Positions 1 to 64,000 of a stretch of DNA of 64,000 nt are shown here, in pieces; positions within the stretch are counted from its first letter, which is position 1; the number at the start of each line of letters is the position of its first letter. Position numbers and translations under genes: made by a program. The DNA lies in NCBI GenBank assembly GCA_003336485.1, contig QENH01000201.1, forward strand, positions 10,704-74,703, read 5' to 3'. Origin of the DNA: Candidatus Methanophagales archaeon (GTDB taxonomy: Archaea; Halobacteriota; Syntropharchaeia; Alkanophagales; Methanospirareceae). Below the pieces are notes generated by a model. The model made no database searches and was not told the origin of the DNA. It saw only the letters and a program-made list of their open reading frames with translations.

Positions 1-26
1 TATCGCTGCTATTGTTCTTCTTTTCT

Positions 27-785
27 TCACTTCAGCTTCTTTGTATGGATGCCGCATTCACCGCCACACTTATTCGTCCCTTTCCATCTACCATCGCGCT
101 CATCTTGCCAATCGTATATGGGCACGGTGCATGGTTCACAACCGAGCGACCTTATCTTTCTACCGTCCGAGAAAACGCGGTTATACCAGGGATGCAGCTC
201 TACACCCTTCGCTTCAAGATAGCCCAAGACCTCTTCTTCTGTCCAGGTCAGTATAGGGTTCACCTTCACCAACCCCCGGTATTCTACCTCTTTGTAATCC
301 TTCCTCGTCCTTCCTTCGGTATTCCGCAACCCACAAACCCACGCATCGTAGTTCTTAACTGCTTCCTTCGCTGGCTCTACCTTCAATAATTCGCAACATC
401 GGTCTGGAGCAGCCGCGTAAATCTTCTTTCCATATACCATTTCCAGCTCGGCTGATTCCGCTTCAAATCTGGCTGCGGGCAGCAGCTTCACCGCTATGCC
501 TGCATCTTTCAGTATCGGCGGAACCTCCCTCGCCACCATATAAACAGTCACATTTAGCTTTAACTGCTCGTTCATCTTCGTCAGATATTCAAAGGTCGCC
601 TGTGGCTTGAAAACCGTCAGTATCGAAAACACCGGTATCTTTGGATTAACTTCACGCGCAAGGAGTACCGTAGCCATGCTGTCCTTCCCGAAAGAGCAAG
701 CAACCGCTATCCGCTGGTAGTTTTTCACTGCATCCTTTATGATTTCCGCCGAATGCGTTATCTTATCCTGCATAAATTTATACAT
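27..785 (-). CDS. PAPS reductase family protein (PP-loop ATP pyrophosphatase, CysH-like)
   Basis: 252-aa ORF; N-terminal PP-loop motif SFGKDS; C-terminal Cys cluster (CEPC...CGGECG) typical of the PAPS/APS reductase family; overlapping + strand ORFs are low-complexity antisense. Confidence 0.6.
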   Translation of the reverse strand: MYKFMQDKITHSAEIIKDAVKNYQRIAVACSFGKDSMATVLLAREVNPKIPVFSILTVFKPQATFEYLTKMNEQLKLNVTVYMVAREVPPILKDAGIAVKLLPAARFEAESAELEMVYGKKIYAAAPDRCCELLKVEPAKEAVKNYDAWVCGLRNTEGRTRKDYKEVEYRGLVKVNPILTWTEEEVLGYLEAKGVELHPWYNRVFSDGRKIRSLGCEPCTVPIYDWQDERDGRWKGTNKCGGECGIHTKKLK

Positions 786-1005
786 AGTAGTAGTTTTAGC
801 TTTGTAGTATTTAAGTTTTTCTATTTTTGTCTAATTAATTGTCTTATTGGGTAATAAAAGCACAAAAATGATTGGGGTACCGAGAGTCATTATACTATAA
901 GGCATTGAGGGGACGTGTTTATATAGCAGAGGATTCAACGTAATTGCTCAATATCTTGTGGATTTTGAGGTTTAAGAAAGACTACACCAACTATTAATTA
1001 GGACC

Positions 1006-1347
1006 CTACCAAGAATTTTGCTGTGCCTTCCTGACACGGGACATGAATGCTTTGATATCGCTCTGTTCTTTGATAACAATAACATCATAGACTTCAAGAT
1101 ATGGAACTGTAAACTCCACATACTCTTCGTCAATGATTGGTTCAAGTAGAGTTTCCCCCTCAAAATCAGTCTCCACGGTTATTACATCATCGGTATACGT
1201 CGTAACAATGTTTTCAACATCTTGTCGTAAGTCATCATTATAGGTATGGTAAGGGTTATATTTCATATAGAAGTATGACACATTTATCTGTGATGAAAGT
1301 GTCTGAAATGGCGAAAGAAGTATTAATTTGGAATAGTAAGAAAGCAA
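1006..1347 (-). CDS. hypothetical acidic small protein
   Basis: 113-aa ORF in an AT-rich, apparently degraded region; no recognisable motif. Confidence 0.2.
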   Translation of the reverse strand: MLSYYSKLILLSPFQTLSSQINVSYFYMKYNPYHTYNDDLRQDVENIVTTYTDDVITVETDFEGETLLEPIIDEEYVEFTVPYLEVYDVIVIKEQSDIKAFMSRVRKAQQNSW

Positions 1348-1828
1348 AATAACTGCACGATAAAGGTTGGAATAACCGCAATATAGCTCGCTACCTGGTT
1401 GAGTTTGGAATAAGTGTAGGGCCGTTAAACAGGTCTATAAACTCAACACCCACTGCTATGTTGTTCATAAAGGTATATCGGTCGTTCCGCTTTACTGCAA
1501 GCGACCGATAGACTATGACTAATTGGCTTATGTTGTTACATGCTATCAAAATCAAATTTTGTGATAAAAATGTTATATACGATTATGCATAATTAGATAA
1601 ATGAGACAGGTCCAAGTGTCCTACCTTTATTTGAAAATCAACCCTTTCTTGCAAGTGAACACGAACATCCTTCCTTATCAATACCCACTTTTTTGATAGC
1701 ATCTTCAAAGATCCTTTGCACTGTTCTTGTTGTAATTAATATGCATACCATCTTTTTGTCCTGGCATCTAAATTACTACTTTTCTCAGCGTCAACACATT
1801 CTTTCCATCCCTAAACTCATACTTAACC

Positions 1829-2173
1829 TCATCCACCAACGTCTTCGTAAAGTACACACCAAGACCACCTATCTCTCGCTCTCTTATCCAATTTGAAATG
1901 ATGTATGTCGCCTATCAGTCCCGCACCCAAGCAGATTACAGACCCACCAATTAATCCTGCTATCATCGGACCAAGGTCTCGGACGTTTGTAACAGCGCCG
2001 AATATAGAGACCGCGCCGAAGATCGAAATAAGAATAACGCGATTTTTTAACGTGAATCTTTTGTCCAGAATCTCTCTGAAATATTTAGTGCGGGTGATCA
2101 GATAGGCGATTACCAAGATTACGCATATCTTCTCGACCAGCACAAATAAAAGCTCTATTATGGAATATGCCAC
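1829..2173 (-). pseudogene. remnant of a 5TMR-LYT (LytS-type) membrane sensor domain
   Basis: N-terminal ~90 aa match the LytS/YpdA 5TM receptor pattern (TNVRDLGPMIAGLIGGSVICLGAGLIGDIHHF); the ORF then runs into nonsense and stops, with no downstream continuation in any frame. Confidence 0.4.
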
Positions 2174-2245
2174 TTAATTCACCGCATATGATGTAATATA
2201 AATGACCCATATCACATTTATTCTACAATTGTATTACTAAAATTA

Positions 2246-3259
2246 ATGTCTTTTGCAGCAAAAGAGCTACGGGATATATCGGTTGAAGAGGGAGATGATG
2301 CAGAGTACCAGCGGCAGCTTGCGCTCTTTACTCGTTCTTCGACCGAGAAAGGGATTGAACTGGAGAAGCTAGGCGAGATTATTGCGGGACTTCCCCACCG
2401 ACGCTATTTTTTAGACATTGGTGCAGGAGGGGGGGACTTGACTATACCCATCTCGCAATCATTCAAACTGTAACTTTAACCTCTTTTCGTAATAGGTTCT
2501 TCAGGTAGTTTGTGTTCTAGCTTTTCCAGGGGGGTTTTTGATTTTTGGAGTTTTTCTGCGAGTTTTGTTTTTTGCTTTTCCTAGCTCCCATATTACTAAA
2601 CTTAGTAATAGCTATAGGAACAAAAGAAAGTAAGAAAAAACAATGAATACACAAAAGGAGACATCTTAAGCGCTCATACTAAAACCTATTCCTAAAAATG
2701 GTTAAAGTTACAGTTCAAAGAAACAACGGTGGTCGAGCCCAATGCGAAGCTGGCAAGTTATATCAAGCGAAGTTGCCCCCATTTCACGACCTATAACGAT
2801 ATTTTTGGAAAGGTTAATCTTGGCTCAAAACGTTATGACTTCATCCTTTGCTCCCATGTCCTCTATTATATCGAGGAAGATCACTGGCTAACTACGATTG
2901 AGAAGATGCATAGACATCTCATAGCAGGGGGGCGTATTGCCATCGTTTTGCAGTCACCGATCGGAGAGGTGGCGAACTTCTTCAATTGGTTCACACATTA
3001 CGATGTCAATATCCTCAAGCTGTGGCATGATTTGATCCGGCGATATGGCGATGATGCTATCGAAGTACGGTATTTCTTGAATGAGATAATGACAGAAAGT
3101 TTGGATGATATGGTTACAATAGGGCTATTTCTACTGATAGATCGTCGGTTCTGGAAATGCCGGGATAAGATTCGACAGTACTTTGAATTACATCACAAAA
3201 AGGATGACTGCTATCGCATGACTCAGGATGAAAACCTTCTGGTGATCAAGAAGAGTTAA
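2246..3259 (+). pseudogene. class I SAM-dependent methyltransferase split by a MITE-like insertion
   Basis: Fragment 1 (2246-2473) carries motif I LDIGAGGGDLT. Fragment 2 (2729-3259, GTG start in the ORF track) carries motif II region YDFILCSHVLYYI. Both are in the same frame. Deleting 252 bp (element plus one CA) joins them into one continuous ORF (...ISQSFKETTVVEPNAKLASY...). Confidence 0.7.
2466..2715. mobile_element. MITE-like non-autonomous element (250 bp, 16-bp terminal inverted repeats, 2-bp CA target-site duplication)
   Basis: AACTGTAACTTTAACC at 2466-2481 is the exact reverse complement of GGTTAAAGTTACAGTT at 2700-2715. CA flanks both ends (2464-2465 and 2716-2717). The interior is AT-rich and non-coding with an internal palindrome ATTACTAAacTTAGTAAT. 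Excision restores the methyltransferase frame. Confidence 0.65.
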
Positions 3260-3584
3260 GCGTGATTTCAATTATCGCCACATTACCAACCCTTTTCCCT
3301 TCTAATCGGTACATTAATCGGCAACGCCATTTTCATGCACCCGCTCTGCCGAACTTCATGCCTTCGCCACCCCTTTTTCTCCCGCTTTTTCTGCTATCTC
3401 CCGGCTTTCTTTTGGCATAAATTTGAGTTGATAACGACCACACATAAATGACACCTACTTTTTCTTTTCGTGTTCGTTTTAGGCATAGCACCTATGTGCA
3501 TGTTGTAGTGAGTTGTATATGGCGTGGGTTTCCGATCTACCCTAAAGTTTTGGGATAAAGCAGGTTTGAAAACAAAAACGATGG

Positions 3585-3592
3585 GCTTTTAT
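3585..3592 (+). promoter_or_regulatory. TATA-box-like element (TTTTATAT) ~40 nt upstream of the mtd start codon
   Basis: AT-rich octamer at archaeal-promoter-like spacing before the ATG at 3633. Confidence 0.35.
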
Positions 3593-3632
3593 ATCTTTAA
3601 CTACATAAGCATAATATTGAGTGTGATTAAAC

Positions 3633-4466
3633 ATGCAAGTAGTAAAAATAGGATTTGTAAAACTAGGAAACATAGGCGCTTCAAGGATAGTCGATCTGTT
3701 GCTGGACGAGAGGGCCGATAGAGAAGATATAGATGCACGGGTGATGGGGACAGGTGCGAAGATGACGCCAGAGCATGCGGCAGACACTTCTCGGTTGTTA
3801 GATTGGGACCCCGATTTAGTAGTGATAACCAGTCCCAATGCCGCACTTCCAGGGCCTAAGCGAGCACGTGAGATGGTGAAAGAGAAGGGTAAACCCTGCA
3901 TCGTTATCTCAGATGCACCGGCAAAAAAAGCGGTGAATGATTTGAAGGAGAATGGGTACGGATACATTATAATACCTGGCGATCCGATGATAGGAGCGAG
4001 AAGAGAGTTCTTAGACCCCGTAGAGATGAGCCTGTTCAATGCTGATGTACTCTCAGTTCTGACGATAGCGGGAGTAGTAAACTTACTGCAGGAAGAGCTT
4101 GATGCTGTTATAGATGCGATAAAGAAAGGTGGCGATGTGAAACTACCTCAGCTTATAGCCACAGCGGAGAAATCGGTAGAAAGGGCCCAGTTCTCAAATC
4201 CTTATGCAAAATCAAAAGCCATCGCCGCTTATAGCATGGTCGAGAAAGTAGCAGAGCTGGATGTGAAAGGGTGCTTTATGATGAAGGATCCCAAAGAATA
4301 CGTACCTATCGTGGCGGCTGCGCATGAACTATTAAGAGAAGCGGCAAAGCTTGCTTATGAAGCACGGGAGATGGAAAAGCAAACGGACAGCTTAGTTCGT
4401 ATGCCACATGCCAGGACAGGGGAGATATTGAAGAAGGTGAAGCTACAGGATAAGCCAAGTGCGTGA
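3633..4466 (+). CDS. mtd: F420-dependent methylenetetrahydromethanopterin dehydrogenase
   Basis: 277 aa; MQVVKIGFVKLGNIGAS N-terminus, RADREDID, GARREFLDPVEM, NPYA, YVPIVAAAHE and PHA..G blocks match the methanogen Mtd family along its full length. Confidence 0.85.
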   Translation: MQVVKIGFVKLGNIGASRIVDLLLDERADREDIDARVMGTGAKMTPEHAADTSRLLDWDPDLVVITSPNAALPGPKRAREMVKEKGKPCIVISDAPAKKAVNDLKENGYGYIIIPGDPMIGARREFLDPVEMSLFNADVLSVLTIAGVVNLLQEELDAVIDAIKKGGDVKLPQLIATAEKSVERAQFSNPYAKSKAIAAYSMVEKVAELDVKGCFMMKDPKEYVPIVAAAHELLREAAKLAYEAREMEKQTDSLVRMPHARTGEILKKVKLQDKPSA

Positions 4467-4640
4467 CTGATTTACCTTTTTTTTCTTTTTTTATTTTTTG
4501 AATGTGTGCAATAAAGCGTAGACGATGTTAGTTCCATATATAAGGTAATATAATCAGAGATAGGGCTAAAACATTTTTAAAACTTATCAATTTGCTAATA
4601 AATAATGGAACGCTGACCTTTATCCCATTTGTAATTCACA

Positions 4641-4663
4641 CTAATTTGACATTGTCAAATTAG
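4641..4663. promoter_or_regulatory. perfect 23-bp palindrome CTAATTTGACAtTGTCAAATTAG (candidate operator)
   Basis: 11-bp arms around a single central base, in the AT-rich intergenic region upstream of ORF 4798. Confidence 0.3.
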
Positions 4664-4797
4664 TAGCAGAGGAAAGGTAAAAGTTAGAAACTCTTGAAAA
4701 AACAATCGAAAAAATTCCAGAACTGAAAAAGACAGAAATAATAGGGGATCAGGATTTAGGAGACGATCTCCGCGAAAAATCAGACAAGTTTTCAAAT

Positions 4798-5163
4798 TTG
4801 GAAGCTGTGATTAATCGGAAAACAGATTATATCTTTACAAAAGGGATGATTAAGAATTTAATAGAACTTTTGAATGAAATTGAAACACTACCCACGCCAT
4901 TAATTATAAATTCAGAGCAAGGATTAGGAGATGTTAAGGAAGCTGTGGAATATGTGGAAGAATTCATGGATGCCGTCCATGACGTTTATCCTGAAAAGGT
5001 AAAAGAAGCGAATCAGAAATTAAATCTGTTTTTGCATTCCGACTTAAAAGAGCAAATGATTGAAGAAATTGGAAGAAATTTAGTGGATTGTATTTATGTC
5101 AGTCATTCTTTATTTATCCTTTCTAAAATAATGACTCCTCATGCTATTAATATAAAAATTTAA
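4798..5163 (+). CDS. hypothetical protein
   Basis: 121-aa ORF (TTG start in the ORF track), acidic/helical, no recognisable motif. Confidence 0.3.
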   Translation: MEAVINRKTDYIFTKGMIKNLIELLNEIETLPTPLIINSEQGLGDVKEAVEYVEEFMDAVHDVYPEKVKEANQKLNLFLHSDLKEQMIEEIGRNLVDCIYVSHSLFILSKIMTPHAINIKI

Positions 5164-5340
5164 CTTCTTTTTTGATTTAGATCGCTATACCCCTTTATTT
5201 TTCGGCCAATTTTGGATTGGTGGACGACTTCTAAAATCTTTAAAAAATGATAATAATCTTCCTTTTTGAAATTTTTTCTCTTTCACTAGATAATCGTTTT
5301 TAAAATCTACGCTTATTGCACTTCTCTAATCCTATGATAA

Positions 5341-5390
5341 GGTAAGGTAAGGTAAGGTAAGGTAAGGTAAGGTAAGGTAAGGTAAGGTAA
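5341..5390. repeat. (GGTAA)x10 pentanucleotide microsatellite
   Basis: Ten perfect tandem GGTAA units read directly from the sequence. Confidence 0.95.
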
Positions 5391-5562
5391 GCGCGTTAAA
5401 AATCAATATTAAAGCGGGAATCGAATGCAAAGGGTGTAAGTATATCAGAGTATGTATCACCGAAGGTTTATCGCTTATTCAATCAATTGGTGGGTTTATA
5501 TCAAAAGATCAAAGTGTTAATGCCTTGAATGAGACACGGGTAGCTTTAAAGGGTGAATTATA

Positions 5563-5636
5563 TGGGCCCGATGCGATTCGAACGCATGACCTTCGCCTCG
5601 TAAAGGCGACGTCATAACCAACTAGACCACGGGCCC
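5563..5636 (-). tRNA. tRNA-Val (anticodon TAC)
   Basis: Reverse complement folds as a cloverleaf: acceptor GGGCCCG/CGGGCCC, anticodon stem UCGCC/GGCGA with loop UUUACGA (anticodon UAC), T-arm GGUC-AUGCGUUCGAAUCGCAU, discriminator A; no encoded CCA. Confidence 0.85.
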
Positions 5637-5717
5637 ACTATAAAGATAATTTATATCTTTAGATACAATAAGTTATTAGACTAAAAAGGTACATTGCGTC
5701 AGAGGAAGTAAAGAAAA

Positions 5718-6083
5718 ATGCGAGGAGGATTTAGAAAAGGAATGGGCTTGAGTCCAAAGAAATTGAACCAGATGATGAAACAAATGGGCATAAGTGTAGA
5801 AGAGATGAGCGATGTAGAGGAAGTAGTGATAAAGACCGCAGATGCAGAACTCGTATTTGCAGAGCCCGAAGTTTCTGTTACGGATGCTCAGGGATCGAAG
5901 GTGTATCAAATAACAGGTACACCCGTAGAACGCCCCAAGGCAGAATCTGAACTTGAAGTTTCGCAAGAGGATGTGGAAATTGTAATGGAAAAGGCTGGGT
6001 GCAGTGAAACAGAAGCGAAAGCGGCATTAGCCGAAACAAAAGGTGATTTGGCAGAGGCAATATCCAAGCTTTATGTGGAATGA
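5718..6083 (+). CDS. nac: nascent polypeptide-associated complex protein (archaeal NAC alpha, C-terminal UBA)
   Basis: 121 aa; MKQMGI...VEEV.IK NAC domain and C-terminal UBA-like AISKL; typical archaeal NAC size. Confidence 0.8.
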   Translation: MRGGFRKGMGLSPKKLNQMMKQMGISVEEMSDVEEVVIKTADAELVFAEPEVSVTDAQGSKVYQITGTPVERPKAESELEVSQEDVEIVMEKAGCSETEAKAALAETKGDLAEAISKLYVE

Positions 6084-6916
6084 ACTTAATTCAACCGAAA
6101 CGCATTGGAATGGCATGTCGGGGCGAACCCAAAACGGTATCCGTATTAAAAGAGTTGATAGAGTGCGTTGAAGACAGTGTAGAAGTCATACTTGACGAAG
6201 AGATAGCGTATAAGCTCAAAAGGCAGGGTATGAGAATAGAAGATATGGATGTGGATTTCTTAATCAGTGTTGGTGGTGACGGTACAATATTAAGGGCACT
6301 GCATTCTTTGAAAAGCCCCATACCTGTGCTGGGTATAAATATGGGTGCTATCGGATTTTTAGCCGCGGTGCAACCAGAAGACTGTATTTCGGTAGTTACA
6401 GAGCTATTAGACGGGTTTGAGGTCGAGCGTAGGGAACGGCTTTCGGTGGAACTAAAAGGTAAGAAGGAGAGGATACCGTATGCAATGAATGAAGCAGTGG
6501 TGATCACATCAAAACCGGGGAAGATGCTACATTTTGCTATCTTTTTGGATGATGATGAGTTAGAGCAGTTAAGAGCAGACGGTGTCATTTTTGCAACTCC
6601 CACAGGGAGCACTGCGTATGCAATGTCAGCCGGCGGACCCATTGTCGATCCAAAGGTAAATGCAACCTTAATAGTGCCAATAGCACCTTTCAAACTTTCC
6701 GCAAGGCCTACGGTCGTCGATATACAGAGAAAGATCGGCTTAGACCTTTTTGGTGTGAAAGATGCGAAATTAGTCATTGATGGACAGTTCTACATGGGAA
6801 TAGAGAAAGAAGACGGGATTAGCATTACGCGCGGTGAACCCGCATTCTTTGTTAAAGTGGCAGATACTCATTTCTTAAAATTCGGTGATAAATTACGAAG
6901 CGAGGGCGGGAAATGA
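6080..6916 (+). CDS. nadK: NAD kinase
   Basis: 278 aa; GGDGT motif, NEAVV, DGVIFATPTGSTAYAMSAGGPIVDP; start overlaps the nac stop (ATGA). Confidence 0.85.
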   Translation: MNLIQPKRIGMACRGEPKTVSVLKELIECVEDSVEVILDEEIAYKLKRQGMRIEDMDVDFLISVGGDGTILRALHSLKSPIPVLGINMGAIGFLAAVQPEDCISVVTELLDGFEVERRERLSVELKGKKERIPYAMNEAVVITSKPGKMLHFAIFLDDDELEQLRADGVIFATPTGSTAYAMSAGGPIVDPKVNATLIVPIAPFKLSARPTVVDIQRKIGLDLFGVKDAKLVIDGQFYMGIEKEDGISITRGEPAFFVKVADTHFLKFGDKLRSEGGK

Positions 6917-6975
6917 AAAGATTAATATGCCTGGAAATTGAAGTTTTTTTGTGGGTGTAAAGAGGAGGACTGAAA

Positions 6976-7266
6976 ATGATGAAAATGTCATCGCTGATGT
7001 TGAGCAATAAGAAAGTTGTGGACACGGAAGGTGGGGAAGTGGGAGTGTTACATGACATAGTAGCAGATGCTGGAACTGGAATACTAACAGAACTCGTAGT
7101 TAAACCGGCTGCTGAGCTCGACACAAGCAAGTTCAAAACGGATGACGGTTATCTCTTTATACCTTTTGATACAGTTACAGCAATAAAAGATATCATAGTA
7201 GTGGATATTAAGCAGATACGAGAACATGTACGGGCTGCAACAGCTCAAAAATCAGTGGCTTTTTGA
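6976..7266 (+). CDS. PRC-barrel domain protein
   Basis: 96 aa; pattern of small archaeal PRC-barrel proteins (VVDTEGGEVGVLHDIV...VVD). Confidence 0.5.
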   Translation: MMKMSSLMLSNKKVVDTEGGEVGVLHDIVADAGTGILTELVVKPAAELDTSKFKTDDGYLFIPFDTVTAIKDIIVVDIKQIREHVRAATAQKSVAF

Positions 7267-7285
7267 GCTTGAGCTTTTGCTACTA

Positions 7286-7402
7286 CGGGCGTGACGGGAT
7301 TTGAACCCGTGATTTGCAGCTTTCTCCCCTTTTTGATCGAACTTAATTATGCGACAAATTTGTTAGGAGGCTGCCGCCATATCCTAGCTAGGCCACACGC
7401 CC
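7286..7402 (-). tRNA. tRNA-Arg (anticodon CCT inferred) with ~41-nt intron at the canonical 37/38 position
   Basis: Reverse complement has acceptor GGGCGUG/CACGCCC plus discriminator G. Anticodon stem is GCAGC/GCUGC around loop CUCCUA + intron + A. T-arm is ACGGG-UUCAAAU-CCCGU. Mature length ~76 nt. Confidence 0.7.
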
Positions 7403-7525
7403 AACGGAAATTTTCAGTCTTAGAAGAAAGAAAAGTTTATTAAAGAAAAACCTTTTCTCTTTTTGTTGATGTCTTTCACTCAAAGTATGAATGAATGTGA
7501 TCAGCATTTCTTACTATATATAGAT

Positions 7526-8908
7526 ATGACGAAGTTGCAAAAAAACCTGGAAAAGGCAGCGGAGATAATAAAAAGGCATGAATATGCAAGAGTGATTTCA
7601 CATTACGATGCCGATGGGATAACCTCTGTGGCGATTATTTGTACGGCCCTGCTTCGAAGTGGGATACAGTTCCATGCGACTATCGTAAATAAGGTAGAAC
7701 GGAGACTCATAGAAGACTTAAGTGAGGGGCTCGTTATATTCTGTGATATGGGCACTGCGCACATGGATTTGATATTAGAGTGTCTTAAAGAGAAGGATGT
7801 GGTAATTATAGACCATCATGTACCATTAATATCAGTCCCAATTCCGACATCGCCGACATCTTCCCTTGTCCTCGTAAATCCGTATTGCACTAGCGAGGAG
7901 AAAGAGGAAATAGGCGGGGATATTTGCGCCGCAGGTATCTCTTATCTTGTGGCAAGGTGCTTATCGACAGACGGAAATAATAACATAGATCTTGCAGGAC
8001 TCGCGGTAGCGGGCTCATTAGGCGATAAGGTAGCGCTAGATAGCGGAATAAACAAATTGATTTTGGACGAGGGTATAAATGAGGGCGTTATCTCTGTTAA
8101 AAACGGGCTGAAGCTCGGCGACGGTAAGATACGTGATTTGATCATTTTCGCGACCGACCCCTATACCCCACTCGCAGGAAGGGATGAGTGGGTGGATGCC
8201 TTTTTGGATAAGATGAGTATAGACGGCGATAAGGACATAAACGATTTAGATGCAGGCGTGGAAAGTCAATTAGCCGATGCTTTGTTAGCGATATCGAAAG
8301 AATCGGCAACAGGCATCAGTGAGGACGCTCTGGTGGGAGACACGTACATTTTAAATTCCGAGGTGGTGAAAAACAGCCTGGATTTTATGCGATTGGTGGA
8401 TGCTTGTGGTCGATTTGGAAAATCGGGCATTGGGATAGGGTTGTGCCTACGAGAGGCGAAACAGATAGAAGATGCGACTTCGTTACACATGCAGTTTCAA
8501 AGCAAGCTTGTTTCCGAGTTGGGAAGAATAGAAAGTGAGGCAGATGTACTAAAAGAGCTACAGAATATGTTCTTTTTCTACGTGCATGAGACGGGCGTAA
8601 CAGGCGTTTCATCTGGAATTCTTGCGGAATATCTATACACTGAGAAGCCGGTAATTGCGTTAAACAAGAAAGACGGGGCAGAAGACGGTAAAAAGTCGGA
8701 CACGAAAATATCCGCACGATGCAATAAGAAACATGTTACAAAAGAGGGCAGGATAGACCTGTCTAAGGCGATGGAGCAAGCATCAAAAGAAGTAGGTGGC
8801 TTTGGTGGTGGACATCCGGTTGCTGCTGGTGCGTCCATACCAAACGGGACCGAGGAGGAGTTCATCGCTGCTCTCGATCGTATTTTAGGCGAGCAAAACG
8901 CTAGCTGA
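7526..8908 (+). CDS. DHH-family phosphoesterase, archaeal RecJ/GAN-like
   Basis: DHH motifs ISHYDADGITS and IIDHH; DHHA1-like C-terminus with GGGH. ORF track starts at 7463, but the conserved N-terminus begins at the ATG at 7526. Confidence 0.7.
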   Translation: MTKLQKNLEKAAEIIKRHEYARVISHYDADGITSVAIICTALLRSGIQFHATIVNKVERRLIEDLSEGLVIFCDMGTAHMDLILECLKEKDVVIIDHHVPLISVPIPTSPTSSLVLVNPYCTSEEKEEIGGDICAAGISYLVARCLSTDGNNNIDLAGLAVAGSLGDKVALDSGINKLILDEGINEGVISVKNGLKLGDGKIRDLIIFATDPYTPLAGRDEWVDAFLDKMSIDGDKDINDLDAGVESQLADALLAISKESATGISEDALVGDTYILNSEVVKNSLDFMRLVDACGRFGKSGIGIGLCLREAKQIEDATSLHMQFQSKLVSELGRIESEADVLKELQNMFFFYVHETGVTGVSSGILAEYLYTEKPVIALNKKDGAEDGKKSDTKISARCNKKHVTKEGRIDLSKAMEQASKEVGGFGGGHPVAAGASIPNGTEEEFIAALDRILGEQNAS

Positions 8909-9108
8909 TTTTAGATGCTTTGTAATTTCCATTGTATATATAAAGTATAGTTTCTGCCACAGAGTTTTATACACCGATAGCACCGAGTATTTTCCCTCCG
9001 TGTCCTCTGTGGTCCCGGTGGCTAATTAATCATTTTTGACTTATTCTTGGCTCGCACACGTTCTTCATTTTGCAATCAAAAGTCCGAAATCCATAAGAAT
9101 TTTGGCTA

Positions 9109-9366
9109 TTACACTCTTATCAGATACTTCGCCTTCACGATGCGGTATGCGATGAATAATGTGAGAAAGAAACCGAGGAATGTGAAAAAAGTAGAAAGGA
9201 CAAAGCCTAATGTAGTTCCCCCTAACATATTACCAAGCACAAAACCACCGAATAAACCGAGTATAGTAAAACAGGAAATAAAAATAGCGTATGGAAGGGC
9301 ATGAAAAATAACATCGCCCTTTTGCCCCTCTTTCATCTTTACACTATTTTGCATGTGCCTTAGCAA
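9109..9366 (-). CDS. small 2-TM membrane protein (hypothetical)
   Basis: 85 aa with two hydrophobic helices; co-oriented and adjacent to the proteolipid gene. The overlapping + ORF 9047-9304 is basic and low-complexity. Confidence 0.3.
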   Translation of the reverse strand: MLRHMQNSVKMKEGQKGDVIFHALPYAIFISCFTILGLFGGFVLGNMLGGTTLGFVLSTFFTFLGFFLTLFIAYRIVKAKYLIRV

Positions 9367-9386
9367 GCACTATACGCCATAAAATA

Positions 9387-9716
9387 TTATATCTTCGTCC
9401 AGAGCATGAAAGCAATCAAAAGCCCATATATAGCAATCGCTTCTGCAAGAGCAACGAAAATCAGAACACGCCCGAACGATTCAGGCTTCTCCGCCGTAGC
9501 TCCAGCCGCTGCTACACCCGTAGACGATATTGCGATACCTGCGGCAAGTGCTGATCCCGCCATTGCAATACCCGCCGCTATTGCTATCCATCCGCTATCT
9601 GTAACTCCTGACACTACTTCTTGTTGCGCAGACGCAACACCTACTCCTGTGAGTAGCAAGAGCAAGCAAAGCGTAAATGCAAATCCGTATTTCGAGTTCA
9701 TATCTTTCCTTTTCAC
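9387..9716 (-). CDS. c-ring proteolipid family protein (A/V-type ATPase subunit K/c-like)
   Basis: 109 aa; Gly/Ala-rich helical hairpin GIAMAGSALAAGIAISSTGVAAAGA and a second helix with a conserved carboxylate (ALAEAIAIYGLL). It stands alone, not in an ATPase operon. Confidence 0.5.
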   Translation of the reverse strand: MKRKDMNSKYGFAFTLCLLLLLTGVGVASAQQEVVSGVTDSGWIAIAAGIAMAGSALAAGIAISSTGVAAAGATAEKPESFGRVLIFVALAEAIAIYGLLIAFMLWTKI

Positions 9717-10029
9717 CTTTTTCTTTTTACTTATTTATTTATTTCTATTGAAAGGTGATACGATTTCTAATATATAAAAGTTTCTGGTTTTAGCACGAAG
9801 AATAATCGAACTTCTTGTATATTTCACGGTTAAAATAAAAAATGGGGTGGAAACCATTCGCAGGGGCGTTTATTTCTGCCATTGTTGCGTAAACATAGCG
9901 GTGGCGATAGATCTTAAAGCGGAGTTTGCAGAAGGATTACCCAGGGTATAGTAATCGAGATCTTCATCTGTGGAGGGATGATAATTGAGTGCAGTTGCCG
10001 TCCAACAGACCAAGATCGTAAGAAAAATC

Positions 10030-11511
10030 TTAGAGGGGTGAATAGAGCTCCGAACCCAAAAAGAAGTGAAAATTGAGGACACAAACATCCGCGTGTAAAG
10101 GCGTTCCATATGCTGCGGTTGCGATGAAGCAAGGTGAAGGTTCATACAAGGGGAATTTATAGATATAGTAACAGTCATTAACACTCTCTTTGTATTGATT
10201 TATCCGCTTATTCTGGTCAAAAGAGCAATCATCTATGTTATTTCGGTTATCCCGTGACGTGGTGAAGACCGCCCAATCTGATTCGCCAATCAGGTATTTT
10301 GTGCCACCCTTGTCAATATTAAAGTAGCAGGCCATTTTTATTTTTGGGTATTTCTTGATCGTATTGTACGTTTCTGCTAGCCATGCACCTTTTTTGGTGT
10401 TGTTGCTTATCCCTTCCTCAACACAAACGTCATTTATGCCGGTGCTGCTTTCGTACCTTATATCATCGAGATAGATCGTGCAGCCGAGAGGATTATTAGC
10501 TACACTTGTGCCCCAATAGAACCCACAAACGACATGACACATATTCTTGTCTGTTACATTAAGGGTATACTTTTGCCATGTACTTGTTAAAATTATATCA
10601 CCGGTCGAAACGTCAATATTACCTGCTGTAAATTTCGCCTTTTCTCCACCTTTTTCGCCTCTTGCCCAGAAGGTTAGAATATCTGCACCTGTCAAATTAT
10701 AGCCACCCTCCTGCCAGCGAATGCCAGCCCAGCCATTGCCTTGCGAACTGTTTGCCGAATAATGTATCTTTATAGACGAATTCCCGCATGCGATTCCCAA
10801 ATGAGGGTTTGTCGTGCAGCTATCGTCGAACGTTATATCACCCCAATCGCCTATCCAGCCGGAGGGGCTAAAATGGTTAGTTGGTGAATCCTTGTTGGTG
10901 TAAACGTTGAATTCCTTTATAGGTTTACTATCAACGACACTGGAAGATGCAAATTCAGTTATCGCATACGGCTTTTGTGATATGTTTGCATGTATGTCAA
11001 ATCGGTCCAGCATGGTCTTGAAAATATCGTTAAAGTTTCGCCAATTGTCCCAATCCGCACACGGAACTGACTGCCCAACGTTATAGCCGTCAATAGCCAC
11101 CCAATCCACATACTCATCGCCCGGATAATATTCTTCTGCTTTATATCCCTCAAATGGCACGTCATAATTGTTCACACACCACACCCACTGCAAGACATCG
11201 GAAGTTAAATTTTTTGATTTGAATATGTTATGAACATGTATCCAAGCAGCCGTATACGATGCCGGCGTTTTGTTGCTCCAGGGATATGCTTCGTCATGCA
11301 GATTCATCTCGTGTGCGAACCTGATAAAGAGCTGTTTCCTTGTTCCTGTTTCACCATTTACCGTCCAGTTTTCCTGCGTCCAATTATATAATTCTTGCGC
11401 ATAGCCCTCGAAATATGTGTCCAATGACCCGTTATTTATTACGTCAAGAATATCGCCCGCGCTCCAGGGCTCCCATGTTAGAAGCGGTGTGTTGCCATTA
11501 TGCTTGGTCAT
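10030..11511 (-). CDS. secreted glycoside hydrolase family 26-like protein with C-terminal lectin-like domain
   Basis: 493 aa; GH26-like blocks WEPW, IRFAHEMN and YAITEF (candidate acid/base and nucleophile Glu); Trp/Tyr-rich beta-rich C-terminal half; ends with CFIATAAYGTPL. Confidence 0.55.
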   Translation of the reverse strand: MTKHNGNTPLLTWEPWSAGDILDVINNGSLDTYFEGYAQELYNWTQENWTVNGETGTRKQLFIRFAHEMNLHDEAYPWSNKTPASYTAAWIHVHNIFKSKNLTSDVLQWVWCVNNYDVPFEGYKAEEYYPGDEYVDWVAIDGYNVGQSVPCADWDNWRNFNDIFKTMLDRFDIHANISQKPYAITEFASSSVVDSKPIKEFNVYTNKDSPTNHFSPSGWIGDWGDITFDDSCTTNPHLGIACGNSSIKIHYSANSSQGNGWAGIRWQEGGYNLTGADILTFWARGEKGGEKAKFTAGNIDVSTGDIILTSTWQKYTLNVTDKNMCHVVCGFYWGTSVANNPLGCTIYLDDIRYESSTGINDVCVEEGISNNTKKGAWLAETYNTIKKYPKIKMACYFNIDKGGTKYLIGESDWAVFTTSRDNRNNIDDCSFDQNKRINQYKESVNDCYYIYKFPLYEPSPCFIATAAYGTPLHADVCVLNFHFFLGSELYSPL

Positions 11512-11536
11512 GTGCCTGTGCCAACGCTTTTATCTC

Positions 11537-12655
11537 CTAAAATTCAAGTGTAATACTTTGAGCACATTTGGGATACGTTGACATATAGTCCCATTTTACG
11601 GGGACATCATATGCTACCGTCACACTTCCAAGCTCGCTTACGAGGAATGTTAAAGTTTCACTATATTCTGTACCTCCACCATTTGTTTCAAGCCATAACA
11701 TAACCTCCTTTGGCTCATCCACCAAAATAGAGAAATTATAGGATTGTCCTTGATTCAAGTCTTCCCAATCGCCATGAAAAGCGATACGGGAATCTGGAAG
11801 GAACTTACCTCCGTCAAATTCAGGTGGGCAAGAATAAATGATAAAATCCCCCCAAATATTTAGTCCAACTGAAACAGAAGGTTTTCTTGGTATAATCGAG
11901 ACATTTAACAGGGTGTAGCCATCCTCATCCATTGTGTTCACAACCATATCAGCCCATGGCTTATCCTGGACGGTTTTATCAGGTAGATCAAAACCGATGC
12001 ATGAGGCAATCACGTTATCTAAATGTTTAACATCCCAAACCCCCACGTACCACTCTATATCAAAGTTATAGAGTTGGTTGTGGTCAATATAAGTCTCCGA
12101 TGTATATAACCGCTCTGTTTTATCAATCCATACACCTGTTTTCGGCACAGGAGGCGGTAATGGTGGCAACTCGCCGATTGGATCCTCAAATGGATAATGG
12201 TCTATGCCATTACTACCAATATAATAAGGTTGTGAGCCGTTGCTTGGATTGCCTACGCATTTGTGGTCGCCCCAGTAGTTCCCGCCGATAATTAGACCGT
12301 TATCCCATGTGTTATTGTTACTATCAGCATATGGTTGTTCATCATTGTATATCAAATTGTTGTTATAAATTTTGTTATTGGATGAATTCTTCAATTTTAT
12401 TCCGCTCTCTGTGTTCAAGCAGACAGTGTTGTTAATGAGCGTGTTGTTGAAGGAGTGCTCTATGTCCATCCCATCATCAGAGTTGTTAAACACATTATTG
12501 TTCGCAATAGTGTTGTACTCGGAATCATCTAAGTCTATGCCATCATCCACATACCATGTTGCAGCCGACACAGCTCCAATAAGCAGCGGCACCAGCACCA
12601 ACATCAGCCCCACACATCTCAACACTCGCAGCCGATTATCGTTTTGATTTGACAT
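11537..12655 (-). CDS. secreted parallel beta-helix (PbH1) repeat protein
   Basis: 372 aa; signal peptide (LMLVLVPLLIGAVSAA), then Asn-rich beta-helix rungs (NNTLINNTVCLNTESGIKLKNSSNNKIYNNN). 25 bp downstream of the GH26-like gene on the same strand. Confidence 0.6.
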   Translation of the reverse strand: MSNQNDNRLRVLRCVGLMLVLVPLLIGAVSAATWYVDDGIDLDDSEYNTIANNNVFNNSDDGMDIEHSFNNTLINNTVCLNTESGIKLKNSSNNKIYNNNLIYNDEQPYADSNNNTWDNGLIIGGNYWGDHKCVGNPSNGSQPYYIGSNGIDHYPFEDPIGELPPLPPPVPKTGVWIDKTERLYTSETYIDHNQLYNFDIEWYVGVWDVKHLDNVIASCIGFDLPDKTVQDKPWADMVVNTMDEDGYTLLNVSIIPRKPSVSVGLNIWGDFIIYSCPPEFDGGKFLPDSRIAFHGDWEDLNQGQSYNFSILVDEPKEVMLWLETNGGGTEYSETLTFLVSELGSVTVAYDVPVKWDYMSTYPKCAQSITLEF

Positions 12656-12979
12656 TTTCTTTTGCTTCTACATCACCTTCTATATAGAGTCTTTCTTTTG
12701 AAAAAAAAACTTTTCTTGCTAAGAAAAGGTTTTTTAATGGCTTTCCGACTTCCAACCAAATAAGCTACCACCTGCCAAGAACCCAGCAAAGCAATTGCAG
12801 ACAATGCTTCAAATGCGGCCATTTTCTTCTTCTTATCCTCGCAATTGCACCTTTTTAGGCATCCGTATCACCCCAAAAAGCAACAAATCATTTGTTTTGT
12901 TTATAGCTTATAACGTTTTCGATTTGTTTTCTTTGCTAAATATAAGGCCAAGATTTTTTGTATATGCTATTGTATCCTA

Positions 12980-13468
12980 TTAGGATAAAGTCACAATCCC
13001 TACTTCTATCTTATCCGCAATAGTTATAATACCATAGGTTTTATACTTCGCCGGGAAGGCACCAGTTGCACTGCCGGGATTGAAGAATATCGTATCGTCT
13101 TTTCTTTTAAGTTCCTGTTTATGCGAATGCCCGTATATGATCAAGTCCAAATCGTCGCCCAATTTAGTCTTTACCCGTTCTGCTAACCCAAATGGGCTCC
13201 CGCCCTCTGCAGGGTGTGTAACACCAATTCTAAACCCTTCGACTACAAATATAGCTTCTGCCGGGAGTTTCACCCTTATTTCTTCCGGGTCCATATTACC
13301 ATGAACACCTTTAAAATCGCTCAGTGCCAGCAATTGGTCAAGAAAACTTATGCTTGTATAGTCACCCGCATGAATTATCAGATCAACACTATTCAGATCG
13401 TCCAAAATACGTTCGTGCAAATCCGTCAGATCTTTTGCATGTGTATCTGAGAGCACCACTATTTTCAT
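12980..13468 (-). CDS. metallophosphoesterase, YfcE/MJ0936 family
   Basis: 162 aa; MKIVVLSDTHA, GD, GNMD, GHSH metal-binding motifs. Confidence 0.85.
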   Translation of the reverse strand: MKIVVLSDTHAKDLTDLHERILDDLNSVDLIIHAGDYTSISFLDQLLALSDFKGVHGNMDPEEIRVKLPAEAIFVVEGFRIGVTHPAEGGSPFGLAERVKTKLGDDLDLIIYGHSHKQELKRKDDTIFFNPGSATGAFPAKYKTYGIITIADKIEVGIVTLS

Positions 13469-13557
13469 TTCTCTATTAATCTTATTTTAGTATGATCTTA
13501 AAAGTTATTTACGCTATTCCAATGGCTCCACCGCATCACAACTCAATGAGAATACCA

Positions 13558-13645
13558 CCTTAAGCGGATAACCACACATGCCGGATTAGTTGGACGTGCC
13601 TTCGGAGCGAAAGGCATGCTACTCGCATCCCGAAATAATGGCATA
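13558..13645 (+). repeat. orphan ~88-bp copy of an internal 5' segment of aTrm56 (direct repeat of 14600-14690)
   Basis: taagcggataaccacacatgccggattagttggacgtgcc...ggcatagaga is ~93% identical to codons ~15-43 of the aTrm56 gene 1 kb downstream. The 40 bp upstream of it looks like a diverged aTrm56 5' end (ATG at 13522). Confidence 0.8.
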
Positions 13646-14452
13646 GAGAGCAATCATATGATGTCCCTGGTAAATAGGCAACACCTTTTTATCTGTTTCA
13701 AAAAATGAGTAAACCGCCGTTTGTGCGCATCTAACAGAATACTCTACCGTAAACACACAATCATTTGCTACTTCGGCAAATTGCCCTAAAAATGCAAAAT
13801 TGGTTGATCCTTCCGGTATAACATCGGGACGGTCTCCTAATTCTCTTGGCATGAATAGACTATCAACAAATGGCATCATAACCGGAATGCAATTTGCTTT
13901 GCCTGCATCCAGTATTGGCTGCATCTTATCTGTGATTTTTAGATGATAGAATAGCTCCTCTAATATCTCTTCTCCGGAACATTCAGACATCTTTTTCTTA
14001 ACATGATTTCCTACTCTATCAGGATAGAGCCCGTAACGCCAGGGTTGCCAAAGGCCGGATCTTTCTTTGCAATTTTTTCCCAAAGAGTCCATGAGCCTGA
14101 TGAAGCCTTGTCTTTTAGTTTCGGTGGTGCGGTCATCGAGCCGAGGTCAGAGCTTTCCACGATAGAGCCGTTTGTAATGAATACGTAATTCTCTCAAAAT
14201 CAATATCAAGTACCTGAGTGTCCATATCAAAATGCACACCTCGCTTTGTTAACCAATTTTCAATAGGGATCACCTCGGAATCGTATTGATTGTATTTTTT
14301 AGCAACCTAGCCTGGGCATTTGAGACGAACTTCTTGTTAAATGCGAAACTTTCTTCTGTTATCGATACATTAGGGTCATCTAAGGAAGGTATGTTAGATA
14401 ATAAATCCCAGTAGCATACGTAATGCATTTCATGCATTCTGCCGCCACGTAC
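13619..14452 (-). pseudogene. C-terminal remnant of an oleate hydratase / MCRA-family gene (frameshifted, N-terminal FAD domain missing)
   Basis: ORF 13619-14092 contains STNFAFLGQFAEVANDCVFTVEYSVRCAQTAVY, recalled from memory as the conserved C-terminal block of oleate hydratases. Upstream homologous pieces (EVIPIENWLTKRGVHFDMDTQVLDIDFERI; ITEESFAFNKKFVSNAQ) lie in other frames. Confidence 0.5.
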
Positions 14453-14556
14453 GACATAACATTTCTTTCAAAAAGTTTTAAAAGCTTTACCAAAGAAATA
14501 TTAAACCAAAAGGCATATATTTTTTCAGGGAATGGGAGATACAGAATTTTAACCTC

Positions 14557-15105
14557 ATGGAGATCGTAATACTGAGATTGGGACACCGCCTGGAGCGGGA
14601 TAAGCGGATAACCACACATGTCGGATTAGTTGGACGTGCATTAGGAGCGAAAGGCATGCTACTCGCATCCAGAGATAAGGGCATAGAGACCAGTATAAAT
14701 GAAGTCACGCAGAGGTGGGGTGGTGATTTCTTTGTACAAACAGGAGTGAAATGGAGCGACGAGCTAAAGAGATGGAAGCAAGAAGGCGGGAAAGTGTGTC
14801 ATCTGACGATGTACGGTGAGAACATTCTTGACGTGATCGATGAACTAAGGGCAGAAGCGAATAATGATAAAGCACGTATCATGGTCGTTGTGGGCGCGGA
14901 AAAAGTACCATATATTGTTTACGATGCTGCAGATTGGAACATAGCGGTATCAAATCAGCCGCATTCAGAAGTAGCTGCTTTGGCGCTCTTTCTCGATTAT
15001 TTACAGCATGGCAAAGAGCTAAAAACTAAATTCGAGCATGCCGAGATGGAAATAGTACCGAAGAGGCGAGGCAAAGAGGTAATCAAGAAGAATAATGGTA
15101 CATGA
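14557..15105 (+). CDS. tRNA (cytidine56-2'-O)-methyltransferase aTrm56 (SPOUT)
   Basis: 182 aa; MEIVILRLGHRLERDKRITTHVGLVGRALGAKGMLL N-terminus is characteristic of archaeal aTrm56. Confidence 0.8.
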   Translation: MEIVILRLGHRLERDKRITTHVGLVGRALGAKGMLLASRDKGIETSINEVTQRWGGDFFVQTGVKWSDELKRWKQEGGKVCHLTMYGENILDVIDELRAEANNDKARIMVVVGAEKVPYIVYDAADWNIAVSNQPHSEVAALALFLDYLQHGKELKTKFEHAEMEIVPKRRGKEVIKKNNGT

Positions 15106-15111
15106 AAAGAT

Positions 15112-15408
15112 CTAACCCACTTCCACGCCTTCGCCCGCTTTACCCGGCTTCCTCGCTTCCGGCAACCGCTTCATCTCCGGTAGCACCTTCACCCTCAGTA
15201 TGTTCGTGGAACGGACATGATAGACCGGATCACCGGTCATCGGATCGTAGTCCTCCGTGCGAATAATACTGCTCACTACCGTTTTAAACTTCAATACCGT
15301 GCCGTCTTCCAACGTATATTCATTCCAATCCTCCTTTATCGTCTCAAAGTCTACGTCCATAGCCCCTAACTCCCGCCCATTTGGTAAACGAACTTTCAAT
15401 TTATCCAC
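15112..15408 (-). CDS. hypothetical small protein
   Basis: 98-aa ORF, no motif recognised. Confidence 0.3.
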   Translation of the reverse strand: MDKLKVRLPNGRELGAMDVDFETIKEDWNEYTLEDGTVLKFKTVVSSIIRTEDYDPMTGDPVYHVRSTNILRVKVLPEMKRLPEARKPGKAGEGVEVG

Positions 15409-15504
15409 CTTTTCTCTCCCTTTTGTAAATGCCTGATTATATATATTTGCTCTTTATGAATATAAGCGTCCCATCAATCTTTTTTAGTTTAGTTTAGTTG
15501 GATA

Positions 15505-16536
15505 TTATACTTTCTTGAGTACCGTGATGTACCGGTTTAAACTTTTATGTACACGGTACACGTACGTTTCAAGGACACGAAAAGAATGTCTGAGAGAACG
15601 CGAATAAGGGAAATTCGATACGACAACCGCTTTCCCGCCTGGTTTAAGCAAACGATGTATTTCCGCTAATGCATCCGGGAATAAGCGTTCTAATGACGGT
15701 CTAAAGCCCGCCTGGGCTATTAAAGAGGATCGCCCATAAGGCATGTCTGTTGCAATCGCATCAATGCAATTATCCCTTAATGCGATCTTAGCAGCATCGC
15801 CTACAATTAGAGCTCCCGTAAGTCCATAAAAGTTCAAATTTTCCGCTGTTCCTCGCACCATCTGCTCCTGCACATCTAGTCCCACTACCAGCGCCCCTAT
15901 CATGCCCGCTTCTAATAATAGCCCACCGGTGCCGCAGAACGGGTCAAGAAAAAGCTCGTTCTCGTTTATGCCACTGAGATTAACCAGAGCACGCGCAACT
16001 TTTGGTAGTATGACACCGGGCGAGAAGAAAGGTCTGAACTGAGGTTTCCTTGCACCATATCGCTTCTTATCCGTTGAATGTAATAGCAAACAGAAAAAGC
16101 ATGTTTGTTCTGTTAACAGCAGCACAAAGGTGTTCGATGGATCAGATAGATTTACGTTATAACCCTTTCCTTTTATGAGTGCTCCCACTTGCGCTATTAG
16201 TGCTTGCTTCTCCGGATAAGAGCTGTTTTTCGGCACACGAACAGCGAATGTGCTACCTTTTTCCATGCACTTGTATACATCTGTGTTTTTCACCATCGCC
16301 AATATCGCGTCCTCTTTCGGCTCACTCATGCCGTTCACTTCGTATATCCGGTGCGTCATCCCTAACCGATTAGCTAGAACCGCGAGTGTTTCCGGTCTGA
16401 TTTGTGCATCAATCACCAGTATACCTTTTAGGAACATTATCGTATCGTAAACGATACATAACGCATTTAAACACGCTAAAACCTCGGCTTTCGGCAGTGT
16501 GTCATGTTCGCCTGTGAGTTCAAAAGCAAGTAGCAT
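15505..16536 (-). CDS. tRNA (guanine10-N2)-dimethyltransferase, THUMP + methyltransferase (archaeal Trm11/Trm-G10)
   Basis: 343 aa; N-terminal THUMP-like region, motif I DPFCGTGG, catalytic motif DMPYG. Confidence 0.75.
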   Translation of the reverse strand: MLLAFELTGEHDTLPKAEVLACLNALCIVYDTIMFLKGILVIDAQIRPETLAVLANRLGMTHRIYEVNGMSEPKEDAILAMVKNTDVYKCMEKGSTFAVRVPKNSSYPEKQALIAQVGALIKGKGYNVNLSDPSNTFVLLLTEQTCFFCLLLHSTDKKRYGARKPQFRPFFSPGVILPKVARALVNLSGINENELFLDPFCGTGGLLLEAGMIGALVVGLDVQEQMVRGTAENLNFYGLTGALIVGDAAKIALRDNCIDAIATDMPYGRSSLIAQAGFRPSLERLFPDALAEIHRLLKPGGKAVVVSNFPYSRSLRHSFRVLETYVYRVHKSLNRYITVLKKV

Positions 16537-16859
16537 TTTCAGTCTTTTCGTATTTATATATATATGTAGTGAAACTCACAAATATTAAGTTACCCGAACT
16601 GTATCCTTTTTGGGTACACTATTTACGGAGAGTTCCCTAGCAAAGCTAAAAACCCACGAGATTTTACAAGATTTTGAGGGTTTATAATGGATAAAAGAGC
16701 CAATAAAGCACTTAAGCCTGATCCATATTACTATTTTCTCGTGTAAATCTGTGTAATCTTGTGGTCTATTTACCAAAAGAAAACTATCTTGGAATATACG
16801 TATAGATATATAAACAAAATTTTAGGTCATATAGGGATAGATAGAGAGGGGAAGGAAAA

Positions 16860-17759
16860 ATGGTGATAGAAATCGAAGATCTTAGACATGGGACAGAGCT
16901 TTTGAAGAATGGTTTCGCATCCTTACAAAAGGGGGGTGTGATAATGGACGTAACAAATGCAGATCAGGCTAAAATCGCAGAGGAGGCAGGCGCTATTGCA
17001 GTTATGGCGTTGCATGCTGTCCCGGCAGATATAAGAAAGGCAGGCGGTGTAGCGCGAATGGCTGACCCTGTAGTTATCTCCGAAATCGTTGATACCGTTA
17101 CGATACCGGTGATGGCGAAATGCCGTATAGGTCATTTTGTAGAGGCGGAGATACTAGAAGCGTTGGGCGTTGATATGATTGATGAATCCGAAGTCCTAAC
17201 ACCGGTGGACACGCATCACGTGGACAAGAGAAGGTTTACCGTGCCTTTCGTTTGCGGAGCTCGCAGTTTAGGTGAAGCATTGAGGCGGATAGAGGAAGGG
17301 GCGGCGATGGTGAGGACAAAAGGCGAAGCAGGTACGGGAGATGTCAAGGAAGCTGTTCGACACATGAAATTGATTATGGGCGAGATAAGATCGCTAAAAG
17401 GTAAAGATGACGAGGAGTTAAAAGATGTCGCGAAGGAGTTGCAAGTATCTATAGAGACAGTGCAAGAGACAGCGAAATTGCAGCGGTTACCGGTGGTTAA
17501 TTTCGCCGCGGGCGGTGTAGCAACACCTGCAGATGCCGCACTTATGATGCAACTCGGAGCAGACGGTGTTTTTGTCGGCTCGGGCATATTCAAATCGAGC
17601 GTTCCGGAAAAGATGGCTTCGGCAGTTGTGGATGCTGTTAACAGCTATGATGATCCAAAACGACTGGCGGCAATTTCTAAGGGGTTGGGATCACCAATGA
17701 AAGGTATAGAAGTGAGTACGTTGGCAGAAGAGGAGATGCTGCAAGTGCGTGGCTGGTAA
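16860..17759 (+). CDS. pdxS: pyridoxal 5'-phosphate synthase subunit PdxS
   Basis: 299 aa; [47 protein letters not shown] and other PdxS blocks. Confidence 0.9.
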
Positions 17760-17833
17760 CACGTCTACCCAAAACAAAATTAAAATAATTGCAAAAGTCA
17801 AAATAAACTTGTACAATTACTCTTAGTTAGGGC

Positions 17834-18304
<471 letters not shown>

Positions 18305-18321
18305 TTAATACTATTTATTTG

Positions 18322-18708
18322 TCAGTCCACACAAGCCAAAGCCCTAAATGGGCATACGTTCACGCACACTTCACACCGTATACATTTATCCTCTTCCAAC
18401 TCTATCTGCCACGATGGATTGAACTTAAACACTCCGGTAGGACAGATAGAAATGCAAGCACCGCAATGGATACATCTCTCTTCATCCCACGCAATTAGTT
18501 TCATTAATTTCCGTACTTCAACGCCCTTTTCCCTGAAATGTTCTGCAACACTATTCACTTTATCGCTCGGTACGTCAACAATGAGCTCACCACTCACCGC
18601 ATCCACGTTCGCCTTATCTATGTTTATTTTCGCTCCTGTCTCGAGTATTACTTCCGCAGTACGCGGCGTTTTGTGTCCGGGTCGGGGGAACCGTAATAAT
18701 AGCTTCAT
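18322..18708 (-). CDS. 2x[4Fe-4S] ferredoxin-domain protein
   Basis: 128 aa; two CxxCxxCxxxCP motifs (CIHCGACISICP, CIRCEVCVNVCP) after an N-terminal alpha/beta domain. Confidence 0.65.
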   Translation of the reverse strand: MKLLLRFPRPGHKTPRTAEVILETGAKINIDKANVDAVSGELIVDVPSDKVNSVAEHFREKGVEVRKLMKLIAWDEERCIHCGACISICPTGVFKFNPSWQIELEEDKCIRCEVCVNVCPFRALACVD

Positions 18709-18812
18709 TTTCGTCTCGATATATCGATCTATCTATTCATTTATTTTCTTTCTAAGAAAAGGTTTTACATAAAGGTATATTATTTCTTTAATTGTAGAAC
18801 AGCGAGTAGAGC

Positions 18813-19745
18813 ATGATAGTACGGATTCGAGATTTTGTGATAACGAAGCAAAATTGGATCTTCTCTGTTGTCTGTTATGACTTAGGCGAAGAGGAAGTGA
18901 AATGCCTCTTACGATATGTTCCAGACGACAGAGGCGAAAGAGTCGCGGAGCGTGGCAGATACCGGAAATTAGACTTTGAGGAAGCATATGCGTTCTTGGA
19001 CAGACATTGCCCAGAATATGTAAAAGGTGGCATGCAAGTGGTTCCAAAAGCGGATATACTAGAAATCCTGCGGCCCGAGGATGAGCTCCCGTTAATCGCC
19101 GAGCGAGAAGAGCAGGCCCAAACTATTTTTCAGCTTCTTGGAATGCGTATCCCGAGAGACCGGATCGGGATTACCGGCTCCTACTTATGTGGTCTTAACA
19201 GCGCTAATTCAGACCTCGATTTCGTCCTTTATGGTCTGCCGAACTTCAACCGAGCGAGAGAGGTAATAGCAGCAGCAGAGGAAGAAGGCATACTCGTAGA
19301 GATAAATGATGCCGTGTGGCGACGGATATACAATAAAAGGCAGCCGGAATTGAGTTACAATTGTTTTGTCGCACAGGAACAGAGGAAGAAGAATAGGGGT
19401 GCAATTGGGAACACATACCTGGATATTTTATACACGCGAGACCGAGAAGAGATAATGCAGTTGGATATGACGAATTATGAACTAGGCGAAAGGGAAGGTT
19501 ATGCAACGATAACAGCGGAAGTAAAAGACGCCTCTTTCTCTTTTGATAATCCCGCGATATACGTGATTGAACATCCAGAGATAAGCAAGGTTCTTTCTTT
19601 TACGCATACGTATGCCGGGCAAGCGTTAGCAGGCGAAACGATAGAAGCTTGTGGCGTAATAGAGCGCACAAAGCATGAGTTGAGATTGGTCGTGGGTACG
19701 ACAAGAGATGCGAAGGGCGAGTGGATAAGGTCGCTCTCGCTTTGA
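18813..19745 (+). CDS. Pol-beta superfamily nucleotidyltransferase-domain protein
   Basis: 310 aa; minimal NTase motif GSYLCGLNSANSDLDFVLYG (GS-x10-DhDh); C-terminal domain unassigned. Confidence 0.55.
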   Translation: MIVRIRDFVITKQNWIFSVVCYDLGEEEVKCLLRYVPDDRGERVAERGRYRKLDFEEAYAFLDRHCPEYVKGGMQVVPKADILEILRPEDELPLIAEREEQAQTIFQLLGMRIPRDRIGITGSYLCGLNSANSDLDFVLYGLPNFNRAREVIAAAEEEGILVEINDAVWRRIYNKRQPELSYNCFVAQEQRKKNRGAIGNTYLDILYTRDREEIMQLDMTNYELGEREGYATITAEVKDASFSFDNPAIYVIEHPEISKVLSFTHTYAGQALAGETIEACGVIERTKHELRLVVGTTRDAKGEWIRSLSL

Positions 19746-19872
19746 AATGATCTTTGGAAAGGTTGCAGGATGCAAGATGCAGGTTTGACTTGCAGCGTTG
19801 CAATTTCTCGTGAATTTGTGTTCTAATTAAATAAGTACAAAAAAAGTTTTTGGAAAGGAAAGGAAAAGGGTC

Positions 19873-20091
19873 ATGGAACTTAAAGTGAAGATACTTGCAG
19901 ATAAAGAGGAAGAGAGAATATTGGAAGTCTCGAATGATGATACATACGAGGATGTATTAGAGAAACTGGGAATAAATCCGGTGGAGGTAGTTGTGCTTCG
20001 TAATAGTAAGCCCGTGCCGGAAGATGAAAAACCTCTTGAGGATATAAATAATGGTGCGGTAACGATTATCAGAATTGTCTCCGGGGGGTGA
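19873..20091 (+). CDS. ubiquitin-like small archaeal modifier protein (MoaD/ThiS beta-grasp, C-terminal Gly-Gly)
   Basis: 72 aa ending ...IIRIVSGG. Confidence 0.7.
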   Translation: MELKVKILADKEEERILEVSNDDTYEDVLEKLGINPVEVVVLRNSKPVPEDEKPLEDINNGAVTIIRIVSGG

Positions 20092-20165
20092 TGTAAAGCT
20101 ATATCTTTAGTTAAACTAACAAACAAACTAACTAACTAACTAATCTTGAAAGACGGCCAAAAAAA

Positions 20166-22151
20166 ATGGATGATAACAAATATATAGGGCATTTTACGGA
20201 ACTCGTGGGATTGGAACGCGAGGAGCAGATGCGGCGGCATGAAGAGGAGATGCAGCGGCTGAGTGCTCGGGAACGGGAAGATAGAGGTAGAGCCTTTCTA
20301 AAGATGAGAGGGAAATCTCAGGACCTGGGACTGGGCGGAAAGCATATGGTGAAGTTTAGAAAACAAACTCAGGGTTCCTCATTACCGGAAAGCGAAATAG
20401 AAGTTGGAGATCTCGTACTGATAAGTAAAACAAGCCTGTGGGATGAGGACAACCCGCTGGGTACGGTAGCAGAGAAGACTTCGTATGCAATCACAATTGC
20501 ATTTGATAATGTGCCACCCAGTTTTGTATATCGAAAAGACCTCAGAATCGACCTTTTTGTTAATGACATTACCTTTCAAAGGATGCTCGAAGCGTTAAAG
20601 CAATTTAAAAGATTACCGCGTTGGCGTAAGGACAAACTACTCGGTAATACGACTCCTGAGTTCACTCATGCAGATGAACTAGAATTCTTTAATACGAAAT
20701 TGAACAAAAGCCAACAGGAAGCGGTTGTGAGAAGTTTAGCGGCACGTGACTTCTTCCTCATTCATGGACCGCCGGGAACGGGAAAGACGATAACCTGCGT
20801 TGAGGTCATAGCACAGCTTATTAAGCGTGGTAATAGGATAATAACTGCAGCGGACTCCAACGTGGCTGTGGATAACTTAGTGGAACGATTGGACAGGATA
20901 GGTGTGAACGTGGTACGAATCGGGCATCCGGCACGAATAATACCAGCATTGCGAAGAAGAAGCCTCGATTATCTCGTTCAAGACGAACCGGACTATCGAA
21001 AAGCGCAGGAGTTTCGGAAACGAGCATATGAGCTAAAAGAGCACATGAAACAGCATATCATGCCGGAAATGCGATGGAGACGCGGGTTAAGTGATGACGA
21101 GATAATGCTGCTTGCAAGTGAAGGGGCGACAACAAGGGGAATACCACAGAAGAAAATAGAGGGCATGAAGAAATGGCTTGATTTGAAACATGAACTAGAC
21201 AAGTTATTTGGTGATGCACGAGAACTGGAAGAGCGAGCAATAAGGCGAATTATAAAGGCTGCGACAGTAATTTGCGCAACTAACAGTACTGCGGGCTCAG
21301 AGATACTAAAAGCGGAAAAGTTCGATTTTGCCGTTATTGACGAGGCTACTCAGTCCACCGAACCTTCGGCGTTGATTGCCGTGCTAAAGGCGAAGCGGTT
21401 TATCATGGCTGGGGATCACAAGCAGCTACCACCTACTGTTTTGAACGAGGAGGCGGCATGCAGGAGTTTCACCAAGAGTCTTTTCGAGCGACTTCTGGCG
21501 CTACATGGTGATCGGATACGGGTTATGCTGGATGTGCAGTATAGAATGAACGAAGAGATAGCGGAATTCCCGAATCGAGAGTTCTATGATGGTAAGCTGA
21601 AAACAGAGGAACATATAAAACGGCGTACTCTTAGCGATATACTCCCGGAATCAGTAGATGAAGATAGTGAAGATGTAAAACCATTCTTGTTTATTGATAC
21701 GGGCGATGAGCTTGAGGAACGTGTACGAAGAGGTTCTACATCGAGAGAGAACCCAGGAGAGGCGCAATTGGTTAAGGATATTGCCGAACGACTGTTAAAC
21801 CAGGGTATAAGACCGGAAGATATAGCCGTTATCTCGCCTTATGATGACCAGGTAGCACAGATAAAAAGGATGCTCCGGGTGGAGGGCTTGGAGATAAAGA
21901 CGGTTGATGGGTTCCAGGGCCGGGAGAAGGAAGTAGTTATTGTGTCATTTGTGAGGAGTAACAAATCCGGCACTATTGGGTTCCTTAAGGATTTGAGGAG
22001 GCTTAATGTCTCCATAACGAGAGCGAAACGGAAGTTGGTTTTAATTGGTGATTCCAATACGCTGGAAAGCGAAGGGTGTTATAGACGGCTTGTTGCGTTG
22101 GCGAAGGAGACGGGAGCATATAAGAGTGCAGTCGCAACTAATACTGGGTAA
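20166..22151 (+). CDS. superfamily-1 helicase, Upf1/DNA2-like (AAA_11/AAA_12)
   Basis: 661 aa; Walker A GPPGTGKT, ICATNSTAGS, Walker B AVIDEATQ, motif V VDGFQGREKEVVIVSFVRSN, motif VI ITRAKRKLVLIGD. Confidence 0.85.
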   Translation: MDDNKYIGHFTELVGLEREEQMRRHEEEMQRLSAREREDRGRAFLKMRGKSQDLGLGGKHMVKFRKQTQGSSLPESEIEVGDLVLISKTSLWDEDNPLGTVAEKTSYAITIAFDNVPPSFVYRKDLRIDLFVNDITFQRMLEALKQFKRLPRWRKDKLLGNTTPEFTHADELEFFNTKLNKSQQEAVVRSLAARDFFLIHGPPGTGKTITCVEVIAQLIKRGNRIITAADSNVAVDNLVERLDRIGVNVVRIGHPARIIPALRRRSLDYLVQDEPDYRKAQEFRKRAYELKEHMKQHIMPEMRWRRGLSDDEIMLLASEGATTRGIPQKKIEGMKKWLDLKHELDKLFGDARELEERAIRRIIKAATVICATNSTAGSEILKAEKFDFAVIDEATQSTEPSALIAVLKAKRFIMAGDHKQLPPTVLNEEAACRSFTKSLFERLLALHGDRIRVMLDVQYRMNEEIAEFPNREFYDGKLKTEEHIKRRTLSDILPESVDEDSEDVKPFLFIDTGDELEERVRRGSTSRENPGEAQLVKDIAERLLNQGIRPEDIAVISPYDDQVAQIKRMLRVEGLEIKTVDGFQGREKEVVIVSFVRSNKSGTIGFLKDLRRLNVSITRAKRKLVLIGDSNTLESEGCYRRLVALAKETGAYKSAVATNTG

Positions 22152-22947
22152 GGCTCCCATCCACTTTTGCTCGCCTAACGGCGAACTTAAACGCCATAAT
22201 ACTTAGCGGTAGCATCACTATTGAAAACAATAGTAGAGCAATTATGTCTGGAGCTAAGGCTTCTAAAGAGTATCCTTGCAATAGCGCATGCCGCATAGCA
22301 TTTAATGCATATGTTATGGGCAAGAAGTAAGAGAAGTATTGAAGCCATTGTGGCAGAACAGATATTGGGTATAAGACACCACCGAGTAGGCCGGACAGAG
22401 CGCTAAAAGCCCAGTTTATCGGATCGCCTCGTTTGAGTACCATGATAAAAGATGCCGATATTATCCCTAGACTGCTGAAGCAAATAATAGTCAGAATAAG
22501 AACGAGTATAGCAGCAAAAATATTCGCATTGCCCATATCTACGGCGAACAGAAACACGCCTATCAACAGATAGGCAAGAACCTGAATAGAAGCAAAAATG
22601 AAGTCCCAGAGCGAAGAGAACAAGATTAATACTGAGGCCTTCGTTGGAGTCGCGAGCATTGCTTCCAAAGTGCCCATCATCTGCTCATTCCTGATGCTGC
22701 CTGAGAAGCTTCTCAGTCCGGTCGTCAGATAAGTTGAAAATGCTATGCCAATAAGAACGAAGGAGAAATAATCGCCGCCATAGGGTTCAAGATACGGTAC
22801 GGCTGCGGTTCCAAACATCTTATCAAGGAAATAGAAGGTCAATACCGAGAAAAAAATGCCGAATAGTTGTAATAGAAACGCAAAGCGATAGCTTGTTGCG
22901 ATTATAAAATCCCTTTTGATGAATGTCAGTGCCTTTTTCGTTATCAT
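22138..22947 (-). CDS. ABC-2 type transporter permease
   Basis: Six predicted TM segments, co-oriented just downstream of the ABC ATPase. ORF track starts at 23022, but the likely start is MITKKALTFIKRDF. Confidence 0.7.
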   Translation of the reverse strand: MITKKALTFIKRDFIIATSYRFAFLLQLFGIFFSVLTFYFLDKMFGTAAVPYLEPYGGDYFSFVLIGIAFSTYLTTGLRSFSGSIRNEQMMGTLEAMLATPTKASVLILFSSLWDFIFASIQVLAYLLIGVFLFAVDMGNANIFAAILVLILTIICFSSLGIISASFIMVLKRGDPINWAFSALSGLLGGVLYPISVLPQWLQYFSYFLPITYALNAMRHALLQGYSLEALAPDIIALLLFSIVMLPLSIMAFKFAVRRAKVDGSLTQY

Positions 22948-22990
22948 GCATCTCCTCCAGTTTCCTTTACTCATCCACTCATTCACCCAT

Positions 22991-23986
22991 TCACTCATAA
23001 ATAAGTTGAGAGAAAATATCATTGATAACTATTTCTTTAGTGCTACAAGCATGTATTTGACCGCCGGTATTAACAATCATTGCAATTATTCGTGGTAGGA
23101 CGGATTCTGTATTAGAAAGCTGAATATCTAAGGTGACTGCATCAGAAGATGCATGCGTTGAGAACTCAATAACGCCATTTAAATCACGCAATTGGTCAAG
23201 CACGCTATTAGAAAGGTTTTTCACTTTAATAGCGTATATCTCGCGCTTCTCTATCATATCTCTTAGTTCGTTTAGCGTTCCATAGGCTTTAAATGTACCT
23301 CTGTTGATTATTGCAATTCTATCGCATATTTGTTCCGCTTCCTCCAAGTGATGAGTGGAAAGAAAAACCGTCTTTCCTTGTTCCTTTACCAATCGCTCTT
23401 TGATAAACGCCCTTAAATTCTGTGCTGCACTTGGGTCCAAGCTTTTGGTTGGCTCGTCCATAAGCAGAATTTCAGGCTCGTTAAGCAAGCCCCTTGCGAT
23501 TGCCATTTTTTGTTTCATGCCTGTAGAATAGCTATAGAATTTATCATCCGCCTTGTCTTCCAAGCCAACGAAATTCAATACATCGTTTACCCGCTTTTGT
23601 GCTACGGAAGCGGAGGAGAAATTATGGAGTGAAGCGAAGAAGATCATATTTTGGCGGCCAGTAAGTCGCCAGTAAAAGCTTCGCTCTTCGCTTGCCACAA
23701 GACCTATGGATGCCTTTACCCCCTCTTCTTCTTTTGTGACTTCATAACCATTTACATATGCTGTGCCGCTGGTGGGTAAAACCAACGTGCATAATACCTT
23801 TATTAAGGTGGTCTTGCCTGCGCCGTTGGGGCCAAGGATACCGAACAAATCACCTCTTCTGATTTTCAGGTTTACATTATCTAATGCAATTACCTCTTTC
23901 TTCTTGAGCGGATGCAATAACCCACTGAATCCCCCTGGCGGTATGAACTTCTTTGTTAGATTAAATGTCTCAATGGCGTATTCCAT
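22991..23986 (-). CDS. ABC transporter ATP-binding protein
   Basis: 331 aa; Walker A GPNGAGKTT, signature YSTGMKQK, Walker B LLMDEPT, H-loop LSTHH. Confidence 0.9.
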   Translation of the reverse strand: MEYAIETFNLTKKFIPPGGFSGLLHPLKKKEVIALDNVNLKIRRGDLFGILGPNGAGKTTLIKVLCTLVLPTSGTAYVNGYEVTKEEEGVKASIGLVASEERSFYWRLTGRQNMIFFASLHNFSSASVAQKRVNDVLNFVGLEDKADDKFYSYSTGMKQKMAIARGLLNEPEILLMDEPTKSLDPSAAQNLRAFIKERLVKEQGKTVFLSTHHLEEAEQICDRIAIINRGTFKAYGTLNELRDMIEKREIYAIKVKNLSNSVLDQLRDLNGVIEFSTHASSDAVTLDIQLSNTESVLPRIIAMIVNTGGQIHACSTKEIVINDIFSQLIYE

Positions 23987-24044
23987 CTTCCCTCATCACG
24001 CTAATCCACGTAATTATTTAAGGACATATCCACATATAAAACTG

Positions 24045-25232
24045 ATGCTAAACTTGTCGCCAGAAGATACCGTTCTGTTATGCTGCACGAGAACGAGCAT
24101 GAATAAAACCACCATATATAAACTCAAAGAGGCTTTAAGTAGACGATTGAACTGGAATCATATCTTAGAAAATGCTCTGCAACATGGTATTGCACCCTTA
24201 TTATATCACAATTTAAGTGAGATGGCTGATGTGCCAGAAGAGGTTATGGAACATCTGCGAATGCAGTATAATGCGAATCTTGCTCGGAACATGTTAGTTT
24301 ACAATGAGCTGAGCAATGTTTTAAATGCGTTTGAACACGCAGGGATAGAGGTGGTTGTTCTAAAGGGTGCTGCGCTTGCAGAGACGGTTTATCAAGATAT
24401 AGGTTTGAGACCTTTTAGTGACGTTGACCTTTTGGTTAGAAAGAAGGATTTGCAGAGGGCAAAAAAGAAGCTGGTTGAGCTGGGCTATATATTGGATGAG
24501 GATGTCTCGCCGGAGAGGTATAACGAGGATTTCGGTTGTGATTTGTATTATGCCGGCAAAGTAAATGTCCTGGAGATTCACTGGGATATAATGCGGAAGA
24601 CTAAAAGTGACAGATATGCGAGGATCAAAATAGAACATATCTGGGAAAGAGCAGTACCAGCGAAGATAGCAGGTGCTGATACACGCATGATGTCGCCGGA
24701 AGATATGCTGTTACACTTTTGTGTGCACCTACCAAAGCATCGCTATAATCGGTTAATCTGGCTATGTGACGTTTTAGAAGTTATAGAGCATACAGATATT
24801 GATTGGGGATATGTGCTAGAGAGCGCCAAAAAATACCGGACAATGGCGTATATGTACTATGGTCTACATTTTACGGATGTGCTATTAGGTTGTGATATAC
24901 CCGAAAAGGTACTAAACGCGCTGAAGCCGCATCGGCCCGAGATAATGGTGCTGAGCACGGTATTAAAAGATGTCTTGTCGCGCGAGCGGAAGATAATGCC
25001 GATTCTCAATTTGATGAAGTTATTGCTGATAGATAGATTTCAGGATAGAGTGAGATATTTATGTGAATATGTATTCCCACCAGTGGACTCGTTAGCACGT
25101 ATGTATTCGGTTTCGGGAAAAAAGGTGTATCTTTATTATTTCGTGCATCCCGTCTACGTGTGGCTTGAGACAGGCAAGCGCCTTATGGCAATCGTCAGTT
25201 CGAGAGCAAAGAAGCGTTACCGGTGGTTCTGA
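24045..25232 (+). CDS. putative nucleotidyltransferase (NTP_transf_5-like, family often found in RiPP/lasso clusters)
   Basis: ~396 aa from the ATG at 24045. The ORF-track extension from 23763 overlaps the ABC gene and reads as nonsense. GAALAETVYQDIGLRPFSDVDLLV matches the G...R.xxDxDLLV nucleotidyltransferase signature; helical C-terminal domain. Confidence 0.5.
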   Translation: MLNLSPEDTVLLCCTRTSMNKTTIYKLKEALSRRLNWNHILENALQHGIAPLLYHNLSEMADVPEEVMEHLRMQYNANLARNMLVYNELSNVLNAFEHAGIEVVVLKGAALAETVYQDIGLRPFSDVDLLVRKKDLQRAKKKLVELGYILDEDVSPERYNEDFGCDLYYAGKVNVLEIHWDIMRKTKSDRYARIKIEHIWERAVPAKIAGADTRMMSPEDMLLHFCVHLPKHRYNRLIWLCDVLEVIEHTDIDWGYVLESAKKYRTMAYMYYGLHFTDVLLGCDIPEKVLNALKPHRPEIMVLSTVLKDVLSRERKIMPILNLMKLLLIDRFQDRVRYLCEYVFPPVDSLARMYSVSGKKVYLYYFVHPVYVWLETGKRLMAIVSSRAKKRYRWF

Positions 25233-25253
25233 GTTGGTGTACGGAGACCAAAT

Positions 25254-25766
25254 TTATGTTTTATATACGACGGTAAAAAAGAGTTTCATAATTCTCCTCG
25301 CAATCCGATTCCCGTGCTTGAGATAATAAACCGAGCACGAAAAGAACGTTAGCATGAGATTGATAAACATCCCAAATCCGTTATTTAGTCTGATTATTCT
25401 GGTTCCTTTTCGTATTGCAATGACCTTGCCAATAACGTGTTCAGAACGGACGATCTCAGCAGTCGTTGTATTATCACCTTTTTGAAGAAAAGATAAACTA
25501 TCATATTTGCGAATGACCCTATGAACGATGAATTTATCGAGATTTTTGAACACGATAATGTCTCCAACCCGGATTTCAGCGGGTTTAACTGATTGAACCA
25601 GCACCTTATCACCGATTTGTATTAAAGGAATCATACTTCCGGAAAGAACAGTGAGCCACAACTTCTGCTTTTGGTTATACAGATCTTCCCAGAGGCCAAT
25701 GATTGCGTTTTGTGATAATTTCGGCTCTTGATCTAAATTCCCGTTGTTGTTGGTATAGCTTTGCAT
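25254..25766 (-). CDS. signal peptidase I, archaeal/eukaryal Sec11-SPC18 type (S26B)
   Basis: 170 aa; box B LSGSMIPLIQIGD, box C/D GDIIVFKNLDKFIVHRVI (His-type), box E KGDNTTT, C-terminal TM. Confidence 0.75.
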   Translation of the reverse strand: MQSYTNNNGNLDQEPKLSQNAIIGLWEDLYNQKQKLWLTVLSGSMIPLIQIGDKVLVQSVKPAEIRVGDIIVFKNLDKFIVHRVIRKYDSLSFLQKGDNTTTAEIVRSEHVIGKVIAIRKGTRIIRLNNGFGMFINLMLTFFSCSVYYLKHGNRIARRIMKLFFTVVYKT

Positions 25767-25856
25767 ATTTTGTATTTTCCCTGTTATTCCAATTGTTAGA
25801 AAGAATTGAGAAAATGCATAAGTAAGTAAGTAATTGTATATAATTTCTGTAATTGT

Positions 25857-25893
25857 AAAAAAATACCGCAGGGGCGAGCATAAACACGCCCCA
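25857..25893 (-). terminator. hairpin + oligo-T terminator-like element downstream of surface-protein gene A
   Basis: On the - strand: GGGGCG-tgtttatgc-TCGCCCC then tgcGGTATTTTTTT; one of three similar elements (see 35553 and 37501). Confidence 0.5.
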
Positions 25894-25930
25894 ACTCTTT
25901 CTTTTCTGTTATTTGTTTTACTATTTCACT

Positions 25931-28882
25931 TCATGGGTTTTTACGTATTTTTAATGGCCTACCTGATTGTGGAACACCAGTTACTACATGATGGTTGCCC
26001 ACAGCATCATCGTATTCCACTGTCCATTCTATCCCTTCGTTTGGATCCTGTGGATTGGTCATAGCCACCTCAAGCTCGAAGAAGTCATGACTCCAGGCAC
26101 CGCTACCTGCAGATATATCTCCCAATTCCACTTCACCATCAACGATGTTCACATTCGCAGGCGCATAGCTGATACTAGCAACTACGTTGTATGCGTCGCC
26201 GGGTCCGCAGTTCACAAAGTGAACGTCCATCCAGCTCCTGAAGAGGTCTGGTGACGGGTCCCATTCATAGCCTGGTATGTGGTATGCAGACCAGCGGTAT
26301 TTATCCGGACTAAGTTCTGGTTGTTGCACTTCGCGTACAATGATGTAATCCACCTTCGACTCCGTATCGCTGTCGCCATCCGCATCTGTTACCGTTAACG
26401 TTACCGTATAAGTCCCTTCTGTCGTGTACTCGTTCGTTGGGTTCTGATCCGTGCTTGTATCACCATCGCCAAAGTCCCAGTTCCAAGAGACTATGCAATC
26501 ATAGGAACGCGATAGATCAGTAAATTCAACGGTTAGAGGTGCGGATCCTGAAGTTGGTTCTGCATTGAAATCAGCAGTTGGCTCTGTATCTGTTACTGTC
26601 GCTGTCGTAGTATCAGGCTCTGAATCCTGATTACCGTCATTAACTACCAAAGTAACTGTATATGTCCCATCTTGTGTGTAATTATGACTTGGATTCACTC
26701 CTGTTCCGGTGTTCTCATCGCCGAAGTCCCAGTAGTAAGTTAGTGGCATGCCTTCCGGGTCATAAGAGCCAGAGCCACCAAATGCTATTGGAACGCCCTC
26801 AACGCCTGTGTAATTGCCATTTGCATCAGCTACTGGCGGTTGGTCTACGGATATCCCTTCATCTGTCGAATCTATAACATAGGGATGGTCAGAGATATCG
26901 CTAATAGGGACGTTATCTGCTAGAACAATGGTAGTATCTCTTGTTGAGACTCTAAGAACGAATGTAGCCGAGGGTTCCGGATCGGGTCCTGATTCTGGTA
27001 TCACAGTTATTCGATAAAACCCTATCTTTTTTTCTGTTAGTAATATTCTATCATCCAAATCGCCATCACCATCTATATCGGGTTCTATGTACATAGCACC
27101 TGGAATTTCATTTCCTTCTTTGTTTATGGTTAAATTATCGGGGTCCGTCAGAATTAACTCAATTGGATTGCAAATGCCGTCTATTTGCATCTGCCATTCA
27201 AAGGGTTCAATAGTAGCCGTGGTTGTGTTTACATCGTATGCTCCTTCATCGTCTGTTACGTTCAGTGAGACATTGTAAGTCCCATTTTTCAGGTATGTAT
27301 TCTCTGGGCTCTCGCCTGTTCCTGTGTTTCCATCGCCGAAGTCCCAGGCGAAGGAGGCAATGCTGCCGTCTAGGTCATAGGACCCGCTTCCGTTAAACAC
27401 TATCGGGTCTCCTTCCGTTCCGGTGTATGGTCCATTCGGGTCAGATACTGGCGGTATGTTCTCGCTCGTCACTGTTATATAATCCACCTTCGTCTCCGTA
27501 TCGCTGTCGCCATCCGCATCTGTTACCGTTAACGTTACCGTATAAGTCCCTTCTGTTGTGTACTCGTTCGTTGGGTTCTGATCCGTGCTCGTATTTCCAT
27601 CGCCAAAGTCCCAGTTCCATGTTGTAATACTATCGTATGATGTTGATTCATCTGTGAAGATAACTGTTAATGGCTTTAAGCCACTTGTCGGTGTAGCGGA
27701 GAAGTTTGCCGTTGGTTCGCTATCGTCAATCGTAGCCGTTGTTGTTTTCTCGTCGTATGCGCCTTCATCGTCTGTTACGTTCAGTGAGACAGTATAAATG
27801 CCGTCATCTACGTATATATTCATAGGATTCTCGCCTGTTCCTGTGTTTCCATCGCCGAAGTCCCAGGCATAGGTGGCAATGCTGCCGTCTAGGTCATAGG
27901 ACCCGCTTCCGTTAAACACTATCGGGTCTCCTTCCGTTCCGCTGTAAGGCCCATTCGGATCAGATACTGGCGGTATGTTCTGAGGTAGAGCGATAGTAAC
28001 AGCTCTAATTCTCTCGCTATTTGACCAGTCATCATCTATTGGAATACTTGCATTCACGATGATATTATACTCGCCAGGAGTAAGTGCACTTGTATTCCAG
28101 GAATCGCCGCCGCTCGGATAGAGATAATGACCCATCTTTATGGTCCATCTATGCGTAACTACTGTCTGAGTCCATGTTGAATTTGCAACTTTTACTGTTA
28201 CATCCACAGATTCATTATAATCCCCTTCATTCACAATTTTGTAGTAAATGCGATACGTGTTACCAATGGTCAAGTTCTCGCTTGCTGATATATCCGTTCC
28301 ATTATACTTGATTTTTATACCGTTCGTATCTGGCGCGTAATCCGTTGAGACGTTTATGTCATGAATCGGTACTGCATCACAGGAGAATATGCCGTCTATC
28401 GCAATACATGTATCGGGCGTTCCGGTTTGATCTGTACATGCAAGTCCTGTAAAGTTCAGATTCGAAACACCTACCGTAACAGGACTGAACGTCAACTTTG
28501 CGAGACAATATGTGCCTGCGGGTACACCACCACCCGAATACTGCAAGTCTACAAACGCTATCCTGTAGGTGTTAGGTGCACCTCCGGGTTTGTAGTTCCA
28601 GCTTTCAAGAGTAAATGCAGGACCTGTACCGGGTCCGGTGGTGTCACCACTGGTGATATTAACAATGGTTGAGTCAATAGTCAAGTCGGCGTTACAACTT
28701 TTAAATCCCGCATCAGTTGTGAAATTCAAGTTTACAATCACATCAGTACCAAGTGCCGAACTTCCGTGCTGTGGATCTAAGTAAAAGGTACCCGTCGCTG
28801 AGACCGCGTTAATGCAAACTGCTACTAGCAGTATACTTAATATCACTAAAATTTTATTGTTCATTTTTTTCTCTTTCACCAC
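25931..28882 (-). CDS. giant secreted scaffoldin-like protein: cohesin-like N-terminal domain, tandem PKD domains, conserved C-terminal module
   Basis: 983 aa; signal peptide. N-terminal ~140 aa align to the cohesin pattern of the pseudogene at 48131. At least five PKD domains (WDFGDGNT motifs). Last ~130 aa (YRWSAYHIPGYEWDP...VHFVN.GPG) are shared with gene 35631-37376. Likely ATG start at 28863. Confidence 0.7.
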   Translation of the reverse strand: MVKEKKMNNKILVILSILLVAVCINAVSATGTFYLDPQHGSSALGTDVIVNLNFTTDAGFKSCNADLTIDSTIVNITSGDTTGPGTGPAFTLESWNYKPGGAPNTYRIAFVDLQYSGGGVPAGTYCLAKLTFSPVTVGVSNLNFTGLACTDQTGTPDTCIAIDGIFSCDAVPIHDINVSTDYAPDTNGIKIKYNGTDISASENLTIGNTYRIYYKIVNEGDYNESVDVTVKVANSTWTQTVVTHRWTIKMGHYLYPSGGDSWNTSALTPGEYNIIVNASIPIDDDWSNSERIRAVTIALPQNIPPVSDPNGPYSGTEGDPIVFNGSGSYDLDGSIATYAWDFGDGNTGTGENPMNIYVDDGIYTVSLNVTDDEGAYDEKTTTATIDDSEPTANFSATPTSGLKPLTVIFTDESTSYDSITTWNWDFGDGNTSTDQNPTNEYTTEGTYTVTLTVTDADGDSDTETKVDYITVTSENIPPVSDPNGPYTGTEGDPIVFNGSGSYDLDGSIASFAWDFGDGNTGTGESPENTYLKNGTYNVSLNVTDDEGAYDVNTTTATIEPFEWQMQIDGICNPIELILTDPDNLTINKEGNEIPGAMYIEPDIDGDGDLDDRILLTEKKIGFYRITVIPESGPDPEPSATFVLRVSTRDTTIVLADNVPISDISDHPYVIDSTDEGISVDQPPVADANGNYTGVEGVPIAFGGSGSYDPEGMPLTYYWDFGDENTGTGVNPSHNYTQDGTYTVTLVVNDGNQDSEPDTTTATVTDTEPTADFNAEPTSGSAPLTVEFTDLSRSYDCIVSWNWDFGDGDTSTDQNPTNEYTTEGTYTVTLTVTDADGDSDTESKVDYIIVREVQQPELSPDKYRWSAYHIPGYEWDPSPDLFRSWMDVHFVNCGPGDAYNVVASISYAPANVNIVDGEVELGDISAGSGAWSHDFFELEVAMTNPQDPNEGIEWTVEYDDAVGNHHVVTGVPQSGRPLKIRKNP
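26335..26581. repeat. near-identical PKD-domain DNA repeat (partner 27460-27709)
   Basis: Encodes TADFNAEPTSG...WNWDFGDGDTSTDQNPTNEYTTEGTYTVTLTVTDADGDSDTE vs TANFSATPTSG..., with long identical nucleotide runs. Confidence 0.7.
27172..27451. repeat. near-identical PKD-domain DNA repeat (partner 27712-27985)
   Basis: Encodes PPVSDPNGPYTGTEGDPIVFNGSGSYDLDGSIASFAWDFGDGNTGTGE vs ...YSGTEG...SIATYAWDFGDGNTGTGE. Confidence 0.65.
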
Positions 28883-29400
28883 CTATTTTTATCTTTTGAT
28901 CCGTTGTTGCCACATCATGCGTACAATATCCTGCTTTAACAGCAACAACTTCATTCCAGCTTTTTTTCATAAATACCATGCTTTTTTCCTCCTTTTTTTC
29001 TTTGACTTTAACTTGAACATGAACAATTCAGAACAGAACCACTTACATAGTTATTCCAAATTGCTATAACGTCATTTGTATCTATAATGCCATTATCAAG
29101 TGCCGTGTCTGCTGCCCATTTGTTCTTTAAAGATATACCTGCAGTGTAACAATCCCAAACGGCTATAACATCCGTTGTGTCAACGCTACCATCTTCATTC
29201 GGATCTCCGCATATCCACTTCTTGGTCCTGAAGTTATTGCCCTCATTACTCTCACTCACCGTATTATTGCAATCTGCACATACTGTTATGTTATCCTCTA
29301 AAGGTGTATATACCCACATATAATCGAAACATCCAATATAACTCTCGTTATGTGATAACGCCTCAGTTACGCAATCGTATGCCACTTCAGTACCATCGAC
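28883..29400. repeat. cassette repeat: 5' leader of gene A plus the 3' CARDB-like/dockerin module of gene B (partner 32617-33150)
   Basis: Intergenic 28883-29007 vs 32617-32760 and coding 3' ends 29008-~29330 vs 32761-~33085 are >90% identical (the last ~110 aa of B and C are near-identical); identity decays further into the beta-helix region. Confidence 0.85.
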
Positions 29401-32400
29401 AAGCAGGGAAGTGTTATGCCCTGCCTGAGCGGTTCCAGTCCCTACGTTCGTTACGTTATAGCATATTGTGCAGTTTTCTGGCCAGCAGACCCATATACCC
29501 GTTATCTTCAGGTCCGGCAGCGATGTTGCTACTTCTACCAACGGATGCCAATCACCACCTTGCTTTATATTCCCAGAAGAATTATAAGGCCGCATTGTAT
29601 CTCCAAGTCCATCTTCATTGTTGTCAACGCCTATGTAATCGCCCCAATAGTTACCACCCAACCAAGAACCGCCGATTATGTTCTCGCCGGAAGTCGACGT
29701 GGTGTTCCATTCGTTGGTTCCATCATCATATGCGTTATTCGTATTGTCAAAGTAGTTGTTGTAGATGCTGTTATCGTCTGAAGATGTTAGATTGACGCCG
29801 ATGCCATTATTAGTTACGATGTTACCCGCGATCATAACGTTGTCAGAAACGTTCACCCAGATACCATCAGCATTATCGGTAATCATGTTCTCGCTGACAT
29901 TGACACCAGTAGGGAAACCCGCACCAACCGGTCTACTCCTCGGAGGTAGCATTGCCGAGCTATAATCTCCGTCCGGAAGTGCAAGAGCAGTTGGCTGCGC
30001 TGCTGCAACTCCCTCATTTTCGATCACCGGCATATCGTCATCGTCTGCCTCTATGCCACTTGCAAGACCAGCCATCGTACCAGAGCCAGAGACAGAATCG
30101 AGCATAAAACCGTAGTCACAGTTGTTAACTATGGTATTGCCATGAATTGCGACATTTGTGAAGGAAAACACTTTGATGCCATGAGCCTGATTTGATGCAG
30201 TGTTTTCTGCAATGTAGTTATCTGAGATAATGGCACCTGATCCCGCACCCATATAAATTCCGCATCCAAGAGTGTCGCTAACACCATTATTTATCATTGT
30301 ATTTCCCATAATCTTCAAGTTCGAGGGTCCATACGCAGCGAATATACCATGATAGAAGTTATTGGATGCCGTGTTATTGCAAATCGTAATGTTACTGGTT
30401 GGCGAGTGGTAAACAAAAATGCCATGATAGCCGTTGTTATTCGCATCGTTATCACAAATCGTGGCGTTGCTACTTTGGTATACTAGGATTCCATGTGCCT
30501 CACACTCCGAAGCAATGTTATTGATAACGGTGTTGTTAGAAGATGCGCTATAAAGATATATACCATACGCATTCTGCCTTGCAATGTTATCAGTCATTAT
30601 CGCATTATTGGATGCCCATGATAGAAGTCCTGTCCCGACATCGGTAAGATTGTTGTAATTAACATTGTTCCCCGAGACTACACTATTATCGGAATGATAC
30701 AGACGTATACCCTCCCAACCATTATGATTTGCTGTGTTGCCGACCAGATAGTTGTAATCGGAATAGGTGATACATATACCCATATATATCTCATTGAATC
30801 TTGCTGAATTGTTGATCACATGATTGTTATCGGATTTATATAAATAAATACCATACCAACAGTTCGAATCCGCGGTATTGTCAATAATGGTGTTGCTATC
30901 TGCGAAATATAAAGAAATACCCCTATGGTTCTGTGTGCAGTTGTTATTCGAAATGCGGCAGTGGCTCACGCCTTTATTAAGATAAATCCCTGCCTTACCC
31001 TCCGTAGCGCCTCCCCGTATGGTAAACCCACTGATATTGACATGACCCATATAGATATCAAAGACATGGTCAGCTATATCTGCTGCACTCACAATACAGT
31101 TTGCAGACCCATTTGCCGACCGGATTGTTAACTGTTCGAGGACATCTACATTCTCAGTGTAAGTCCCATCATGCACGATTATCGTATCGCCTGCATTTGC
31201 ATTACTTACCGCAGATTGTATCGGCGTTGCACTCGGATTAACAGGGTCGGGCTCAATCCACCAGCCAATTTCATTGACATAAATAGTACGCGGTGGAACT
31301 TCTGGTTTCGTAAGCGGCAGAAGATCTATGTTATTTGTCGTTAAAATATAAGGGTCATCACAGATCCCATCGCCATCTGTATCGGTGCACATCTCCGAGA
31401 ATCCGGTGCCGGACGGTGTTGCCCAATAGTTCCCTCCCAGATATGAACCGCCAACAATGTTTGTTTCCAATGTTTTGGGAATGTTCCAGTCGTTCGCATA
31501 GACAGTTGTACCAGCAAAATTGATGTTCTTCGCATTGCAGAAATAGTTGTTATGAATTAGATTTGCACCTGCAGCTTTTATGTTTATTCCCCCGTCAACA
31601 TTGTTTCTTATGTACGAGTTATTGATTATTGTAGATGAACTGCTGTCGACATAGACCCCCGCAAAACTGTTAGTGCCAGACGCAATGTGTGTTAACTTGT
31701 TGGATGGGCTATGAAAAAGATAGATGCCGCATTGAGAGTTAGAATTCGTTTCTGTACTTTCCAGTGTGTTGAAGGAACAGTAGCAAACATAAATGCCTTG
31801 GTGATGGTTGTTGTTGCATTTAATATTCTGCAACTTGTTTGTGTCGGCATTGTCGAGGAGGACGCCACAGAAATTATTGGATGATACAATATCCGTTAGA
31901 TTTGTGTTGTCTGTATAAAATAGACGCAAACCGTTGTTCTTCAAGCTGTCCGAGCCTCGGATTGTAATGTTATTCAGTACAGAGTTATCGGCATTGCAGA
32001 GGTACAGAGCAGAAAACACCTGATCTTGTAGATTTACCGATTGATTGTAAAACGCAATTGGTCTGCCTCCGGAACCAGTTACATTTATCAGACGGTTGTT
32101 GCACTCAGACAGTGAATTTGGTCGAAAATAGAAGTCATAATGTGAATTCTCCTGCAGAATACAATCGCGTATTGTGTTTGCAGTGCTATAAAAAATCGTG
32201 ATTCCAGCATCGCGATTGGAATATGCCGTTATATTTTGTATTGTGTTATTGGACGCTTTAAATAGTTCGATACCATAGCGGAAACCAGTAATTTCGCAGT
32301 TCTTTAACGTATTATCGTCTGAGTCGCTTGATAGATAGATTCCAAAACCGGAGAAGTCGCCATCTCCAGAGATTATATGACCTCCGCCGTTAAAAGTTAT

Positions 32401-32616
32401 GCCATCCTTGCCATTGAACTCGATGCAGGTGCCGTCATGACCGATTATGTCTGCAGTGAGCATAACCTCGTCACCATAGCTTGCACTCTGTATCTTCGTG
32501 TTGCAGTCTGAGCAGTTGACGCAGGTCGTCAACGCATTTACTGAGGGTACCAATACCAGCATAAAAATGACGAGTGCCAATGCCATTCCCAATTTTATCC
32601 GTTCTTCTCTTCCCAT
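29008..32616 (-). CDS. giant secreted parallel beta-helix protein with CARDB-like domain and C-terminal type-I dockerin
   Basis: 1202 aa; signal peptide; dozens of PbH1-like rungs; C-terminus [19 protein letters not shown]...[17 protein letters not shown] is two dockerin-type Ca-binding repeats; ends NCSCSS. Confidence 0.75.
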   Translation of the reverse strand: MGREERIKLGMALALVIFMLVLVPSVNALTTCVNCSDCNTKIQSASYGDEVMLTADIIGHDGTCIEFNGKDGITFNGGGHIISGDGDFSGFGIYLSSDSDDNTLKNCEITGFRYGIELFKASNNTIQNITAYSNRDAGITIFYSTANTIRDCILQENSHYDFYFRPNSLSECNNRLINVTGSGGRPIAFYNQSVNLQDQVFSALYLCNADNSVLNNITIRGSDSLKNNGLRLFYTDNTNLTDIVSSNNFCGVLLDNADTNKLQNIKCNNNHHQGIYVCYCSFNTLESTETNSNSQCGIYLFHSPSNKLTHIASGTNSFAGVYVDSSSSTIINNSYIRNNVDGGINIKAAGANLIHNNYFCNAKNINFAGTTVYANDWNIPKTLETNIVGGSYLGGNYWATPSGTGFSEMCTDTDGDGICDDPYILTTNNIDLLPLTKPEVPPRTIYVNEIGWWIEPDPVNPSATPIQSAVSNANAGDTIIVHDGTYTENVDVLEQLTIRSANGSANCIVSAADIADHVFDIYMGHVNISGFTIRGGATEGKAGIYLNKGVSHCRISNNNCTQNHRGISLYFADSNTIIDNTADSNCWYGIYLYKSDNNHVINNSARFNEIYMGICITYSDYNYLVGNTANHNGWEGIRLYHSDNSVVSGNNVNYNNLTDVGTGLLSWASNNAIMTDNIARQNAYGIYLYSASSNNTVINNIASECEAHGILVYQSSNATICDNDANNNGYHGIFVYHSPTSNITICNNTASNNFYHGIFAAYGPSNLKIMGNTMINNGVSDTLGCGIYMGAGSGAIISDNYIAENTASNQAHGIKVFSFTNVAIHGNTIVNNCDYGFMLDSVSGSGTMAGLASGIEADDDDMPVIENEGVAAAQPTALALPDGDYSSAMLPPRSRPVGAGFPTGVNVSENMITDNADGIWVNVSDNVMIAGNIVTNNGIGVNLTSSDDNSIYNNYFDNTNNAYDDGTNEWNTTSTSGENIIGGSWLGGNYWGDYIGVDNNEDGLGDTMRPYNSSGNIKQGGDWHPLVEVATSLPDLKITGIWVCWPENCTICYNVTNVGTGTAQAGHNTSLLVDGTEVAYDCVTEALSHNESYIGCFDYMWVYTPLEDNITVCADCNNTVSESNEGNNFRTKKWICGDPNEDGSVDTTDVIAVWDCYTAGISLKNKWAADTALDNGIIDTNDVIAIWNNYVSGSVLNCSCSS

Positions 32617-32760
32617 TTTCTTTTCTTCCTTTTTACCACCTATATTTTTATCTTCTGATGTGCTGTTGCCGCATCATGCGTGCAATATCCTACTCTAACA
32701 GCAACAACTTCATTACTGCTTTTTTCATGAATACATTGTTTATTCCCCGCCTCTTTTTCT

Positions 32761-35472
32761 TTAACCTGAACATGAGCAATTCAGAACAGAACCACTTACA
32801 TAGTTATTCCAAATTGCTATAACGTCATTTGTATCTATCACGCCATTATCAAGTGCCGTGTCTGCAGCCCATTTGTTCTTTAAAGGGACGCCTGCAATGA
32901 AATAATCCCAAACGGCTATAACATCCGTTGTGTCAACGCTACCATCTTCATTCGGATCTCCGCATATCCACTTCTTGGTCCTGAAGTTATTGCCCTCATT
33001 ACTCTCACTCACAGTATTATTACAATCTGCGCATACGGTTATGTTATCCTCTAAAGGTGTGTACACCCACATATAATCGAAATATGCGATGTAGCTCTGG
33101 TTATGCTCAAGTGCTACAACTACACAATCGTATGCCCGCATAGTACCGTCAACAGATAGCGAAGTGTCATGCCCAGCCAGAGCGGTTCCAGTTCCTATGT
33201 TCGTTACGTTATAGCATATGGTGCAGTTATCGGGCCAGCAGACCCTTATGTCTGTTACCTTCAAGTCAGGCAGTAATACCGCTTCTTCCGTCAACGGATG
33301 CCTATCCCCTCCCGTTGTTATATTGCCCGACGAGTTATAAGGAAGCAGTGTATTTCCTAAGCCATCGCCATCGTTATCTACGCCCGCATAATCGGACCAA
33401 TAATTCCCGCCAAGATAATGACCGCCGATTATGTTCGTTCCCTCTCTTTTCGTAATGTTCCATGCGTTGTTGCCGTTATCATTAGCATTATTCGTGTTCT
33501 CGAAGTAGTTATTGTAAATCAGGTTATTGCCGCTCGAATCGTACAGGTAGATGCCAAATCCGTTGTTCGAGTTCGCAGTGTTGTCCGAGATGTTGTTGTA
33601 GTGCGACTCGGACAAGCCGATGCCAGCCCAGTTGCCCGATGCGGTAATATCGGAAACGTTGCTGTAATCAGCATAGCTGAGATAAATCCCTGCCTTAGCG
33701 TCTTCTGTTGCGCCCGTTACATGGAACCCGGATATATCCACATAATCCGCAGTCACCTCAAAGACATGATCATCAGAATCAGCAGCCTGAACAATTGTAT
33801 CCGCGTGATTACCTGATGTTGATCTTACGGTCAAAGACTTGTAAACAGCCACATTCTCTGTATAAGTCCCCGGATCTACAATAATTGTATGCCCATCCAA
33901 GGTATTGGGGTCATCTATTGCCGCTTGGATAGTTACGAAACTTTCGCTTGTGTTTATATTGTAAATCGGAGGTACTCTAGCCACTATTCTAGTACGTAGA
34001 CAAGCGTTCCAACCTTCGTCTGCCAGATCCGTCCACGAACCGCTATCAGTGTGCCTGATAAAGCTCACATTCGTCTGTATAGGAGGATCAACCACCCCTG
34101 AAAATTCACACTCAATAGGTATAGGGTGACCATAGCCCGGTGTGGTCATCTTAACGCCAACAGTAAATTGCTGACCAGCGTATATTGAAATCGAGTCGCT
34201 CAGTGGTATCGAGTAATAGCCAAACTCTTGACAGTTACCGATTTGATGCGCAAGCTCAGTACCAAAAAAGCCGTCCCAAATATATATTTCATACTGCGCA
34301 TTGTTGCTCGTGGTCCAGAAATCAACATGGGTTAAATCACCAAACTGAATTGCTGTATAGACACTTGCCATCCAAGCACTGTTGTCCCCATAGCCCACAG
34401 AAGCTACGAAGCCTGCCTCATCCCAGTAACGAAGTTCTTCATTCGGGTTGTCATCCGTATATTTAAGATATGCTATTTCATTGACACAACTTGAGTCATA
34501 AGCAAGATAGAAGAAACCATTATTCCCCCAACCTGTTCCCCAACTGTTTTTGGCTATCCAGGCTCCTATTCCTGCATGGCTGGGGTTGGGATGTGGAACA
34601 GCATCGTCCCAACCGATAATAGATACTAAGTGGTTAATGTTTCCAGAGCATGGATAGTTGTCGTAAATATACCCATAAGTCGAATTCCAGTATAGATAAC
34701 TTGGATCGTGCTGGTAAGCCACTATAACGGGTTCCTGATTATATACCGCATTTTTTATCGCGTCTATTTGTGACCCGTCATTCGTTACAAGTCTATATCC
34801 GTTAACTTTCTTAATTGGAGGGCAATCATCACATACACACGAGCCATCACAGTTCAATGCGTAGCCGCCGTAAGGATTGCATGTTTCCGAAACAGAACCT
34901 TTCCTGATAAAAACCTCGCTTGCAAGCCAACTCCAGCCACCTGCATTACAGGGGTCATCCGAGTCGTCATACATATAAACCCATGAACGGTCAACGCACA
35001 AGGCTACGCTCTGCTCAGAAAAATTGTATGCTGCTCCTTCATCCATTAGAACCGCCGATTCTAATACCGAGGTAGTGCCAAAAACCCAACAAGTCTCACA
35101 AGGGTCCTGGTCCTTGACCGTTGTCACCTTACCGTAATCGCGCCAGTCGAAGCTGCTGGGGAGTGCGTATGGCGCCGGCAACCCTTTAACTGGAAGCTGA
35201 TCCAGGTGACTTAAATCCACGGGTGGTGGAATATAGCCATAAAATGTCTCGGTTGGATTATCCCGATGTGCTTCAAAATCGGGATTTAGTGGAGCCAATT
35301 GAGGTTTTTCCGCTGCTCCGCCTCCATCTCGGCTATCGTCAGTAGCCGCGCTAATTCCAGCAGACAATGTTAGTGCACTTGTAACTACGGTCAGTATCAA
35401 TATTGCCGCTGTCAATATGGCTATTGGTTTTTTCATCGCATTCATATTCTCTACTATAAAACAATTGTGCAA
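32761..35472 (-). CDS. secreted papain-like (C1) cysteine peptidase fused to beta-helix, CARDB-like domain and C-terminal dockerin
   Basis: 903 aa; signal peptide/TM anchor; C1 active-site blocks [11 protein letters not shown] (Cys), [10 protein letters not shown] (His), [16 protein letters not shown] (Asn); C-terminal ~110 aa near-identical to gene B including the dockerin repeats. Confidence 0.75.
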
Positions 35473-35552
35473 ATCACCATATATTCTTTTGTTTTTTTTT
35501 CAGCAACTTCATGGATTTGCACCATGCAAGTGACATCGTTTTTCTTTTTTTT

Positions 35553-35590
35553 CTAAAAAATAACGCCGGGGCGAATGAACTCACCCCAAC
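35553..35590 (-). terminator. hairpin + oligo-T terminator-like element downstream of gene D
   Basis: On the - strand: GGGGTGAGTTCATTCGCCCC then GGCGTTATTTTTT; homologous to the element at 37501-37541. Confidence 0.5.
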
Positions 35591-35630
35591 TCTTTTTGCA
35601 CTTTGTTTTATATTTCACTTCATTGGCTGT

Positions 35631-37376
35631 TTACGAGGGCGCACAGAATTCCGGAACATTCTCTATCACATGATACACACCATCCGCATCGTAGTATTCC
35701 ACCATCCATAGTATTCCTTCCTCAGGAGGCGGTAGTGGCACGTAGGTCATATCCACCGCAAGCACGAAGAAGTCCGAACTCCAAGCGCTTCCGGAAGCTG
35801 GTATATCTCCCAACGTCACTTCTCCGTCCACGATGCCCACATTCGCCGGGGAATCGGTGATGGTTGCAGTTACGCCGTAAGCGTTACCGGGTCCCCAGTT
35901 CACGAAGTGAACATCCGTCCAGCTCCTGAATAGTGCCGGGAACGGGTCCCATTCATAGCTTGGGACATGGTATGCAGACCAGCGATATTCATCCGGGCAG
36001 AGATTCGCCTCGCCAACAATGACTTTCCATTCCTTAGTCACTTGGTTCGAGGTTATGGTGACCTCTTGGCTATTCACAAAACTCGCTTCGATAACATCCG
36101 TGCCAGGCAAGGTCCCTGTGTAGGTAAACGTTGCTTCTCCATTGACGTCAGTTGTATCTGTGTCTGTCTGCCCATCATGTGGACCTGAAACGATAGTGAA
36201 GGTCACTTCACGGTCCACGATCGGGTTCCCTAAGTCATCCTGCACCGTTGCGGTAACTGTATGCTCGCTGCCTACCGGATTGGTTGCAGAGGTTGGAGTT
36301 AACAGAATACCTTCTCCCACGACTGCTGTTGTAGACGCAAGGAACAGCGATGCAAAGAAGATGTTGTCGTCGTTCGATGGATTTATGGTATCAACGAATA
36401 TATTGGTATCTCCATCCGATACGAATGGTATGAGATTGTACAATTCGTCGTCATAACGGGGACTGGTACTATCACCATTTGCGTAAGGATCGGGTGGGTT
36501 GGCATTGCTATCTCCCACGCCTCCGACCGTCAGAAGTGCACCGTTGTTCGCTGATCCATCATCTTGACCACCGGCTGATGATGTCAAACGCACGCCATTA
36601 ACATCCACTTCGCTGTGTTGGCCATAATACGAGGAAGATTGGTAGCCAAATGATATCCCTAGAGACATATCGAGCACTAGGTTCGGGTCGCTCGTATCGA
36701 TCGGTTCAGCTAATCCAATTGCGAAAGTATCGCCCGCAACATCCTGCGCTCCGAAAAGAAGCACAATTGTGTTTTCGGTCGCCTGGTTCGGATCATCGAA
36801 GATTACCGCTAGGATTGAACCGTCAAGATTGATCGTTTCGATGATCTCAAGATCCACAATTCCCGCTGGTGCCGCATCAACGATGGGCGCTACGATTGCA
36901 GTCACATCAGACCATGCACTGTTTGCATTCACGGGATCATGGCTATCCCAGTTGACGTTGTTGCCGTTGATCTTTACGGCTCCGTCCGGCAATGGCCCGC
37001 CACAACTGCCCCAGACATCGGCTGCCGCCATATAGGCTGACCTAACCGTTGCTCCGGCTGGCTTTTCCACCTGGATAGTTCCAGCAGAGGTAAATGTGCC
37101 GAGGCCATCTATCGAGAGACTGATCAGTCCGGTTTCTGTAATCTCCGGATCGATTGAGCGCGTCGGTGTCGATAGTTTACTTGTAGCCATATCAGTTCCT
37201 GGTACATTTGGGTCCGCAGATGGTTTAGTGTCCTCCAATGACGAAGGTATCTTGCCAATAATATTCGATTTACTTGGGACCGCATATACCGGTGTAGCAA
37301 ATGCTGATAAAATCAACACAATTACTAAACAAATGCACGCACCTGTTACATAGCTTTTTCTTTCCATTTTTTTCAT
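35631..37376 (-). CDS. secreted Ig-like (Big) domain protein with the C-terminal module shared with gene A
   Basis: 581 aa; signal peptide; Big-like domain (VTATVQDDLGNPIVDREVTFTIVSGPHDG); C-terminal ~130 aa ~60% identical to the C-terminus of 25931-28882. Confidence 0.65.
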   Translation of the reverse strand: MKKMERKSYVTGACICLVIVLILSAFATPVYAVPSKSNIIGKIPSSLEDTKPSADPNVPGTDMATSKLSTPTRSIDPEITETGLISLSIDGLGTFTSAGTIQVEKPAGATVRSAYMAAADVWGSCGGPLPDGAVKINGNNVNWDSHDPVNANSAWSDVTAIVAPIVDAAPAGIVDLEIIETINLDGSILAVIFDDPNQATENTIVLLFGAQDVAGDTFAIGLAEPIDTSDPNLVLDMSLGISFGYQSSSYYGQHSEVDVNGVRLTSSAGGQDDGSANNGALLTVGGVGDSNANPPDPYANGDSTSPRYDDELYNLIPFVSDGDTNIFVDTINPSNDDNIFFASLFLASTTAVVGEGILLTPTSATNPVGSEHTVTATVQDDLGNPIVDREVTFTIVSGPHDGQTDTDTTDVNGEATFTYTGTLPGTDVIEASFVNSQEVTITSNQVTKEWKVIVGEANLCPDEYRWSAYHVPSYEWDPFPALFRSWTDVHFVNWGPGNAYGVTATITDSPANVGIVDGEVTLGDIPASGSAWSSDFFVLAVDMTYVPLPPPEEGILWMVEYYDADGVYHVIENVPEFCAPS

Positions 37377-37500
37377 TTCACCTCCTAATTTTTTGGGGTA
37401 TTTATATAGCGCCCCTCCTCGGCGCCCTCTCCCTATTTCTCAGCCATCTAATGGATTCGCACCATACAGATGACATCTTTTTCATTGCTTTTCGTTCTGG

Positions 37501-37541
37501 CAAAAAAAAATAACGCCAAGGCGAGTGAACTCACGCCTCCT
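37501..37541 (-). terminator. hairpin + T9 terminator-like element immediately after the 46-aa ORF
   Basis: On the - strand: GGCGTGAGTTCACTCGCC then TTGGCGTTATTTTTTTTT, ~35 nt after the peptide stop codon. Confidence 0.5.
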
Positions 37542-37564
37542 CGACGCTCTTATTTGGTCACCAT

Positions 37565-37705
37565 TCATCCTTCATTTCCTCCGCCTCCACAGCATAGATT
37601 AAAAAATGGGTCCATCTGCGGAATAGGCCCTTCATATTGACCATAAGCTCCGATTTCGATCGTTTCTGACTTGACCTCAGGCTTATTGTATTCTTCTCGT
37701 TTCAT
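37565..37705 (-). CDS. 46-aa candidate RiPP precursor peptide (MKREEYNKPEVKSETIEIGAYGQYEGPIPQMDPFFNLCCGGGGNEG)
   Basis: Unannotated short ORF. Its ATG overlaps the last 23 nt of the rSAM/SPASM gene. A canonical Shine-Dalgarno AAGGAGGTGA sits 12 nt upstream. Stop is followed by a hairpin + T-run. C-terminal Cys-Cys-Gly4 core-like segment. Confidence 0.45.
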   Translation of the reverse strand: MKREEYNKPEVKSETIEIGAYGQYEGPIPQMDPFFNLCCGGGGNEG

Positions 37706-38822
37706 CTTCTTTTTTTATCACCTCCTTTTGGTTTTTTGTAATACCGCCCGGCTCAAAGCCGGGACTCTGCATTACCGTGACTTGCGAAGATCCCCGCCAT
37801 TGTGCGTACCTACATGCGCTCGGCGATGCCCCCACTATATCGCCTGTTTCAAGATAAACCACACCGGGACATCTAATGCAGTACTGTGCCAAATCACACT
37901 TGGAACACACGGGTAAATCAGCGGAAGTTAAATTCCGCAATCGTTTCAACTCTTCGCTTGGCTGCATATGCCATATCTCTTTAAAACTCCTTTCTCTCAA
38001 ATTACCTACCGCCATAGGCATCATCACGCATGGACACACAATCCCGCTTGGTGATACGCTGCAAGCTGCGTTCCCAGCTTTGCATTTGAATCTATGCGCA
38101 GGATCTTTTTCGCCTATTTCTATTAGATAACTGAGATCAAAATCGTGTCTCGGCAGATATCTCTCCATGTCCTCAAAGGATAGGTCGTACTGTTGAGGTT
38201 CTAACGAGCCGTTCTTCATCGGCGCGATTCCTGCACTTATCCTGTGACGGACACCTAACTGTTCACACATAGCTTTGAGATCGTCGGATTCATGGATATT
38301 CAAATTCATAAGTGATGTTTTTACGGTAACTTCTATTCCCGCCTTGACCAGATCCTTGATAGCAGCAACGGTGCGTTCAAAAGAGCCCGCTACCCGAGTA
38401 ATGTGATCATGCGTTTTTGCTGTTGCGCCATAGAGACTGAGTTCAAACTTAATCAGCTTCAGCGTCCTTATTTCGTCCATCATTTCAGCGGTAATCAACG
38501 CGCCATTGGTCATAAACGTAAGGAAAAAGCCTTTTCTACTGGCATATCTCGCAATCTCAAACAAGTCATCACGAGTGAAAATCTCGCCACCTGTAAAGGA
38601 AAGGTAAAAGGTACCCATATCCACTAGTTGGTCTATTATGTCTTTAATCTCCTCTGACGACAATTCAACGTCATTATCATTTACCATATAACAATGCCTG
38701 CATTTTAGATTGCATTTACTTGTAAGTTCCATTTGAACAGCATAAGGTATATTTTCCCGAATGCAGGTCGCAACCAACTTTTTACCCAAACCCGTAGAGT
38801 ATTCAACGGTCATCGCCACCAC
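37683..38822 (-). CDS. radical SAM / SPASM-domain peptide-maturase-like enzyme
   Basis: 379 aa; CNLKCRHCY (CxxxCxxC) rSAM cluster near the N-terminus; C-terminal SPASM Cys constellation (CKAGNAACSVSPSGIVCPC...CSKCDLAQYCIRCPG). Confidence 0.85.
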   Translation of the reverse strand: MVAMTVEYSTGLGKKLVATCIRENIPYAVQMELTSKCNLKCRHCYMVNDNDVELSSEEIKDIIDQLVDMGTFYLSFTGGEIFTRDDLFEIARYASRKGFFLTFMTNGALITAEMMDEIRTLKLIKFELSLYGATAKTHDHITRVAGSFERTVAAIKDLVKAGIEVTVKTSLMNLNIHESDDLKAMCEQLGVRHRISAGIAPMKNGSLEPQQYDLSFEDMERYLPRHDFDLSYLIEIGEKDPAHRFKCKAGNAACSVSPSGIVCPCVMMPMAVGNLRERSFKEIWHMQPSEELKRLRNLTSADLPVCSKCDLAQYCIRCPGVVYLETGDIVGASPSACRYAQWRGSSQVTVMQSPGFEPGGITKNQKEVIKKEDETRRIQ

Positions 38823-39129
38823 CTTCTGCTTCTGTTTCTGCTTCGGCGTTTCTAATCTGCAAAATCTTTTTCGCTACCAGTTGCTCTGCAAATTCCTGTA
38901 CATCTGCCTGTGCTACTTCAAGACTTACATCAAAACGCTCACAAGTCAGCGATATTATTTCTTTTATCCTTCTTGTACCATCGGCTAATTCCCAGATAGC
39001 ACTTCCTACCTTGTTAAGCGTGTGAATCGCACGCCCATCTGCAGTTAGAATAACGACTCCATCGCCTATCTCTCGCCATACTAATTCATCCGACCTACGT
39101 AGGTAGCTATCTAACGGAAACATATTCAC
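38803..39129 (-). CDS. PqqD-family protein (RiPP recognition element)
   Basis: 108 aa; PqqD pattern (VILTADGRAIHTLNKVGSAIWELADGTRRIKEIISLTCERFDVSLEVAQADVQEFAEQL); overlaps the upstream kinase (ATGA) and the downstream rSAM gene by 20 nt. Confidence 0.7.
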   Translation of the reverse strand: MNMFPLDSYLRRSDELVWREIGDGVVILTADGRAIHTLNKVGSAIWELADGTRRIKEIISLTCERFDVSLEVAQADVQEFAEQLVAKKILQIRNAEAETEAEGGGDDR

Positions 39130-40004
39130 ACCCCCATTTCCAGGTTATCAATAGAATCCCAGAAACTTTTATCCGGCAAAAACAGCAGTTCGTAAAATGG
39201 CACCTCGCTTGCTACATCGACACAGAATCCCATCATCTCCCGAAACGTTTCTTTCCTATTCGTCGAAAGCAAAGTATCTGAATACACAACTTCTCTCACG
39301 AATCTTGCTACAAAATCTCTTTCACTGATTTTTTTTATGATATTCGCCTCCCCATGTCGGATTAAAAATATTGCATGCAACGGCACAGATCCATTGCTAA
39401 TATCTAAAAAGTCACCACGAATCGGAGTGCTACCAACCGTATAATGCCCATTTACTTTGTTGACAATCACCGATTCGTCATTCAAAATCGTGTAATCCAA
39501 ATCAGAGGATAATTTAGCTATCGTTGACTTTCCGCTTTCCGAAGGTCCGGAGAATAGGTAGCCAATTCCTTCTCTTGAAACTGCGCAGCCATGTATCAAG
39601 AAGTTATTTCTGCTATCATTTTTTTCTTTCAATAGTGTATAATATACCTGAAACAGAAACTGCTCAAAAATACGTACGCTCCGTTCAGAGAAAAGTGCAT
39701 TTTTTGCATTTATTCGGCATTGCTTTTTTCCCGGATCCAGAGTCCCGGTTATCAAGCCAGAATGGAAATCGAAATTATTCCCGTCAACGGTCTTGGACAT
39801 AAGGAGAGAATTAGGTAGGTTAATCTCTTCTTTATGCATAACGATGTTTACATCTATGGTGAGGTCAGGCGCATTTTCAGATAGGAAGCCCTTATAATAC
39901 GCACGTACCGATGCGCAATAGTCAGGGTCTTTAAACCTTAACGAGCAACATACATCGCCTATTTGCAATCGGCATTCCGTATATTCTATATCGGAATTGG
40001 CCAT
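39126..40004 (-). CDS. HPr kinase/phosphorylase C-terminal-domain-like kinase (RiPP-associated kinase family)
   Basis: 292 aa; HGCAVSREGIGYLFSGPSESGKSTIAKL matches the HprK P-loop region (HG..V...G.G.L..G.SG.GKS); first gene of an overlapping three-gene operon. Confidence 0.65.
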   Translation of the reverse strand: MANSDIEYTECRLQIGDVCCSLRFKDPDYCASVRAYYKGFLSENAPDLTIDVNIVMHKEEINLPNSLLMSKTVDGNNFDFHSGLITGTLDPGKKQCRINAKNALFSERSVRIFEQFLFQVYYTLLKEKNDSRNNFLIHGCAVSREGIGYLFSGPSESGKSTIAKLSSDLDYTILNDESVIVNKVNGHYTVGSTPIRGDFLDISNGSVPLHAIFLIRHGEANIIKKISERDFVARFVREVVYSDTLLSTNRKETFREMMGFCVDVASEVPFYELLFLPDKSFWDSIDNLEMGV

Positions 40005-40065
40005 CTTCCGCTTTTCACCCCCTCGCCCTCAACATTTTTTTTTGTATGTGCTATCCATAGCAGAG

Positions 40066-40073
40066 GTTTTATA
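40066..40073 (-). promoter_or_regulatory. palindromic TATA-like element TTTATAAA ~60 nt upstream of the kinase start
   Basis: Only strong AT box in the 213-bp gap between eno and the kinase gene. Confidence 0.3.
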
Positions 40074-40217
40074 AATAGTTGTAAGTAGATCTAACACGCC
40101 TTTGAAACATATAGAACCATAATAAGAGTTAGAAAATAAATATCCGTATCGACTATGAAAAGATTTTCGCGTCTTCTGGTCCTCACCACTTGTTTGTATA
40201 CTCGAATCAATAAATCA

Positions 40218-41501
40218 TCAAATAATCTTCCTACTCCTCGCCTTCGCACCCATTTCATCCTCGATCCGCACCAATTGATTGTACTTGCATGTGCGTTCGC
40301 TTCGTGCAGGAGCGCCAGTCTTTATTATCTCTGCGTTTATCGCAACAGAGAAATCCGCAATTATCGTATCCTCCGTTTCACCAGACCTGTGGCTGACTAC
40401 TTTCTTGTAGCCGTTTTCGTTCGCTAACTTAACAGTATCTAAAGTTTCCGAAATACTACCTATCTGGTTCAACTTAAGCAGAACGGCATTTGCCGCTTTC
40501 TTCTTTATCCCAGCCGCCAATCGCTTGATATTCGTCACGAAGAGGTCATCGCCCACAATTATCTTCTGCGGCATCTTTGCGGTAATGTCTGCAAACAAGT
40601 CAAATGAATCCTCTTCAAACGGGTCTTCGATCAAAAGTATCGGATACGTATCCACAAGAGCTTGGTAGTAATCAATCATCTCCGAACCTTCTACTGCCTT
40701 ACCATCGATCATGTATTTCCGATTCGCAAGGTCGAAGAAAGAAGAAGCTGCTGCATCCATGCCCAACCGTATTTCAGTCTCAGAATAGCCTGCTTCGTTT
40801 AGCGCTTCTGTAATCGCATCCAATGCCTGAGCAGTCTCTTGCATTGGCGGTGCATACCCGCCTTCATCGCCCACATTCGTGGCGATTTTACCGTATTTCT
40901 TCGCTAACATACCTTTCAATGCGTGATACGTCTCAACACCAGCCCTCAAATTATCGCTGAACCGGTCAAAGCCAATAGGCAAAATAAGAAACTCCTGTAT
41001 GCTCAATTCATTTCCGGCATGCTGACCTCCGTTTATCACGTTCATCATCGGTACTGGCAGCTCATAGTGTAGCTCCATTTCTGCGACATCCTCGCAGATA
41101 TATTCGTATAGCGGTTTCTTTAACGAATTCGCAGCCGCCTTGCAAACCGCCATCGAGGTCCCGAGAATAGCATTTGCACCAAGTTCCGATTTGTTTTCCG
41201 TGCCATCCAGCGCTATTAACCGCGCATCTATTTCACGCTGATTGCGCGCGTCCATACCGGTTATTTCTTTCTTTATTATCGTATTAACAGCCTCAACCGC
41301 TTTGAGAACACCTTTGCCACTATACCTTTTTTTATCGTCATCCCGCTTCTCGCATGCCTCTTTAGTCCCTGTAGATGCCCCAGAAGGTACGCTCGCTCTA
41401 CCAAACCCGCCCTCTATCTGCACTTCTACTTCCACCGTGGGATTGCCACGAGAATCTAAAATCTCCCGCCCTCTTATTTCCTTTATTGTTGTAAGTGTCA
41501 T
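40218..41501 (-). CDS. eno: enolase
   Basis: 427 aa; ILDSRGNPTVEVEV, SHRSGETED and full-length enolase conservation. Confidence 0.95.
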   Translation of the reverse strand: MTLTTIKEIRGREILDSRGNPTVEVEVQIEGGFGRASVPSGASTGTKEACEKRDDDKKRYSGKGVLKAVEAVNTIIKKEITGMDARNQREIDARLIALDGTENKSELGANAILGTSMAVCKAAANSLKKPLYEYICEDVAEMELHYELPVPMMNVINGGQHAGNELSIQEFLILPIGFDRFSDNLRAGVETYHALKGMLAKKYGKIATNVGDEGGYAPPMQETAQALDAITEALNEAGYSETEIRLGMDAAASSFFDLANRKYMIDGKAVEGSEMIDYYQALVDTYPILLIEDPFEEDSFDLFADITAKMPQKIIVGDDLFVTNIKRLAAGIKKKAANAVLLKLNQIGSISETLDTVKLANENGYKKVVSHRSGETEDTIIADFSVAINAEIIKTGAPARSERTCKYNQLVRIEDEMGAKARSRKII

Positions 41502-41616
41502 TTTCCCTCACCGACTAACTAACTACTAACTAATTTATGATTTTATTTATTTATATTTACTTATATCTATCATCTATTCATATCATTACGTTTAGAGTGG
41601 GAGTAGGTAATCCTAG

Positions 41617-43245
41617 ATGAGTGAGAACATGGAAAAAGGAACAACAAGTAAAGTGCTTGTAACCGACAATATCTCAGAAGAGGGGATAAAGAAGCTGCGA
41701 GAGTTTGGGGACGTTGACGTCGAACTGGACTTAAGCAAGGACGATTTAGCGGCACGCATTGCAGACTATGATGCACTGGTGATAAGAAGCGGCACAACAG
41801 TGACGAAGGAGATAATCGATGCCGGCAAACGTTTAAAGGTGATAGGTAGGGCAGGTGTCGGTGTGGACAACATAGATGTGGAAAGCGCGACGGAAAAGGG
41901 GATTATGGTTGTTAATTCGCCCGAGGCAAATACCATCTCTGCTGCGGAGCATACCTTTGCGATGCTACTCAGCATTTCGAGGCAAATACCGGCTGCAAAC
42001 GTATCATTGAAATCAGGCAAATGGGAAAGAAAGAAGCACAAGGGTGTGGAAGTGAACGGCAAGGTATTGGGCACAATCGGTCTGGGAAGAGTAGGGAGCG
42101 AAGTAGCGAAGCGTGCAAAAGGGTTTGGAATGCGAGTTGTTGCATACGACCCGTTTATATCACAGGATAAAGCGAAAGAACTGGGAATTACGCTTTTGGG
42201 CTTTAAGGAGGTACTAGCTACCGCTGATTTTATTACTCTGCATACGCCACTCACAAAGGACACACGCCATATGATCGGTAAGGGCGAGTTCGAGTTGATG
42301 AAGGATGGCGTTCGTGTAATAAATTGCGCTCGTGGCGGCATATTAGATGAGGATGCGCTAAAAGAAGCGATAAAGGGCGGCAAAGTGGCAGGCGCGGCCC
42401 TTGACGTCTTCGAGCAAGAACCACCAAACAATGGCGATTTGCTGGCGCTGGAACAAGTGATCGTTACGCCCCATTTAGGTGCTTCAACAACCGAAGCGCA
42501 GAGAGCTGCTGCTGTTGTCATTGCCGATGAGGTGATAGGTGCGTTAAGGAACAAGCCGGTAAAAAATGCGCTTAATATGTTATATCTCGAAGAGGAGTTA
42601 ATGTATACAGTAAAACCGTATTTAGTGTTAGCCGAGAAACTGGGATTGCTATGCGCACAACTTATCCCGAAATCGCGTCGAATTGAGCAGTTTAACGTTT
42701 CTTATGAAGGTGAATTAGGCGCGGTAGAAGCAGGCATAGGTAAAAACACGAGAATGATAACCGTAGCGCTATTGAAGAACTTTCTTGCTTGGTTCACAGA
42801 TGGAGTGAACTATGTGAATGCCGAGACAATAGCGAAGAAATTCGGGCTTAAAGTTACTGAGAGTAAGACGGAGGGCGTTGAAAATTTCGCTTCCTTGATT
42901 AGCATTACCTTGCGTACAGAGGGCGAGTTTGAAACGACCGTTTCTGGTACGCTATTCGGCAAAGACGATCCGAGAATAGTGCGGATAGATGGGTTTTGGA
43001 TGGATGCGTCTCCGTTGGGCCACATGCTCATATGCGCATTTATAGATAAACCGCGGGTGATAGGGCCGGTTTGCACGATTCTTGGTGACCACAGCATAAA
43101 TATAACCGGGATGCGTGTGGGACGAGAGAAGATAGAGGATGAAGCGGTCATGGTGCTTAATGTTGACAATCCGGTTGCTGGCGATATTATAGAAGATATA
43201 ATGAAGGTAGAGAATGTAATAGATGTAAAGTTGGTGAAACTGTAG
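41617..43245 (+). CDS. serA: D-3-phosphoglycerate dehydrogenase (with ASB and ACT domains)
   Basis: 542 aa; NAD-binding GLGRVGSEVA, catalytic region CARGGILDE, C-terminal ACT domain. Confidence 0.9.
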   Translation: MSENMEKGTTSKVLVTDNISEEGIKKLREFGDVDVELDLSKDDLAARIADYDALVIRSGTTVTKEIIDAGKRLKVIGRAGVGVDNIDVESATEKGIMVVNSPEANTISAAEHTFAMLLSISRQIPAANVSLKSGKWERKKHKGVEVNGKVLGTIGLGRVGSEVAKRAKGFGMRVVAYDPFISQDKAKELGITLLGFKEVLATADFITLHTPLTKDTRHMIGKGEFELMKDGVRVINCARGGILDEDALKEAIKGGKVAGAALDVFEQEPPNNGDLLALEQVIVTPHLGASTTEAQRAAAVVIADEVIGALRNKPVKNALNMLYLEEELMYTVKPYLVLAEKLGLLCAQLIPKSRRIEQFNVSYEGELGAVEAGIGKNTRMITVALLKNFLAWFTDGVNYVNAETIAKKFGLKVTESKTEGVENFASLISITLRTEGEFETTVSGTLFGKDDPRIVRIDGFWMDASPLGHMLICAFIDKPRVIGPVCTILGDHSINITGMRVGREKIEDEAVMVLNVDNPVAGDIIEDIMKVENVIDVKLVKL

Positions 43246-43247
43246 AA

Positions 43248-43619
43248 ATGAAAAAGAGAAGAAGGGTAAAATTTGCACGATATGGCTGGTGGAAGAAGAA
43301 GAAGCTGAGCAAGAGTTGGAGAAGGCCTCGTGGCCATGATAACAAGGTGCGAGAGCATAGAGGAGGAAAACCGGCATGGGTGCAAGTAGGGTATAGAAGG
43401 AAGAAGGAAGATCGTGGGTTGCATCCGTCAGGAATGCACGAAGTGCTTATATTCAATCCAAATGACCTCGCTAAGGCGGATCCAATAGATGAAGTAGCTG
43501 TTCGGATTGCAGCAACAGTAGGGCGACGGAAACGGGAAGTGATAGAAGAGAAAGCTGCTGCGCTTGGTATTAAAGTGCTTAATCCTATGCGACATGTCGG
43601 GTTCGCGACATCCGAATAA
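43248..43619 (+). CDS. rpl32e: 50S ribosomal protein L32e
   Basis: 123 aa; WRRPRGHDNK...VGYR...RGLHPSG...EVL pattern of archaeal L32e; starts 3 nt after the serA stop. Confidence 0.8.
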   Translation: MKKRRRVKFARYGWWKKKKLSKSWRRPRGHDNKVREHRGGKPAWVQVGYRRKKEDRGLHPSGMHEVLIFNPNDLAKADPIDEVAVRIAATVGRRKREVIEEKAAALGIKVLNPMRHVGFATSE

Positions 43620-43637
43620 CGGGAAGTCTGTAGCTAT

Positions 43638-44297
43638 TCACGTGATTACAGTGCCATGATGATCACCGTGAACGGCACCGGTAATATTACGTGGAGTGCG
43701 GCCATCAATAACGATAGTCTCTATTCCGCTCCGTTCTATTATCTTCGCGGCAACGGGATCTATAACAATTCGCGACCCTGCTTTTAACACCTCTTTCATT
43801 GTCAGCGCTACGAGTTCCTTTGCCGTGAGTCGGTCGTATTTCTTCGCGTCCTGATAAATATGCGGGTCAGCATCGTATACGCCGTCTACTGAGGTTACAA
43901 CTATGAGACGGTCTGCACCCACGTATTCAGCGAGAATCGCAGCTACTGCATCTGTTGTGTGTCCTGGGCTCACACCGCCCATTACTGCTATCTTCTTGTC
44001 TTCTTGCACCGCAGCAGCGTCTTTATAATCGTGAAACGGTTCCGGATAGGCGTCTTTTAACGCAGTTATGAGCAATTTCGCATTTATTCGCGTTACCGCT
44101 ATGCCGATATAATCGCAACAGGCTTCGTTCGCACCTAAATCGCGTGCTATCGTTATACTGTCACGTGCTATCACGCCGCCGCCAGTGACTACATATATGG
44201 TGCATGATTTTGCAAGCTCATCTAAGACTGCAGCAAGTGCATTTATGCGTGCTGCATCTGCGAAATATATGCCGCCTATAGAAAATACAACTTTCAT
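43638..44297 (-). CDS. pyrH: UMP kinase (archaeal type)
   Basis: 219 aa; amino-acid-kinase fold with VVTGGG and the UMP-kinase GHTTDAVAAILAE motif. Confidence 0.8.
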   Translation of the reverse strand: MKVVFSIGGIYFADAARINALAAVLDELAKSCTIYVVTGGGVIARDSITIARDLGANEACCDYIGIAVTRINAKLLITALKDAYPEPFHDYKDAAAVQEDKKIAVMGGVSPGHTTDAVAAILAEYVGADRLIVVTSVDGVYDADPHIYQDAKKYDRLTAKELVALTMKEVLKAGSRIVIDPVAAKIIERSGIETIVIDGRTPRNITGAVHGDHHGTVIT

Positions 44298-44412
44298 GGT
44301 CGCTCTTTAATAATAAGCATTACAAGCATTTATTTAAAAAAGAAACAGAAAAGCTTTTAAACTCTGAGTGAGAATAATACATATAAGTTCTTTGAAACTA
44401 AACTTTTAGGGA

Positions 44413-47400
44413 GTGGACGCTATGAAGTCAAATAAGAAATTCACATTTTTAGAGATATTGGTCATAACTTTTTTGGTTATGTGTGTGGTTCCGGTTTGCG
44501 GGTTAAATGATTCTTCAGCTGATATTTCCGCTTATCCAAGTATTGTTAACCCGGGCGATGAAATCAGAGTGACGTTTTCTGGTGTGCCTGGCTTTGAATT
44601 GGACTGGATTGCCATGTATAAGGTTGGTGACCCGAATGAAGGGGAATATGAAGGTGCAGGGTTTTACTTAGAAGGAGAAAAAAGCGGTACGCTAAGCTTC
44701 ACTGCGCCCGATGAGCCAGGCGATTATGACTTTCGGCTCTTTGAAGACGATGGCTATACCGATATTGCCCGAAGTAATATTGTTACGGTGCAAGGGGGGA
44801 CACTGCAAACTTCCGAAGAGGCAACAATTCTTTTTGATGAGAATTTCGATGATGGCTATGCTCCGGGGTTTGGCAATGAAGTTGGAAATTGGGAAGTACA
44901 TCTTTTATACCCGTACACTGGCAAATATACCGCTACGACAGATACCTATAGGTTTTCTATGGCCGGCGACACGAACTGGCAAGATTACGTCATAGAGGCG
45001 GACTTCTTCAATGCGCAGGATGGTGGCTTGCTCGTGCGGGCACAGGATCAAGACAACTGTATCGCTTTGATTGTTCGCCCAAGCTACAACGACATATACT
45101 GGTATGTTAGAAAGGGCGGTATGTGGGCCGATTATAAGGGGCAAGTGACCTTAGGTCATGAGCCTGGAGAAGAGCTACAGGTGAAAGTCAAAGTAGCAGG
45201 CAGCGAGTTTAAAGCTTACGTAAATGATGTACTGAAAACTACATTGGAAAACGCAGAGTTCCCCAAGGGAAAGATAGGTCTCTATCTTTACTACCAACCA
45301 GACCAATACTGGGATAATGTAGTTGTATACAGCAGCGGTGCAACAGGTCCAGCACCCACGCCAACTACACCCACAGAAGGAGGTCTTGTTGGATACTGGA
45401 ATTTCAACGAAGGCAGCGGGAATATAGCTTATGATAGTTCCGGAAGTGGAAATGATGGAACTATTCATGGTGCTACTTTTGTCTCAGGGATCAGTGGTCA
45501 TGCATTGAGTTTTGATGGAAAGGGCAATTATGTTTCTGTGCCGGTGGATATAAATCCAACGGTGATGCCGCAGATGACCATAACCGCCTGGGTTCGAGCC
45601 GATAATGATTCAGGTACCATTGTTTCCCATGACGATGGGGGATTTGATCGCACCATAGATATAGATACACGTGGAGGAGGTAAAGGCTGGTCCGCCTTTA
45701 GTGGTTCAGGGGTTGTAGGATACTCTCCTGTCACAATAGGGGAATGGTTTTTTTTAGCAGCAGTTTACGACCAGAGCGCGGAGACAGTAAAACTATATGT
45801 AAATGGTGCCTTGATAAGCGAAGAAAAAGGCAAGCTCGGATCTGGCTGGGATTATATTAATATTGGGAAGAATCCATCCTTCGGTGATTATTTTTCGGGC
45901 ACGGTTGACGAGGTCATGATCTACAATTATGACCTTACGGAAAGTGAAGTTAAATCCATTTATGTGGGCGGTGAAGCTCCAGAAGAGGAAGAGAGCGGGT
46001 ACGGCGACATAAAGGTCACATATATATCCTGGGAAGAAGTTCAAGAAAAGTACACAGTATCCTATGATGAAACGTTTAAATATGACGACGATGGAGATGG
46101 AGCCAATGAGGCGACATTATATTATAAAGGGGAAAATAATTTGGTCATGTCATCTGATGACACAGATAAAGATGGAAAAGTGGATTTGATATTTCACTAT
46201 GACGATGAGGGATACTTAACTCGTGCAATCCGGGATACAGACGGTGACGGCGAATTTGATCAAATCCTTCATTTCAATAGAGATGAAGAAATTATCAAGG
46301 TGGAAAAAATAAGGTCAGATGATACAAGGAATTCTATTTTATTTATAATTCTCAGCAGTATAATATTTTTCCTTGTAATGTGTTTTTGGCTTTATGTTAC
46401 AAAGAAGCAATCTTGTAATTCAAAAATGAATGATTTGAATTATATGGGAAGAATAAACCACCAACTAGGAAGGAGATTAATTTTAATTTTAATTTCATTT
46501 CTGATTATTTTTGCTTTATTTGTACCTCCTGTTAGCTCGCTGGAAGATGTTATAGATGACGACTGCAATATAATTCAGGATGTTTTTGATAGGGACTGGA
46601 AAAAATACTCTAACTTAGAGAACACGCCGCCGTACACCTTTGAAGAATATCCACTCACGGCGAGAAGCTGGGAAACGCAACAATACTACGCCGCACAATC
46701 AAAAATAGTTGATGCCGAAGTTCAGATATTTTTCCTGAAAAGAGATATGGAAATTGATCGCCATATACGTCTTGAATTGAAAGAATATGAAGAAGCACTT
46801 AAGGATGGGCACAGGAAAAATTTATTGAAGAGTTTCGCTAGATTGTCATTCCTTACAGTTCAGACGGTGTATGAGGCATACGGGGCGGGTAAATCCGTTG
46901 GCAAGTCCTATGTTAATCTGTTCACCACTCCGAGTTCTGTTTCGGCGGCAGGATCAGTGCTCAAAATCACAGATACTTACAACTCTATGGCTCCGCCGGA
47001 TTCATCCGCGCTTGCTAAGAATACACAAAGCATAACCAAATCGGTTGATGCTGTAAGTAAGAATGTAGCTCATGAAGCGTTGGAAAGTCTTGGAGATCCA
47101 ACGAAAGTTGGCACTGAATTGGTTAAGCAGGTGATTGACGCAGTACCAGTACCCCACAAGGCCAAAGACTGGAAGTTGACTGACGACGACTTTAACATTC
47201 TAAGGGAAGAGCATCTCGAGATGAAGGGAATTGGTAAGATAATAGCGAAGAGTTATGAAGTGAACTTAGAAAGGAAAGATAAAGTCAGGGAATTGGAAGC
47301 CCAGATTAAAGAATTGGAAAAAGAACTCGCTGAATGGGAGACAAAGGAGAAGAACAGGGTAAAGGCCTTATTAGTGTATCGTTGCAAGAACGAGAAAAAG

Positions 47401-47832
47401 GAAAAATGCGATTCCGAGCATCTAAGTTTGTGCGATAATGAAAATGATTGTGAAGATGCTGGCGGTTACTGGTATAATAATAATTGTAATGATGAACCTG
47501 AAGAAATAAAAAAAGGAAAAATTGCAATTACCGCTTGCACGACCAGTTGTATTGTGCTTCAGACAGTAAAACTCACTGTAATGGGTATACCAGACGATCA
47601 AATAAGGGTTTGCGCTTCACCTTTAAGTTCACATGTAAAATTCCAAGCGGGTGTAGATGACACACCATACGATGTAACGGATTGTATCATTGACGTGATT
47701 GATGAAGACGGTATCAGGAGGTATGAAGTTAAATTTGACGATTCCGGAACCTTTACAATAAGGGTAACTGTCATAAGTGGTCCTCGTGCATATGACTCGG
47801 ACTCCGTGGAAATATCGGTTTCAAGAGAATAG
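44413..47832 (+). CDS. giant surface protein: DUF1080/LamG-like lectin domains + internal TM hairpin + Cys-rich coiled-coil C-terminal half (possible in-frame fusion of two genes)
   Basis: 1139-aa uninterrupted ORF. N-terminal signal/TM, ConA-like/LamG jelly-roll (GLVGYWNFNEGSG...GTVDEVMIYNYDLTESEV). A TM segment followed by KKQSCNSK, then a second signal-peptide-like segment (MNDLNYMGRINHQLGRRLILILISFLIIFALFVPPVSS) at ~46425. Coding GC drops after ~46300. Confidence 0.55.
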   Translation: MDAMKSNKKFTFLEILVITFLVMCVVPVCGLNDSSADISAYPSIVNPGDEIRVTFSGVPGFELDWIAMYKVGDPNEGEYEGAGFYLEGEKSGTLSFTAPDEPGDYDFRLFEDDGYTDIARSNIVTVQGGTLQTSEEATILFDENFDDGYAPGFGNEVGNWEVHLLYPYTGKYTATTDTYRFSMAGDTNWQDYVIEADFFNAQDGGLLVRAQDQDNCIALIVRPSYNDIYWYVRKGGMWADYKGQVTLGHEPGEELQVKVKVAGSEFKAYVNDVLKTTLENAEFPKGKIGLYLYYQPDQYWDNVVVYSSGATGPAPTPTTPTEGGLVGYWNFNEGSGNIAYDSSGSGNDGTIHGATFVSGISGHALSFDGKGNYVSVPVDINPTVMPQMTITAWVRADNDSGTIVSHDDGGFDRTIDIDTRGGGKGWSAFSGSGVVGYSPVTIGEWFFLAAVYDQSAETVKLYVNGALISEEKGKLGSGWDYINIGKNPSFGDYFSGTVDEVMIYNYDLTESEVKSIYVGGEAPEEEESGYGDIKVTYISWEEVQEKYTVSYDETFKYDDDGDGANEATLYYKGENNLVMSSDDTDKDGKVDLIFHYDDEGYLTRAIRDTDGDGEFDQILHFNRDEEIIKVEKIRSDDTRNSILFIILSSIIFFLVMCFWLYVTKKQSCNSKMNDLNYMGRINHQLGRRLILILISFLIIFALFVPPVSSLEDVIDDDCNIIQDVFDRDWKKYSNLENTPPYTFEEYPLTARSWETQQYYAAQSKIVDAEVQIFFLKRDMEIDRHIRLELKEYEEALKDGHRKNLLKSFARLSFLTVQTVYEAYGAGKSVGKSYVNLFTTPSSVSAAGSVLKITDTYNSMAPPDSSALAKNTQSITKSVDAVSKNVAHEALESLGDPTKVGTELVKQVIDAVPVPHKAKDWKLTDDDFNILREEHLEMKGIGKIIAKSYEVNLERKDKVRELEAQIKELEKELAEWETKEKNRVKALLVYRCKNEKKEKCDSEHLSLCDNENDCEDAGGYWYNNNCNDEPEEIKKGKIAITACTTSCIVLQTVKLTVMGIPDDQIRVCASPLSSHVKFQAGVDDTPYDVTDCIIDVIDEDGIRRYEVKFDDSGTFTIRVTVISGPRAYDSDSVEISVSRE

Positions 47833-47843
47833 GAAGAGGTCTT

Positions 47844-47875
47844 TCCAGACTGCCCACCTTGTTGTGGGGTCTGGA
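47844..47875 (+). terminator. perfect nested hairpin TCCAGACTGCCCAC-cttgtt-GTGGGGTCTGGA just after the giant ORF stop
   Basis: 12+ bp GC-rich stem starting 12 nt after the stop at 47832. No immediate T-run; the nearest (T8) is ~45 nt downstream. Confidence 0.3.
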
Positions 47876-48130
47876 CTTAAACTTGATGAAGGGGGTCGTT
47901 CTTGGATAGATGGCAGGGATTTTTTTTAGTTTGTACATATTCCGGCCGCATCATGATTATTTAGCACACGAAAATTGGACAGATAAAGGTTCGAATTCGC
48001 TCAACGGTGAGAATAGACGCAAGTGGTGATAACGTAAAAGTTTACAACATCGAGAGGCGGTCCAACAATCCAAAATTGCAAGAAAAAGAAAGGCAAATAG
48101 GGCTTTAAATCCAAAAAAGTAAAATTTTTA

Positions 48131-49018
48131 GTGCCAAACGCAATTACGGGACAGCCTCTCGAAGGCTCACCCGATATAAAAAAGGTGAAAGGAGAAGAGG
48201 TAACATTGGCGAGAGATGGTTACCATATCAGAGAACGGTTCTCTCAGCAAAGTTCAGTCTTTCGATCCAGAAAAAGTTTTAAATGAGTTCTTTGATACGA
48301 TTCCCAGCACTACGGATGTTACCAGGCTTAACCTTCGAATGTTTTAGAAGCAACAGAAGTTACAAAAGGCGATTTGACAACTGATTCACTATTTGAGTAC
48401 AATATAATGGCTGGAACGATAATGATAAGCCTGGCAGATGCGGAAGAATTTAGTGGCAATGGCTCTATTGCTTACGTCACATTCAATGTGATTGGTGCTG
48501 CAGATTCAACCTCACCTCTTCAGATTGTTGCACTTGCAGCGAACCGAGCTGAAGATTACGAAGTTCTGACGATTCCTACCAATGATGGTGTGTTTAGAGT
48601 TATATTTATAAGCACGGAGGAAAGTGGAAGTTTGACCGTCCGCATGAGCAACACAACAGGAGCAAACGGAAGTACAGTAGAAGTGCCGATCAACCTTGAA
48701 GGCACCACAGAAATCGGAAGTAGGGACATCGTTTTGAATTATGATGCCGATGTCTTAAGTGCAGTGGATGTCAACGCCGGCGCACTTGGTAAAAACGCGC
48801 TAATCGAAGCGAATACCGCGCGAGAAGGAGAAGTTATAATCGCTCTGGCGGACTCGTCAGGAATAAATGGCGATGGTGCAGTTGCAAGTGTCGCCTTGGA
48901 GGTGATAGGCGATGCCGGCACAACGAGCTATCTAACGTTGGATGAGGTTTTGGTGCATAACCTCGATCTGGGAGAGATAATACCAACTACAGTGAACGGA
49001 ACGTTTGAGGTTATTTGA
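48131..49018 (+). pseudogene. frameshifted tandem-cohesin gene remnant
   Basis: ORF 48374-49018 holds one complete cohesin-like module (VEVPINLEGTTEIGSRDIVLNYDADVLSAV...) and the C-terminal half of another. The missing N-terminal half is recognisable upstream in two other frames (VPNAITGQPLEGSPDI; QSFDPEKVLNEF) with an in-frame TAA at 48327. Confidence 0.55.
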
Positions 49019-49196
49019 GGGGGATTCACTAATAGTGGATGCAATACGGCGTCATTAGTGATAGCAGCAATAATCATCGTTGTAGATAAGGTATATTATT
49101 TCTTTGGTAAAGCTTTCTTTATAACATAAAGTAGAATGAGACACGGTGGTAGATTTTAGCAACCTAAAAATCCAACATCATTTTGGTCCCATAGAT

Positions 49197-49685
49197 TTAA
49201 TTGCGTGATTCTATAAAATTCTTGATTTGTTCTCCCTCTTTCTCCACATCAAACGCATTTATTCCAATGCTTCTGGCAACTTTTGCCAGTTTCCTGTCCG
49301 CAGTCAGAAATAGCACACAATTGCGGTCTTTACTTGAAACCATTTGAATAGCATCCGCTTCATACACATGGTATTCCAAGATTAATTTTATTGCATCCGC
49401 TATAATGTTTGTATACAGAGGCACTACATCCAAATATCGAAGCGTGGCAAGTTTCGTAAATTCATTTGTGTATTTACCTACTGCCCCTTTTAACTCACCC
49501 TCGCTCATCAATTTCCTTCGTTTATACCTATCAAATATACCCAAAACCTCTCCTACGTTCCAGATAGAAAAGAATAGTTTTATACGACCCGTTTCTGCAT
49601 CTTCAAACACTAAATCCATTATCTCTGTCCCTGCTTCCTTTATATACCGCTTAACTATTGCACTGCTATCAAGATAGACCAACAC
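49197..49685 (-). CDS. PIN-domain toxin (VapC-like)
   Basis: 162 aa; acidic PIN residues in YLDSSAIV, EAD and FLTADRKL. Confidence 0.7.
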   Translation of the reverse strand: MLVYLDSSAIVKRYIKEAGTEIMDLVFEDAETGRIKLFFSIWNVGEVLGIFDRYKRRKLMSEGELKGAVGKYTNEFTKLATLRYLDVVPLYTNIIADAIKLILEYHVYEADAIQMVSSKDRNCVLFLTADRKLAKVARSIGINAFDVEKEGEQIKNFIESRN

Positions 49686-49947
49686 GATTATCCCTCATTT
49701 CTCTAAGAACTTTGCCTGCAGAACTTTTTGATTCCGGTCTCTCTTTTTTTACATCTTCTAATGAAATAACGCCATAGGTTTCCAAAAGATATTCCAAACA
49801 CTCTATCACAGCATCATTAGCCAAATAAGAAGCTATAAGAAGTTCTATTTCCTTGTTTAGCCTTTTGGTCGTACCATACTTCTTTAATATCTCCCCCTCA
49901 AAACTCTTCCATATCCTCTCATCTATATCCACAACCACTTCGCCCAT
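49669..49947 (-). CDS. putative antitoxin partner of the PIN toxin
   Basis: 92-aa ORF immediately upstream, overlapping the PIN gene start by 17 nt (typical TA arrangement); fold not assignable. Confidence 0.45.
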   Translation of the reverse strand: MGEVVVDIDERIWKSFEGEILKKYGTTKRLNKEIELLIASYLANDAVIECLEYLLETYGVISLEDVKKERPESKSSAGKVLREMRDNRVGLS

Positions 49948-50076
49948 TTCTTCACCTCATTTAATTAATATTCTGTACTATAAGTTTTTATTTTTTCTCA
50001 ATTTATATTTTTTAGATATTTGTCCAATCGCTTGCGGTATGTATGCTTATCTCAAAACTCACAAACTCTCTAACTC

Positions 50077-51000
50077 TCAAACTCTCAACCCCCGCTCAAA
50101 CATGCGCCCAATTATCCTTTCCGTAACGTCAATCCCGCACGTGACTTTTATACCTTTTCCTGATGGTGTTGCATTGACCTCAAGCACAAACAATCCTTCG
50201 TCGCCTTCTATCAAGTCAACGCCCGCGAAATCCGCACCTACTGTCTTTGTCGCATTTACTGCCAGTGCTCGCATCTCCTCTGTTAGGTCACACATAAGTG
50301 GTGTACCGCCCTGACTCAAGTTACTAATAAACGACCCAGCCTGCGAAATCCGGTAGATGGCACCTAATGCCTCTTCGCCAACTACAAATACTCTTATGTC
50401 GCGTCCATGATTAGGCACAAACTGCTGCAAATAAAGCACACCCCGTTCTTTCAGTAGCGTTGCGAGTTTCTGCTTCAGGTCAGGCTGAGAAGCTTCCAGT
50501 TTGAAGATCCCTTTGCCCTGACTGCCGAAGATAGGTTTTGCGACTACAATTTCGAATTCTTCGATTGCTTTCATAGCAACCCCTAAATCAGAAGTGACTA
50601 CCGTGCGTGGAATGGGCAGGTGTGCCTGTTTGAAAAGGTAAAAGGAGAAGAACTTGTTTGCTGCATTCTGGATTGCGTTGGGCGAGTTCATAACCGGTAT
50701 ATTCGCTGTTTCAAACAGCCGGAGCAGGTCGAACTTAAAAGAAATCTGTTCCAGAGAGGAGCTGATGCCAACGTCTCTGACAATGATAGCATCGAGTTCC
50801 AATAAATCGTTTAAATCTGTACTGAAGATAGAAAAATCGGAAGTTGAGACGGAAACGCTTAATGTAGAGAGGTTAATTGGTAAGGCGTTCGCGCCTCTTT
50901 TGCGAATGCTCGTCAAGAAGGCGTTCGCAGTCCAGTCGTCCGGGTCGGTTAGGACAACAGCTATTTTTGCGGCTTTAGTGTTTTGGTTTTGGTTGTGCAT
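50077..51000 (-). CDS. RimK-family ATP-grasp alpha-L-glutamate ligase (MptN/CofF-like)
   Basis: 307 aa; ATP-grasp motifs (VVAKPIFGSQGKGI, LYLQQFV, FAGVDLIEGDEGLFVLEVNATPS). Confidence 0.7.
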   Translation of the reverse strand: MHNQNQNTKAAKIAVVLTDPDDWTANAFLTSIRKRGANALPINLSTLSVSVSTSDFSIFSTDLNDLLELDAIIVRDVGISSSLEQISFKFDLLRLFETANIPVMNSPNAIQNAANKFFSFYLFKQAHLPIPRTVVTSDLGVAMKAIEEFEIVVAKPIFGSQGKGIFKLEASQPDLKQKLATLLKERGVLYLQQFVPNHGRDIRVFVVGEEALGAIYRISQAGSFISNLSQGGTPLMCDLTEEMRALAVNATKTVGADFAGVDLIEGDEGLFVLEVNATPSGKGIKVTCGIDVTERIIGRMFERGLRV

Positions 51001-51089
51001 TTTGAGTTTTAGGATTCGTTTTTTAAAATCTCAATCCTCGCCATGCCTGTGATAAATTGCAACATATCCGTTGGTGTGTGCATTATGGT

Positions 51090-53855
51090 TTATTTTTCCA
51101 TTTCTAAGCCATTTAACCAACTAAGCATATTCTCGATAAGCTGCTTAGATTTGCTATTCTTTATTTCAGATTTTTTAAGGCAATCAATGACCTCTTTAAA
51201 ATTCAAATGAGAATTAATGAATGAGATTGTATTTTCTTCATCGATTGCTTTAAAACCTTTTAAAGCCAAGGCAACTTTAAAGGGTTCTGGTTTATGAGGG
51301 TTAATATTTTTTTTAAACCACTCTTCTATTTCAGGTATTGAAATTTTAATTCCAGAAATTTTTTCACCATTCGCGTCTAAAAGAGAACAATTAGCATATT
51401 CATAAATTCCGATAAGGCATAACTTTTCTCCAATATTTTCCTCAATGTAAATGTTTAGCTTTCCATCCTCCTTCCTGACAAGATAAGTACTTTTCTTTTT
51501 TTTAATACCCTCGGATTTAAATTTCTTCTTCAATTTGAACAGATTAAACCAACCCGAAGTGGTATCTACACTAAATAGACGCTTATCATTTAAACAATTT
51601 ACTATTACATTTCTCACCTTAGTATCTGTGAAAGTTTTTGGAACACTCGAACTTGTTTGAAATAAATTCCAAAGAAAACGATTGATGGTATTTAAATCAG
51701 ACATTTCTATCTTTTCCACCAAATCATGATCCTCAATTATCTTATTGTATTTAACAGATAATGATTGATCCGCTGAAATGTTCCATACAAAATAATTTAA
51801 TTTGATTAGAGGGGATTCCTCTACCTTACCTGCTAAGTCAAATCCTTCGATTAAATGTTCCGCATCATTTCTCTTGAGACCTACAATAAGAAGGCCTATA
51901 TAATCCAGTGTGCTCTCCTCCATTTTTTTAATTAAATCAAATGGTGGACTGAGTTTGTCTATTATAAATTTTGGATCGCCACCAACTTCATTTATGTTCT
52001 GTATCAGAAGGGATATATTTTTTAATGTTGCCTCCCCTAATTTTTGAGGCAGATTATCAACTTCTTTTAATTTCTCAATAGCATCTAATGCTAACTCAGC
52101 TCCCTTTAATACATTTTTTTTGAATTTTACTTGCCTAATTCCATAAATAAATACTCCAATTTCACCTAAAGTAGCATCATTCATTTTTCTAAGTAGAAAA
52201 GATTCTCTAGAGAATCTTTGATATACATTTTGAACATTTATTGAATAATAGCCTTTCGATAGAAAAGAACCAAGTTGATTTATTTTTGAATTATTCAAAA
52301 ACTCAAGAAGGTCTTCCTCACTAAAATATTCTAAGAATTCTTTTGAGAATGTTCTATTTGAAACATAGCTACGGGTATCTTTCAGTCTCTTTACATTTTT
52401 AACCTCCATCGATTCAACAATATTTTCAAAAATAGCTTTTTTTGTATCATCATCTTTCAATAGTTCGCTAACGATATCTTCCTTGGTAATACTTTCTTTA
52501 TACTCATTTGCCAATCGAGACAACAAACCAACACAGACTTTCGGCTTTGATCGAAAATAGAGATGAAAAAGTCCAATGTACCAATCACCGAACTTTTTCT
52601 GAATAGTCTCTTTAACGTTTTCACCCAGTTCTTTATACTCTTTAAACGTCTCAAGATAGAGTTTCGCTCGTGAAGAATGATGCAGCGAGAGCTTCCAATT
52701 CTTTTCTCGGATTTCTCCAAAATGTATCAATTCTCTAATGTTTTCTTCCTTTAGTCCAAGAGTTTTGGTGAGTGTCCTCATCGCAACCGGGGCTTCGTAA
52801 CAATAGAATGCAGATATTGGTAAAATTATATCATCTGCGTGTATCCACTTATAATCGTCCACCGTAAGAAGTTCTTTAATCTTTTTAATAAGTTCTTTTT
52901 CAGTAGGAATGCTACATTCTGGGTCATAGAGACTCAAAGCTAAAGATAGCACCCATAAATCGTGTCCATATTGCTCTCGCAACTCCCTTCTATTTTCTTC
53001 CTCAATTTTTATATTGCTTTTATTCTCAAAATTTATAAGAATATCTTCAACTGCATCAATTGCATTGATTTTGGTGCAAGTCTTTTTATCTTGCATCAGG
53101 AATGCTAATGGAGTTGTAGTGAGTGGTTCAATTTTTTCTTCGATTATATCACGGCCAGAAAGTAAAATCTTTATTTTTGGCTTGCCTATTCCCCCTAGCA
53201 ACTCATTACATTTTAGTTTATTGTATTCAGTAAGACCTAGATGAATATCATCAATGATTAATAATGTCTTCTTTTTCTTCATTTTTGAAATTTTTTCAAT
53301 AATGTCATTTATATCCAATTCCTCAGTTTTTAATTCTTTGACAAAGACTTCGTATTTTTTCTTCCGTAGCTCGTAACCTATATTTTTGATGATAAGACTT
53401 TTTCCCGATGAAGGAGACCCAATAATCAAATGTACTCTGTTCTTTTCCAGTTTGGCTACCACCTCATCAACTTCTCTTCTTTTTGTGATATATCCCTTTT
53501 CGAAATCAATCCAGTAAGGATCTTTTCTTTCTTTTAAAAACTTATCAAAAGGAGTGTCTTTTATCTCATCTCTTTTTAGGACCCAATCAATCGTTGGCAA
53601 ATTTATTTTTTCACGTTTTATATGTGAATATATCCATTTAATTATCGGGATTATTATTTTAATAATTGCAAGTAGTACTCCAAGGATTGCAATTGCTGCC
53701 AGCAGTGATGGTCGTTCAGCAATCTCATTTAAAATAATGCTAATTCTCGGTAATTGCACCAAAAAATGGCGAAAATATACAAATATCCAAATTCCAACGA
53801 GCGATATAGCCAAGAAAAGTAGTCCGTATTTTAAAATTTTTCGCATCTTTACCAT
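51090..53855 (-). CDS. membrane-anchored STAND-like P-loop NTPase with large C-terminal helical domain
   Basis: 921 aa; two N-terminal TM helices, Walker A LIIGSPSSGKSL, Walker B LLIIDDIH, ILLSGRD, then ~650 aa Lys/Ile/Asn-rich helical region. Coding GC ~30%, far below neighbours. Confidence 0.6.
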   Translation of the reverse strand: MVKMRKILKYGLLFLAISLVGIWIFVYFRHFLVQLPRISIILNEIAERPSLLAAIAILGVLLAIIKIIIPIIKWIYSHIKREKINLPTIDWVLKRDEIKDTPFDKFLKERKDPYWIDFEKGYITKRREVDEVVAKLEKNRVHLIIGSPSSGKSLIIKNIGYELRKKKYEVFVKELKTEELDINDIIEKISKMKKKKTLLIIDDIHLGLTEYNKLKCNELLGGIGKPKIKILLSGRDIIEEKIEPLTTTPLAFLMQDKKTCTKINAIDAVEDILINFENKSNIKIEEENRRELREQYGHDLWVLSLALSLYDPECSIPTEKELIKKIKELLTVDDYKWIHADDIILPISAFYCYEAPVAMRTLTKTLGLKEENIRELIHFGEIREKNWKLSLHHSSRAKLYLETFKEYKELGENVKETIQKKFGDWYIGLFHLYFRSKPKVCVGLLSRLANEYKESITKEDIVSELLKDDDTKKAIFENIVESMEVKNVKRLKDTRSYVSNRTFSKEFLEYFSEEDLLEFLNNSKINQLGSFLSKGYYSINVQNVYQRFSRESFLLRKMNDATLGEIGVFIYGIRQVKFKKNVLKGAELALDAIEKLKEVDNLPQKLGEATLKNISLLIQNINEVGGDPKFIIDKLSPPFDLIKKMEESTLDYIGLLIVGLKRNDAEHLIEGFDLAGKVEESPLIKLNYFVWNISADQSLSVKYNKIIEDHDLVEKIEMSDLNTINRFLWNLFQTSSSVPKTFTDTKVRNVIVNCLNDKRLFSVDTTSGWFNLFKLKKKFKSEGIKKKKSTYLVRKEDGKLNIYIEENIGEKLCLIGIYEYANCSLLDANGEKISGIKISIPEIEEWFKKNINPHKPEPFKVALALKGFKAIDEENTISFINSHLNFKEVIDCLKKSEIKNSKSKQLIENMLSWLNGLEMEK

Positions 53856-54148
53856 ATCCTCCTTCTATTCAAATAGAATTTAATCGGTGATAGGTAAGTC
53901 GTTAGATATAAAGTCACATCCCCCACATTTAAGCCAAAACCCTTCAAGATTTCGCTTTTCTTGCTCATGTTCGCTATTATAAAAGATGCAATGAAGACTT
54001 ATAAATATTTGCACTCATATAAACATTTTTATTCTTTCCCATCCGCGCTTGATGCAAGCGCTACATTTCTCATAAAGCTACAAATAATGAGCAAAAAGAG
54101 TGTCCCCTCCATTTTTTACTTCAAAATACATTTAAAGCATTAACTTAA

Positions 54149-55057
54149 TTATTGCAATTGACTCTGTGCTTCTTCTAAATTTGATTTAACGATTTGATAC
54201 TGTATCTGATATTTCTCCTCGGTATGAATTTTTAAAGCTTCTTGGTAGGCTTTGATAGCTTTTTCAAGATTTGTTTCCTTATCCCTCACCTCTGCCAAAT
54301 CTCCGTATGCGAGTCCAAGGTTATTCTGGGTCTTTGCATAGTCTATTGGATAACGTTCAACAGTGCGAGTATTCAGGGCTTCTTGGTAGGCTTTGATAGC
54401 TTTCTCAAGATTTGTTTCCTTATCTCTCACCTCTGCCAAATCTCCGTATGCGAGTCCAAGGTTATTCTGGGTCTTTGCATAGTCTATTGGGTAACTTTCA
54501 ATAGTACTGATCTTCAGGGCTTCCTGGAAGGTATAGATAGCTTTCTCAAGATTTGTTTCCTTATCTCTCACCTTTGCCAAACCCATGTATGCGAGTCCAA
54601 GGTTATTTTGGGTCATTGCATAGTCTAGTGGATAACGTTCAATAGTACGGATCTTCAGGGCTTCCTGGTAGGCTTTGATAGCTTTTTCAAGATTTGTTTC
54701 CTTATCTCTCACCTCTGCCAAAATTGTGTATGCACACCCAAGGTTATTCTGGGTTCTTGCGTATTCATCGGAGAATTTTTTGGATGAAACTATCTTGAGA
54801 ATGCCTCCGTATTCTTTAATTGCTTCTTCAAACGAACCCGCTTTTTGTAAAGAATCTGCTTTCCGAAGGGATGAATCTATTTGACTCTTTAAGCTTTCCC
54901 TCTCACCATAGTCCTGGTATGCCATATACCCCAAAGCAAGAATTGCAGCAATCGCTCCGACAATGGTAACAATTTTTATAACTTTAGCAACGAAACCACC
55001 CTCGGAATCTTGCTTTCTTCTGCTTCGAACTGTCCTCGTCTTCTTTCTCACTTTCAA
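54149..55057 (-). CDS. membrane-anchored TPR-repeat protein
   Basis: 302 aa; N-terminal basic segment + TM helix, then five ~47-aa near-identical units (NLEKAIKAYQEALKI.T.ERYP.DYA.TQNNLGLAY.LAEVRDKET). Confidence 0.7.
   Translation of the reverse strand: MKVRKKTRTVRSRRKQDSEGGFVAKVIKIVTIVGAIAAILALGYMAYQDYGERESLKSQIDSSLRKADSLQKAGSFEEAIKEYGGILKIVSSKKFSDEYARTQNNLGCAYTILAEVRDKETNLEKAIKAYQEALKIRTIERYPLDYAMTQNNLGLAYMGLAKVRDKETNLEKAIYTFQEALKISTIESYPIDYAKTQNNLGLAYGDLAEVRDKETNLEKAIKAYQEALNTRTVERYPIDYAKTQNNLGLAYGDLAEVRDKETNLEKAIKAYQEALKIHTEEKYQIQYQIVKSNLEEAQSQLQ
54230..54800. repeat. ~141-bp near-perfect tandem repeats (x4-5) inside the TPR gene
   Basis: Recurring cttggtaggctttgatagctttttcaagatttgtttccttatc...gagtccaaggttattctgggtctttgcatagtctattgg units with a few substitutions. 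Confidence 0.8.
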
Positions 55058-55187
55058 TCCCCTCTTGATATAATTATTGGGATATAATCAAACCGTCTTA
55101 TCTTTGCGAAAGTGTTGAGAATATCTGTGTCAAAAGCTAAACCCATCACTTCTGCTACTATATATTTTTGCAAGCAAAAAGGTTTAA

Positions 55188-55330
55188 GACATTTTGTTTA
55201 CAAAATACTTGGAGGCGCCGGTAACAACATTTGCTGTAAAAGATCGCGTTCTCGCTCATAACCCGCTTAGCGCGATAGATATATTCCGCGTATCCTCTGA
55301 ACAAATTGGTGGTCAAAAAGCAAGAAAATA
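55188..55330 (+). repeat. orphan ~135-bp copy of the 3' end of the DUF1847-like gene (partner 56212-56346), with a 4-nt insertion
   Basis: tttgtttacaaaatacttggaggcgccggtaacaacatttgctgtaaaagatcgcgttctcgctcataacccgctt... is ~92% identical to the last 45 codons of gene 55759-56346. Confidence 0.8.
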
Positions 55331-55393
55331 AATTATTGACACAGATTAACGCAGATTAACGCAGAAGAAATTAAATCAGTGTAAAAGAGAGTT

Positions 55394-55750
55394 TTGATGG
55401 ACGACAGGGCACTAAGAGCCACAGTGGGGCTATCCGCATCAGAATTTAATCAACTGGCGCAGGGTTTTGGTCCAGAAATAGAAAAAAATATACTCATCAT
55501 CGATATAAATAGATGGATTGGTTATTTGAGCCCTCCAGAAGAAGGTAAAAAGCACGATTGTGGTATGTTCAAAGGCCTATTTCCGCCGGAGATATTCCCA
55601 AAAGGCATAACGCTATGGCTAGAGCATGCTATCGGCGGAATTAAGCGAATGCGAATAACAACTGACAAGTTTCGCAACAAGTCTATTTATTACTACTATA
55701 ATTATAATTGCAGATGTTGTAGCAACAAAATTATCATGAGGGATATATAA
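55394..55750 (+). CDS. hypothetical protein
   Basis: 118-aa ORF between the orphan repeat and the DUF1847-like gene; no motif recognised. Confidence 0.3.
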   Translation: MMDDRALRATVGLSASEFNQLAQGFGPEIEKNILIIDINRWIGYLSPPEEGKKHDCGMFKGLFPPEIFPKGITLWLEHAIGGIKRMRITTDKFRNKSIYYYYNYNCRCCSNKIIMRDI

Positions 55751-55758
55751 GATATATT

Positions 55759-56346
55759 ATGAATTGCGCAAGTTGCAAAGAGAAAACGTGCTATAAAGGC
55801 AAGGACTGCACTAAAATTGCAGAAGATGTCAAAAAGGCATACAAAGGCGATGCCCTCAACTCGCTTAGAGTCGCTACACGTATAGAATCACGGTATTACA
55901 TGAAGAAAAACCGTATAGAGGAGTTGATTTTATATGCGAAAGAGATGGGCTACAAGAGATTAGGCGTTGCCTTCTGCATAGGCATGCAAAAAGAGGCGGA
56001 AATATTATGTGATCTTCTATTGCAATACTTCGATGTGTCTTCGGTCTGTTGCAAGGTATGTGGGATTGATAAATCCTACTTCGAGCTGGACCGTCTTCAC
56101 AAGGATGCAGAAGAAGAGGCGATATGCAATCCAATAGGGCAAGCAATGATTTTAAACAATGAAAAGACTGACTTGAACATCATTCTGGGATTGTGTATCG
56201 GACACGACACTTTGTTTACAAAATACTCGGAGGCGCCGGTAACAACACTTGCTGTAAAAGATCGCGTTCTCGCTCATAACCCGCTTGGCGCGATATATTC
56301 CGCGTATCATCTGAACAAATTGACGGTCAAAACGGAAAAACTTTAA
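55759..56346 (+). CDS. Cys-rich metal-binding protein, DUF1847-like
   Basis: 195 aa; N-terminal CASCKEKTCYKGKDC cluster; resembles a methanogen/clostridial DUF1847 family by recollection only. Confidence 0.4.
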   Translation: MNCASCKEKTCYKGKDCTKIAEDVKKAYKGDALNSLRVATRIESRYYMKKNRIEELILYAKEMGYKRLGVAFCIGMQKEAEILCDLLLQYFDVSSVCCKVCGIDKSYFELDRLHKDAEEEAICNPIGQAMILNNEKTDLNIILGLCIGHDTLFTKYSEAPVTTLAVKDRVLAHNPLGAIYSAYHLNKLTVKTEKL

Positions 56347-56383
56347 TGGCTCCAATGCTTTTTAAACGATATGAGGTGATAAA

Positions 56384-56713
56384 ATGGAAGAGATAATAGA
56401 CATAAACGAGTTCGCAAAGCTCGACCTGCGAATAGGAAAGATAGAGAATGCCGAGAGAGTAGAGGGTAGCAAGAAGCTAATCAAGCTCGAAGTAGATGTA
56501 GGGGATGAAACGAGACAGCTTGTTGCCGGAATTGCAGAAGAATATAATCCTGAGAATTTGATTGGTAAACTCGTACCGATTTTAGCGAATTTGAAGCCTG
56601 TAAAGCTCATGGGTGTTGAGAGTCAAGGGATGATCTTAGCAGTAGACGTAAACGGAAAACCGATTCTGCTGCATCCTGATGTAGAAGTGCCCGCAGGCAG
56701 CAGAATACGCTGA
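56384..56713 (+). CDS. tRNA-binding domain protein (CsaA/Trbp111/MetRS-C-terminal-like, OB fold)
   Basis: 109 aa; FAKLDLRIGKI...VEVDVGDE.RQLV.GIA.EY..E.LIGK.V.ILANLKP.KLMGVESQGM.L pattern. Confidence 0.75.
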   Translation: MEEIIDINEFAKLDLRIGKIENAERVEGSKKLIKLEVDVGDETRQLVAGIAEEYNPENLIGKLVPILANLKPVKLMGVESQGMILAVDVNGKPILLHPDVEVPAGSRIR

Positions 56714-56720
56714 ATGAATA

Positions 56721-57932
56721 ATGACACAGGAAAAAGAAGATTTATTGTTGTATGGACATCGCATGACTGAGTGGCAGCGAGTAAGACCTTTAGCGCAAGG
56801 GATAGCTTATTTCGAGCCGAAGACAAAAATGGCATATTCGCATATAGATTATCTCGCTGAGGATGTCCGGAGAATGCTGTTACAGAAGCGGGCATTTGAA
56901 TCCCACAGCCAACGGGCATATTTCATCGTTGAGCACAACGAACTCAACGAATATAAGGGGCTTACATTGCCATATAGTGATGAGATAGTGGCTGCAAGTG
57001 GTCAACCCAGGGGATTGCTTTTGATACAGCACGGCGAACGAGAGGCGAGAGCGTTAAACGATATTGCCGAAAAGGGAGGTAACGTCAAAGCAGAATATCA
57101 CGATGTTGGATTAGCGTCACTTAAACGAGAAGGGTCGAAGATAAATGTGCGACCTATGACTGCAGAAGACGGTGAAAATATTCGTTACGGTGTTCTGAGA
57201 AGATGGGGTGAGGATTATATCCCTTTTATTCGGCTTGACCTCTTCCAAATAGTACGTCAGTTCGCCATAATGAAGGGGATTGACCATATTGTGCTGCTGT
57301 CCAATGCCCTGGCACGATTTGGTAGGGTATTGCGAACAGCCCATGAGCTCGGGATTTACCATTGCTTTACTCATCCCGGGAATATAGACGCTCATGGTAA
57401 CTTGATAGACTATGAACATGCGATATATAGTGATGAGATTCCGGTGATAAAAGAGAAGATAAAAATGAGGTCAGAAGATGCAGCGCTGTTTAGTGAAGAG
57501 AGCTTGCGATTCCGAGATATAGACCTCTTCTTTGGTGGTACTCGTGACGTCATCATAAAATACCAGGAGATCTATAAACTCAATCGTGAGGGGTTGATGA
57601 TGCAGATACGGTTATTACGGGAGAACATCGCCTTGTCGACCGGAATTCCGGTCTTAGAGTCTCTGGCTCATGTGAATATCGGATTTTATGAGGATACGTT
57701 GAAGAAACTACCTACCATAGATCAGAAGCGGATAATCGGAGCATTTATTGATAAATATTCTCCAGCAAGTGATCAGATCAAGGACAGGGTCTTTTATGCG
57801 CTTGCACAAGCGGGAGAATGGACAGAGGCAGTCACCGGATTCATTTGCGATCCGGAAAATCCGAAGTCACTGAGGCAGATTTCCGGCGAGTTTATATTGG
57901 GCTTGTGGGATATGCCACCACTGAAACAATAA
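56721..57932 (+). CDS. hypothetical protein with degenerate kinase-like motif
   Basis: 403 aa; CFTHPGNIDAHGNLIDYE resembles the APH/choline-kinase catalytic loop (HGDLHPGNI), but the catalytic Asp is replaced. Confidence 0.3.
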   Translation: MTQEKEDLLLYGHRMTEWQRVRPLAQGIAYFEPKTKMAYSHIDYLAEDVRRMLLQKRAFESHSQRAYFIVEHNELNEYKGLTLPYSDEIVAASGQPRGLLLIQHGEREARALNDIAEKGGNVKAEYHDVGLASLKREGSKINVRPMTAEDGENIRYGVLRRWGEDYIPFIRLDLFQIVRQFAIMKGIDHIVLLSNALARFGRVLRTAHELGIYHCFTHPGNIDAHGNLIDYEHAIYSDEIPVIKEKIKMRSEDAALFSEESLRFRDIDLFFGGTRDVIIKYQEIYKLNREGLMMQIRLLRENIALSTGIPVLESLAHVNIGFYEDTLKKLPTIDQKRIIGAFIDKYSPASDQIKDRVFYALAQAGEWTEAVTGFICDPENPKSLRQISGEFILGLWDMPPLKQ

Positions 57933-57983
57933 AAATAATGTATTTTTATTTATCAAGCCACCATTATAAGTTGTGTAAATACT

Positions 57984-58955
57984 ATGGGTAAGAGAAGAGA
58001 ACTTTTAATACGGCTAGTACTAATAGTAGTTGTTATCGGTTGTTTGACTCATACTTCCTGGGGACAGGAGAATTACCCAGTCAATGTTTCCCATCCATCG
58101 CCAGCAAAGAGTGATTTTAGTCAAGAAGATATCCTAAACCAAGCGCAGAGAAGTTTTGATAGGTCCATAGACCTATTCAATACAGTTGCTACCGTGATGG
58201 GGCTGCTGGTGGCATTAATAACCCTAATAGTTGCAATAGGAGGCATTTTGGGATATTTCAAAAGTCGTCAATTGGAAAAATATACAGAGCAAGCTAAGAA
58301 AAGTGCCGATCAATTAAAAGGATATGAAGACGATGCAGAGAAAATTGTCGACAAATTAGAGGAATTTGAAAGCAAAATTGATGAAATCAACGAAAAGGTG
58401 CTAGTTGTCGGTGAAGATAAGTTACCCGAGATTGAAGAAGAGCTAGACGGATTAAGAGAGACAGCCAGGGATTTCCCACCCCTTTCAGAACCCTTCTCAG
58501 AATACCAAAAAAGGATATCAAATGAATATGGGAAGAAAATAGAATTCCTTGAGGCTTTTGGAGTTCCATTGAAGCCTGAGGATTACCTTAGTCGTGGCAG
58601 TGACTTTTATCGGAGCAAAGAATATGGAGAAGCACTAAAAGCCTATAATAAGGCAATAGAGTTAAAGCATGATTATGATGCTGCATGGAACAACAGAGGA
58701 TTAGCGCTTGCCAAACTCTATCAGTACGATGAAGCACTAAAAGCCTATGATAAGGCAATAGAGTTAAAGCATGATTATGCTACTGCATGGTACAACAAGG
58801 CTTGTGCGTATTCCCGAAAAGACGATAAAGAAAACGCTCTTAAAATTTTGTCTGAAGCAATAGATTTAGATGCAAAATATAAAGAAAAAGCAAAAAGAGA
58901 CAAGGCTTTTATAAATTACTGGAATGATGATGATTTCAAAAGGGTTGTGAGTTAA
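57984..58955 (+). CDS. membrane-anchored coiled-coil + TPR-repeat protein
   Basis: 323 aa; N-terminal TM, internal TM, coiled-coil, then TPR units (AYNKAIELKHDYDAAWNNRGLALAKLYQYDEALKAYDKAIELKHDYATAWYNKA). Confidence 0.65.
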   Translation: MGKRRELLIRLVLIVVVIGCLTHTSWGQENYPVNVSHPSPAKSDFSQEDILNQAQRSFDRSIDLFNTVATVMGLLVALITLIVAIGGILGYFKSRQLEKYTEQAKKSADQLKGYEDDAEKIVDKLEEFESKIDEINEKVLVVGEDKLPEIEEELDGLRETARDFPPLSEPFSEYQKRISNEYGKKIEFLEAFGVPLKPEDYLSRGSDFYRSKEYGEALKAYNKAIELKHDYDAAWNNRGLALAKLYQYDEALKAYDKAIELKHDYATAWYNKACAYSRKDDKENALKILSEAIDLDAKYKEKAKRDKAFINYWNDDDFKRVVS

Positions 58956-59046
58956 AAGCATGAAATTTGGGGAAAAAGCAATATGAGGATGCACAATCTA
59001 GTACTTATTTGGAATACCGCAGAGATATTAAAATCGCGAGGCTAAA

Positions 59047-59595
59047 ATGCAAAGTGATAAATTGAAAGAAGACGCAGAGGGCAAGATAGAACGAGCTGCA
59101 ATATTGACGCGCTGGAAAGTAGAAGATAAGACCGTGCTGGATATAGGTGCAGGACCGCTTGCGGTTATTGCAGCCCGAGATTTCCATTGCACTGTAACGA
59201 ATATAGATATATCCGCGGATGCGTTGCGGGATGCGGAGAGAGAGGCAGAAGAGGAATCAGAACGAATCACATTTGAGATATGCGATGCAACTTCACTCTC
59301 TTATCCCAACAGGAGTTTTGACGTGGTAATCAGTTACGGTGTTTTGCATCACATAGAACTAGACAAAAGAAGGAAGTTCATTCAAGAGGCGTATCGAGTA
59401 GCAAAGGAGAAGTGTATTATAGCTGAATTTACGTCAGAAGGGTTCGATAAAATTCACGCAGCTAGCGATTTCAAGGCGGTTGACCTCGAGTGGCTGGAAA
59501 GGGAATTGAATTCGCTCGGTGAAGTGGATAAGTATTCGGGGACAGTTATGAGGGTTTATACACTTTCTCTTTTTACAAAAGAAAACCGGTACTAA
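59047..59595 (+). CDS. class I SAM-dependent methyltransferase
   Basis: 182 aa; motif I VLDIGAGPL, acidic residue NIDIS, motif II FDVVISYGVLHHI. Confidence 0.8.
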   Translation: MQSDKLKEDAEGKIERAAILTRWKVEDKTVLDIGAGPLAVIAARDFHCTVTNIDISADALRDAEREAEEESERITFEICDATSLSYPNRSFDVVISYGVLHHIELDKRRKFIQEAYRVAKEKCIIAEFTSEGFDKIHAASDFKAVDLEWLERELNSLGEVDKYSGTVMRVYTLSLFTKENRY

Positions 59596-59616
59596 AAGAA
59601 AATCCTATTTCTTTAG

Positions 59617-60522
59617 TCAAGTTTTCTTTTCTAAAGAAAAGTTGTAAGGCAGGCCTTTCCGACAGCCGTATTCACGAATGCAAAAAGAAGCCACCAAATT
59701 ACCTATCTTACCACTTTCGTATATCCCTTTTTCGTGTAGCAACCCATACAAAAACCCTGCTGCGAACGCATCACCTGCACCTGTCGTATCCACCACATCC
59801 GTTGGATACGCATCTATCAGATACGATTCACCGGTGCTATTAGCGACATAACTGCCGCTTTCGCCCAGAGTCACACATACATTCTTAGCACCGAAATTCA
59901 AAAGTTTCGTGGCACCTTTTTCATAGTCATCACTCAACATCAACGATTTTAATTCACTAGCACTGATAAAAAGCACTTCACTGCGTGCTATTAGCTCTGC
60001 CAAGTCATCAAGCCCGTATTTGAAACAGAGCATCCCTGGGCTGAAACTGAGTTTCGATTCTATTCTACGTGCCAACTCGCATTGCAGCTCCAATTGCTTC
60101 GTGTTTACGAATGAGCTAGTATGCAGGAATTGCGCATTGTTTATCAATTCCATATCTATGTGCTCCATGCCGAGCCGATCATTCACACCGGGATAGATAT
60201 AAAGTGCTCTTTCGCCTTCTGCATCAACAAACCCTATTGCAGCACCCGTATAACCCGCTTCCTTTCTTATCGCAGTCACAAAACCTTCTTTCACGAACTC
60301 TTCCAGAATCAGTTCGCCTTCTTCGTCTGTGCCTACAAGACCCACGAAACTTGTGTCAATGCCCAATCGCGATAATGCAAAGATAGTATTAGCCGCAGAG
60401 CCACCTGGTGCCTTCTTCACATCTAGAATACCCACCTCTTCACCGCCCCTTGCTATTCGCTCCACGACATACAAAACATCATAATTCAAGGCGCCCAAGC
60501 CGACCACTTCTTTTTTGTTCAT
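59617..60522 (-). CDS. PfkB-family carbohydrate/nucleoside kinase
   Basis: 301 aa; N-terminal GG motif (VVGLGALNYD), C-terminal PfkB signature DTTGAGDAFAAGFLYG. Confidence 0.85.
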   Translation of the reverse strand: MNKKEVVGLGALNYDVLYVVERIARGGEEVGILDVKKAPGGSAANTIFALSRLGIDTSFVGLVGTDEEGELILEEFVKEGFVTAIRKEAGYTGAAIGFVDAEGERALYIYPGVNDRLGMEHIDMELINNAQFLHTSSFVNTKQLELQCELARRIESKLSFSPGMLCFKYGLDDLAELIARSEVLFISASELKSLMLSDDYEKGATKLLNFGAKNVCVTLGESGSYVANSTGESYLIDAYPTDVVDTTGAGDAFAAGFLYGLLHEKGIYESGKIGNLVASFCIREYGCRKGLPYNFSLEKKT

Positions 60523-60526
60523 TTTA

Positions 60527-61072
60527 TTATGGTGTCAGTGAATTCCGAGATAGGTTAAAATCCAGCAGATCTCCATAATAGGACTTGAATCTTTCAACAA
60601 TTTCAATATATTTGTTTAAATCGTTTTCATTCCGCTTACCTATATCTTTCTCACTCCTCAATTTAGATATTTCTGTAGGGGCTTTCACCACAAAGTAAGG
60701 TTTAATTTCTTTATAATATTTTGAAAATATCTCTTGCAATGTCTCTCCAGAAAAGCTCTTCATTTCGTCCTGAACTTTATCCCTAAAATATATTGAAAGG
60801 TAGTCTAATAAGTTATAAGCCGCTCTGTAAAGATGTCTATAAGCGGGTATAAGGTTTTCAATTGCATATTTAGCGTCTGCCTGCTTAAAACCTAATTTGA
60901 ATGCGAATACCCACATAAGATGATCAAAAGCATGCCTGAGTTCTTCTGTTGCCGGACTGAAACTTTCACCTCCTACATCCTCAGCATAAATCATTATGTC
61001 TTTGCTTATGCTATACTGCGTAATAATATCCTTAAAAAGCTTCTCTTCTTCTTCATCAAATTCTATTTGCAT
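60527..61072 (-). CDS. hypothetical protein with HEPN-like R-x4-H motif
   Basis: 181 aa; all-helical prediction; EELRHAFDHL contains R-x4-H; last gene of an overlapping AT-rich three-gene module. Confidence 0.3.
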   Translation of the reverse strand: MQIEFDEEEEKLFKDIITQYSISKDIMIYAEDVGGESFSPATEELRHAFDHLMWVFAFKLGFKQADAKYAIENLIPAYRHLYRAAYNLLDYLSIYFRDKVQDEMKSFSGETLQEIFSKYYKEIKPYFVVKAPTEISKLRSEKDIGKRNENDLNKYIEIVERFKSYYGDLLDFNLSRNSLTP

Positions 61073-61074
61073 TT

Positions 61075-61341
61075 TTATCGTTTTTCACTCCCTTCAGAAG
61101 CTGACCCATAATTGCTTTTGGCACCTAAAGATTCGACCATCATGTTAAAAAATATTGCAATGAAAAACGTGAGTAGAACAAGTAAAAAAGAAAAATTTGT
61201 ATAATGCGGGATTGTCCCGGTTATTGGTCCAATTATAAAAACACCAATTGCCATGATGATCTTAAGTGCCCAATTAGCTGGACGACGTTTAATAATATCA
61301 CCCAAAACCTCAATTAGCTTAGGTATATAATCCTCTTTCAT
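61075..61341 (-). CDS. small 2-TM membrane protein
   Basis: 88 aa, two hydrophobic helices; 4-nt overlap with the upstream gene. Confidence 0.35.
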   Translation of the reverse strand: MKEDYIPKLIEVLGDIIKRRPANWALKIIMAIGVFIIGPITGTIPHYTNFSFLLVLLTFFIAIFFNMMVESLGAKSNYGSASEGSEKR

Positions 61342-61631
61342 GCTTCTTGTTTTTCATGCAATGATACTTTCCACAAATCTATGAAGATAATCGCTAACAG
61401 ACATAGACTACACCAGACAACTACCCAATTTTGGTATAAAAAACCGTAATAAAGGCTAAATAACGACACAATAGTGCCAACCGATGCCGTCGCTATAAGC
61501 GCGGTCCCAATTCTACAATGATTCTTGTGGTCTAATCTCTTGACTCCTTTTTCATCCTTCACTATACACCTAAAGCGATAATCCCAGATATCCTCACCTT
61601 TTATAAAGTGCCCCTCGCTCCTTCCAGCCAT
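61338..61631 (-). CDS. small 2-TM membrane protein with basic N-terminal region
   Basis: 97 aa; cytoplasmic N-terminus then two TM helices. Confidence 0.35.
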   Translation of the reverse strand: MAGRSEGHFIKGEDIWDYRFRCIVKDEKGVKRLDHKNHCRIGTALIATASVGTIVSLFSLYYGFLYQNWVVVWCSLCLLAIIFIDLWKVSLHEKQEA

Positions 61632-61731
61632 CTTATACTTTCCACTCTCTCATGATATTATAGCTTAACATAATATTAAAATCTTACTGCAATACAGTAA
61701 TGTTACCTATTAGAGGAGTTGTTAAAGCGCA

Positions 61732-62313
61732 ATGAAAAAGGAACTTGTTTTCATCACCACGAACAAGCACAAAGTAAAAGAGATACGAGCGCAGGCTAAC
61801 TCAGAATCAAAAGACATAACCATCGTGCATCTCGATTATGACTATCCCGAATTTCAGCTCGATGAGATAGACACGGTAGCGGAAGAAAGTGTGAATTATA
61901 TACGGCGGTATAAGCCGCTAAAAGAGGAAAAGCCGTTCTTCATCGAAGACTCGGGCTTGACCTTACCAGCTTTAAACGGCTTCCCTGGCCCGTTCTCCGC
62001 ATTTGTATTTGATAAAATCGGCAATGCTGGGATTCTGAAATTGATGGTAGATAAGAATGGCGAAGAGCGAAGAGCCACATTTAAAACTGTTGTTGCATTC
62101 TGCGAATCTCCGGAAAAGGCACCTGTGCTCTTTGTCGGCACCTCCAAAGGCAAAATAGCAAAGGCGGCTAGGGGTGAGGGCGGCTTTGGCTATGACCCGA
62201 TATTTGAATTGGAAAGTGTGAACAAGACATTTGCAGAGATGAGTACAAAAGAGAAGAATGTCGTATCGCACAGAGGCCGTGCATTCAGGAAATTATTGGA
62301 TTATATCGCATAG
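61732..62313 (+). CDS. non-canonical purine NTP pyrophosphatase (Ham1/RdgB/ITPase)
   Basis: 193 aa; ITTNKHKVKE, FPGPFSAF, GFGYDPIF, TFAEM...EKN..SHRG. Confidence 0.9.
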   Translation: MKKELVFITTNKHKVKEIRAQANSESKDITIVHLDYDYPEFQLDEIDTVAEESVNYIRRYKPLKEEKPFFIEDSGLTLPALNGFPGPFSAFVFDKIGNAGILKLMVDKNGEERRATFKTVVAFCESPEKAPVLFVGTSKGKIAKAARGEGGFGYDPIFELESVNKTFAEMSTKEKNVVSHRGRAFRKLLDYIA

Positions 62314-62535
62314 ATCTCTTCCGCGTATCTATGTATATATAAACATTTCTATATCCGTTAATTTAGAAAAATTTAAATACTACTTTGCAGTTCTATATGC
62401 TATTGGTGGAAGAACATGAAAATGGGTAAGATGCCAAGCGGTTTTGCCGCTACCCTGAGGCGGGTAGAAGGAGAAACAAAGGTGCTGAGATTTTCCCTTA
62501 TAACTGCGATAATATTTAGTTCTGTCTTACATAAA

Positions 62536-63180
62536 ATGACAGTGTTTTTACCTCGAGAAAACAAATTCTTTGACCTCTTTGAGGAGCTTGCAGATAAGGC
62601 CGTGGAAGCAGCGGATCTATTGGCCGATTTGGGAACAAAATATTCTGTGCTTCCGCAAATAAGTGAGCAGCTTAGAATGCTGGAAGAGGATGCTGATTCG
62701 ATTGTTCATCAGATAATACAGGGGCTGTATTACGACCACACTCGTGTCACGGAAGAGAAGGGCGACATACGTTATTTCGCTCATAATCTCGACAATGTAA
62801 TAGACGGTATAGAGAAAGCGGTAGTGAGGTTGTCATTTGCGCAGAAGCAAGAGGCTCCGGAGTCGGTGACGGAGTTCTCGCCCATTATCAAGGAGGCTTC
62901 AGAGGAGATAAGAACGGCAGTTCATTGCCTGCGTGATCTAAAATGTGAAGAGAGCACTTTAGAAGCGTGTTGCATAAGGATAAATGAATTGGAAAACGAA
63001 GCAGACAAAGTAAACCGTAAAAGGCTGCGTGTATTGATGACTACACCCGTAGAAGATCCTAATGAGCTCCTTGATCGACTGCTGCTCAAAGAGATAGTGG
63101 AGATCTTAGAAGATACAATGGATCAGTGTGAAGATGTGGCGAATATCATGGAAACGTTTAGGTTAAAAGGCGGTATTTAA
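62536..63180 (+). CDS. DUF47/PhoU-like phosphate-transport regulator (PiT-associated)
   Basis: Conserved family N-terminus FLPRENKFFDLFEELA begins at the ATG at 62536 (ORF track starts earlier at 62416); paired with the downstream PiT gene. Confidence 0.7.
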   Translation: MTVFLPRENKFFDLFEELADKAVEAADLLADLGTKYSVLPQISEQLRMLEEDADSIVHQIIQGLYYDHTRVTEEKGDIRYFAHNLDNVIDGIEKAVVRLSFAQKQEAPESVTEFSPIIKEASEEIRTAVHCLRDLKCEESTLEACCIRINELENEADKVNRKRLRVLMTTPVEDPNELLDRLLLKEIVEILEDTMDQCEDVANIMETFRLKGGI

Positions 63181-63183
63181 TAG

Positions 63184-64000
63184 ATGTTATCGGTTTTTGG
63201 CTATGTAATCATAATAATAGCTCTCGCACTGCTCTATGACTTTTTTAATGGTGCAAATGACAGTGCGAATTCAATTGCGACTGTAATAGCGACCAAAGCG
63301 CTGACGCCGCTAAAGGCATTAGCGTTAGCGAGTCTATTTAACCTCACAGGCGCTTTTGCTATTACCGCAGTAGCGGCGACTATAGGAAAAGGGATTGTTT
63401 CACTACCAGCGCTGGAACAGGAGATTGCACTCATGGTTCTTATCGGTGGTTTACTTGGTGCGATAATATGGACATTCATCTGCACCGCGCTTGGAATCCC
63501 AATAAGTGTGACACATTCGTTGGTAGGTGGTTTACTTGGTTCGGGAATAGTTGCAGGTGGGATGGGGATAATACAATGGGAAGTGCTAACAAATAAGGTA
63601 TTTCTTGCTATTGCGCTCGGCCCGTTCATAGGATTTGCAGCAGGAGCAGTTATATTTATCGCCACTAATTGGGTGCTCCATATTTTCTTTAAAAAAACTC
63701 CTACTCCTGCGACCGAAAGAGTATTTAAGAAATTGCAGATTATTTCGTCCTCATTTATGGCGTTCAGCCACGGTATGAACGATACCCAAAATGCAATGGG
63801 CGTAATAACAGCAGCTTTGTGGATTGGAGGCTTTATCACCTATTTTTACGTGCCTTGGTGGGTGATGTTAATGTGCGGGTCTACGATGGCATTGGGCACT
63901 TTTTTACTGGGCTGGCGTGTGATAAAGACGGTGGGGTGGCGATTGGCGAAGTTAGAGCCGAAACATGGCTTCTCTGCCGAAACCGGTGCTGGTCTCGCAA
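63184..64000 (+). CDS. inorganic phosphate transporter, PiT family (3' end beyond window)
   Basis: ATG at 63184 gives MLSVFGYVIIIIALALLYDFFNGANDSANSIATVIATKAL..., the PiT GANDxAN motif, and continues open to the window end. The - ORF 63234-63839 is its antisense shadow. Confidence 0.8.
   Translation, partial: MLSVFGYVIIIIALALLYDFFNGANDSANSIATVIATKALTPLKALALASLFNLTGAFAITAVAATIGKGIVSLPALEQEIALMVLIGGLLGAIIWTFICTALGIPISVTHSLVGGLLGSGIVAGGMGIIQWEVLTNKVFLAIALGPFIGFAAGAVIFIATNWVLHIFFKKTPTPATERVFKKLQIISSSFMAFSHGMNDTQNAMGVITAALWIGGFITYFYVPWWVMLMCGSTMALGTFLLGWRVIKTVGWRLAKLEPKHGFSAETGAGLA

What the first reader, a model, noticed from the sequence alone, without database searches (positions are those of the whole stretch)
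37565..37705. Unannotated 46-aa ORF with a perfect Shine-Dalgarno and dedicated terminator: candidate precursor peptide
MKREEYNKPEVKSETIEIGAYGQYEGPIPQMDPFFNLCCGGGGNEG is below the ORF-track size cut-off. Its ATG lies inside the rSAM gene's last codons. It is preceded by AAGGAGGTGA (full anti-16S complement) at 12-nt spacing and followed ~35 nt later by a GC hairpin + T9. The charged N-terminal leader-like part and the Pro/Cys-Cys/Gly4 C-terminal core-like part fit the leader/core layout of rSAM-modified peptides. Only two Cys, so it is not a classic SCIFF or sactipeptide.
Basis: seen in the sequence. Interest (0 to 1): 0.7.

Follow-up and report, generated by a model that had tools for sequence, protein, structure and literature searches.

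The report
Conserved radical-SAM precursor peptide in ANME-1
The 46-codon ORF is a real, conserved gene for the likely substrate peptide of the adjacent radical-SAM/PqqD enzymes, and it belongs to an unnamed family of more than 100 such peptides found in methane-oxidising archaea and anaerobic bacteria.

Summary

- **The ORF.** ORF 37705..37565 (-) encodes MKREEYNKPEVKSETIEIGAYGQYEGPIPQMDPFFNLCCGGGGNEG. It follows a ScmC-like P-loop protein, a PqqD and a radical-SAM/SPASM gene. The contig is from Methanophagales (ANME-1), and GenBank already lists the ORF as a hypothetical protein.
- **Conservation.** All 13 sequence-distinct related loci whose rSAM is at least 44% identical carry a homologous ORF directly after the rSAM. 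One bacterial genome has it on the opposite strand, still beside the same enzymes.
- **Coding signals.** The start codon sits five codons before an invariant Tyr in all 17 ORF copies examined. An AGGAGGTGA-type SD precedes most archaeal copies. Leader pN/pS is 0.10-0.39.
- **Family.** A profile search found 126 peptide clusters of 28-71 aa, all unnamed and without a Pfam domain. They share two blocks: a leader Y-x-K-P-x-[IMV]-x-[ST]-E-x-[IV]-E-[IL]-G (a YxxP-type RRE motif) and a C-terminal P-[IV]-x-Q-L-Q-P-F-F-G-L-C-(C|PPC).
- **Window variant.** The window peptide has PFFNLCC plus a Gly-rich tail.
- **Accessory genes.** A signal-peptidase-I homologue, a PF14907 nucleotidyltransferase and an ABC-2 exporter lie 12-15 kb downstream and are syntenic in relatives.

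The chemistry is unknown. Cys-based cross-linking is the leading guess. No curated family or paper describes these peptides.

The parts
37565..37705 (-). Precursor peptide gene (46 aa plus stop). The leader is about residues 1-22 (Y6-N-K-P9 ... I-G-A-Y-G22). The conserved block P-I-P-Q-M-D-P-F-F-N-L-C-C is followed by the tail GGGGNEG.
   Evidence: Homologues sit in all related loci. Leader pN/pS is 0.10-0.39. The profile search finds 126 clusters.
37718..37726 (-). Shine-Dalgarno AGGAGGTGA (within AAAAGGAGGTGAT), 12 nt upstream of the ATG.
   Evidence: 3 hits in the window against 0.31 expected. GGAGGTG(A)/GGAGGT is present upstream of 11 of 12 archaeal loci and absent from most BMS3Bbin16 copies; spacing is 5-14 nt.
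37738..37775 (-). Stable RNA hairpin just 5' of the A-rich spacer and SD. It overlaps the non-conserved C-terminal tail of the rSAM ORF.
   Evidence: -19.6 kcal/mol, z -4.1, 0 of 200 shuffles. Equivalent hairpins with different stem sequences occur in L001, L090, L002, L096 and L005. RNAalifold covariation is weak because the alignment is poor. No Rfam match.
37502..37548 (-). 3' hairpin (37548-37512) plus a T9 run (37510-37502): a terminator-like or attenuator-like element after the peptide gene.
   Evidence: L089 has the homologous hairpin plus T6. It is absent in L001, L091 and L093, where the next gene follows.
37683..38822 (-). Radical SAM/SPASM enzyme and putative maturase. It has CxxxCxxC plus seven invariant C-terminal Cys. 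The true start is probably near MTVEY.
   Evidence: invariant C23/C27/C30 and C233, C251, C292, C295, C301, C304, C323. The nearest solved structures are SkfB and PqqE.
38803..39129 (-). PqqD-family protein (RiPP recognition element), the putative leader-binding chaperone.
   Evidence: (PF05402, E 1.1e-16). Natural PqqD-rSAM fusions occur among homologues.
39126..40004 (-). ScmC-like / HPr-kinase-related P-loop protein (Walker A GPSESGKST), a putative tailoring kinase.
   Evidence: (TIGR04249 ScmC 43 bits, below the cutoff; weak HprK matches). Homologues are hit by PF27840:ScmC.
25254..25766 (-). Archaeal-type signal peptidase I homologue (S24/S26), a candidate leader peptidase.
   Evidence: Pfam S24; TIGR02228, 72.8 bits, above the 51.85 cutoff. 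It is syntenic in L005, L096, L091 and L007/8.
23763..25232 (+). PF14907 (NTP_transf_5) nucleotidyltransferase, a putative tailoring enzyme. The listed ORF start probably over-extends.
   Evidence: E 2.3e-64. It is syntenic in L005, L093, L096, L007/8 and L100.
22138..23986 (-). DrrAB-like ABC-2 exporter (ATPase 23986-22991, permease 23022-22138).
   Evidence: It is syntenic in L093, L007/8, L006 and L100.
35631..37376 (-). Secreted Big_1 protein whose ~125-aa C-terminal domain recurs directly downstream of the peptide in every archaeal locus where that region was recovered. A second copy of the domain is at 25931-28882 (-). Its role in the system is uncertain.
   Evidence: (blastp E 1e-28 to 1e-63 against 10 proteins).

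Best explanation
ORF 37705..37565 (-) is a translated gene. It encodes the precursor (substrate) peptide of an RRE-dependent radical-SAM/SPASM peptide-maturation system in an ANME-1 archaeon.

Shown:
- The peptide is the fourth gene of the operon ScmC-like P-loop protein, PqqD, rSAM/SPASM, peptide.
- It belongs to a family of more than 100 short peptides with a conserved leader and a conserved C-terminal PFFGLC(C/PPC) block.
- The family co-occurs with the same enzyme set in archaea and bacteria, whatever the gene order.

Inferred mechanism:
1. A strong SD drives translation. Hairpins on both sides of the small cistron, and a T9 run after it, favour an abundant short transcript.
2. The leader (YNKP, then an alternating hydrophobic/acidic strand) binds the PqqD RRE, which presents the peptide to the rSAM/SPASM enzyme.
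3. The enzyme modifies the conserved C-terminal block. The most likely reaction is cross-linking of the two Cys (thioether of the sacti-/ranthipeptide type). This step is a guess, at about 40%.
4. The HprK-like ScmC protein and the PF14907 nucleotidyltransferase add tailoring groups. The analogy is to the kinase and nucleotidyltransferase that phosphorylate and glycosylate some lasso peptides.
5. The signal-peptidase-I homologue removes the leader. The predicted site is after Gly22, which fits the (-3,-1) rule.
6. The ABC-2 transporter exports the product.
For: **ORF, SD and terminator.** All are present as described.

**Positional conservation.** A homologous ORF follows the rSAM in L001, L002, L005, L006 (5-6 tandem copies), L007/8 and L089-L099, with hmmsearch E 1e-13 to 1e-24. 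There is only one hit in the window itself.

**Translation signals.** In all 17 ORF copies the start codon lies 5 codons before the invariant Tyr. The SD is present in 11 of 12 archaeal loci.

**Selection.** Leader pN/pS is 0.10-0.39, while pS reaches about 1.

**Family size.** The profile search gives 126 clusters, all 28-71 aa, with no Pfam domain and named only as hypothetical. The exhaustive phmmer search gives 18 representatives. Of 120 clusters, 119 have YxxP, 97 have the P-F-F-G-L-C block and 104 have exactly two Cys.

**Linkage independent of gene order.** L100/L101 encode the peptide convergently beside rSAM-PqqD-ScmC plus the ABC-2 transporter and PF14907.

**Fusions.** PqqD-rSAM fusions occur among the homologues.

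**Literature support.** YxxP is an established RRE recognition motif (PMC12710340). The HprK-like kinase plus nucleotidyltransferase tailoring precedent is in PMC8498205.

**Enzyme features.** The rSAM has the CxxxCxxC motif and seven invariant SPASM Cys. The signal peptidase I homologue passes its NCBIfam cutoff. Leader positions Y+14 (V/A/T) and Y+16 (G/A) fit the (-3,-1) rule.
Against: - There is no expression, peptide-level or biochemical evidence of any kind.
- No modification has been observed, and the chemistry is not predictable from sequence. The rSAM scores similarly, and far below cutoff, against MftC, GeoRSP, ScmE, WgkB, StsB, AlbA and PqqE models.
- The SD-to-ATG spacing of 12 nt after GGTGA (15 nt after GGAGG) is long.
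- The 3' hairpin is only marginally better than shuffles (z -1.7) and is not conserved beyond the closest relative.
- The conserved core across phyla is atypical for antimicrobial RiPPs and would also fit a cofactor-like product.
- The accessory genes lie 12-15 kb away, behind four large secreted-protein genes.
- The window peptide deviates from the consensus (N for G, and a 7-residue tail).
Confidence: 0.85

Rival explanations
1. The peptide is the precursor of an intracellular cofactor-like or metal-binding small molecule, in the manner of PqqA/PQQ or MftA/mycofactocin, rather than an exported RiPP natural product. The rSAM would cross-link the conserved block, and most of the peptide would then be trimmed away.
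For: - The C-terminal block P-[IV]-x-Q-L-Q-P-F-F-G-L-C-(C/PPC) is nearly invariant from archaea to Chloroflexota and Desulfobacterales. PqqA and MftA cores are conserved in the same way.
- MftC and PqqE models are among the better full-length matches.
- Vicinal Cys or CPPC motifs suit metal or redox chemistry (inference).
Against: - An ABC-2 exporter and a signal-peptidase-type protease are part of the conserved module.
- One lineage (BMS3Bbin16) carries 5-6 tandem precursor genes with different two-Cys cores, which is typical of secreted RiPPs.
- No cofactor-dependent oxidoreductases are conserved in the neighbourhood.
- All PQQ and mycofactocin models score far below their cutoffs.
Confidence: 0.12
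2. The ORF encodes a genuine conserved small protein, but it is not the rSAM substrate. It could be a substrate only of the HprK-like kinase or the nucleotidyltransferase, or a regulatory or immunity peptide of the locus. In that case the rSAM would act on something else, such as the adjacent secreted proteins.
For: - No direct evidence links the peptide to the rSAM.
- Every archaeal locus where the downstream region was recovered also carries secreted proteins with a shared, Cys-containing C-terminal domain right after the peptide.
- The kinase and NTase pair act on peptides without any rSAM in lasso systems (PMC8498205).
Against: - The peptide co-occurs with PqqD and the rSAM in bacterial loci that lack the secreted-protein domain.
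- The leader has the YxxP motif expected of a PqqD/RRE client.
- More distant rSAM relatives (27-43% identity) also have Cys-containing small ORFs with a Y-x-K-P leader directly after the rSAM.
Confidence: 0.06
3. The ORF is a chance reading frame. What is conserved is only DNA or RNA, namely the rSAM 3' end, hairpins and terminator.
For: - Short ORFs are abundant by chance.
- Conserved hairpins flank the ORF.
Against: - Amino-acid motifs persist where synonymous sites are saturated; pN/pS is 0.10-0.39.
- The start codon and frame are conserved in all 17 ORF copies.
- 126 peptide clusters match the profile at E down to 1e-19 in a database of 5.8 billion proteins.
- The ORF is conserved where it no longer overlaps the rSAM or lies on the other strand.
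Confidence: 0.02

Closest known systems
SynChlorMet (SCM) cassette, NCBIfam TIGR04248-TIGR04251 (ScmC, ScmD, ScmE, ScmF)
   Same: - It combines an HprK-like ScmC-family protein, a PqqD homologue and an rSAM/SPASM enzyme.
- The window's kinase-like protein has ScmC as its best NCBIfam match.
- Homologues in related loci are hit by Pfam PF27840:ScmC.
   Different: - All four SCM models score far below their cutoffs: 43/125, 27.5/100, 115/400 and 86/400.
- The operon has one rSAM gene, not two.
- A defined precursor family is present here. From my recollection of the TIGRFAMs text, which I have not verified, no SCM precursor had been identified.
GeoRSP system, NCBIfam TIGR04302/TIGR04303/TIGR04352/TIGR04355
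   Same: It also combines a PqqD-family chaperone, an rSAM/SPASM enzyme and HprK-related kinases. It is computationally defined and uncharacterised.
   Different: Scores are 36.6/100, 119/400, 17/200 and 17.5/200, so it is not a member.
Sactipeptide and ranthipeptide systems (SkfB, AlbA, PapB, SCIFF)
   Same: - They use an rSAM/SPASM maturase on a Cys-containing precursor with a leader recognised through an RRE.
- SkfB is the nearest solved structure by sequence (E 4e-15).
   Different: - This peptide has only two Cys, at the extreme C-terminus.
- The RRE is a separate PqqD protein.
- AlbA, StsB and SkfB models score far below cutoff.
- There are extra kinase-like and nucleotidyltransferase genes.
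- A thioether has not been demonstrated.
Phosphorylated and glycosylated lasso peptides (paeninodin, pseudomycoidin)
   Same: - The leader has a YxxP recognition motif bound by a PqqD-like RRE (PMC12710340).
- The cluster has an HPr-kinase homologue plus a nucleotidyltransferase as tailoring enzymes, and an ABC exporter (PMC8498205).
   Different: - There is no lasso cyclase and no B2 protease.
- An rSAM/SPASM enzyme takes their place.
- The window peptide has no C-terminal Ser, which is the site phosphorylated in lasso precursors.
PqqA/PqqD/PqqE and MftA/MftB/MftC cofactor pathways
   Same: - Both use a short precursor, a PqqD-type chaperone and an rSAM/SPASM enzyme.
- The modified C-terminal region is conserved.
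- PqqA also has an aromatic-x-K-P leader start (own knowledge).
   Different: - PqqE scores 94/381, MftC 130/265 and PqqD 42.9/46, all below cutoff.
- There is no conserved E-x3-Y or C-terminal GVY motif.
- Exporter and signal-peptidase genes are present.

Membership tests
RRE-dependent rSAM/SPASM RiPP precursor (generic kind) | A short ORF encoded next to a PqqD/RRE protein and an rSAM/SPASM enzyme, and conserved with them across genomes | tested here: met
   The linkage survives gene rearrangement in L100/L101.
RRE-dependent rSAM/SPASM RiPP precursor (generic kind) | A conserved leader carrying an RRE recognition motif | tested here: met
   Y-x-K-P is present in 118-119 of 120 family members, followed by an alternating hydrophobic/acidic strand. 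YxxP is listed as the lasso RRE recognition sequence in PMC12710340. Physical binding was not tested.
RRE-dependent rSAM/SPASM RiPP precursor (generic kind) | The peptide is post-translationally modified by the rSAM enzyme | not testable with these tools
   This needs co-expression and mass spectrometry.
RRE-dependent rSAM/SPASM RiPP precursor (generic kind) | The maturase has a CxxxCxxC motif and a seven-Cys SPASM motif | tested here: met
   Invariant C23/C27/C30 and C233, G246, C251, C292, C295, C301, C304, C323 in 17 homologues. Pfam Radical_SAM and SPASM domains are present.
SynChlorMet cassette (NCBIfam) | ScmC, ScmD and ScmE above their curated cutoffs (125, 100 and 400 bits) | tested here: not met
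   The scores are 43.3, 27.5 and 114.8 bits.
SynChlorMet cassette (NCBIfam) | A second rSAM/SPASM gene (ScmF) | tested here: not met
   The operon has only one rSAM gene.
GeoRSP system (NCBIfam) | GeoRSP rSAM, PqqD and HprK-related kinases A/B above their cutoffs (400, 100, 200 and 200 bits) | tested here: not met
   The scores are 119.1, 36.6, 17.0 and 17.5 bits.
SCIFF / ranthipeptide | A six-Cys C-terminal motif, or Cys-X3-Asp/Asn repeats, with a SCIFF or PapB maturase | tested here: not met
   The peptide has two Cys and gives no NCBIfam hit at E<=1. The PapB model is not among the rSAM's top 25 matches.
Sactipeptide | A Cys-to-C-alpha thioether installed by an AlbA/SkfB/StsB-type maturase | tested here: inconclusive
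   The maturase models score far below cutoff: AlbA 96/850, StsB 110/625 and SkfB 64/300. The thioether chemistry itself cannot be tested here.
Lasso peptide | A lasso cyclase (Asn-synthetase-like) and a B2 transglutaminase-like protease | tested here: not met
   Neither is found among the ORFs of 22-40 kb or in related loci.
PQQ / mycofactocin precursor | A PqqA E-x3-Y or MftA C-terminal GVY motif, with PqqE or MftC above cutoff | tested here: not met
   The motifs are not conserved in the family. PqqE scores 93.8/381 and MftC 130.2/265.

The most novel reading that the evidence does not exclude
This peptide family defines a new RiPP class. Its features are a YxKP leader and a PFFGLC(C/PPC) core, with a seven-gene module of ScmC-like kinase, PqqD, rSAM/SPASM, PF14907 nucleotidyltransferase, signal-peptidase-I-type leader peptidase and ABC-2 exporter.

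If so, the product has a conserved, not yet described modification, such as a Cys-derived cross-link plus phospho- or glycosyl-tailoring. It would be made by ANME-1 and ANME-2 archaea, by Desulfobacterales and by other anaerobes. It might serve a conserved extracellular role, such as metal binding through CC/CPPC, signalling, or interaction with the co-encoded surface proteins that share a novel C-terminal domain.
Probability: 0.3. Interest if true: 0.75.

Novelty: new variant of a known kind. Interest (0 to 1): 0.6.

Why it matters
- **Fills a gap in known cassettes.** From my recollection of the NCBIfam descriptions (unverified), HprK-like + PqqD + rSAM/SPASM cassettes such as SCM and GeoRSP have been catalogued without a recognised substrate. 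This finding supplies a clearly defined precursor family for a related cassette: two conserved blocks and more than 100 members across archaea and bacteria.
- **Makes the chemistry testable.** The product can be pursued by heterologous co-expression of the peptide with its enzymes.
- **Adds to archaeal RiPPs.** Few RiPP systems are known from archaea, and I know of none from uncultured methane-oxidising ANME archaea (own knowledge). A conserved exported peptide in ANME and in sulfate-reducer relatives would be of ecological interest.
- **Helps annotation.** The family is absent from the copies of Pfam and NCBIfam searched here, so a model built from it would improve annotation and RiPP genome mining.

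Tried and rejected
- **Single-peptide word search.** It found only the peptide itself. A profile of peptides recovered from loci was needed.
- **Metagenome scan with the rSAM alignment.** None carries the G-x-Y-G-x-Y leader. Many do have Y-x-K-P/Cys-rich small ORFs after the rSAM. One such locus, L025, also scores far below the SCM and GeoRSP cutoffs.
- **Strict terminator scan.** It did not flag the 3' hairpin.
- **Rfam.** No match in 37400-37900.
- **RNAalifold on the 5' hairpin.** It gave only weak covariation because length variants were misaligned. The case rests on single-sequence folds.
- **Literature searches.** Seven searches found nothing relevant: SynChlorMet; ScmC; HPr kinase + PqqD + radical SAM; ANME-1 + RiPP; HPr kinase + RiPP + SPASM; FFGLC; and GeoRSP/PF14907. 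The paper I tried to fetch by a recalled id, PMC3133131, is not held.
- **PDB sequence search with the ScmC-like protein.** Only E about 0.7 to HPr kinase.
- **E-x3-Y (PQQ-like) motif.** Considered and rejected: the Glu is replaced by G, K or D in relatives.
- **pN/pS rows involving L002.** These are out of register and were ignored.
- **Structure prediction of a PqqD-peptide complex.** Not possible under the tool's input rules.

Full report
**1. Observation**

On the minus strand, ATG 37705 to TGA 37565 encodes the quoted 46-aa peptide. The sequence upstream reads AAAAGGAGGTGA-TAAAAAAAGAAG-ATG. The SD core AGGAGGTGA is at 37726-37718, 12 nt from the ATG. An in-frame TAA directly after the SD leaves this ATG as the only possible start.

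AGGAGGTGA occurs three times in the 64-kb window against 0.31 expected. Two of the three precede the peptide and the next gene. Most long genes in the window have no such SD.

The rSAM ORF runs to 37683, so the peptide ATG lies inside its last codons. Downstream, an imperfect hairpin (37548-37512) is followed by T9 (37510-37502). That fold is only marginally better than shuffles (z -1.7), and the strict terminator scan missed it. The closest relative has the homologous hairpin plus T6 with z -4.1.

The identical peptide is in GenBank as hypothetical protein C5S53_17625 of a Methanophagales (ANME-1) MAG. So it is unnamed rather than unannotated.

**2. Context**

The operon on the minus strand has four genes:
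- a 292-aa P-loop protein (GPSESGKST), whose best NCBIfam match is ScmC of the SynChlorMet cassette, with weak HPr-kinase similarity;
- a 108-aa PqqD protein;
- a 379-aa radical SAM/SPASM enzyme;
- the peptide.

All curated rSAM, PqqD and ScmC models score far below their cutoffs. The nearest solved structures by sequence are SkfB and PqqE. In 17 homologues the CxxxCxxC motif and seven C-terminal Cys are invariant.

Twelve to fifteen kb downstream, behind four large secreted-protein genes, lie three further genes:
- an archaeal-type signal peptidase I homologue, which passes its NCBIfam cutoff at 72.8 against 51.85;
- a PF14907 nucleotidyltransferase;
- a DrrAB-like ABC-2 exporter.

**3. Conservation of the ORF**

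The rSAM has 183 homologues at E<1e-40, ranging from 91% to 33% identity. I recovered DNA for loci with rSAM identity of 89, 79, 76, 76, 70, 65, 63, 63, 60, 56, 48 and 44%. These come from ANME-1, ANME-2, other Halobacteriota, archaeon BMS3Bbin16 and a Desulfobacterales MAG.

Every one of these loci has a homologous small ORF directly after the rSAM. An HMM of the peptides hits them at E 1e-13 to 1e-24. Elsewhere in the six-frame translation of all 100 sources it gives no hit below 1e-3, apart from extra tandem copies in L006.

Further points support a real coding gene:
- The start codon is always five codons upstream of an invariant Tyr.
- GGAGGTG(A) or GGAGGT precedes it in 11 of 12 archaeal loci, though not most BMS3Bbin16 copies, with 5-14 nt spacing.
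- Leader codons give pN/pS 0.10-0.39, while pS approaches saturation (the L002 rows are out of register).
- The overlap with the rSAM stop is seen in the window and L089 but not in L001 or L008. In L001 the same DNA is intergenic. The peptide frame is therefore conserved independently of the rSAM frame.

**4. The family**

A profile of 15 peptides retrieved 126 clusters from 5.8 billion proteins. All are 28-71 aa, without a Pfam domain and named only as hypothetical. Named sources include Methanophagales, Halobacteriota, archaeon BMS3Bbin16 and Chloroflexota. Exhaustive phmmer with the single peptide found 18 representatives at 50% clustering.

The family has two conserved blocks separated by a variable, often Gly-rich linker:
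- a leader, [KR]-E-x-Y-x-K-P-x-[IMV]-x-[ST]-E-x-[IV]-E-[ILV]-G-[VAT]-[YLF]-[GA];
- a C-terminal block, G-P-[IV]-x-Q-L-Q-P-F-F-G-L-C followed by C-x or P-P-C-x.

Of 120 clusters, 119 have YxxP, 97 have the PFFGLC-type block and 104 have exactly two Cys. In 68 clusters a single residue follows the last Cys.

The window peptide is a variant. It has Asn for the Gly (PFFNLCC) and a 7-residue GGGGNEG tail. Similar tails occur in close relatives P0122, P0127 and P0131. The BMS3Bbin16 lineage is the exception to the conserved core: it has 5-6 tandem genes with a uniform leader and different two-Cys loop cores.

In a bacterial genome (contig longer than 1 Mb) the peptide is encoded convergently to rSAM-PqqD-ScmC. 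It sits next to a 155-aa gene, the ABC-2 transporter and PF14907. The linkage therefore does not depend on operon order. PqqD-rSAM fusion proteins also occur among the homologues.

More distant rSAM relatives (27-43% identity) carry small ORFs right after the rSAM. These have a P-Y-x-K-P-x-[IL] leader and 2-4 Cys, and many end in Gly-Ser. An HprK-like gene follows them. These loci also fail the SCM and GeoRSP cutoffs. The window's system therefore belongs to a broad, uncurated superfamily.

**5. Mechanism: what is shown and what is inferred**

Shown:
- the gene is conserved and under purifying selection;
- it is linked to PqqD, rSAM/SPASM and ScmC, and usually to a signal-peptidase homologue, PF14907 and an ABC-2 transporter.

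Inferred:
- **Leader binding.** The YxxP-type leader binds the PqqD RRE. YxxP is the recognised lasso-peptide RRE motif (PMC12710340).
- **Modification.** The rSAM/SPASM enzyme modifies the conserved C-terminal block. The two Cys make a thioether-type cross-link the leading candidate, but sequence similarity does not discriminate between chemistries.
- **Tailoring.** The ScmC-like kinase homologue and the PF14907 enzyme tailor the peptide. The analogy is to the HPr-kinase homologue that phosphorylates lasso precursors and the nucleotidyltransferase that glycosylates the phosphate (PMC8498205). The window peptide lacks the C-terminal Ser used there.
- **Leader removal.** The signal-peptidase homologue removes the leader. 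Leader positions Y+14 (V/A/T) and Y+16 (G/A) fit the (-3,-1) rule and predict cleavage after Gly22.
- **Export.** The ABC-2 transporter exports the product.

The peptide cistron is bracketed by two structures. A stable 5' hairpin lies at 37775-37738 (z -4.1). It is structurally conserved in other archaeal loci with different stem sequences. The 3' hairpin with T9 follows the gene. This arrangement fits a stable, abundant short transcript, but that is untested.

**6. Rivals**

- **Cofactor-like product.** A PQQ- or mycofactocin-style product is suggested by the cross-phylum conservation of the core. The exporter, the signal peptidase and the multi-copy variable-core lineage argue against it.
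- **Not the rSAM substrate.** This cannot be excluded without biochemistry. The leader motif and the linkage in loci lacking other candidate substrates make it unlikely.
- **Chance ORF.** Effectively excluded.

**7. Comparison with known systems, and novelty**

The system works like an RRE-dependent rSAM/SPASM RiPP pathway. It fails the membership tests for SCM, GeoRSP, SCIFF/ranthipeptide, lasso, PQQ and mycofactocin; the sactipeptide test is inconclusive (and the membership table). No Pfam or NCBIfam model hits the peptide, even at E<=1 for NCBIfam. No paper in the searchable library mentions the cassette or the motif.

I rate it a new variant of a known kind. The logic is familiar, but the precursor family, the core motif and the accessory-gene combination are undescribed.

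Noticed in passing
window 35631-37376 (-) aa 442-581; window 25931-28882 (-) aa 852-976; L001 7373-9154; L005 6457-9606; L089 1493-3034; L091 2610-7319 (three genes); L093 4232-5782; L096 2935-5004; L098 2345-5572: In every archaeal locus where the region downstream of the peptide was recovered, the gene or genes directly after it encode large secreted proteins with PKD, Big_1 or TSP3 N-terminal parts. They share a ~125-aa C-terminal domain with no Pfam match (LCPDEYRW...GDIPAGGSAWS.DFF.L.VDM...W.VEYDD..G.HH; blastp E 1e-28 to 1e-63). The domain is absent from the bacterial loci. It could be a partner or cargo of the peptide system, or just a syntenic block.
   Followed up: partly
window 37738-37775 (-); L001 ~7070-7118; L090 ~1503-1537; L002 ~4050-4086; L096 ~2497-2528; L005 ~6047-6084: A stable hairpin (z -3 to -5.2) sits between the rSAM end and the A-rich spacer plus SD of the peptide gene in archaeal loci. 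Stem sequences differ between loci, and in the window the hairpin lies inside the non-conserved tail of the rSAM ORF. There is no Rfam match. It may be an mRNA processing or stability element, or a translational-coupling element.
   Followed up: partly
L006 6129-6696 and 8396-8671 (archaeon BMS3Bbin16): Five to six tandem precursor genes share a near-identical leader (MDKEKYxKPxxxSTDVEIGVYG). Their short cores differ: most have two Cys, one has none (DVKY), and one looks degenerate.
   Followed up: partly
L017, L025, L027, L030, L071, L013, L022 (small ORFs just after the rSAM): More distant rSAM/PqqD/HprK-like cassettes encode peptides with a P-Y-x-K-P-x-[IL] leader and 2-4 Cys. Many have a C-terminal Gly-Ser, which recalls the C-terminal Ser phosphorylated by HprK-like kinases in lasso precursors. 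In L025 the signal-peptidase homologue is fused to a GNAT acetyltransferase.
   Followed up: partly
proteins P0012, P0077, P0090, P0106, P0107, P0109, P0117: These are natural fusions of a PqqD domain to the homologous rSAM/SPASM enzyme. They support a functional coupling between PqqD and the rSAM in this family.
   Followed up: no
window 32761-35472 (-) and 29008-32616 (-): Two very large secreted proteins (papain-like C1 peptidase + lectin-like + NosD/beta-helix + CARDB; and NosD/beta-helix + CARDB) have nearly identical dockerin-like C-terminal ends (...[23 protein letters not shown]...NCSCS). They sit between the peptide operon and the peptidase, NTase and ABC genes.
   Followed up: no
window 37683-37760 (-): The rSAM C-terminal tail beyond ...ACRYAQWR is not conserved among homologues. 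In the window it reads through the 5' hairpin and the SD. In L001 the same DNA is intergenic. The overlap with the peptide ATG therefore looks incidental rather than functional.
   Followed up: partly

What the first reader, a model, noticed from the sequence alone, without database searches (positions are those of the whole stretch)
51070..55057. AT-rich island encoding a membrane-anchored STAND-like P-loop NTPase (921 aa) and a TPR protein: candidate defence/signal-transduction module
GC drops to ~30% across 51090-53855. The encoded protein combines two N-terminal TM helices, a Walker A/B NTPase of STAND/NACHT flavour and a ~650-aa helical sensor-like region. This architecture is typical of antiviral STAND (Avs-like) and other conflict-system ATPases. 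The island sits next to a VapBC TA pair and a TM-anchored TPR protein. The compositional break argues for horizontal acquisition.
Basis: partly seen in the sequence, partly recalled or inferred. Interest (0 to 1): 0.6.

Follow-up and report, generated by a model that had tools for sequence, protein, structure and literature searches.

The report
Membrane-anchored STAND immune sensor in ANME-1
An AT-rich gene in a methane-oxidising archaeon (ANME-1) encodes a membrane-anchored, NLR-like STAND ATPase, most likely a single-protein antiviral sensor-killer; it sits in a gene-swapping hotspot and has recently been exchanged in pieces between lineages, while the neighbouring TPR gene is not its conserved partner.

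Summary
ORF 51090-53855(-) encodes 921 aa with two N-terminal TM helices, Walker A/B motifs, a NOD and a helical repeat sensor. It is the most AT-rich stretch in the window (31.7% vs 42.4% GC).

The NTPase passes Pfam thresholds for nSTAND_NTPase5 and nSTAND3 (the Avs5 domain). Its best fold matches are SAMD9, Avs4, EfAvs5 and NLRs. It does not match NACHT, NB-ARC, KAP or PADLOC's Avs models. Relatives carry HEPN, HD, CHAT, PNP, SIR2, TIR-like or Mrr domains where this protein has its TM hairpin.

The gene occupies a hotspot upstream of mptN. That slot is empty in six Methanophagales species and holds TIR, type I R-M or unknown AT-rich cargo in others. The TM/NOD half is 3-5 times less diverged at synonymous sites than the adjacent mptN. 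The sensor segment is 96% identical to a gene elsewhere. This indicates recent modular horizontal exchange.

TPR302 (40% GC) occurs without the STAND gene, and the STAND gene occurs without it.

Most likely an Avs-like abortive-infection sensor whose oligomerisation clusters TM hairpins to damage the membrane (inferred). Verdict: a new member of a known kind.

The parts
51090..53855 (-). STAND NTPase gene (921 aa; probably 918 aa from M4 at 53846). It is identical to NCBI 'hypothetical protein C5S53_17690 [Methanophagales archaeon]'.
53619..53855 (-). aa 1-79: N-terminal two-TM hairpin (TM1 10-28, TM2 51-69) with a conserved loop motif (N/D)EIAE(R/Q)P. It sits where relatives carry an effector domain. 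Predicted topology is N-in/C-in by the positive-inside rule (inference).
52677..53618 (-). aa 80-393: conserved core. It comprises the LPxID/WIDFEKGY pre-NBD segment, the NBD (Walker A G146-K152-S153, Walker B D202/D203, H205, R235), HD1, and a WHD ending in the near-invariant LHHSS (H393, in an MHD-like position).
52416..52676 (-). aa 394-480: conserved helical domain (HD2) with the lowest dN/dS of any domain (0.10-0.21). The recombination breakpoint region lies at about aa 400-440.
51588..52415 (-). aa 481-756: variable sensor, with about six family-specific helical repeats (aa 513-756; motif K-h-x-E-[AS]-[TP]-L-x-x-[IL]-x-x-[FL]-[IV]). It is 96% nt-identical (dS 0.048) to P0008, a gene in a different genomic context.
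51438..51587 (-). aa 757-806: 50-aa beta-hairpin insertion found only in this protein among its close homologues (lower pLDDT). It contains the motif KEDGKLNIY.
51093..51437 (-). aa 807-921: C-terminal helical bundle, 62-65% identical to all close homologues, which indicates a third evolutionary history.
53856..54148 (-). Upstream spacer. It holds GGAGG at 53858-53862, a TATA-like CTTTATATC at 53905-53913, and a conserved leader/promoter element at about 53905-54020 (with GTGCAAATATTTATAA at 53999-54014). The same element precedes unrelated cargo genes at this hotspot in other genomes.
51001..51089 (-). STAND-to-mptN spacer. It is 86-88% conserved in all STAND-positive loci and absent from STAND-negative loci.
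50077..51000 (-). mptN (tetrahydromethanopterin:alpha-L-glutamate ligase), the core gene that forms the right flank of the hotspot. It is not part of the system.
54149..55057 (-). TPR302: a single-TM protein with TPR_12/TPR_10 repeats and three internal 141-nt tandem units. It lies in the variable block but is an independent occupant and not a conserved partner.
51004..55124 (.). Whole 4.1-kb block (TPR302 + leader + STAND) that is absent from the nearest STAND-negative relatives (L006, L009, L010, L011). The breakpoints were read from the sequences.

Best explanation
The gene encodes a single-polypeptide, NLR-like immune sensor of the STAND superfamily. It belongs to Pfam family nSTAND_NTPase5, and its NOD is closest in fold to SAMD9, Avs5 and Avs4. 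It is carried as exchangeable cargo in a defence hotspot upstream of mptN in ANME-1 archaea. Proposed mechanism: the protein sits in the cytoplasmic membrane through an N-in/C-in two-helix hairpin, with the NOD and the C-terminal repeat sensor in the cytoplasm. In the resting state the NOD is locked. The sensor repeats bind a protein from a virus or another mobile element. This releases the NOD, which binds ATP and oligomerises. Oligomerisation brings the pre-inserted TM hairpins together, and they perturb or perforate the membrane. The infected cell then dies or goes dormant before the invader spreads (abortive infection). Shown here: the STAND identity and intact catalytic motifs; effector-domain swapping at the N-terminus across the family; the hotspot and defence-island context; and modular recombination with recent horizontal exchange. 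Inferred: the ligand, the oligomerisation, and the TM hairpin acting as the killing device.
For: STAND identity:
- Pfam nSTAND_NTPase5 (E 4e-11) and nSTAND3 (E 1.5e-8), both above gathering cut-offs; 51 of 52 family representatives hit nSTAND5.
- The AF2 models are confident (pLDDT 88 for the full protein, 90 for the NOD).
- Foldseek top hits are EfAvs5, Avs4, NLRPs and a wheat resistosome for the full protein, and SAMD9, Avs4, EfAvs5 and NOD2 for the NOD alone.
- Walker A/B, R235 and H393 are near-invariant.

Conflict-system signature:
- Relatives carry HD-CE+HEPN_Swt1, CHAT, PNP_UDP_1, DUF4062, Schlafen AlbA_2, Trypsin_2 and Mrr_cat domains; those positioned (HD-CE+HEPN_Swt1, CHAT, PNP_UDP_1) lie N-terminal to the same NOD.
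- The same sensor repeat occurs on a SIR2-nSTAND protein.
- PADLOC recognises those effector domains as defence effectors.
- About 25-30 of 151 representatives have 2-TM or 4-TM N-termini in the effector position, in at least two unrelated hairpin types.
- The hairpin is as conserved as the NBD (82-97% identity).

Genomic context:
- The slot upstream of mptN is empty in six species. Elsewhere it holds DUF4760+TIR(ThsB-like), type I R-M+AAA_13/PDC-S06, a nucleoside deoxyribosyltransferase, DUF2254 or unknown AT-rich genes.
- Other 2-TM relatives lie beside GmrSD, DUF87 and Dnd-associated genes, a MORC-like ATPase, or an integrase fragment plus an AAA_15 ATPase.

Evolution typical of an immune receptor:
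- Against P0002, dS is 0.00 in the TM hairpin and 0.12 in the NOD, but 0.68 in the sensor.
- Against P0008, dS is 0.8-1.3 in TM/NOD but 0.048 in the sensor.
- mptN dS between the same genome pairs is 0.39-0.81.

Literature:
- Avs proteins are tripartite effector-NTPase-sensor proteins activated by oligomerisation, and some STAND effectors are pore-forming membrane proteins (PMC13001434; PMC13276650).
- Avs5 carries the nSTAND3 domain.
- Carrying a defence-related effector domain and lying close to known defence genes are the two criteria used to call STAND clades defence-associated (PMC13581612).
Against: - There is no experimental evidence for any member of this family.
- PADLOC has no model that recognises the NOD, and the query itself has no significant defence hit.
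- No solved structure is related at sequence level beyond the P-loop.
- Foldseek TM-scores are modest (0.36-0.43 for the NOD), and generic AAA+ proteins (RuvB, Orc1/Cdc6) follow closely.
- A two-helix hairpin could be only an anchor; no pore-lining polar pattern was demonstrated.
- No virus or trigger is known, and no relatives were found on viral contigs, phages or plasmids.
- dN/dS values are all below 1, so positive selection on the sensor is not demonstrated. The 0.93 value against P0008 rests on few substitutions.
- NG86 estimates are approximate for AT-rich genes.
Confidence: 0.6

Rival explanations
1. It is a membrane-tethered STAND sensor whose TM hairpin is only a localisation device. 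The protein surveys events at the membrane, such as virus entry, assembly or egress, possibly through the conserved external loop NEIAERP. It then signals to a separate effector or acts through its NTPase or scaffold, not by damaging the membrane itself.
For: The loop between the TM helices carries a conserved charged motif across Methanophagales and Altiarchaeales homologues. Two helices per protomer make a minimal pore-forming unit. Kibby et al. suggest that some bacterial NACHT proteins with TM regions recognise intra-membrane or periplasmic signals. Tmn, another membrane P-loop defence protein, acts by ion export and not by lysis.
Against: No conserved partner gene exists: the neighbours differ between loci (TPR302, Cupin, hemA/hemB, others). 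The hairpin occupies exactly the position where relatives carry enzymatic killing domains. The large cytoplasmic repeat array is the usual STAND sensor.
Confidence: 0.2
2. One reading: STAND and the adjacent TM-anchored TPR protein form one two-gene defence or signalling module, with TPR302 as a detached sensor or adaptor.
For: The two genes are adjacent, on the same strand, and both membrane-anchored. TPR302 weakly matches the Pfam TPR-S 'sensor' family (33.2 bits against 27.6). The arrangement TPR302-STAND-mptN recurs in a second strain (L041, 98% nt identity across the junction). One distant homologue (P0011) has TPR repeats fused at its C-terminus. Both genes are missing from the nearest relatives (L006, L009-L011).
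Against: The TPR302 orthologue sits 48 bp from mptN with no STAND gene in L015. STAND genes in L033 and L034-36 have a Cupin gene upstream, and other homologues have unrelated neighbours. GC is 0.403 for TPR302 against 0.317 for STAND. A separate leader with a TATA box and an RBS lies between the two genes. With a strongly basic N-terminus before its single TM, TPR302's repeats are predicted to face outside the cell, whereas the STAND sensor is cytoplasmic (inference). P0011's TPR resembles TPR302 only generically (30% identity, E 3e-7).
Confidence: 0.07
3. It is a non-immune signal-transduction STAND, a membrane-associated regulator or scaffold of a host process. Its AT-richness would then reflect only its Lys/Ile/Asn-rich repeat composition.
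For: Many STAND clades are not defence-related (198 of 589 were called defence-associated in PMC13581612). Some family members carry HTH or FtsZ_C domains. The gene lies next to a cofactor-biosynthesis gene in several lineages.
Against: It has no DNA-binding or output domain. It is absent from 23 of 23 informative species representatives at this locus and from most ANME-1 genomes. GC3, not only amino-acid composition, is extreme. The family shows effector-domain swapping and defence-island contexts. There is recent horizontal exchange relative to mptN.
Confidence: 0.08
4. It is a selfish or decaying xenogeneic gene with no current function for the host.
For: It is AT-rich, patchily distributed and located in a recombination hotspot next to an IS remnant and a gene-fragment scar.
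Against: The 921-codon ORF is intact, with all catalytic motifs, an RBS and a promoter-like element. dN/dS is 0.1-0.6 in the NOD and HD2. The AF2 model is confident. Intact orthologues occur in several lineages.
Confidence: 0.05

Closest known systems
Avs5 / AVAST type 5 (e.g. EfAvs5, PDB 9JAP; SIR2-NOD-sensor)
   Same: Both have an effector-NOD-helical-repeat-sensor layout. Avs5's NTPase is Pfam nSTAND3, which this protein also matches. EfAvs5 is the top full-length Foldseek hit and the third-ranked NOD hit. A relative with the same sensor repeat carries SIR2 (P0131).
   Different: Here the SIR2 NADase is replaced by a two-TM hairpin. The best Pfam family is nSTAND5, not nSTAND3. PADLOC gives no AVAST hit, and there is no sequence-level match to 9JAP. 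The host is an archaeon. The trigger and the assembly mode (filament or ring) are unknown.
Human SAMD9 (PDB 9ZJS) and animal NLRs (NOD2, NLRP3/9)
   Same: SAMD9 gives the best fold match for the NOD (E 3e-8, TMq 0.43). SAMD9 is an animal antiviral restriction factor whose sensor clusters with the Avs5 sensor (PMC13581612).
   Different: Sequence identity is only 12-15%. The N- and C-terminal domains are unrelated. The similarity is at fold level only.
Plant CC-NLR resistosomes (ZAR1; wheat G10 resistosome, PDB 9H2L)
   Same: In both, the proposed logic is that NOD oligomerisation brings N-terminal helices together to form a membrane-perturbing assembly. That CNLs form cation channels with the alpha-1 helix in the membrane is stated in PMC11467418. 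9H2L is among the top hits.
   Different: Plant CNLs are soluble and insert into the membrane only after activation. This protein has classical hydrophobic TM helices that should be inserted constitutively. There is no CC-domain homology. The analogy has not been tested.
TM effectors of CBASS, Pycsar and type II Thoeris (N-terminal TM helices plus a cytoplasmic ligand-binding domain)
   Same: Both have N-terminal TM helices fused to a cytoplasmic domain whose activation is thought to disrupt the membrane (CBASS and type II Thoeris: PMC13276650; Pycsar: own knowledge).
   Different: Those proteins are triggered by nucleotide second messengers made by a separate enzyme. Here the sensor and the switch are in the same STAND polypeptide.
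Tmn (YobI family) and KAP NTPases (PifA)
   Same: [quoted passage not shown]
   Different: In YobI proteins the two TM helices are inserted inside the P-loop domain, and KAP proteins have four TM helices elsewhere. Here the hairpin (aa 10-69) precedes the Walker A motif (aa 146). No KAP Pfam hit was found.

Membership tests
STAND NTPase superfamily | P-loop NTPase with Walker A GxxxxGK[ST] and Walker B hhhhD[DE] | tested here: met
   GSPSSGKS at 146-153 and LLIIDD at 198-203. G146, G151, K152 and D203 are invariant or near-invariant in the family alignments.
STAND NTPase superfamily | Match to a curated STAND family profile above its threshold | tested here: met
   PF25199 nSTAND_NTPase5 scores 43.3 bits (cut-off 34) and PF20720 nSTAND3 scores 34.9 bits (cut-off 27.2).
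STAND NTPase superfamily | NBD-HD1-WHD (NOD) fold resembling solved STANDs more than other AAA+ proteins | tested here: inconclusive
STAND NTPase superfamily | Conserved histidine at the end of the WHD (MHD-like nucleotide sensor) | tested here: met
   H393, in LHHSS directly after the WHD beta-hairpin, is invariant or near-invariant. Contact with the nucleotide was not testable.
STAND NTPase superfamily | Nucleotide-dependent oligomerisation switch | not testable with these tools
   This requires biochemistry or cryo-EM.
Antiviral STAND (Avs) in the broad sense | Tripartite N-terminal effector / NTPase / C-terminal repeat sensor | tested here: met
   The layout is a TM hairpin (1-79), a NOD (80-393, with HD2 to 480) and helical repeats (481-921). 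That the hairpin is an effector is inferred.
Antiviral STAND (Avs) in the broad sense | Clade members carry immune effector domains (a criterion of PMC13581612) | tested here: met
   DUF4062 (6 members), PNP_UDP_1, HD-CE, HEPN_Swt1, CHAT, SLFN_AlbA_2, Trypsin_2, Mrr_cat and SIR2_2.
Antiviral STAND (Avs) in the broad sense | Genomic proximity to known defence genes | tested here: met
   The same hotspot holds TIR/ThsB-like genes and type I R-M plus PDC-S06 in other genomes. Homologues lie beside GmrSD, DUF87, Dnd-associated genes, a MORC-like ATPase and an AAA_15 ATPase. In the window itself only a VapBC-like pair is nearby. The sample is small and was not tested statistically.
Antiviral STAND (Avs) in the broad sense | Demonstrated protection against viruses and a known trigger | not testable with these tools
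Avs1-Avs5 as modelled in PADLOC-DB v2 | Significant match to an AVAST HMM | tested here: not met
   The query's best hits are mad8 (E 1e-3, P-loop only) and PDC-M54A (E 0.02). Eight relatives hit only through their effector domains.
NACHT / NB-ARC (AP-ATPase) clades | Match to PF05729 or PF00931 | tested here: not met
   Neither family was reported at E <= 0.1.
KAP and YobI (Tmn) membrane P-loop NTPases | TM helices inserted within or after the P-loop domain; KAP_NTPase profile match | tested here: not met
   The TM helices at aa 10-69 precede Walker A at aa 146. No KAP hit was found. The family definitions come from PMC13001434.
Two-gene STAND+TPR module | Conserved co-occurrence of the two genes | tested here: not met
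   L015 has TPR302 without STAND. L033 and L034-36 have STAND without TPR302. Only the window and its close relative L041 have both.

The most novel reading that the evidence does not exclude
This would be a self-contained archaeal 'resistosome'. Ligand-triggered NOD oligomerisation of the protein would assemble its pre-inserted two-helix hairpins into an ion-conducting channel or membrane lesion. That would be an archaeal functional counterpart of plant CC-NLR channels, built from constitutively membrane-embedded protomers, and it would operate in the multicellular consortia of methane-oxidising ANME-1. A further possibility is that the conserved external loop (NEIAERP) adds outside-in sensing.
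Probability: 0.25. Interest if true: 0.7.

Novelty: new member of a known kind. Interest (0 to 1): 0.4.

Why it matters
ANME-1 archaea control marine methane release, cannot be cultured, and have a large but poorly understood virome. This locus gives three things:
- A concrete, intact candidate for an NLR-like immune receptor with a membrane effector in Archaea.
- A well-delimited hotspot, between the conserved 256-aa gene and mptN, whose unknown AT-rich cargo genes (for example the 576-aa, 499-aa and 574-aa proteins) are candidates for new archaeal defence systems.
- A clean natural example of modular sensor/NOD swapping, with synonymous-site evidence that a sensor cassette moved between genes at different loci.

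None of this overturns current ideas. It extends the Avs paradigm to a new host group and a new effector type.

Tried and rejected
- **Leader as RNA or att site.** I tested the ~115-nt conserved leader upstream of the STAND gene as a possible non-coding RNA or attachment site. It has no Rfam match. RNAalifold gives -2.2 kcal/mol with no covarying pairs. It is single-copy in the window. The one metagenome scan found only one more copy, with the same cargo as L026. I read it as a resident promoter/leader.
- **Target-site duplications or terminal inverted repeats.** None were found around the insert.
- **Virus-, phage- or plasmid-borne relatives.** None were found in IMG/VR patterns, INPHARED or PLSDB. 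BFVD gave only generic STAND/AAA+ folds.
- **Sequence-level link to solved structures.** Only P-loop or coiled-coil noise was found.
- **Supplementary tables of PMC13581612.** They are not held, so the clade number and defence score could not be looked up.
- **KAP, YobI, NACHT and NB-ARC membership.** Rejected.
- **TPR302 as a partner.** Rejected on synteny, composition and predicted topology.
- **Taxon names for distant relatives.** Mostly unavailable.
- **orf118 as a transposase.** No Pfam hit; the resemblance to an IS remnant rests on reading the sequence only.

Full report
**1. Observation**

The ORF at 51090-53855(-) is real: ATG start, 921 aa. It is the most AT-rich 2.77-kb stretch of the window. 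Its GC is 0.317 against a mean of 0.4235 (sd 0.029); the lowest non-overlapping window is 0.385. Its GC3 of 0.275 is the lowest of 42 ORFs.

Hydropathy gives two TM segments, at aa 10-28 and 51-69. Walker A is GSPSSGKS at 146 and Walker B is LLIIDD at 198.

Homologues begin at MRKILKYG, so the real start is probably M4 (53846), 11 nt downstream of a GGAGG.

- a PIN gene with an overlapping small upstream ORF, on the far side of mptN;
- a single-TM TPR protein (TPR_12/TPR_10) at 54149-55057(-).

The GC dip stops at the STAND upstream spacer. The TPR gene is 0.403 GC.

The exact protein is on record as a hypothetical protein of a Methanophagales (ANME-1) archaeon. The flanking gene is mptN, which fits a methanogen-type host.

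**2. What the protein is**

*Profile searches.* Pfam places aa 112-237 in nSTAND_NTPase5 (43.3 bits, cut-off 34) and aa 127-214 in nSTAND3 (34.9 bits, cut-off 27.2). No NACHT, NB-ARC or KAP profile is reported. PADLOC and NCBIfam give nothing beyond P-loop noise.

*Structure.* AlphaFold2 with a 59-sequence alignment gives a confident model (pLDDT 88.2, pTM 0.77). Its parts are:

| Residues | Feature |
|---|---|
| 2-33, 49-79 | two long N-terminal helices |
| 127-264 | five-stranded P-loop NBD |
| 265-318 | helical domain HD1 |
| 319-393 | winged helix ending in LHHSS |
| 394-756 | alpha-solenoid |
| 757-806 | small, lower-confidence beta insert |
| 807-921 | C-terminal helical bundle |

*Fold searches.* Foldseek against the PDB with the full model ranks EfAvs5 (9JAP), Avs4 (8DGF), NLRP2/9/3/7 and a wheat resistosome first, ahead of RuvB and ORC. 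A NOD-only model (pLDDT 90, pTM 0.88) ranks human SAMD9, then Avs4, EfAvs5, the wheat resistosome and NOD2. RuvB and Orc1/Cdc6 are interleaved with these from rank 6 on. TM-scores are 0.32-0.43 for the STANDs and 0.30-0.36 for the AAA+ proteins. Fold evidence therefore favours an immune-type STAND, but by a modest margin. The profile HMM hits are the firmer evidence.

*Other links.* A family profile finds no solved relative by sequence. Avs5 proteins carry the nSTAND3 domain (bioRxiv 2025.07.08.663546), and the Avs5 sensor clusters with SAMD9 (PMC13581612).

**3. The family**

The word-indexed search found only 13 relatives. The exhaustive search of 1.84 billion cluster representatives found 324 at E<=1e-3 and 59 at E<=1e-30.

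The conserved part is aa ~80-480. It contains LPxID, WIDFEKGY, the Walker motifs, H205, R235, DLW..L.W.L and LHHSS. The N- and C-termini vary.

Of 52 representatives, 51 hit nSTAND5. Collectively they carry:
- DUF4062 (six members), PNP_UDP_1, HD-CE, HEPN_Swt1, CHAT, Schlafen AlbA_2, Trypsin_2 and Mrr_cat;
- where I looked (HD-CE+HEPN_Swt1, CHAT, PNP_UDP_1), these domains lie N-terminal to the NOD.

PADLOC recognises those domains as defence effectors but has no model for the NOD.

About 25-30 of 151 representatives have two or four TM helices in that same N-terminal position. There are at least two unrelated hairpin types.

The C-terminal repeat also occurs on related nSTAND scaffolds with SIR2 (the Avs5 architecture), HTH or double-AAA N-termini.

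Named hosts include Methanophagales, Altiarchaeales and a Candidatus Aerophobetes bacterium. This is the effector-swapping signature that PMC13581612 uses as one of its two criteria for a defence-associated STAND clade.

**4. The locus is a hotspot**

I fetched 26 mptN loci from GTDB species representatives and mapped window proteins onto them.

*Empty state.* A conserved 256-aa gene (p256) directly abuts mptN in six species, including the deepest branches (L018, L020, L023, L024, L025, L027). This is the likely ancestral state.

*Filled state.* Elsewhere the slot holds different AT-rich cargo (GC 0.33-0.38):

| Locus | Cargo |
|---|---|
| L014 | DUF4760 + a ThsB-like TIR protein + a 499-aa unknown |
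| L016 | Cupin + a 299-aa membrane protein + a nucleoside deoxyribosyltransferase |
| L021, L026 | DUF2254 membrane proteins |
| L028 | type I R-M + an AAA_13/PDC-S06 protein |
| L012, L013, L017, L022 | unknown proteins |

*STAND at this slot.* None of the 23 informative species representatives has the STAND gene there. In metagenome contigs, however, STAND followed by mptN recurs in L041, L032, L033 and L034-36. They share an 86-88% conserved 89-bp spacer that no STAND-negative locus has.

*Other contexts.* Other homologues sit elsewhere:
- between hemA and hemB (L001);
- next to an integrase fragment and an AAA_15 ATPase in an Altiarchaeales contig (L004);
- beside GmrSD, DUF87 and a Dnd-associated gene (L039);
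- beside a MORC-like ATPase and a pentapeptide protein (L037).

In the contigs where I measured it, the STAND gene is 0.29-0.32 GC. Where the flanks are 0.40-0.45 GC this is a clear dip; the Altiarchaeales contig L004 has AT-rich flanks too (0.33).

**5. Boundaries in the window**

Compared with the nearest STAND-negative relatives (L006, L009-L011), a 4.1-kb block of TPR302 + leader + STAND (about 51004-55124) is extra. The sequence that precedes mptN in those genomes is found at 55125-55190 in the window, next to a duplicated 3' end of the DUF1847 gene.

Compared with L015, only the STAND segment is extra. There the TPR302 orthologue (75% identical over its C-terminal 126 aa, with the same C-terminus) ends 48 bp before mptN. 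DNA homology with the window stops at about 54138 and resumes at about 50991.

No target-site duplication or terminal repeat was seen.

**6. Mosaic evolution and horizontal exchange**

Domain-wise identity and Nei-Gojobori estimates:

| Comparison with the window | TM hairpin dS | NOD dS | Sensor (aa 481-756) dS |
|---|---|---|---|
| P0002 (L041, same locus) | 0.00 | 0.12 | 0.68 |
| P0004 (L032) | 0.00 | 0.10 | 0.90 |
| P0008 (L042, different flanks, no mptN) | 0.82 | 1.28 | 0.048 (96% nt identity) |

In all comparisons the last 115 aa are about equally distant (62-65% identity).

The adjacent core gene mptN has dS of 0.39 (L032), 0.54 (L041), 0.91 (L033) and 0.81 (L034) in the same genome pairs. 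The 5' half of the STAND gene is therefore 3-5 times younger than its chromosomal neighbour. In L041 the near-identical tract also includes the leader and the end of TPR302. The sensor segment, in turn, was exchanged with a gene at another locus.

dN/dS is 0.10-0.21 in HD2 and 0.21-0.61 in the NOD, which indicates purifying selection. It is 0.32-0.36 in the sensor for old comparisons and 0.93 for the recent P0008 comparison, but that last value rests on few changes and is not evidence of positive selection. NG86 is approximate for such AT-rich genes, although the contrasts are large.

**7. TPR302**

TPR302 is not a conserved partner. Its composition differs from the STAND gene, the two genes occur independently, and a leader with a TATA box and an RBS lies between them. 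Its very basic N-terminus before the single TM predicts that its repeats face outward, away from the cytoplasmic STAND sensor (inference).

Three observations keep a small probability for a functional link:
- the weak TPR-S match;
- the C-terminal TPR fusion in P0011;
- the shared TPR302-STAND arrangement in L041.

**8. Mechanism**

*Shown:* an intact STAND switch in a membrane protein, a variable repeat sensor, the hairpin in the effector position, and the context and evolutionary behaviour expected of an immune gene.

*From the literature:* Avs proteins sense phage proteins with the C-terminal repeats, oligomerise through the NTPase and activate the N-terminal effector. Some STAND effectors are pore-forming membrane proteins (PMC13001434; PMC13276650). 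EfAvs5 is activated by filament formation triggered by T7 gp1.7 (PMC11897194).

*Inferred here:* ligand binding leads to NOD oligomerisation. That clusters the pre-inserted hairpins, which damages or depolarises the membrane and aborts the infection.

The main alternative is that the hairpin only localises the sensor.

**9. Novelty and verdict**

This is an uncharacterised archaeal member of a recognised kind: an Avs-like STAND in Pfam nSTAND5, with a TM effector variant. It lies outside Avs1-5 as modelled in PADLOC. The concept is not new. The specific family, the host, the defined hotspot and the documented sensor swap are useful but unsurprising. Interest 0.4.

Noticed in passing
window 53905-54020 (-); also L014 6985-7105, L021 7900-8020, L026 135-255, L040 95-215: A ~115-nt non-coding element (TATA-like GTGCAAATATTTATA followed by AATAGCGAACATGAGCAAGAAAAGCGAAATCTTGAAG...) is conserved at ~77% column identity upstream of unrelated cargo genes at the same mptN hotspot: STAND here, DUF4760+TIR in L014, DUF2254 in the others. 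It has no Rfam match and no conserved structure. It is probably a resident promoter/leader downstream of which cargo is swapped.
   Followed up: yes
window 55188-55333 and 56206-56347; orf 55394-55750 (+): The 3' end of the DUF1847 gene is duplicated (95% and 84% identity) upstream of a 118-aa ORF that reads like a heavily deleted IS transposase remnant (..EHAIGGIKRMRITTDKFRN..) but has no Pfam hit. The same scar is present in L010 and, in part, in L011, so it predates the TPR302+STAND block.
   Followed up: partly
window 49197-49947 (-); L010 7210-7721: The VapBC-like pair on the other side of mptN is also variable. ANME-1 AG-394-G06 (L010) has a different small two-gene pair (108 aa + 60 aa) at the same position between mptN and the cohesin-domain gene.
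   Followed up: partly
window 51438-51587 (aa 757-806 of the STAND protein); P0028 aa ~850-885; P0011 aa ~505-530; L016 8404-9303: A small beta-hairpin module with the motif W-x-I-x-D-G-...-Y-x-I-x-K-E-D-x-K-L-N-I-Y is inserted in the sensor of this protein only among its close homologues. It recurs in two distant STAND relatives and in an unrelated 299-aa membrane protein that occupies the same hotspot in L016. Its function is unknown.
   Followed up: partly
P0055 (801 aa, family representative): An nSTAND5 protein carries an FtsZ C-terminal domain (E 2e-29) at its C-terminus, where the sensor usually sits. A second family member also hits FtsZ_C. This could be a decoy or guard of the cell-division machinery; it was not examined.
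   Followed up: no
L012 8218-9948, L013 1296-2804, L017 157-1197; L014 8456-9955; L022 7935-9659: Several AT-rich hotspot cargo proteins (576/502/346 aa, 499 aa, 574 aa) have no Pfam or PADLOC match. Given their position, they are candidates for unknown archaeal defence genes.
   Followed up: partly
window 54197-54760: The TPR302 gene contains three in-register copies of a 141-nt unit (82-86% identical), so its repeat array grew by recent internal tandem duplication.
   Followed up: no
window 25931-37376 and 44413-49018: This is a cluster of very large predicted surface proteins: PKD repeats; NosD/beta-helix+CARDB; papain C1+lectin+beta-helix; an Ig-like protein; a 1139-aa protein; and a cohesin-domain protein. 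The 1139-aa and cohesin genes differ strongly from their L010 counterparts. Only the first 129 aa of the 1139-aa protein are conserved, and the cohesin ORF is 214 aa here against 647 aa in L010. This suggests a second variable, envelope-related region.
   Followed up: partly
window 57984-58955 (+) and 60527-61072 (-): Two more compositionally low-GC3 genes were seen. One is a second TM-anchored TPR protein (GC3 0.327; present but diverged in L010, absent in L006). The other is a 181-aa ORF (GC 0.341, GC3 0.313) that was not examined.
   Followed up: no
L001 3684-6446: In another contig the 53%-identical STAND homologue P0009 (GC 0.29 against flanks of 0.43) is wedged between hemA (GlutR) and hemB (ALAD), with a BrnT/CopG toxin-antitoxin pair nearby. 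This is a second independent insertion site inside a housekeeping operon.
   Followed up: partly
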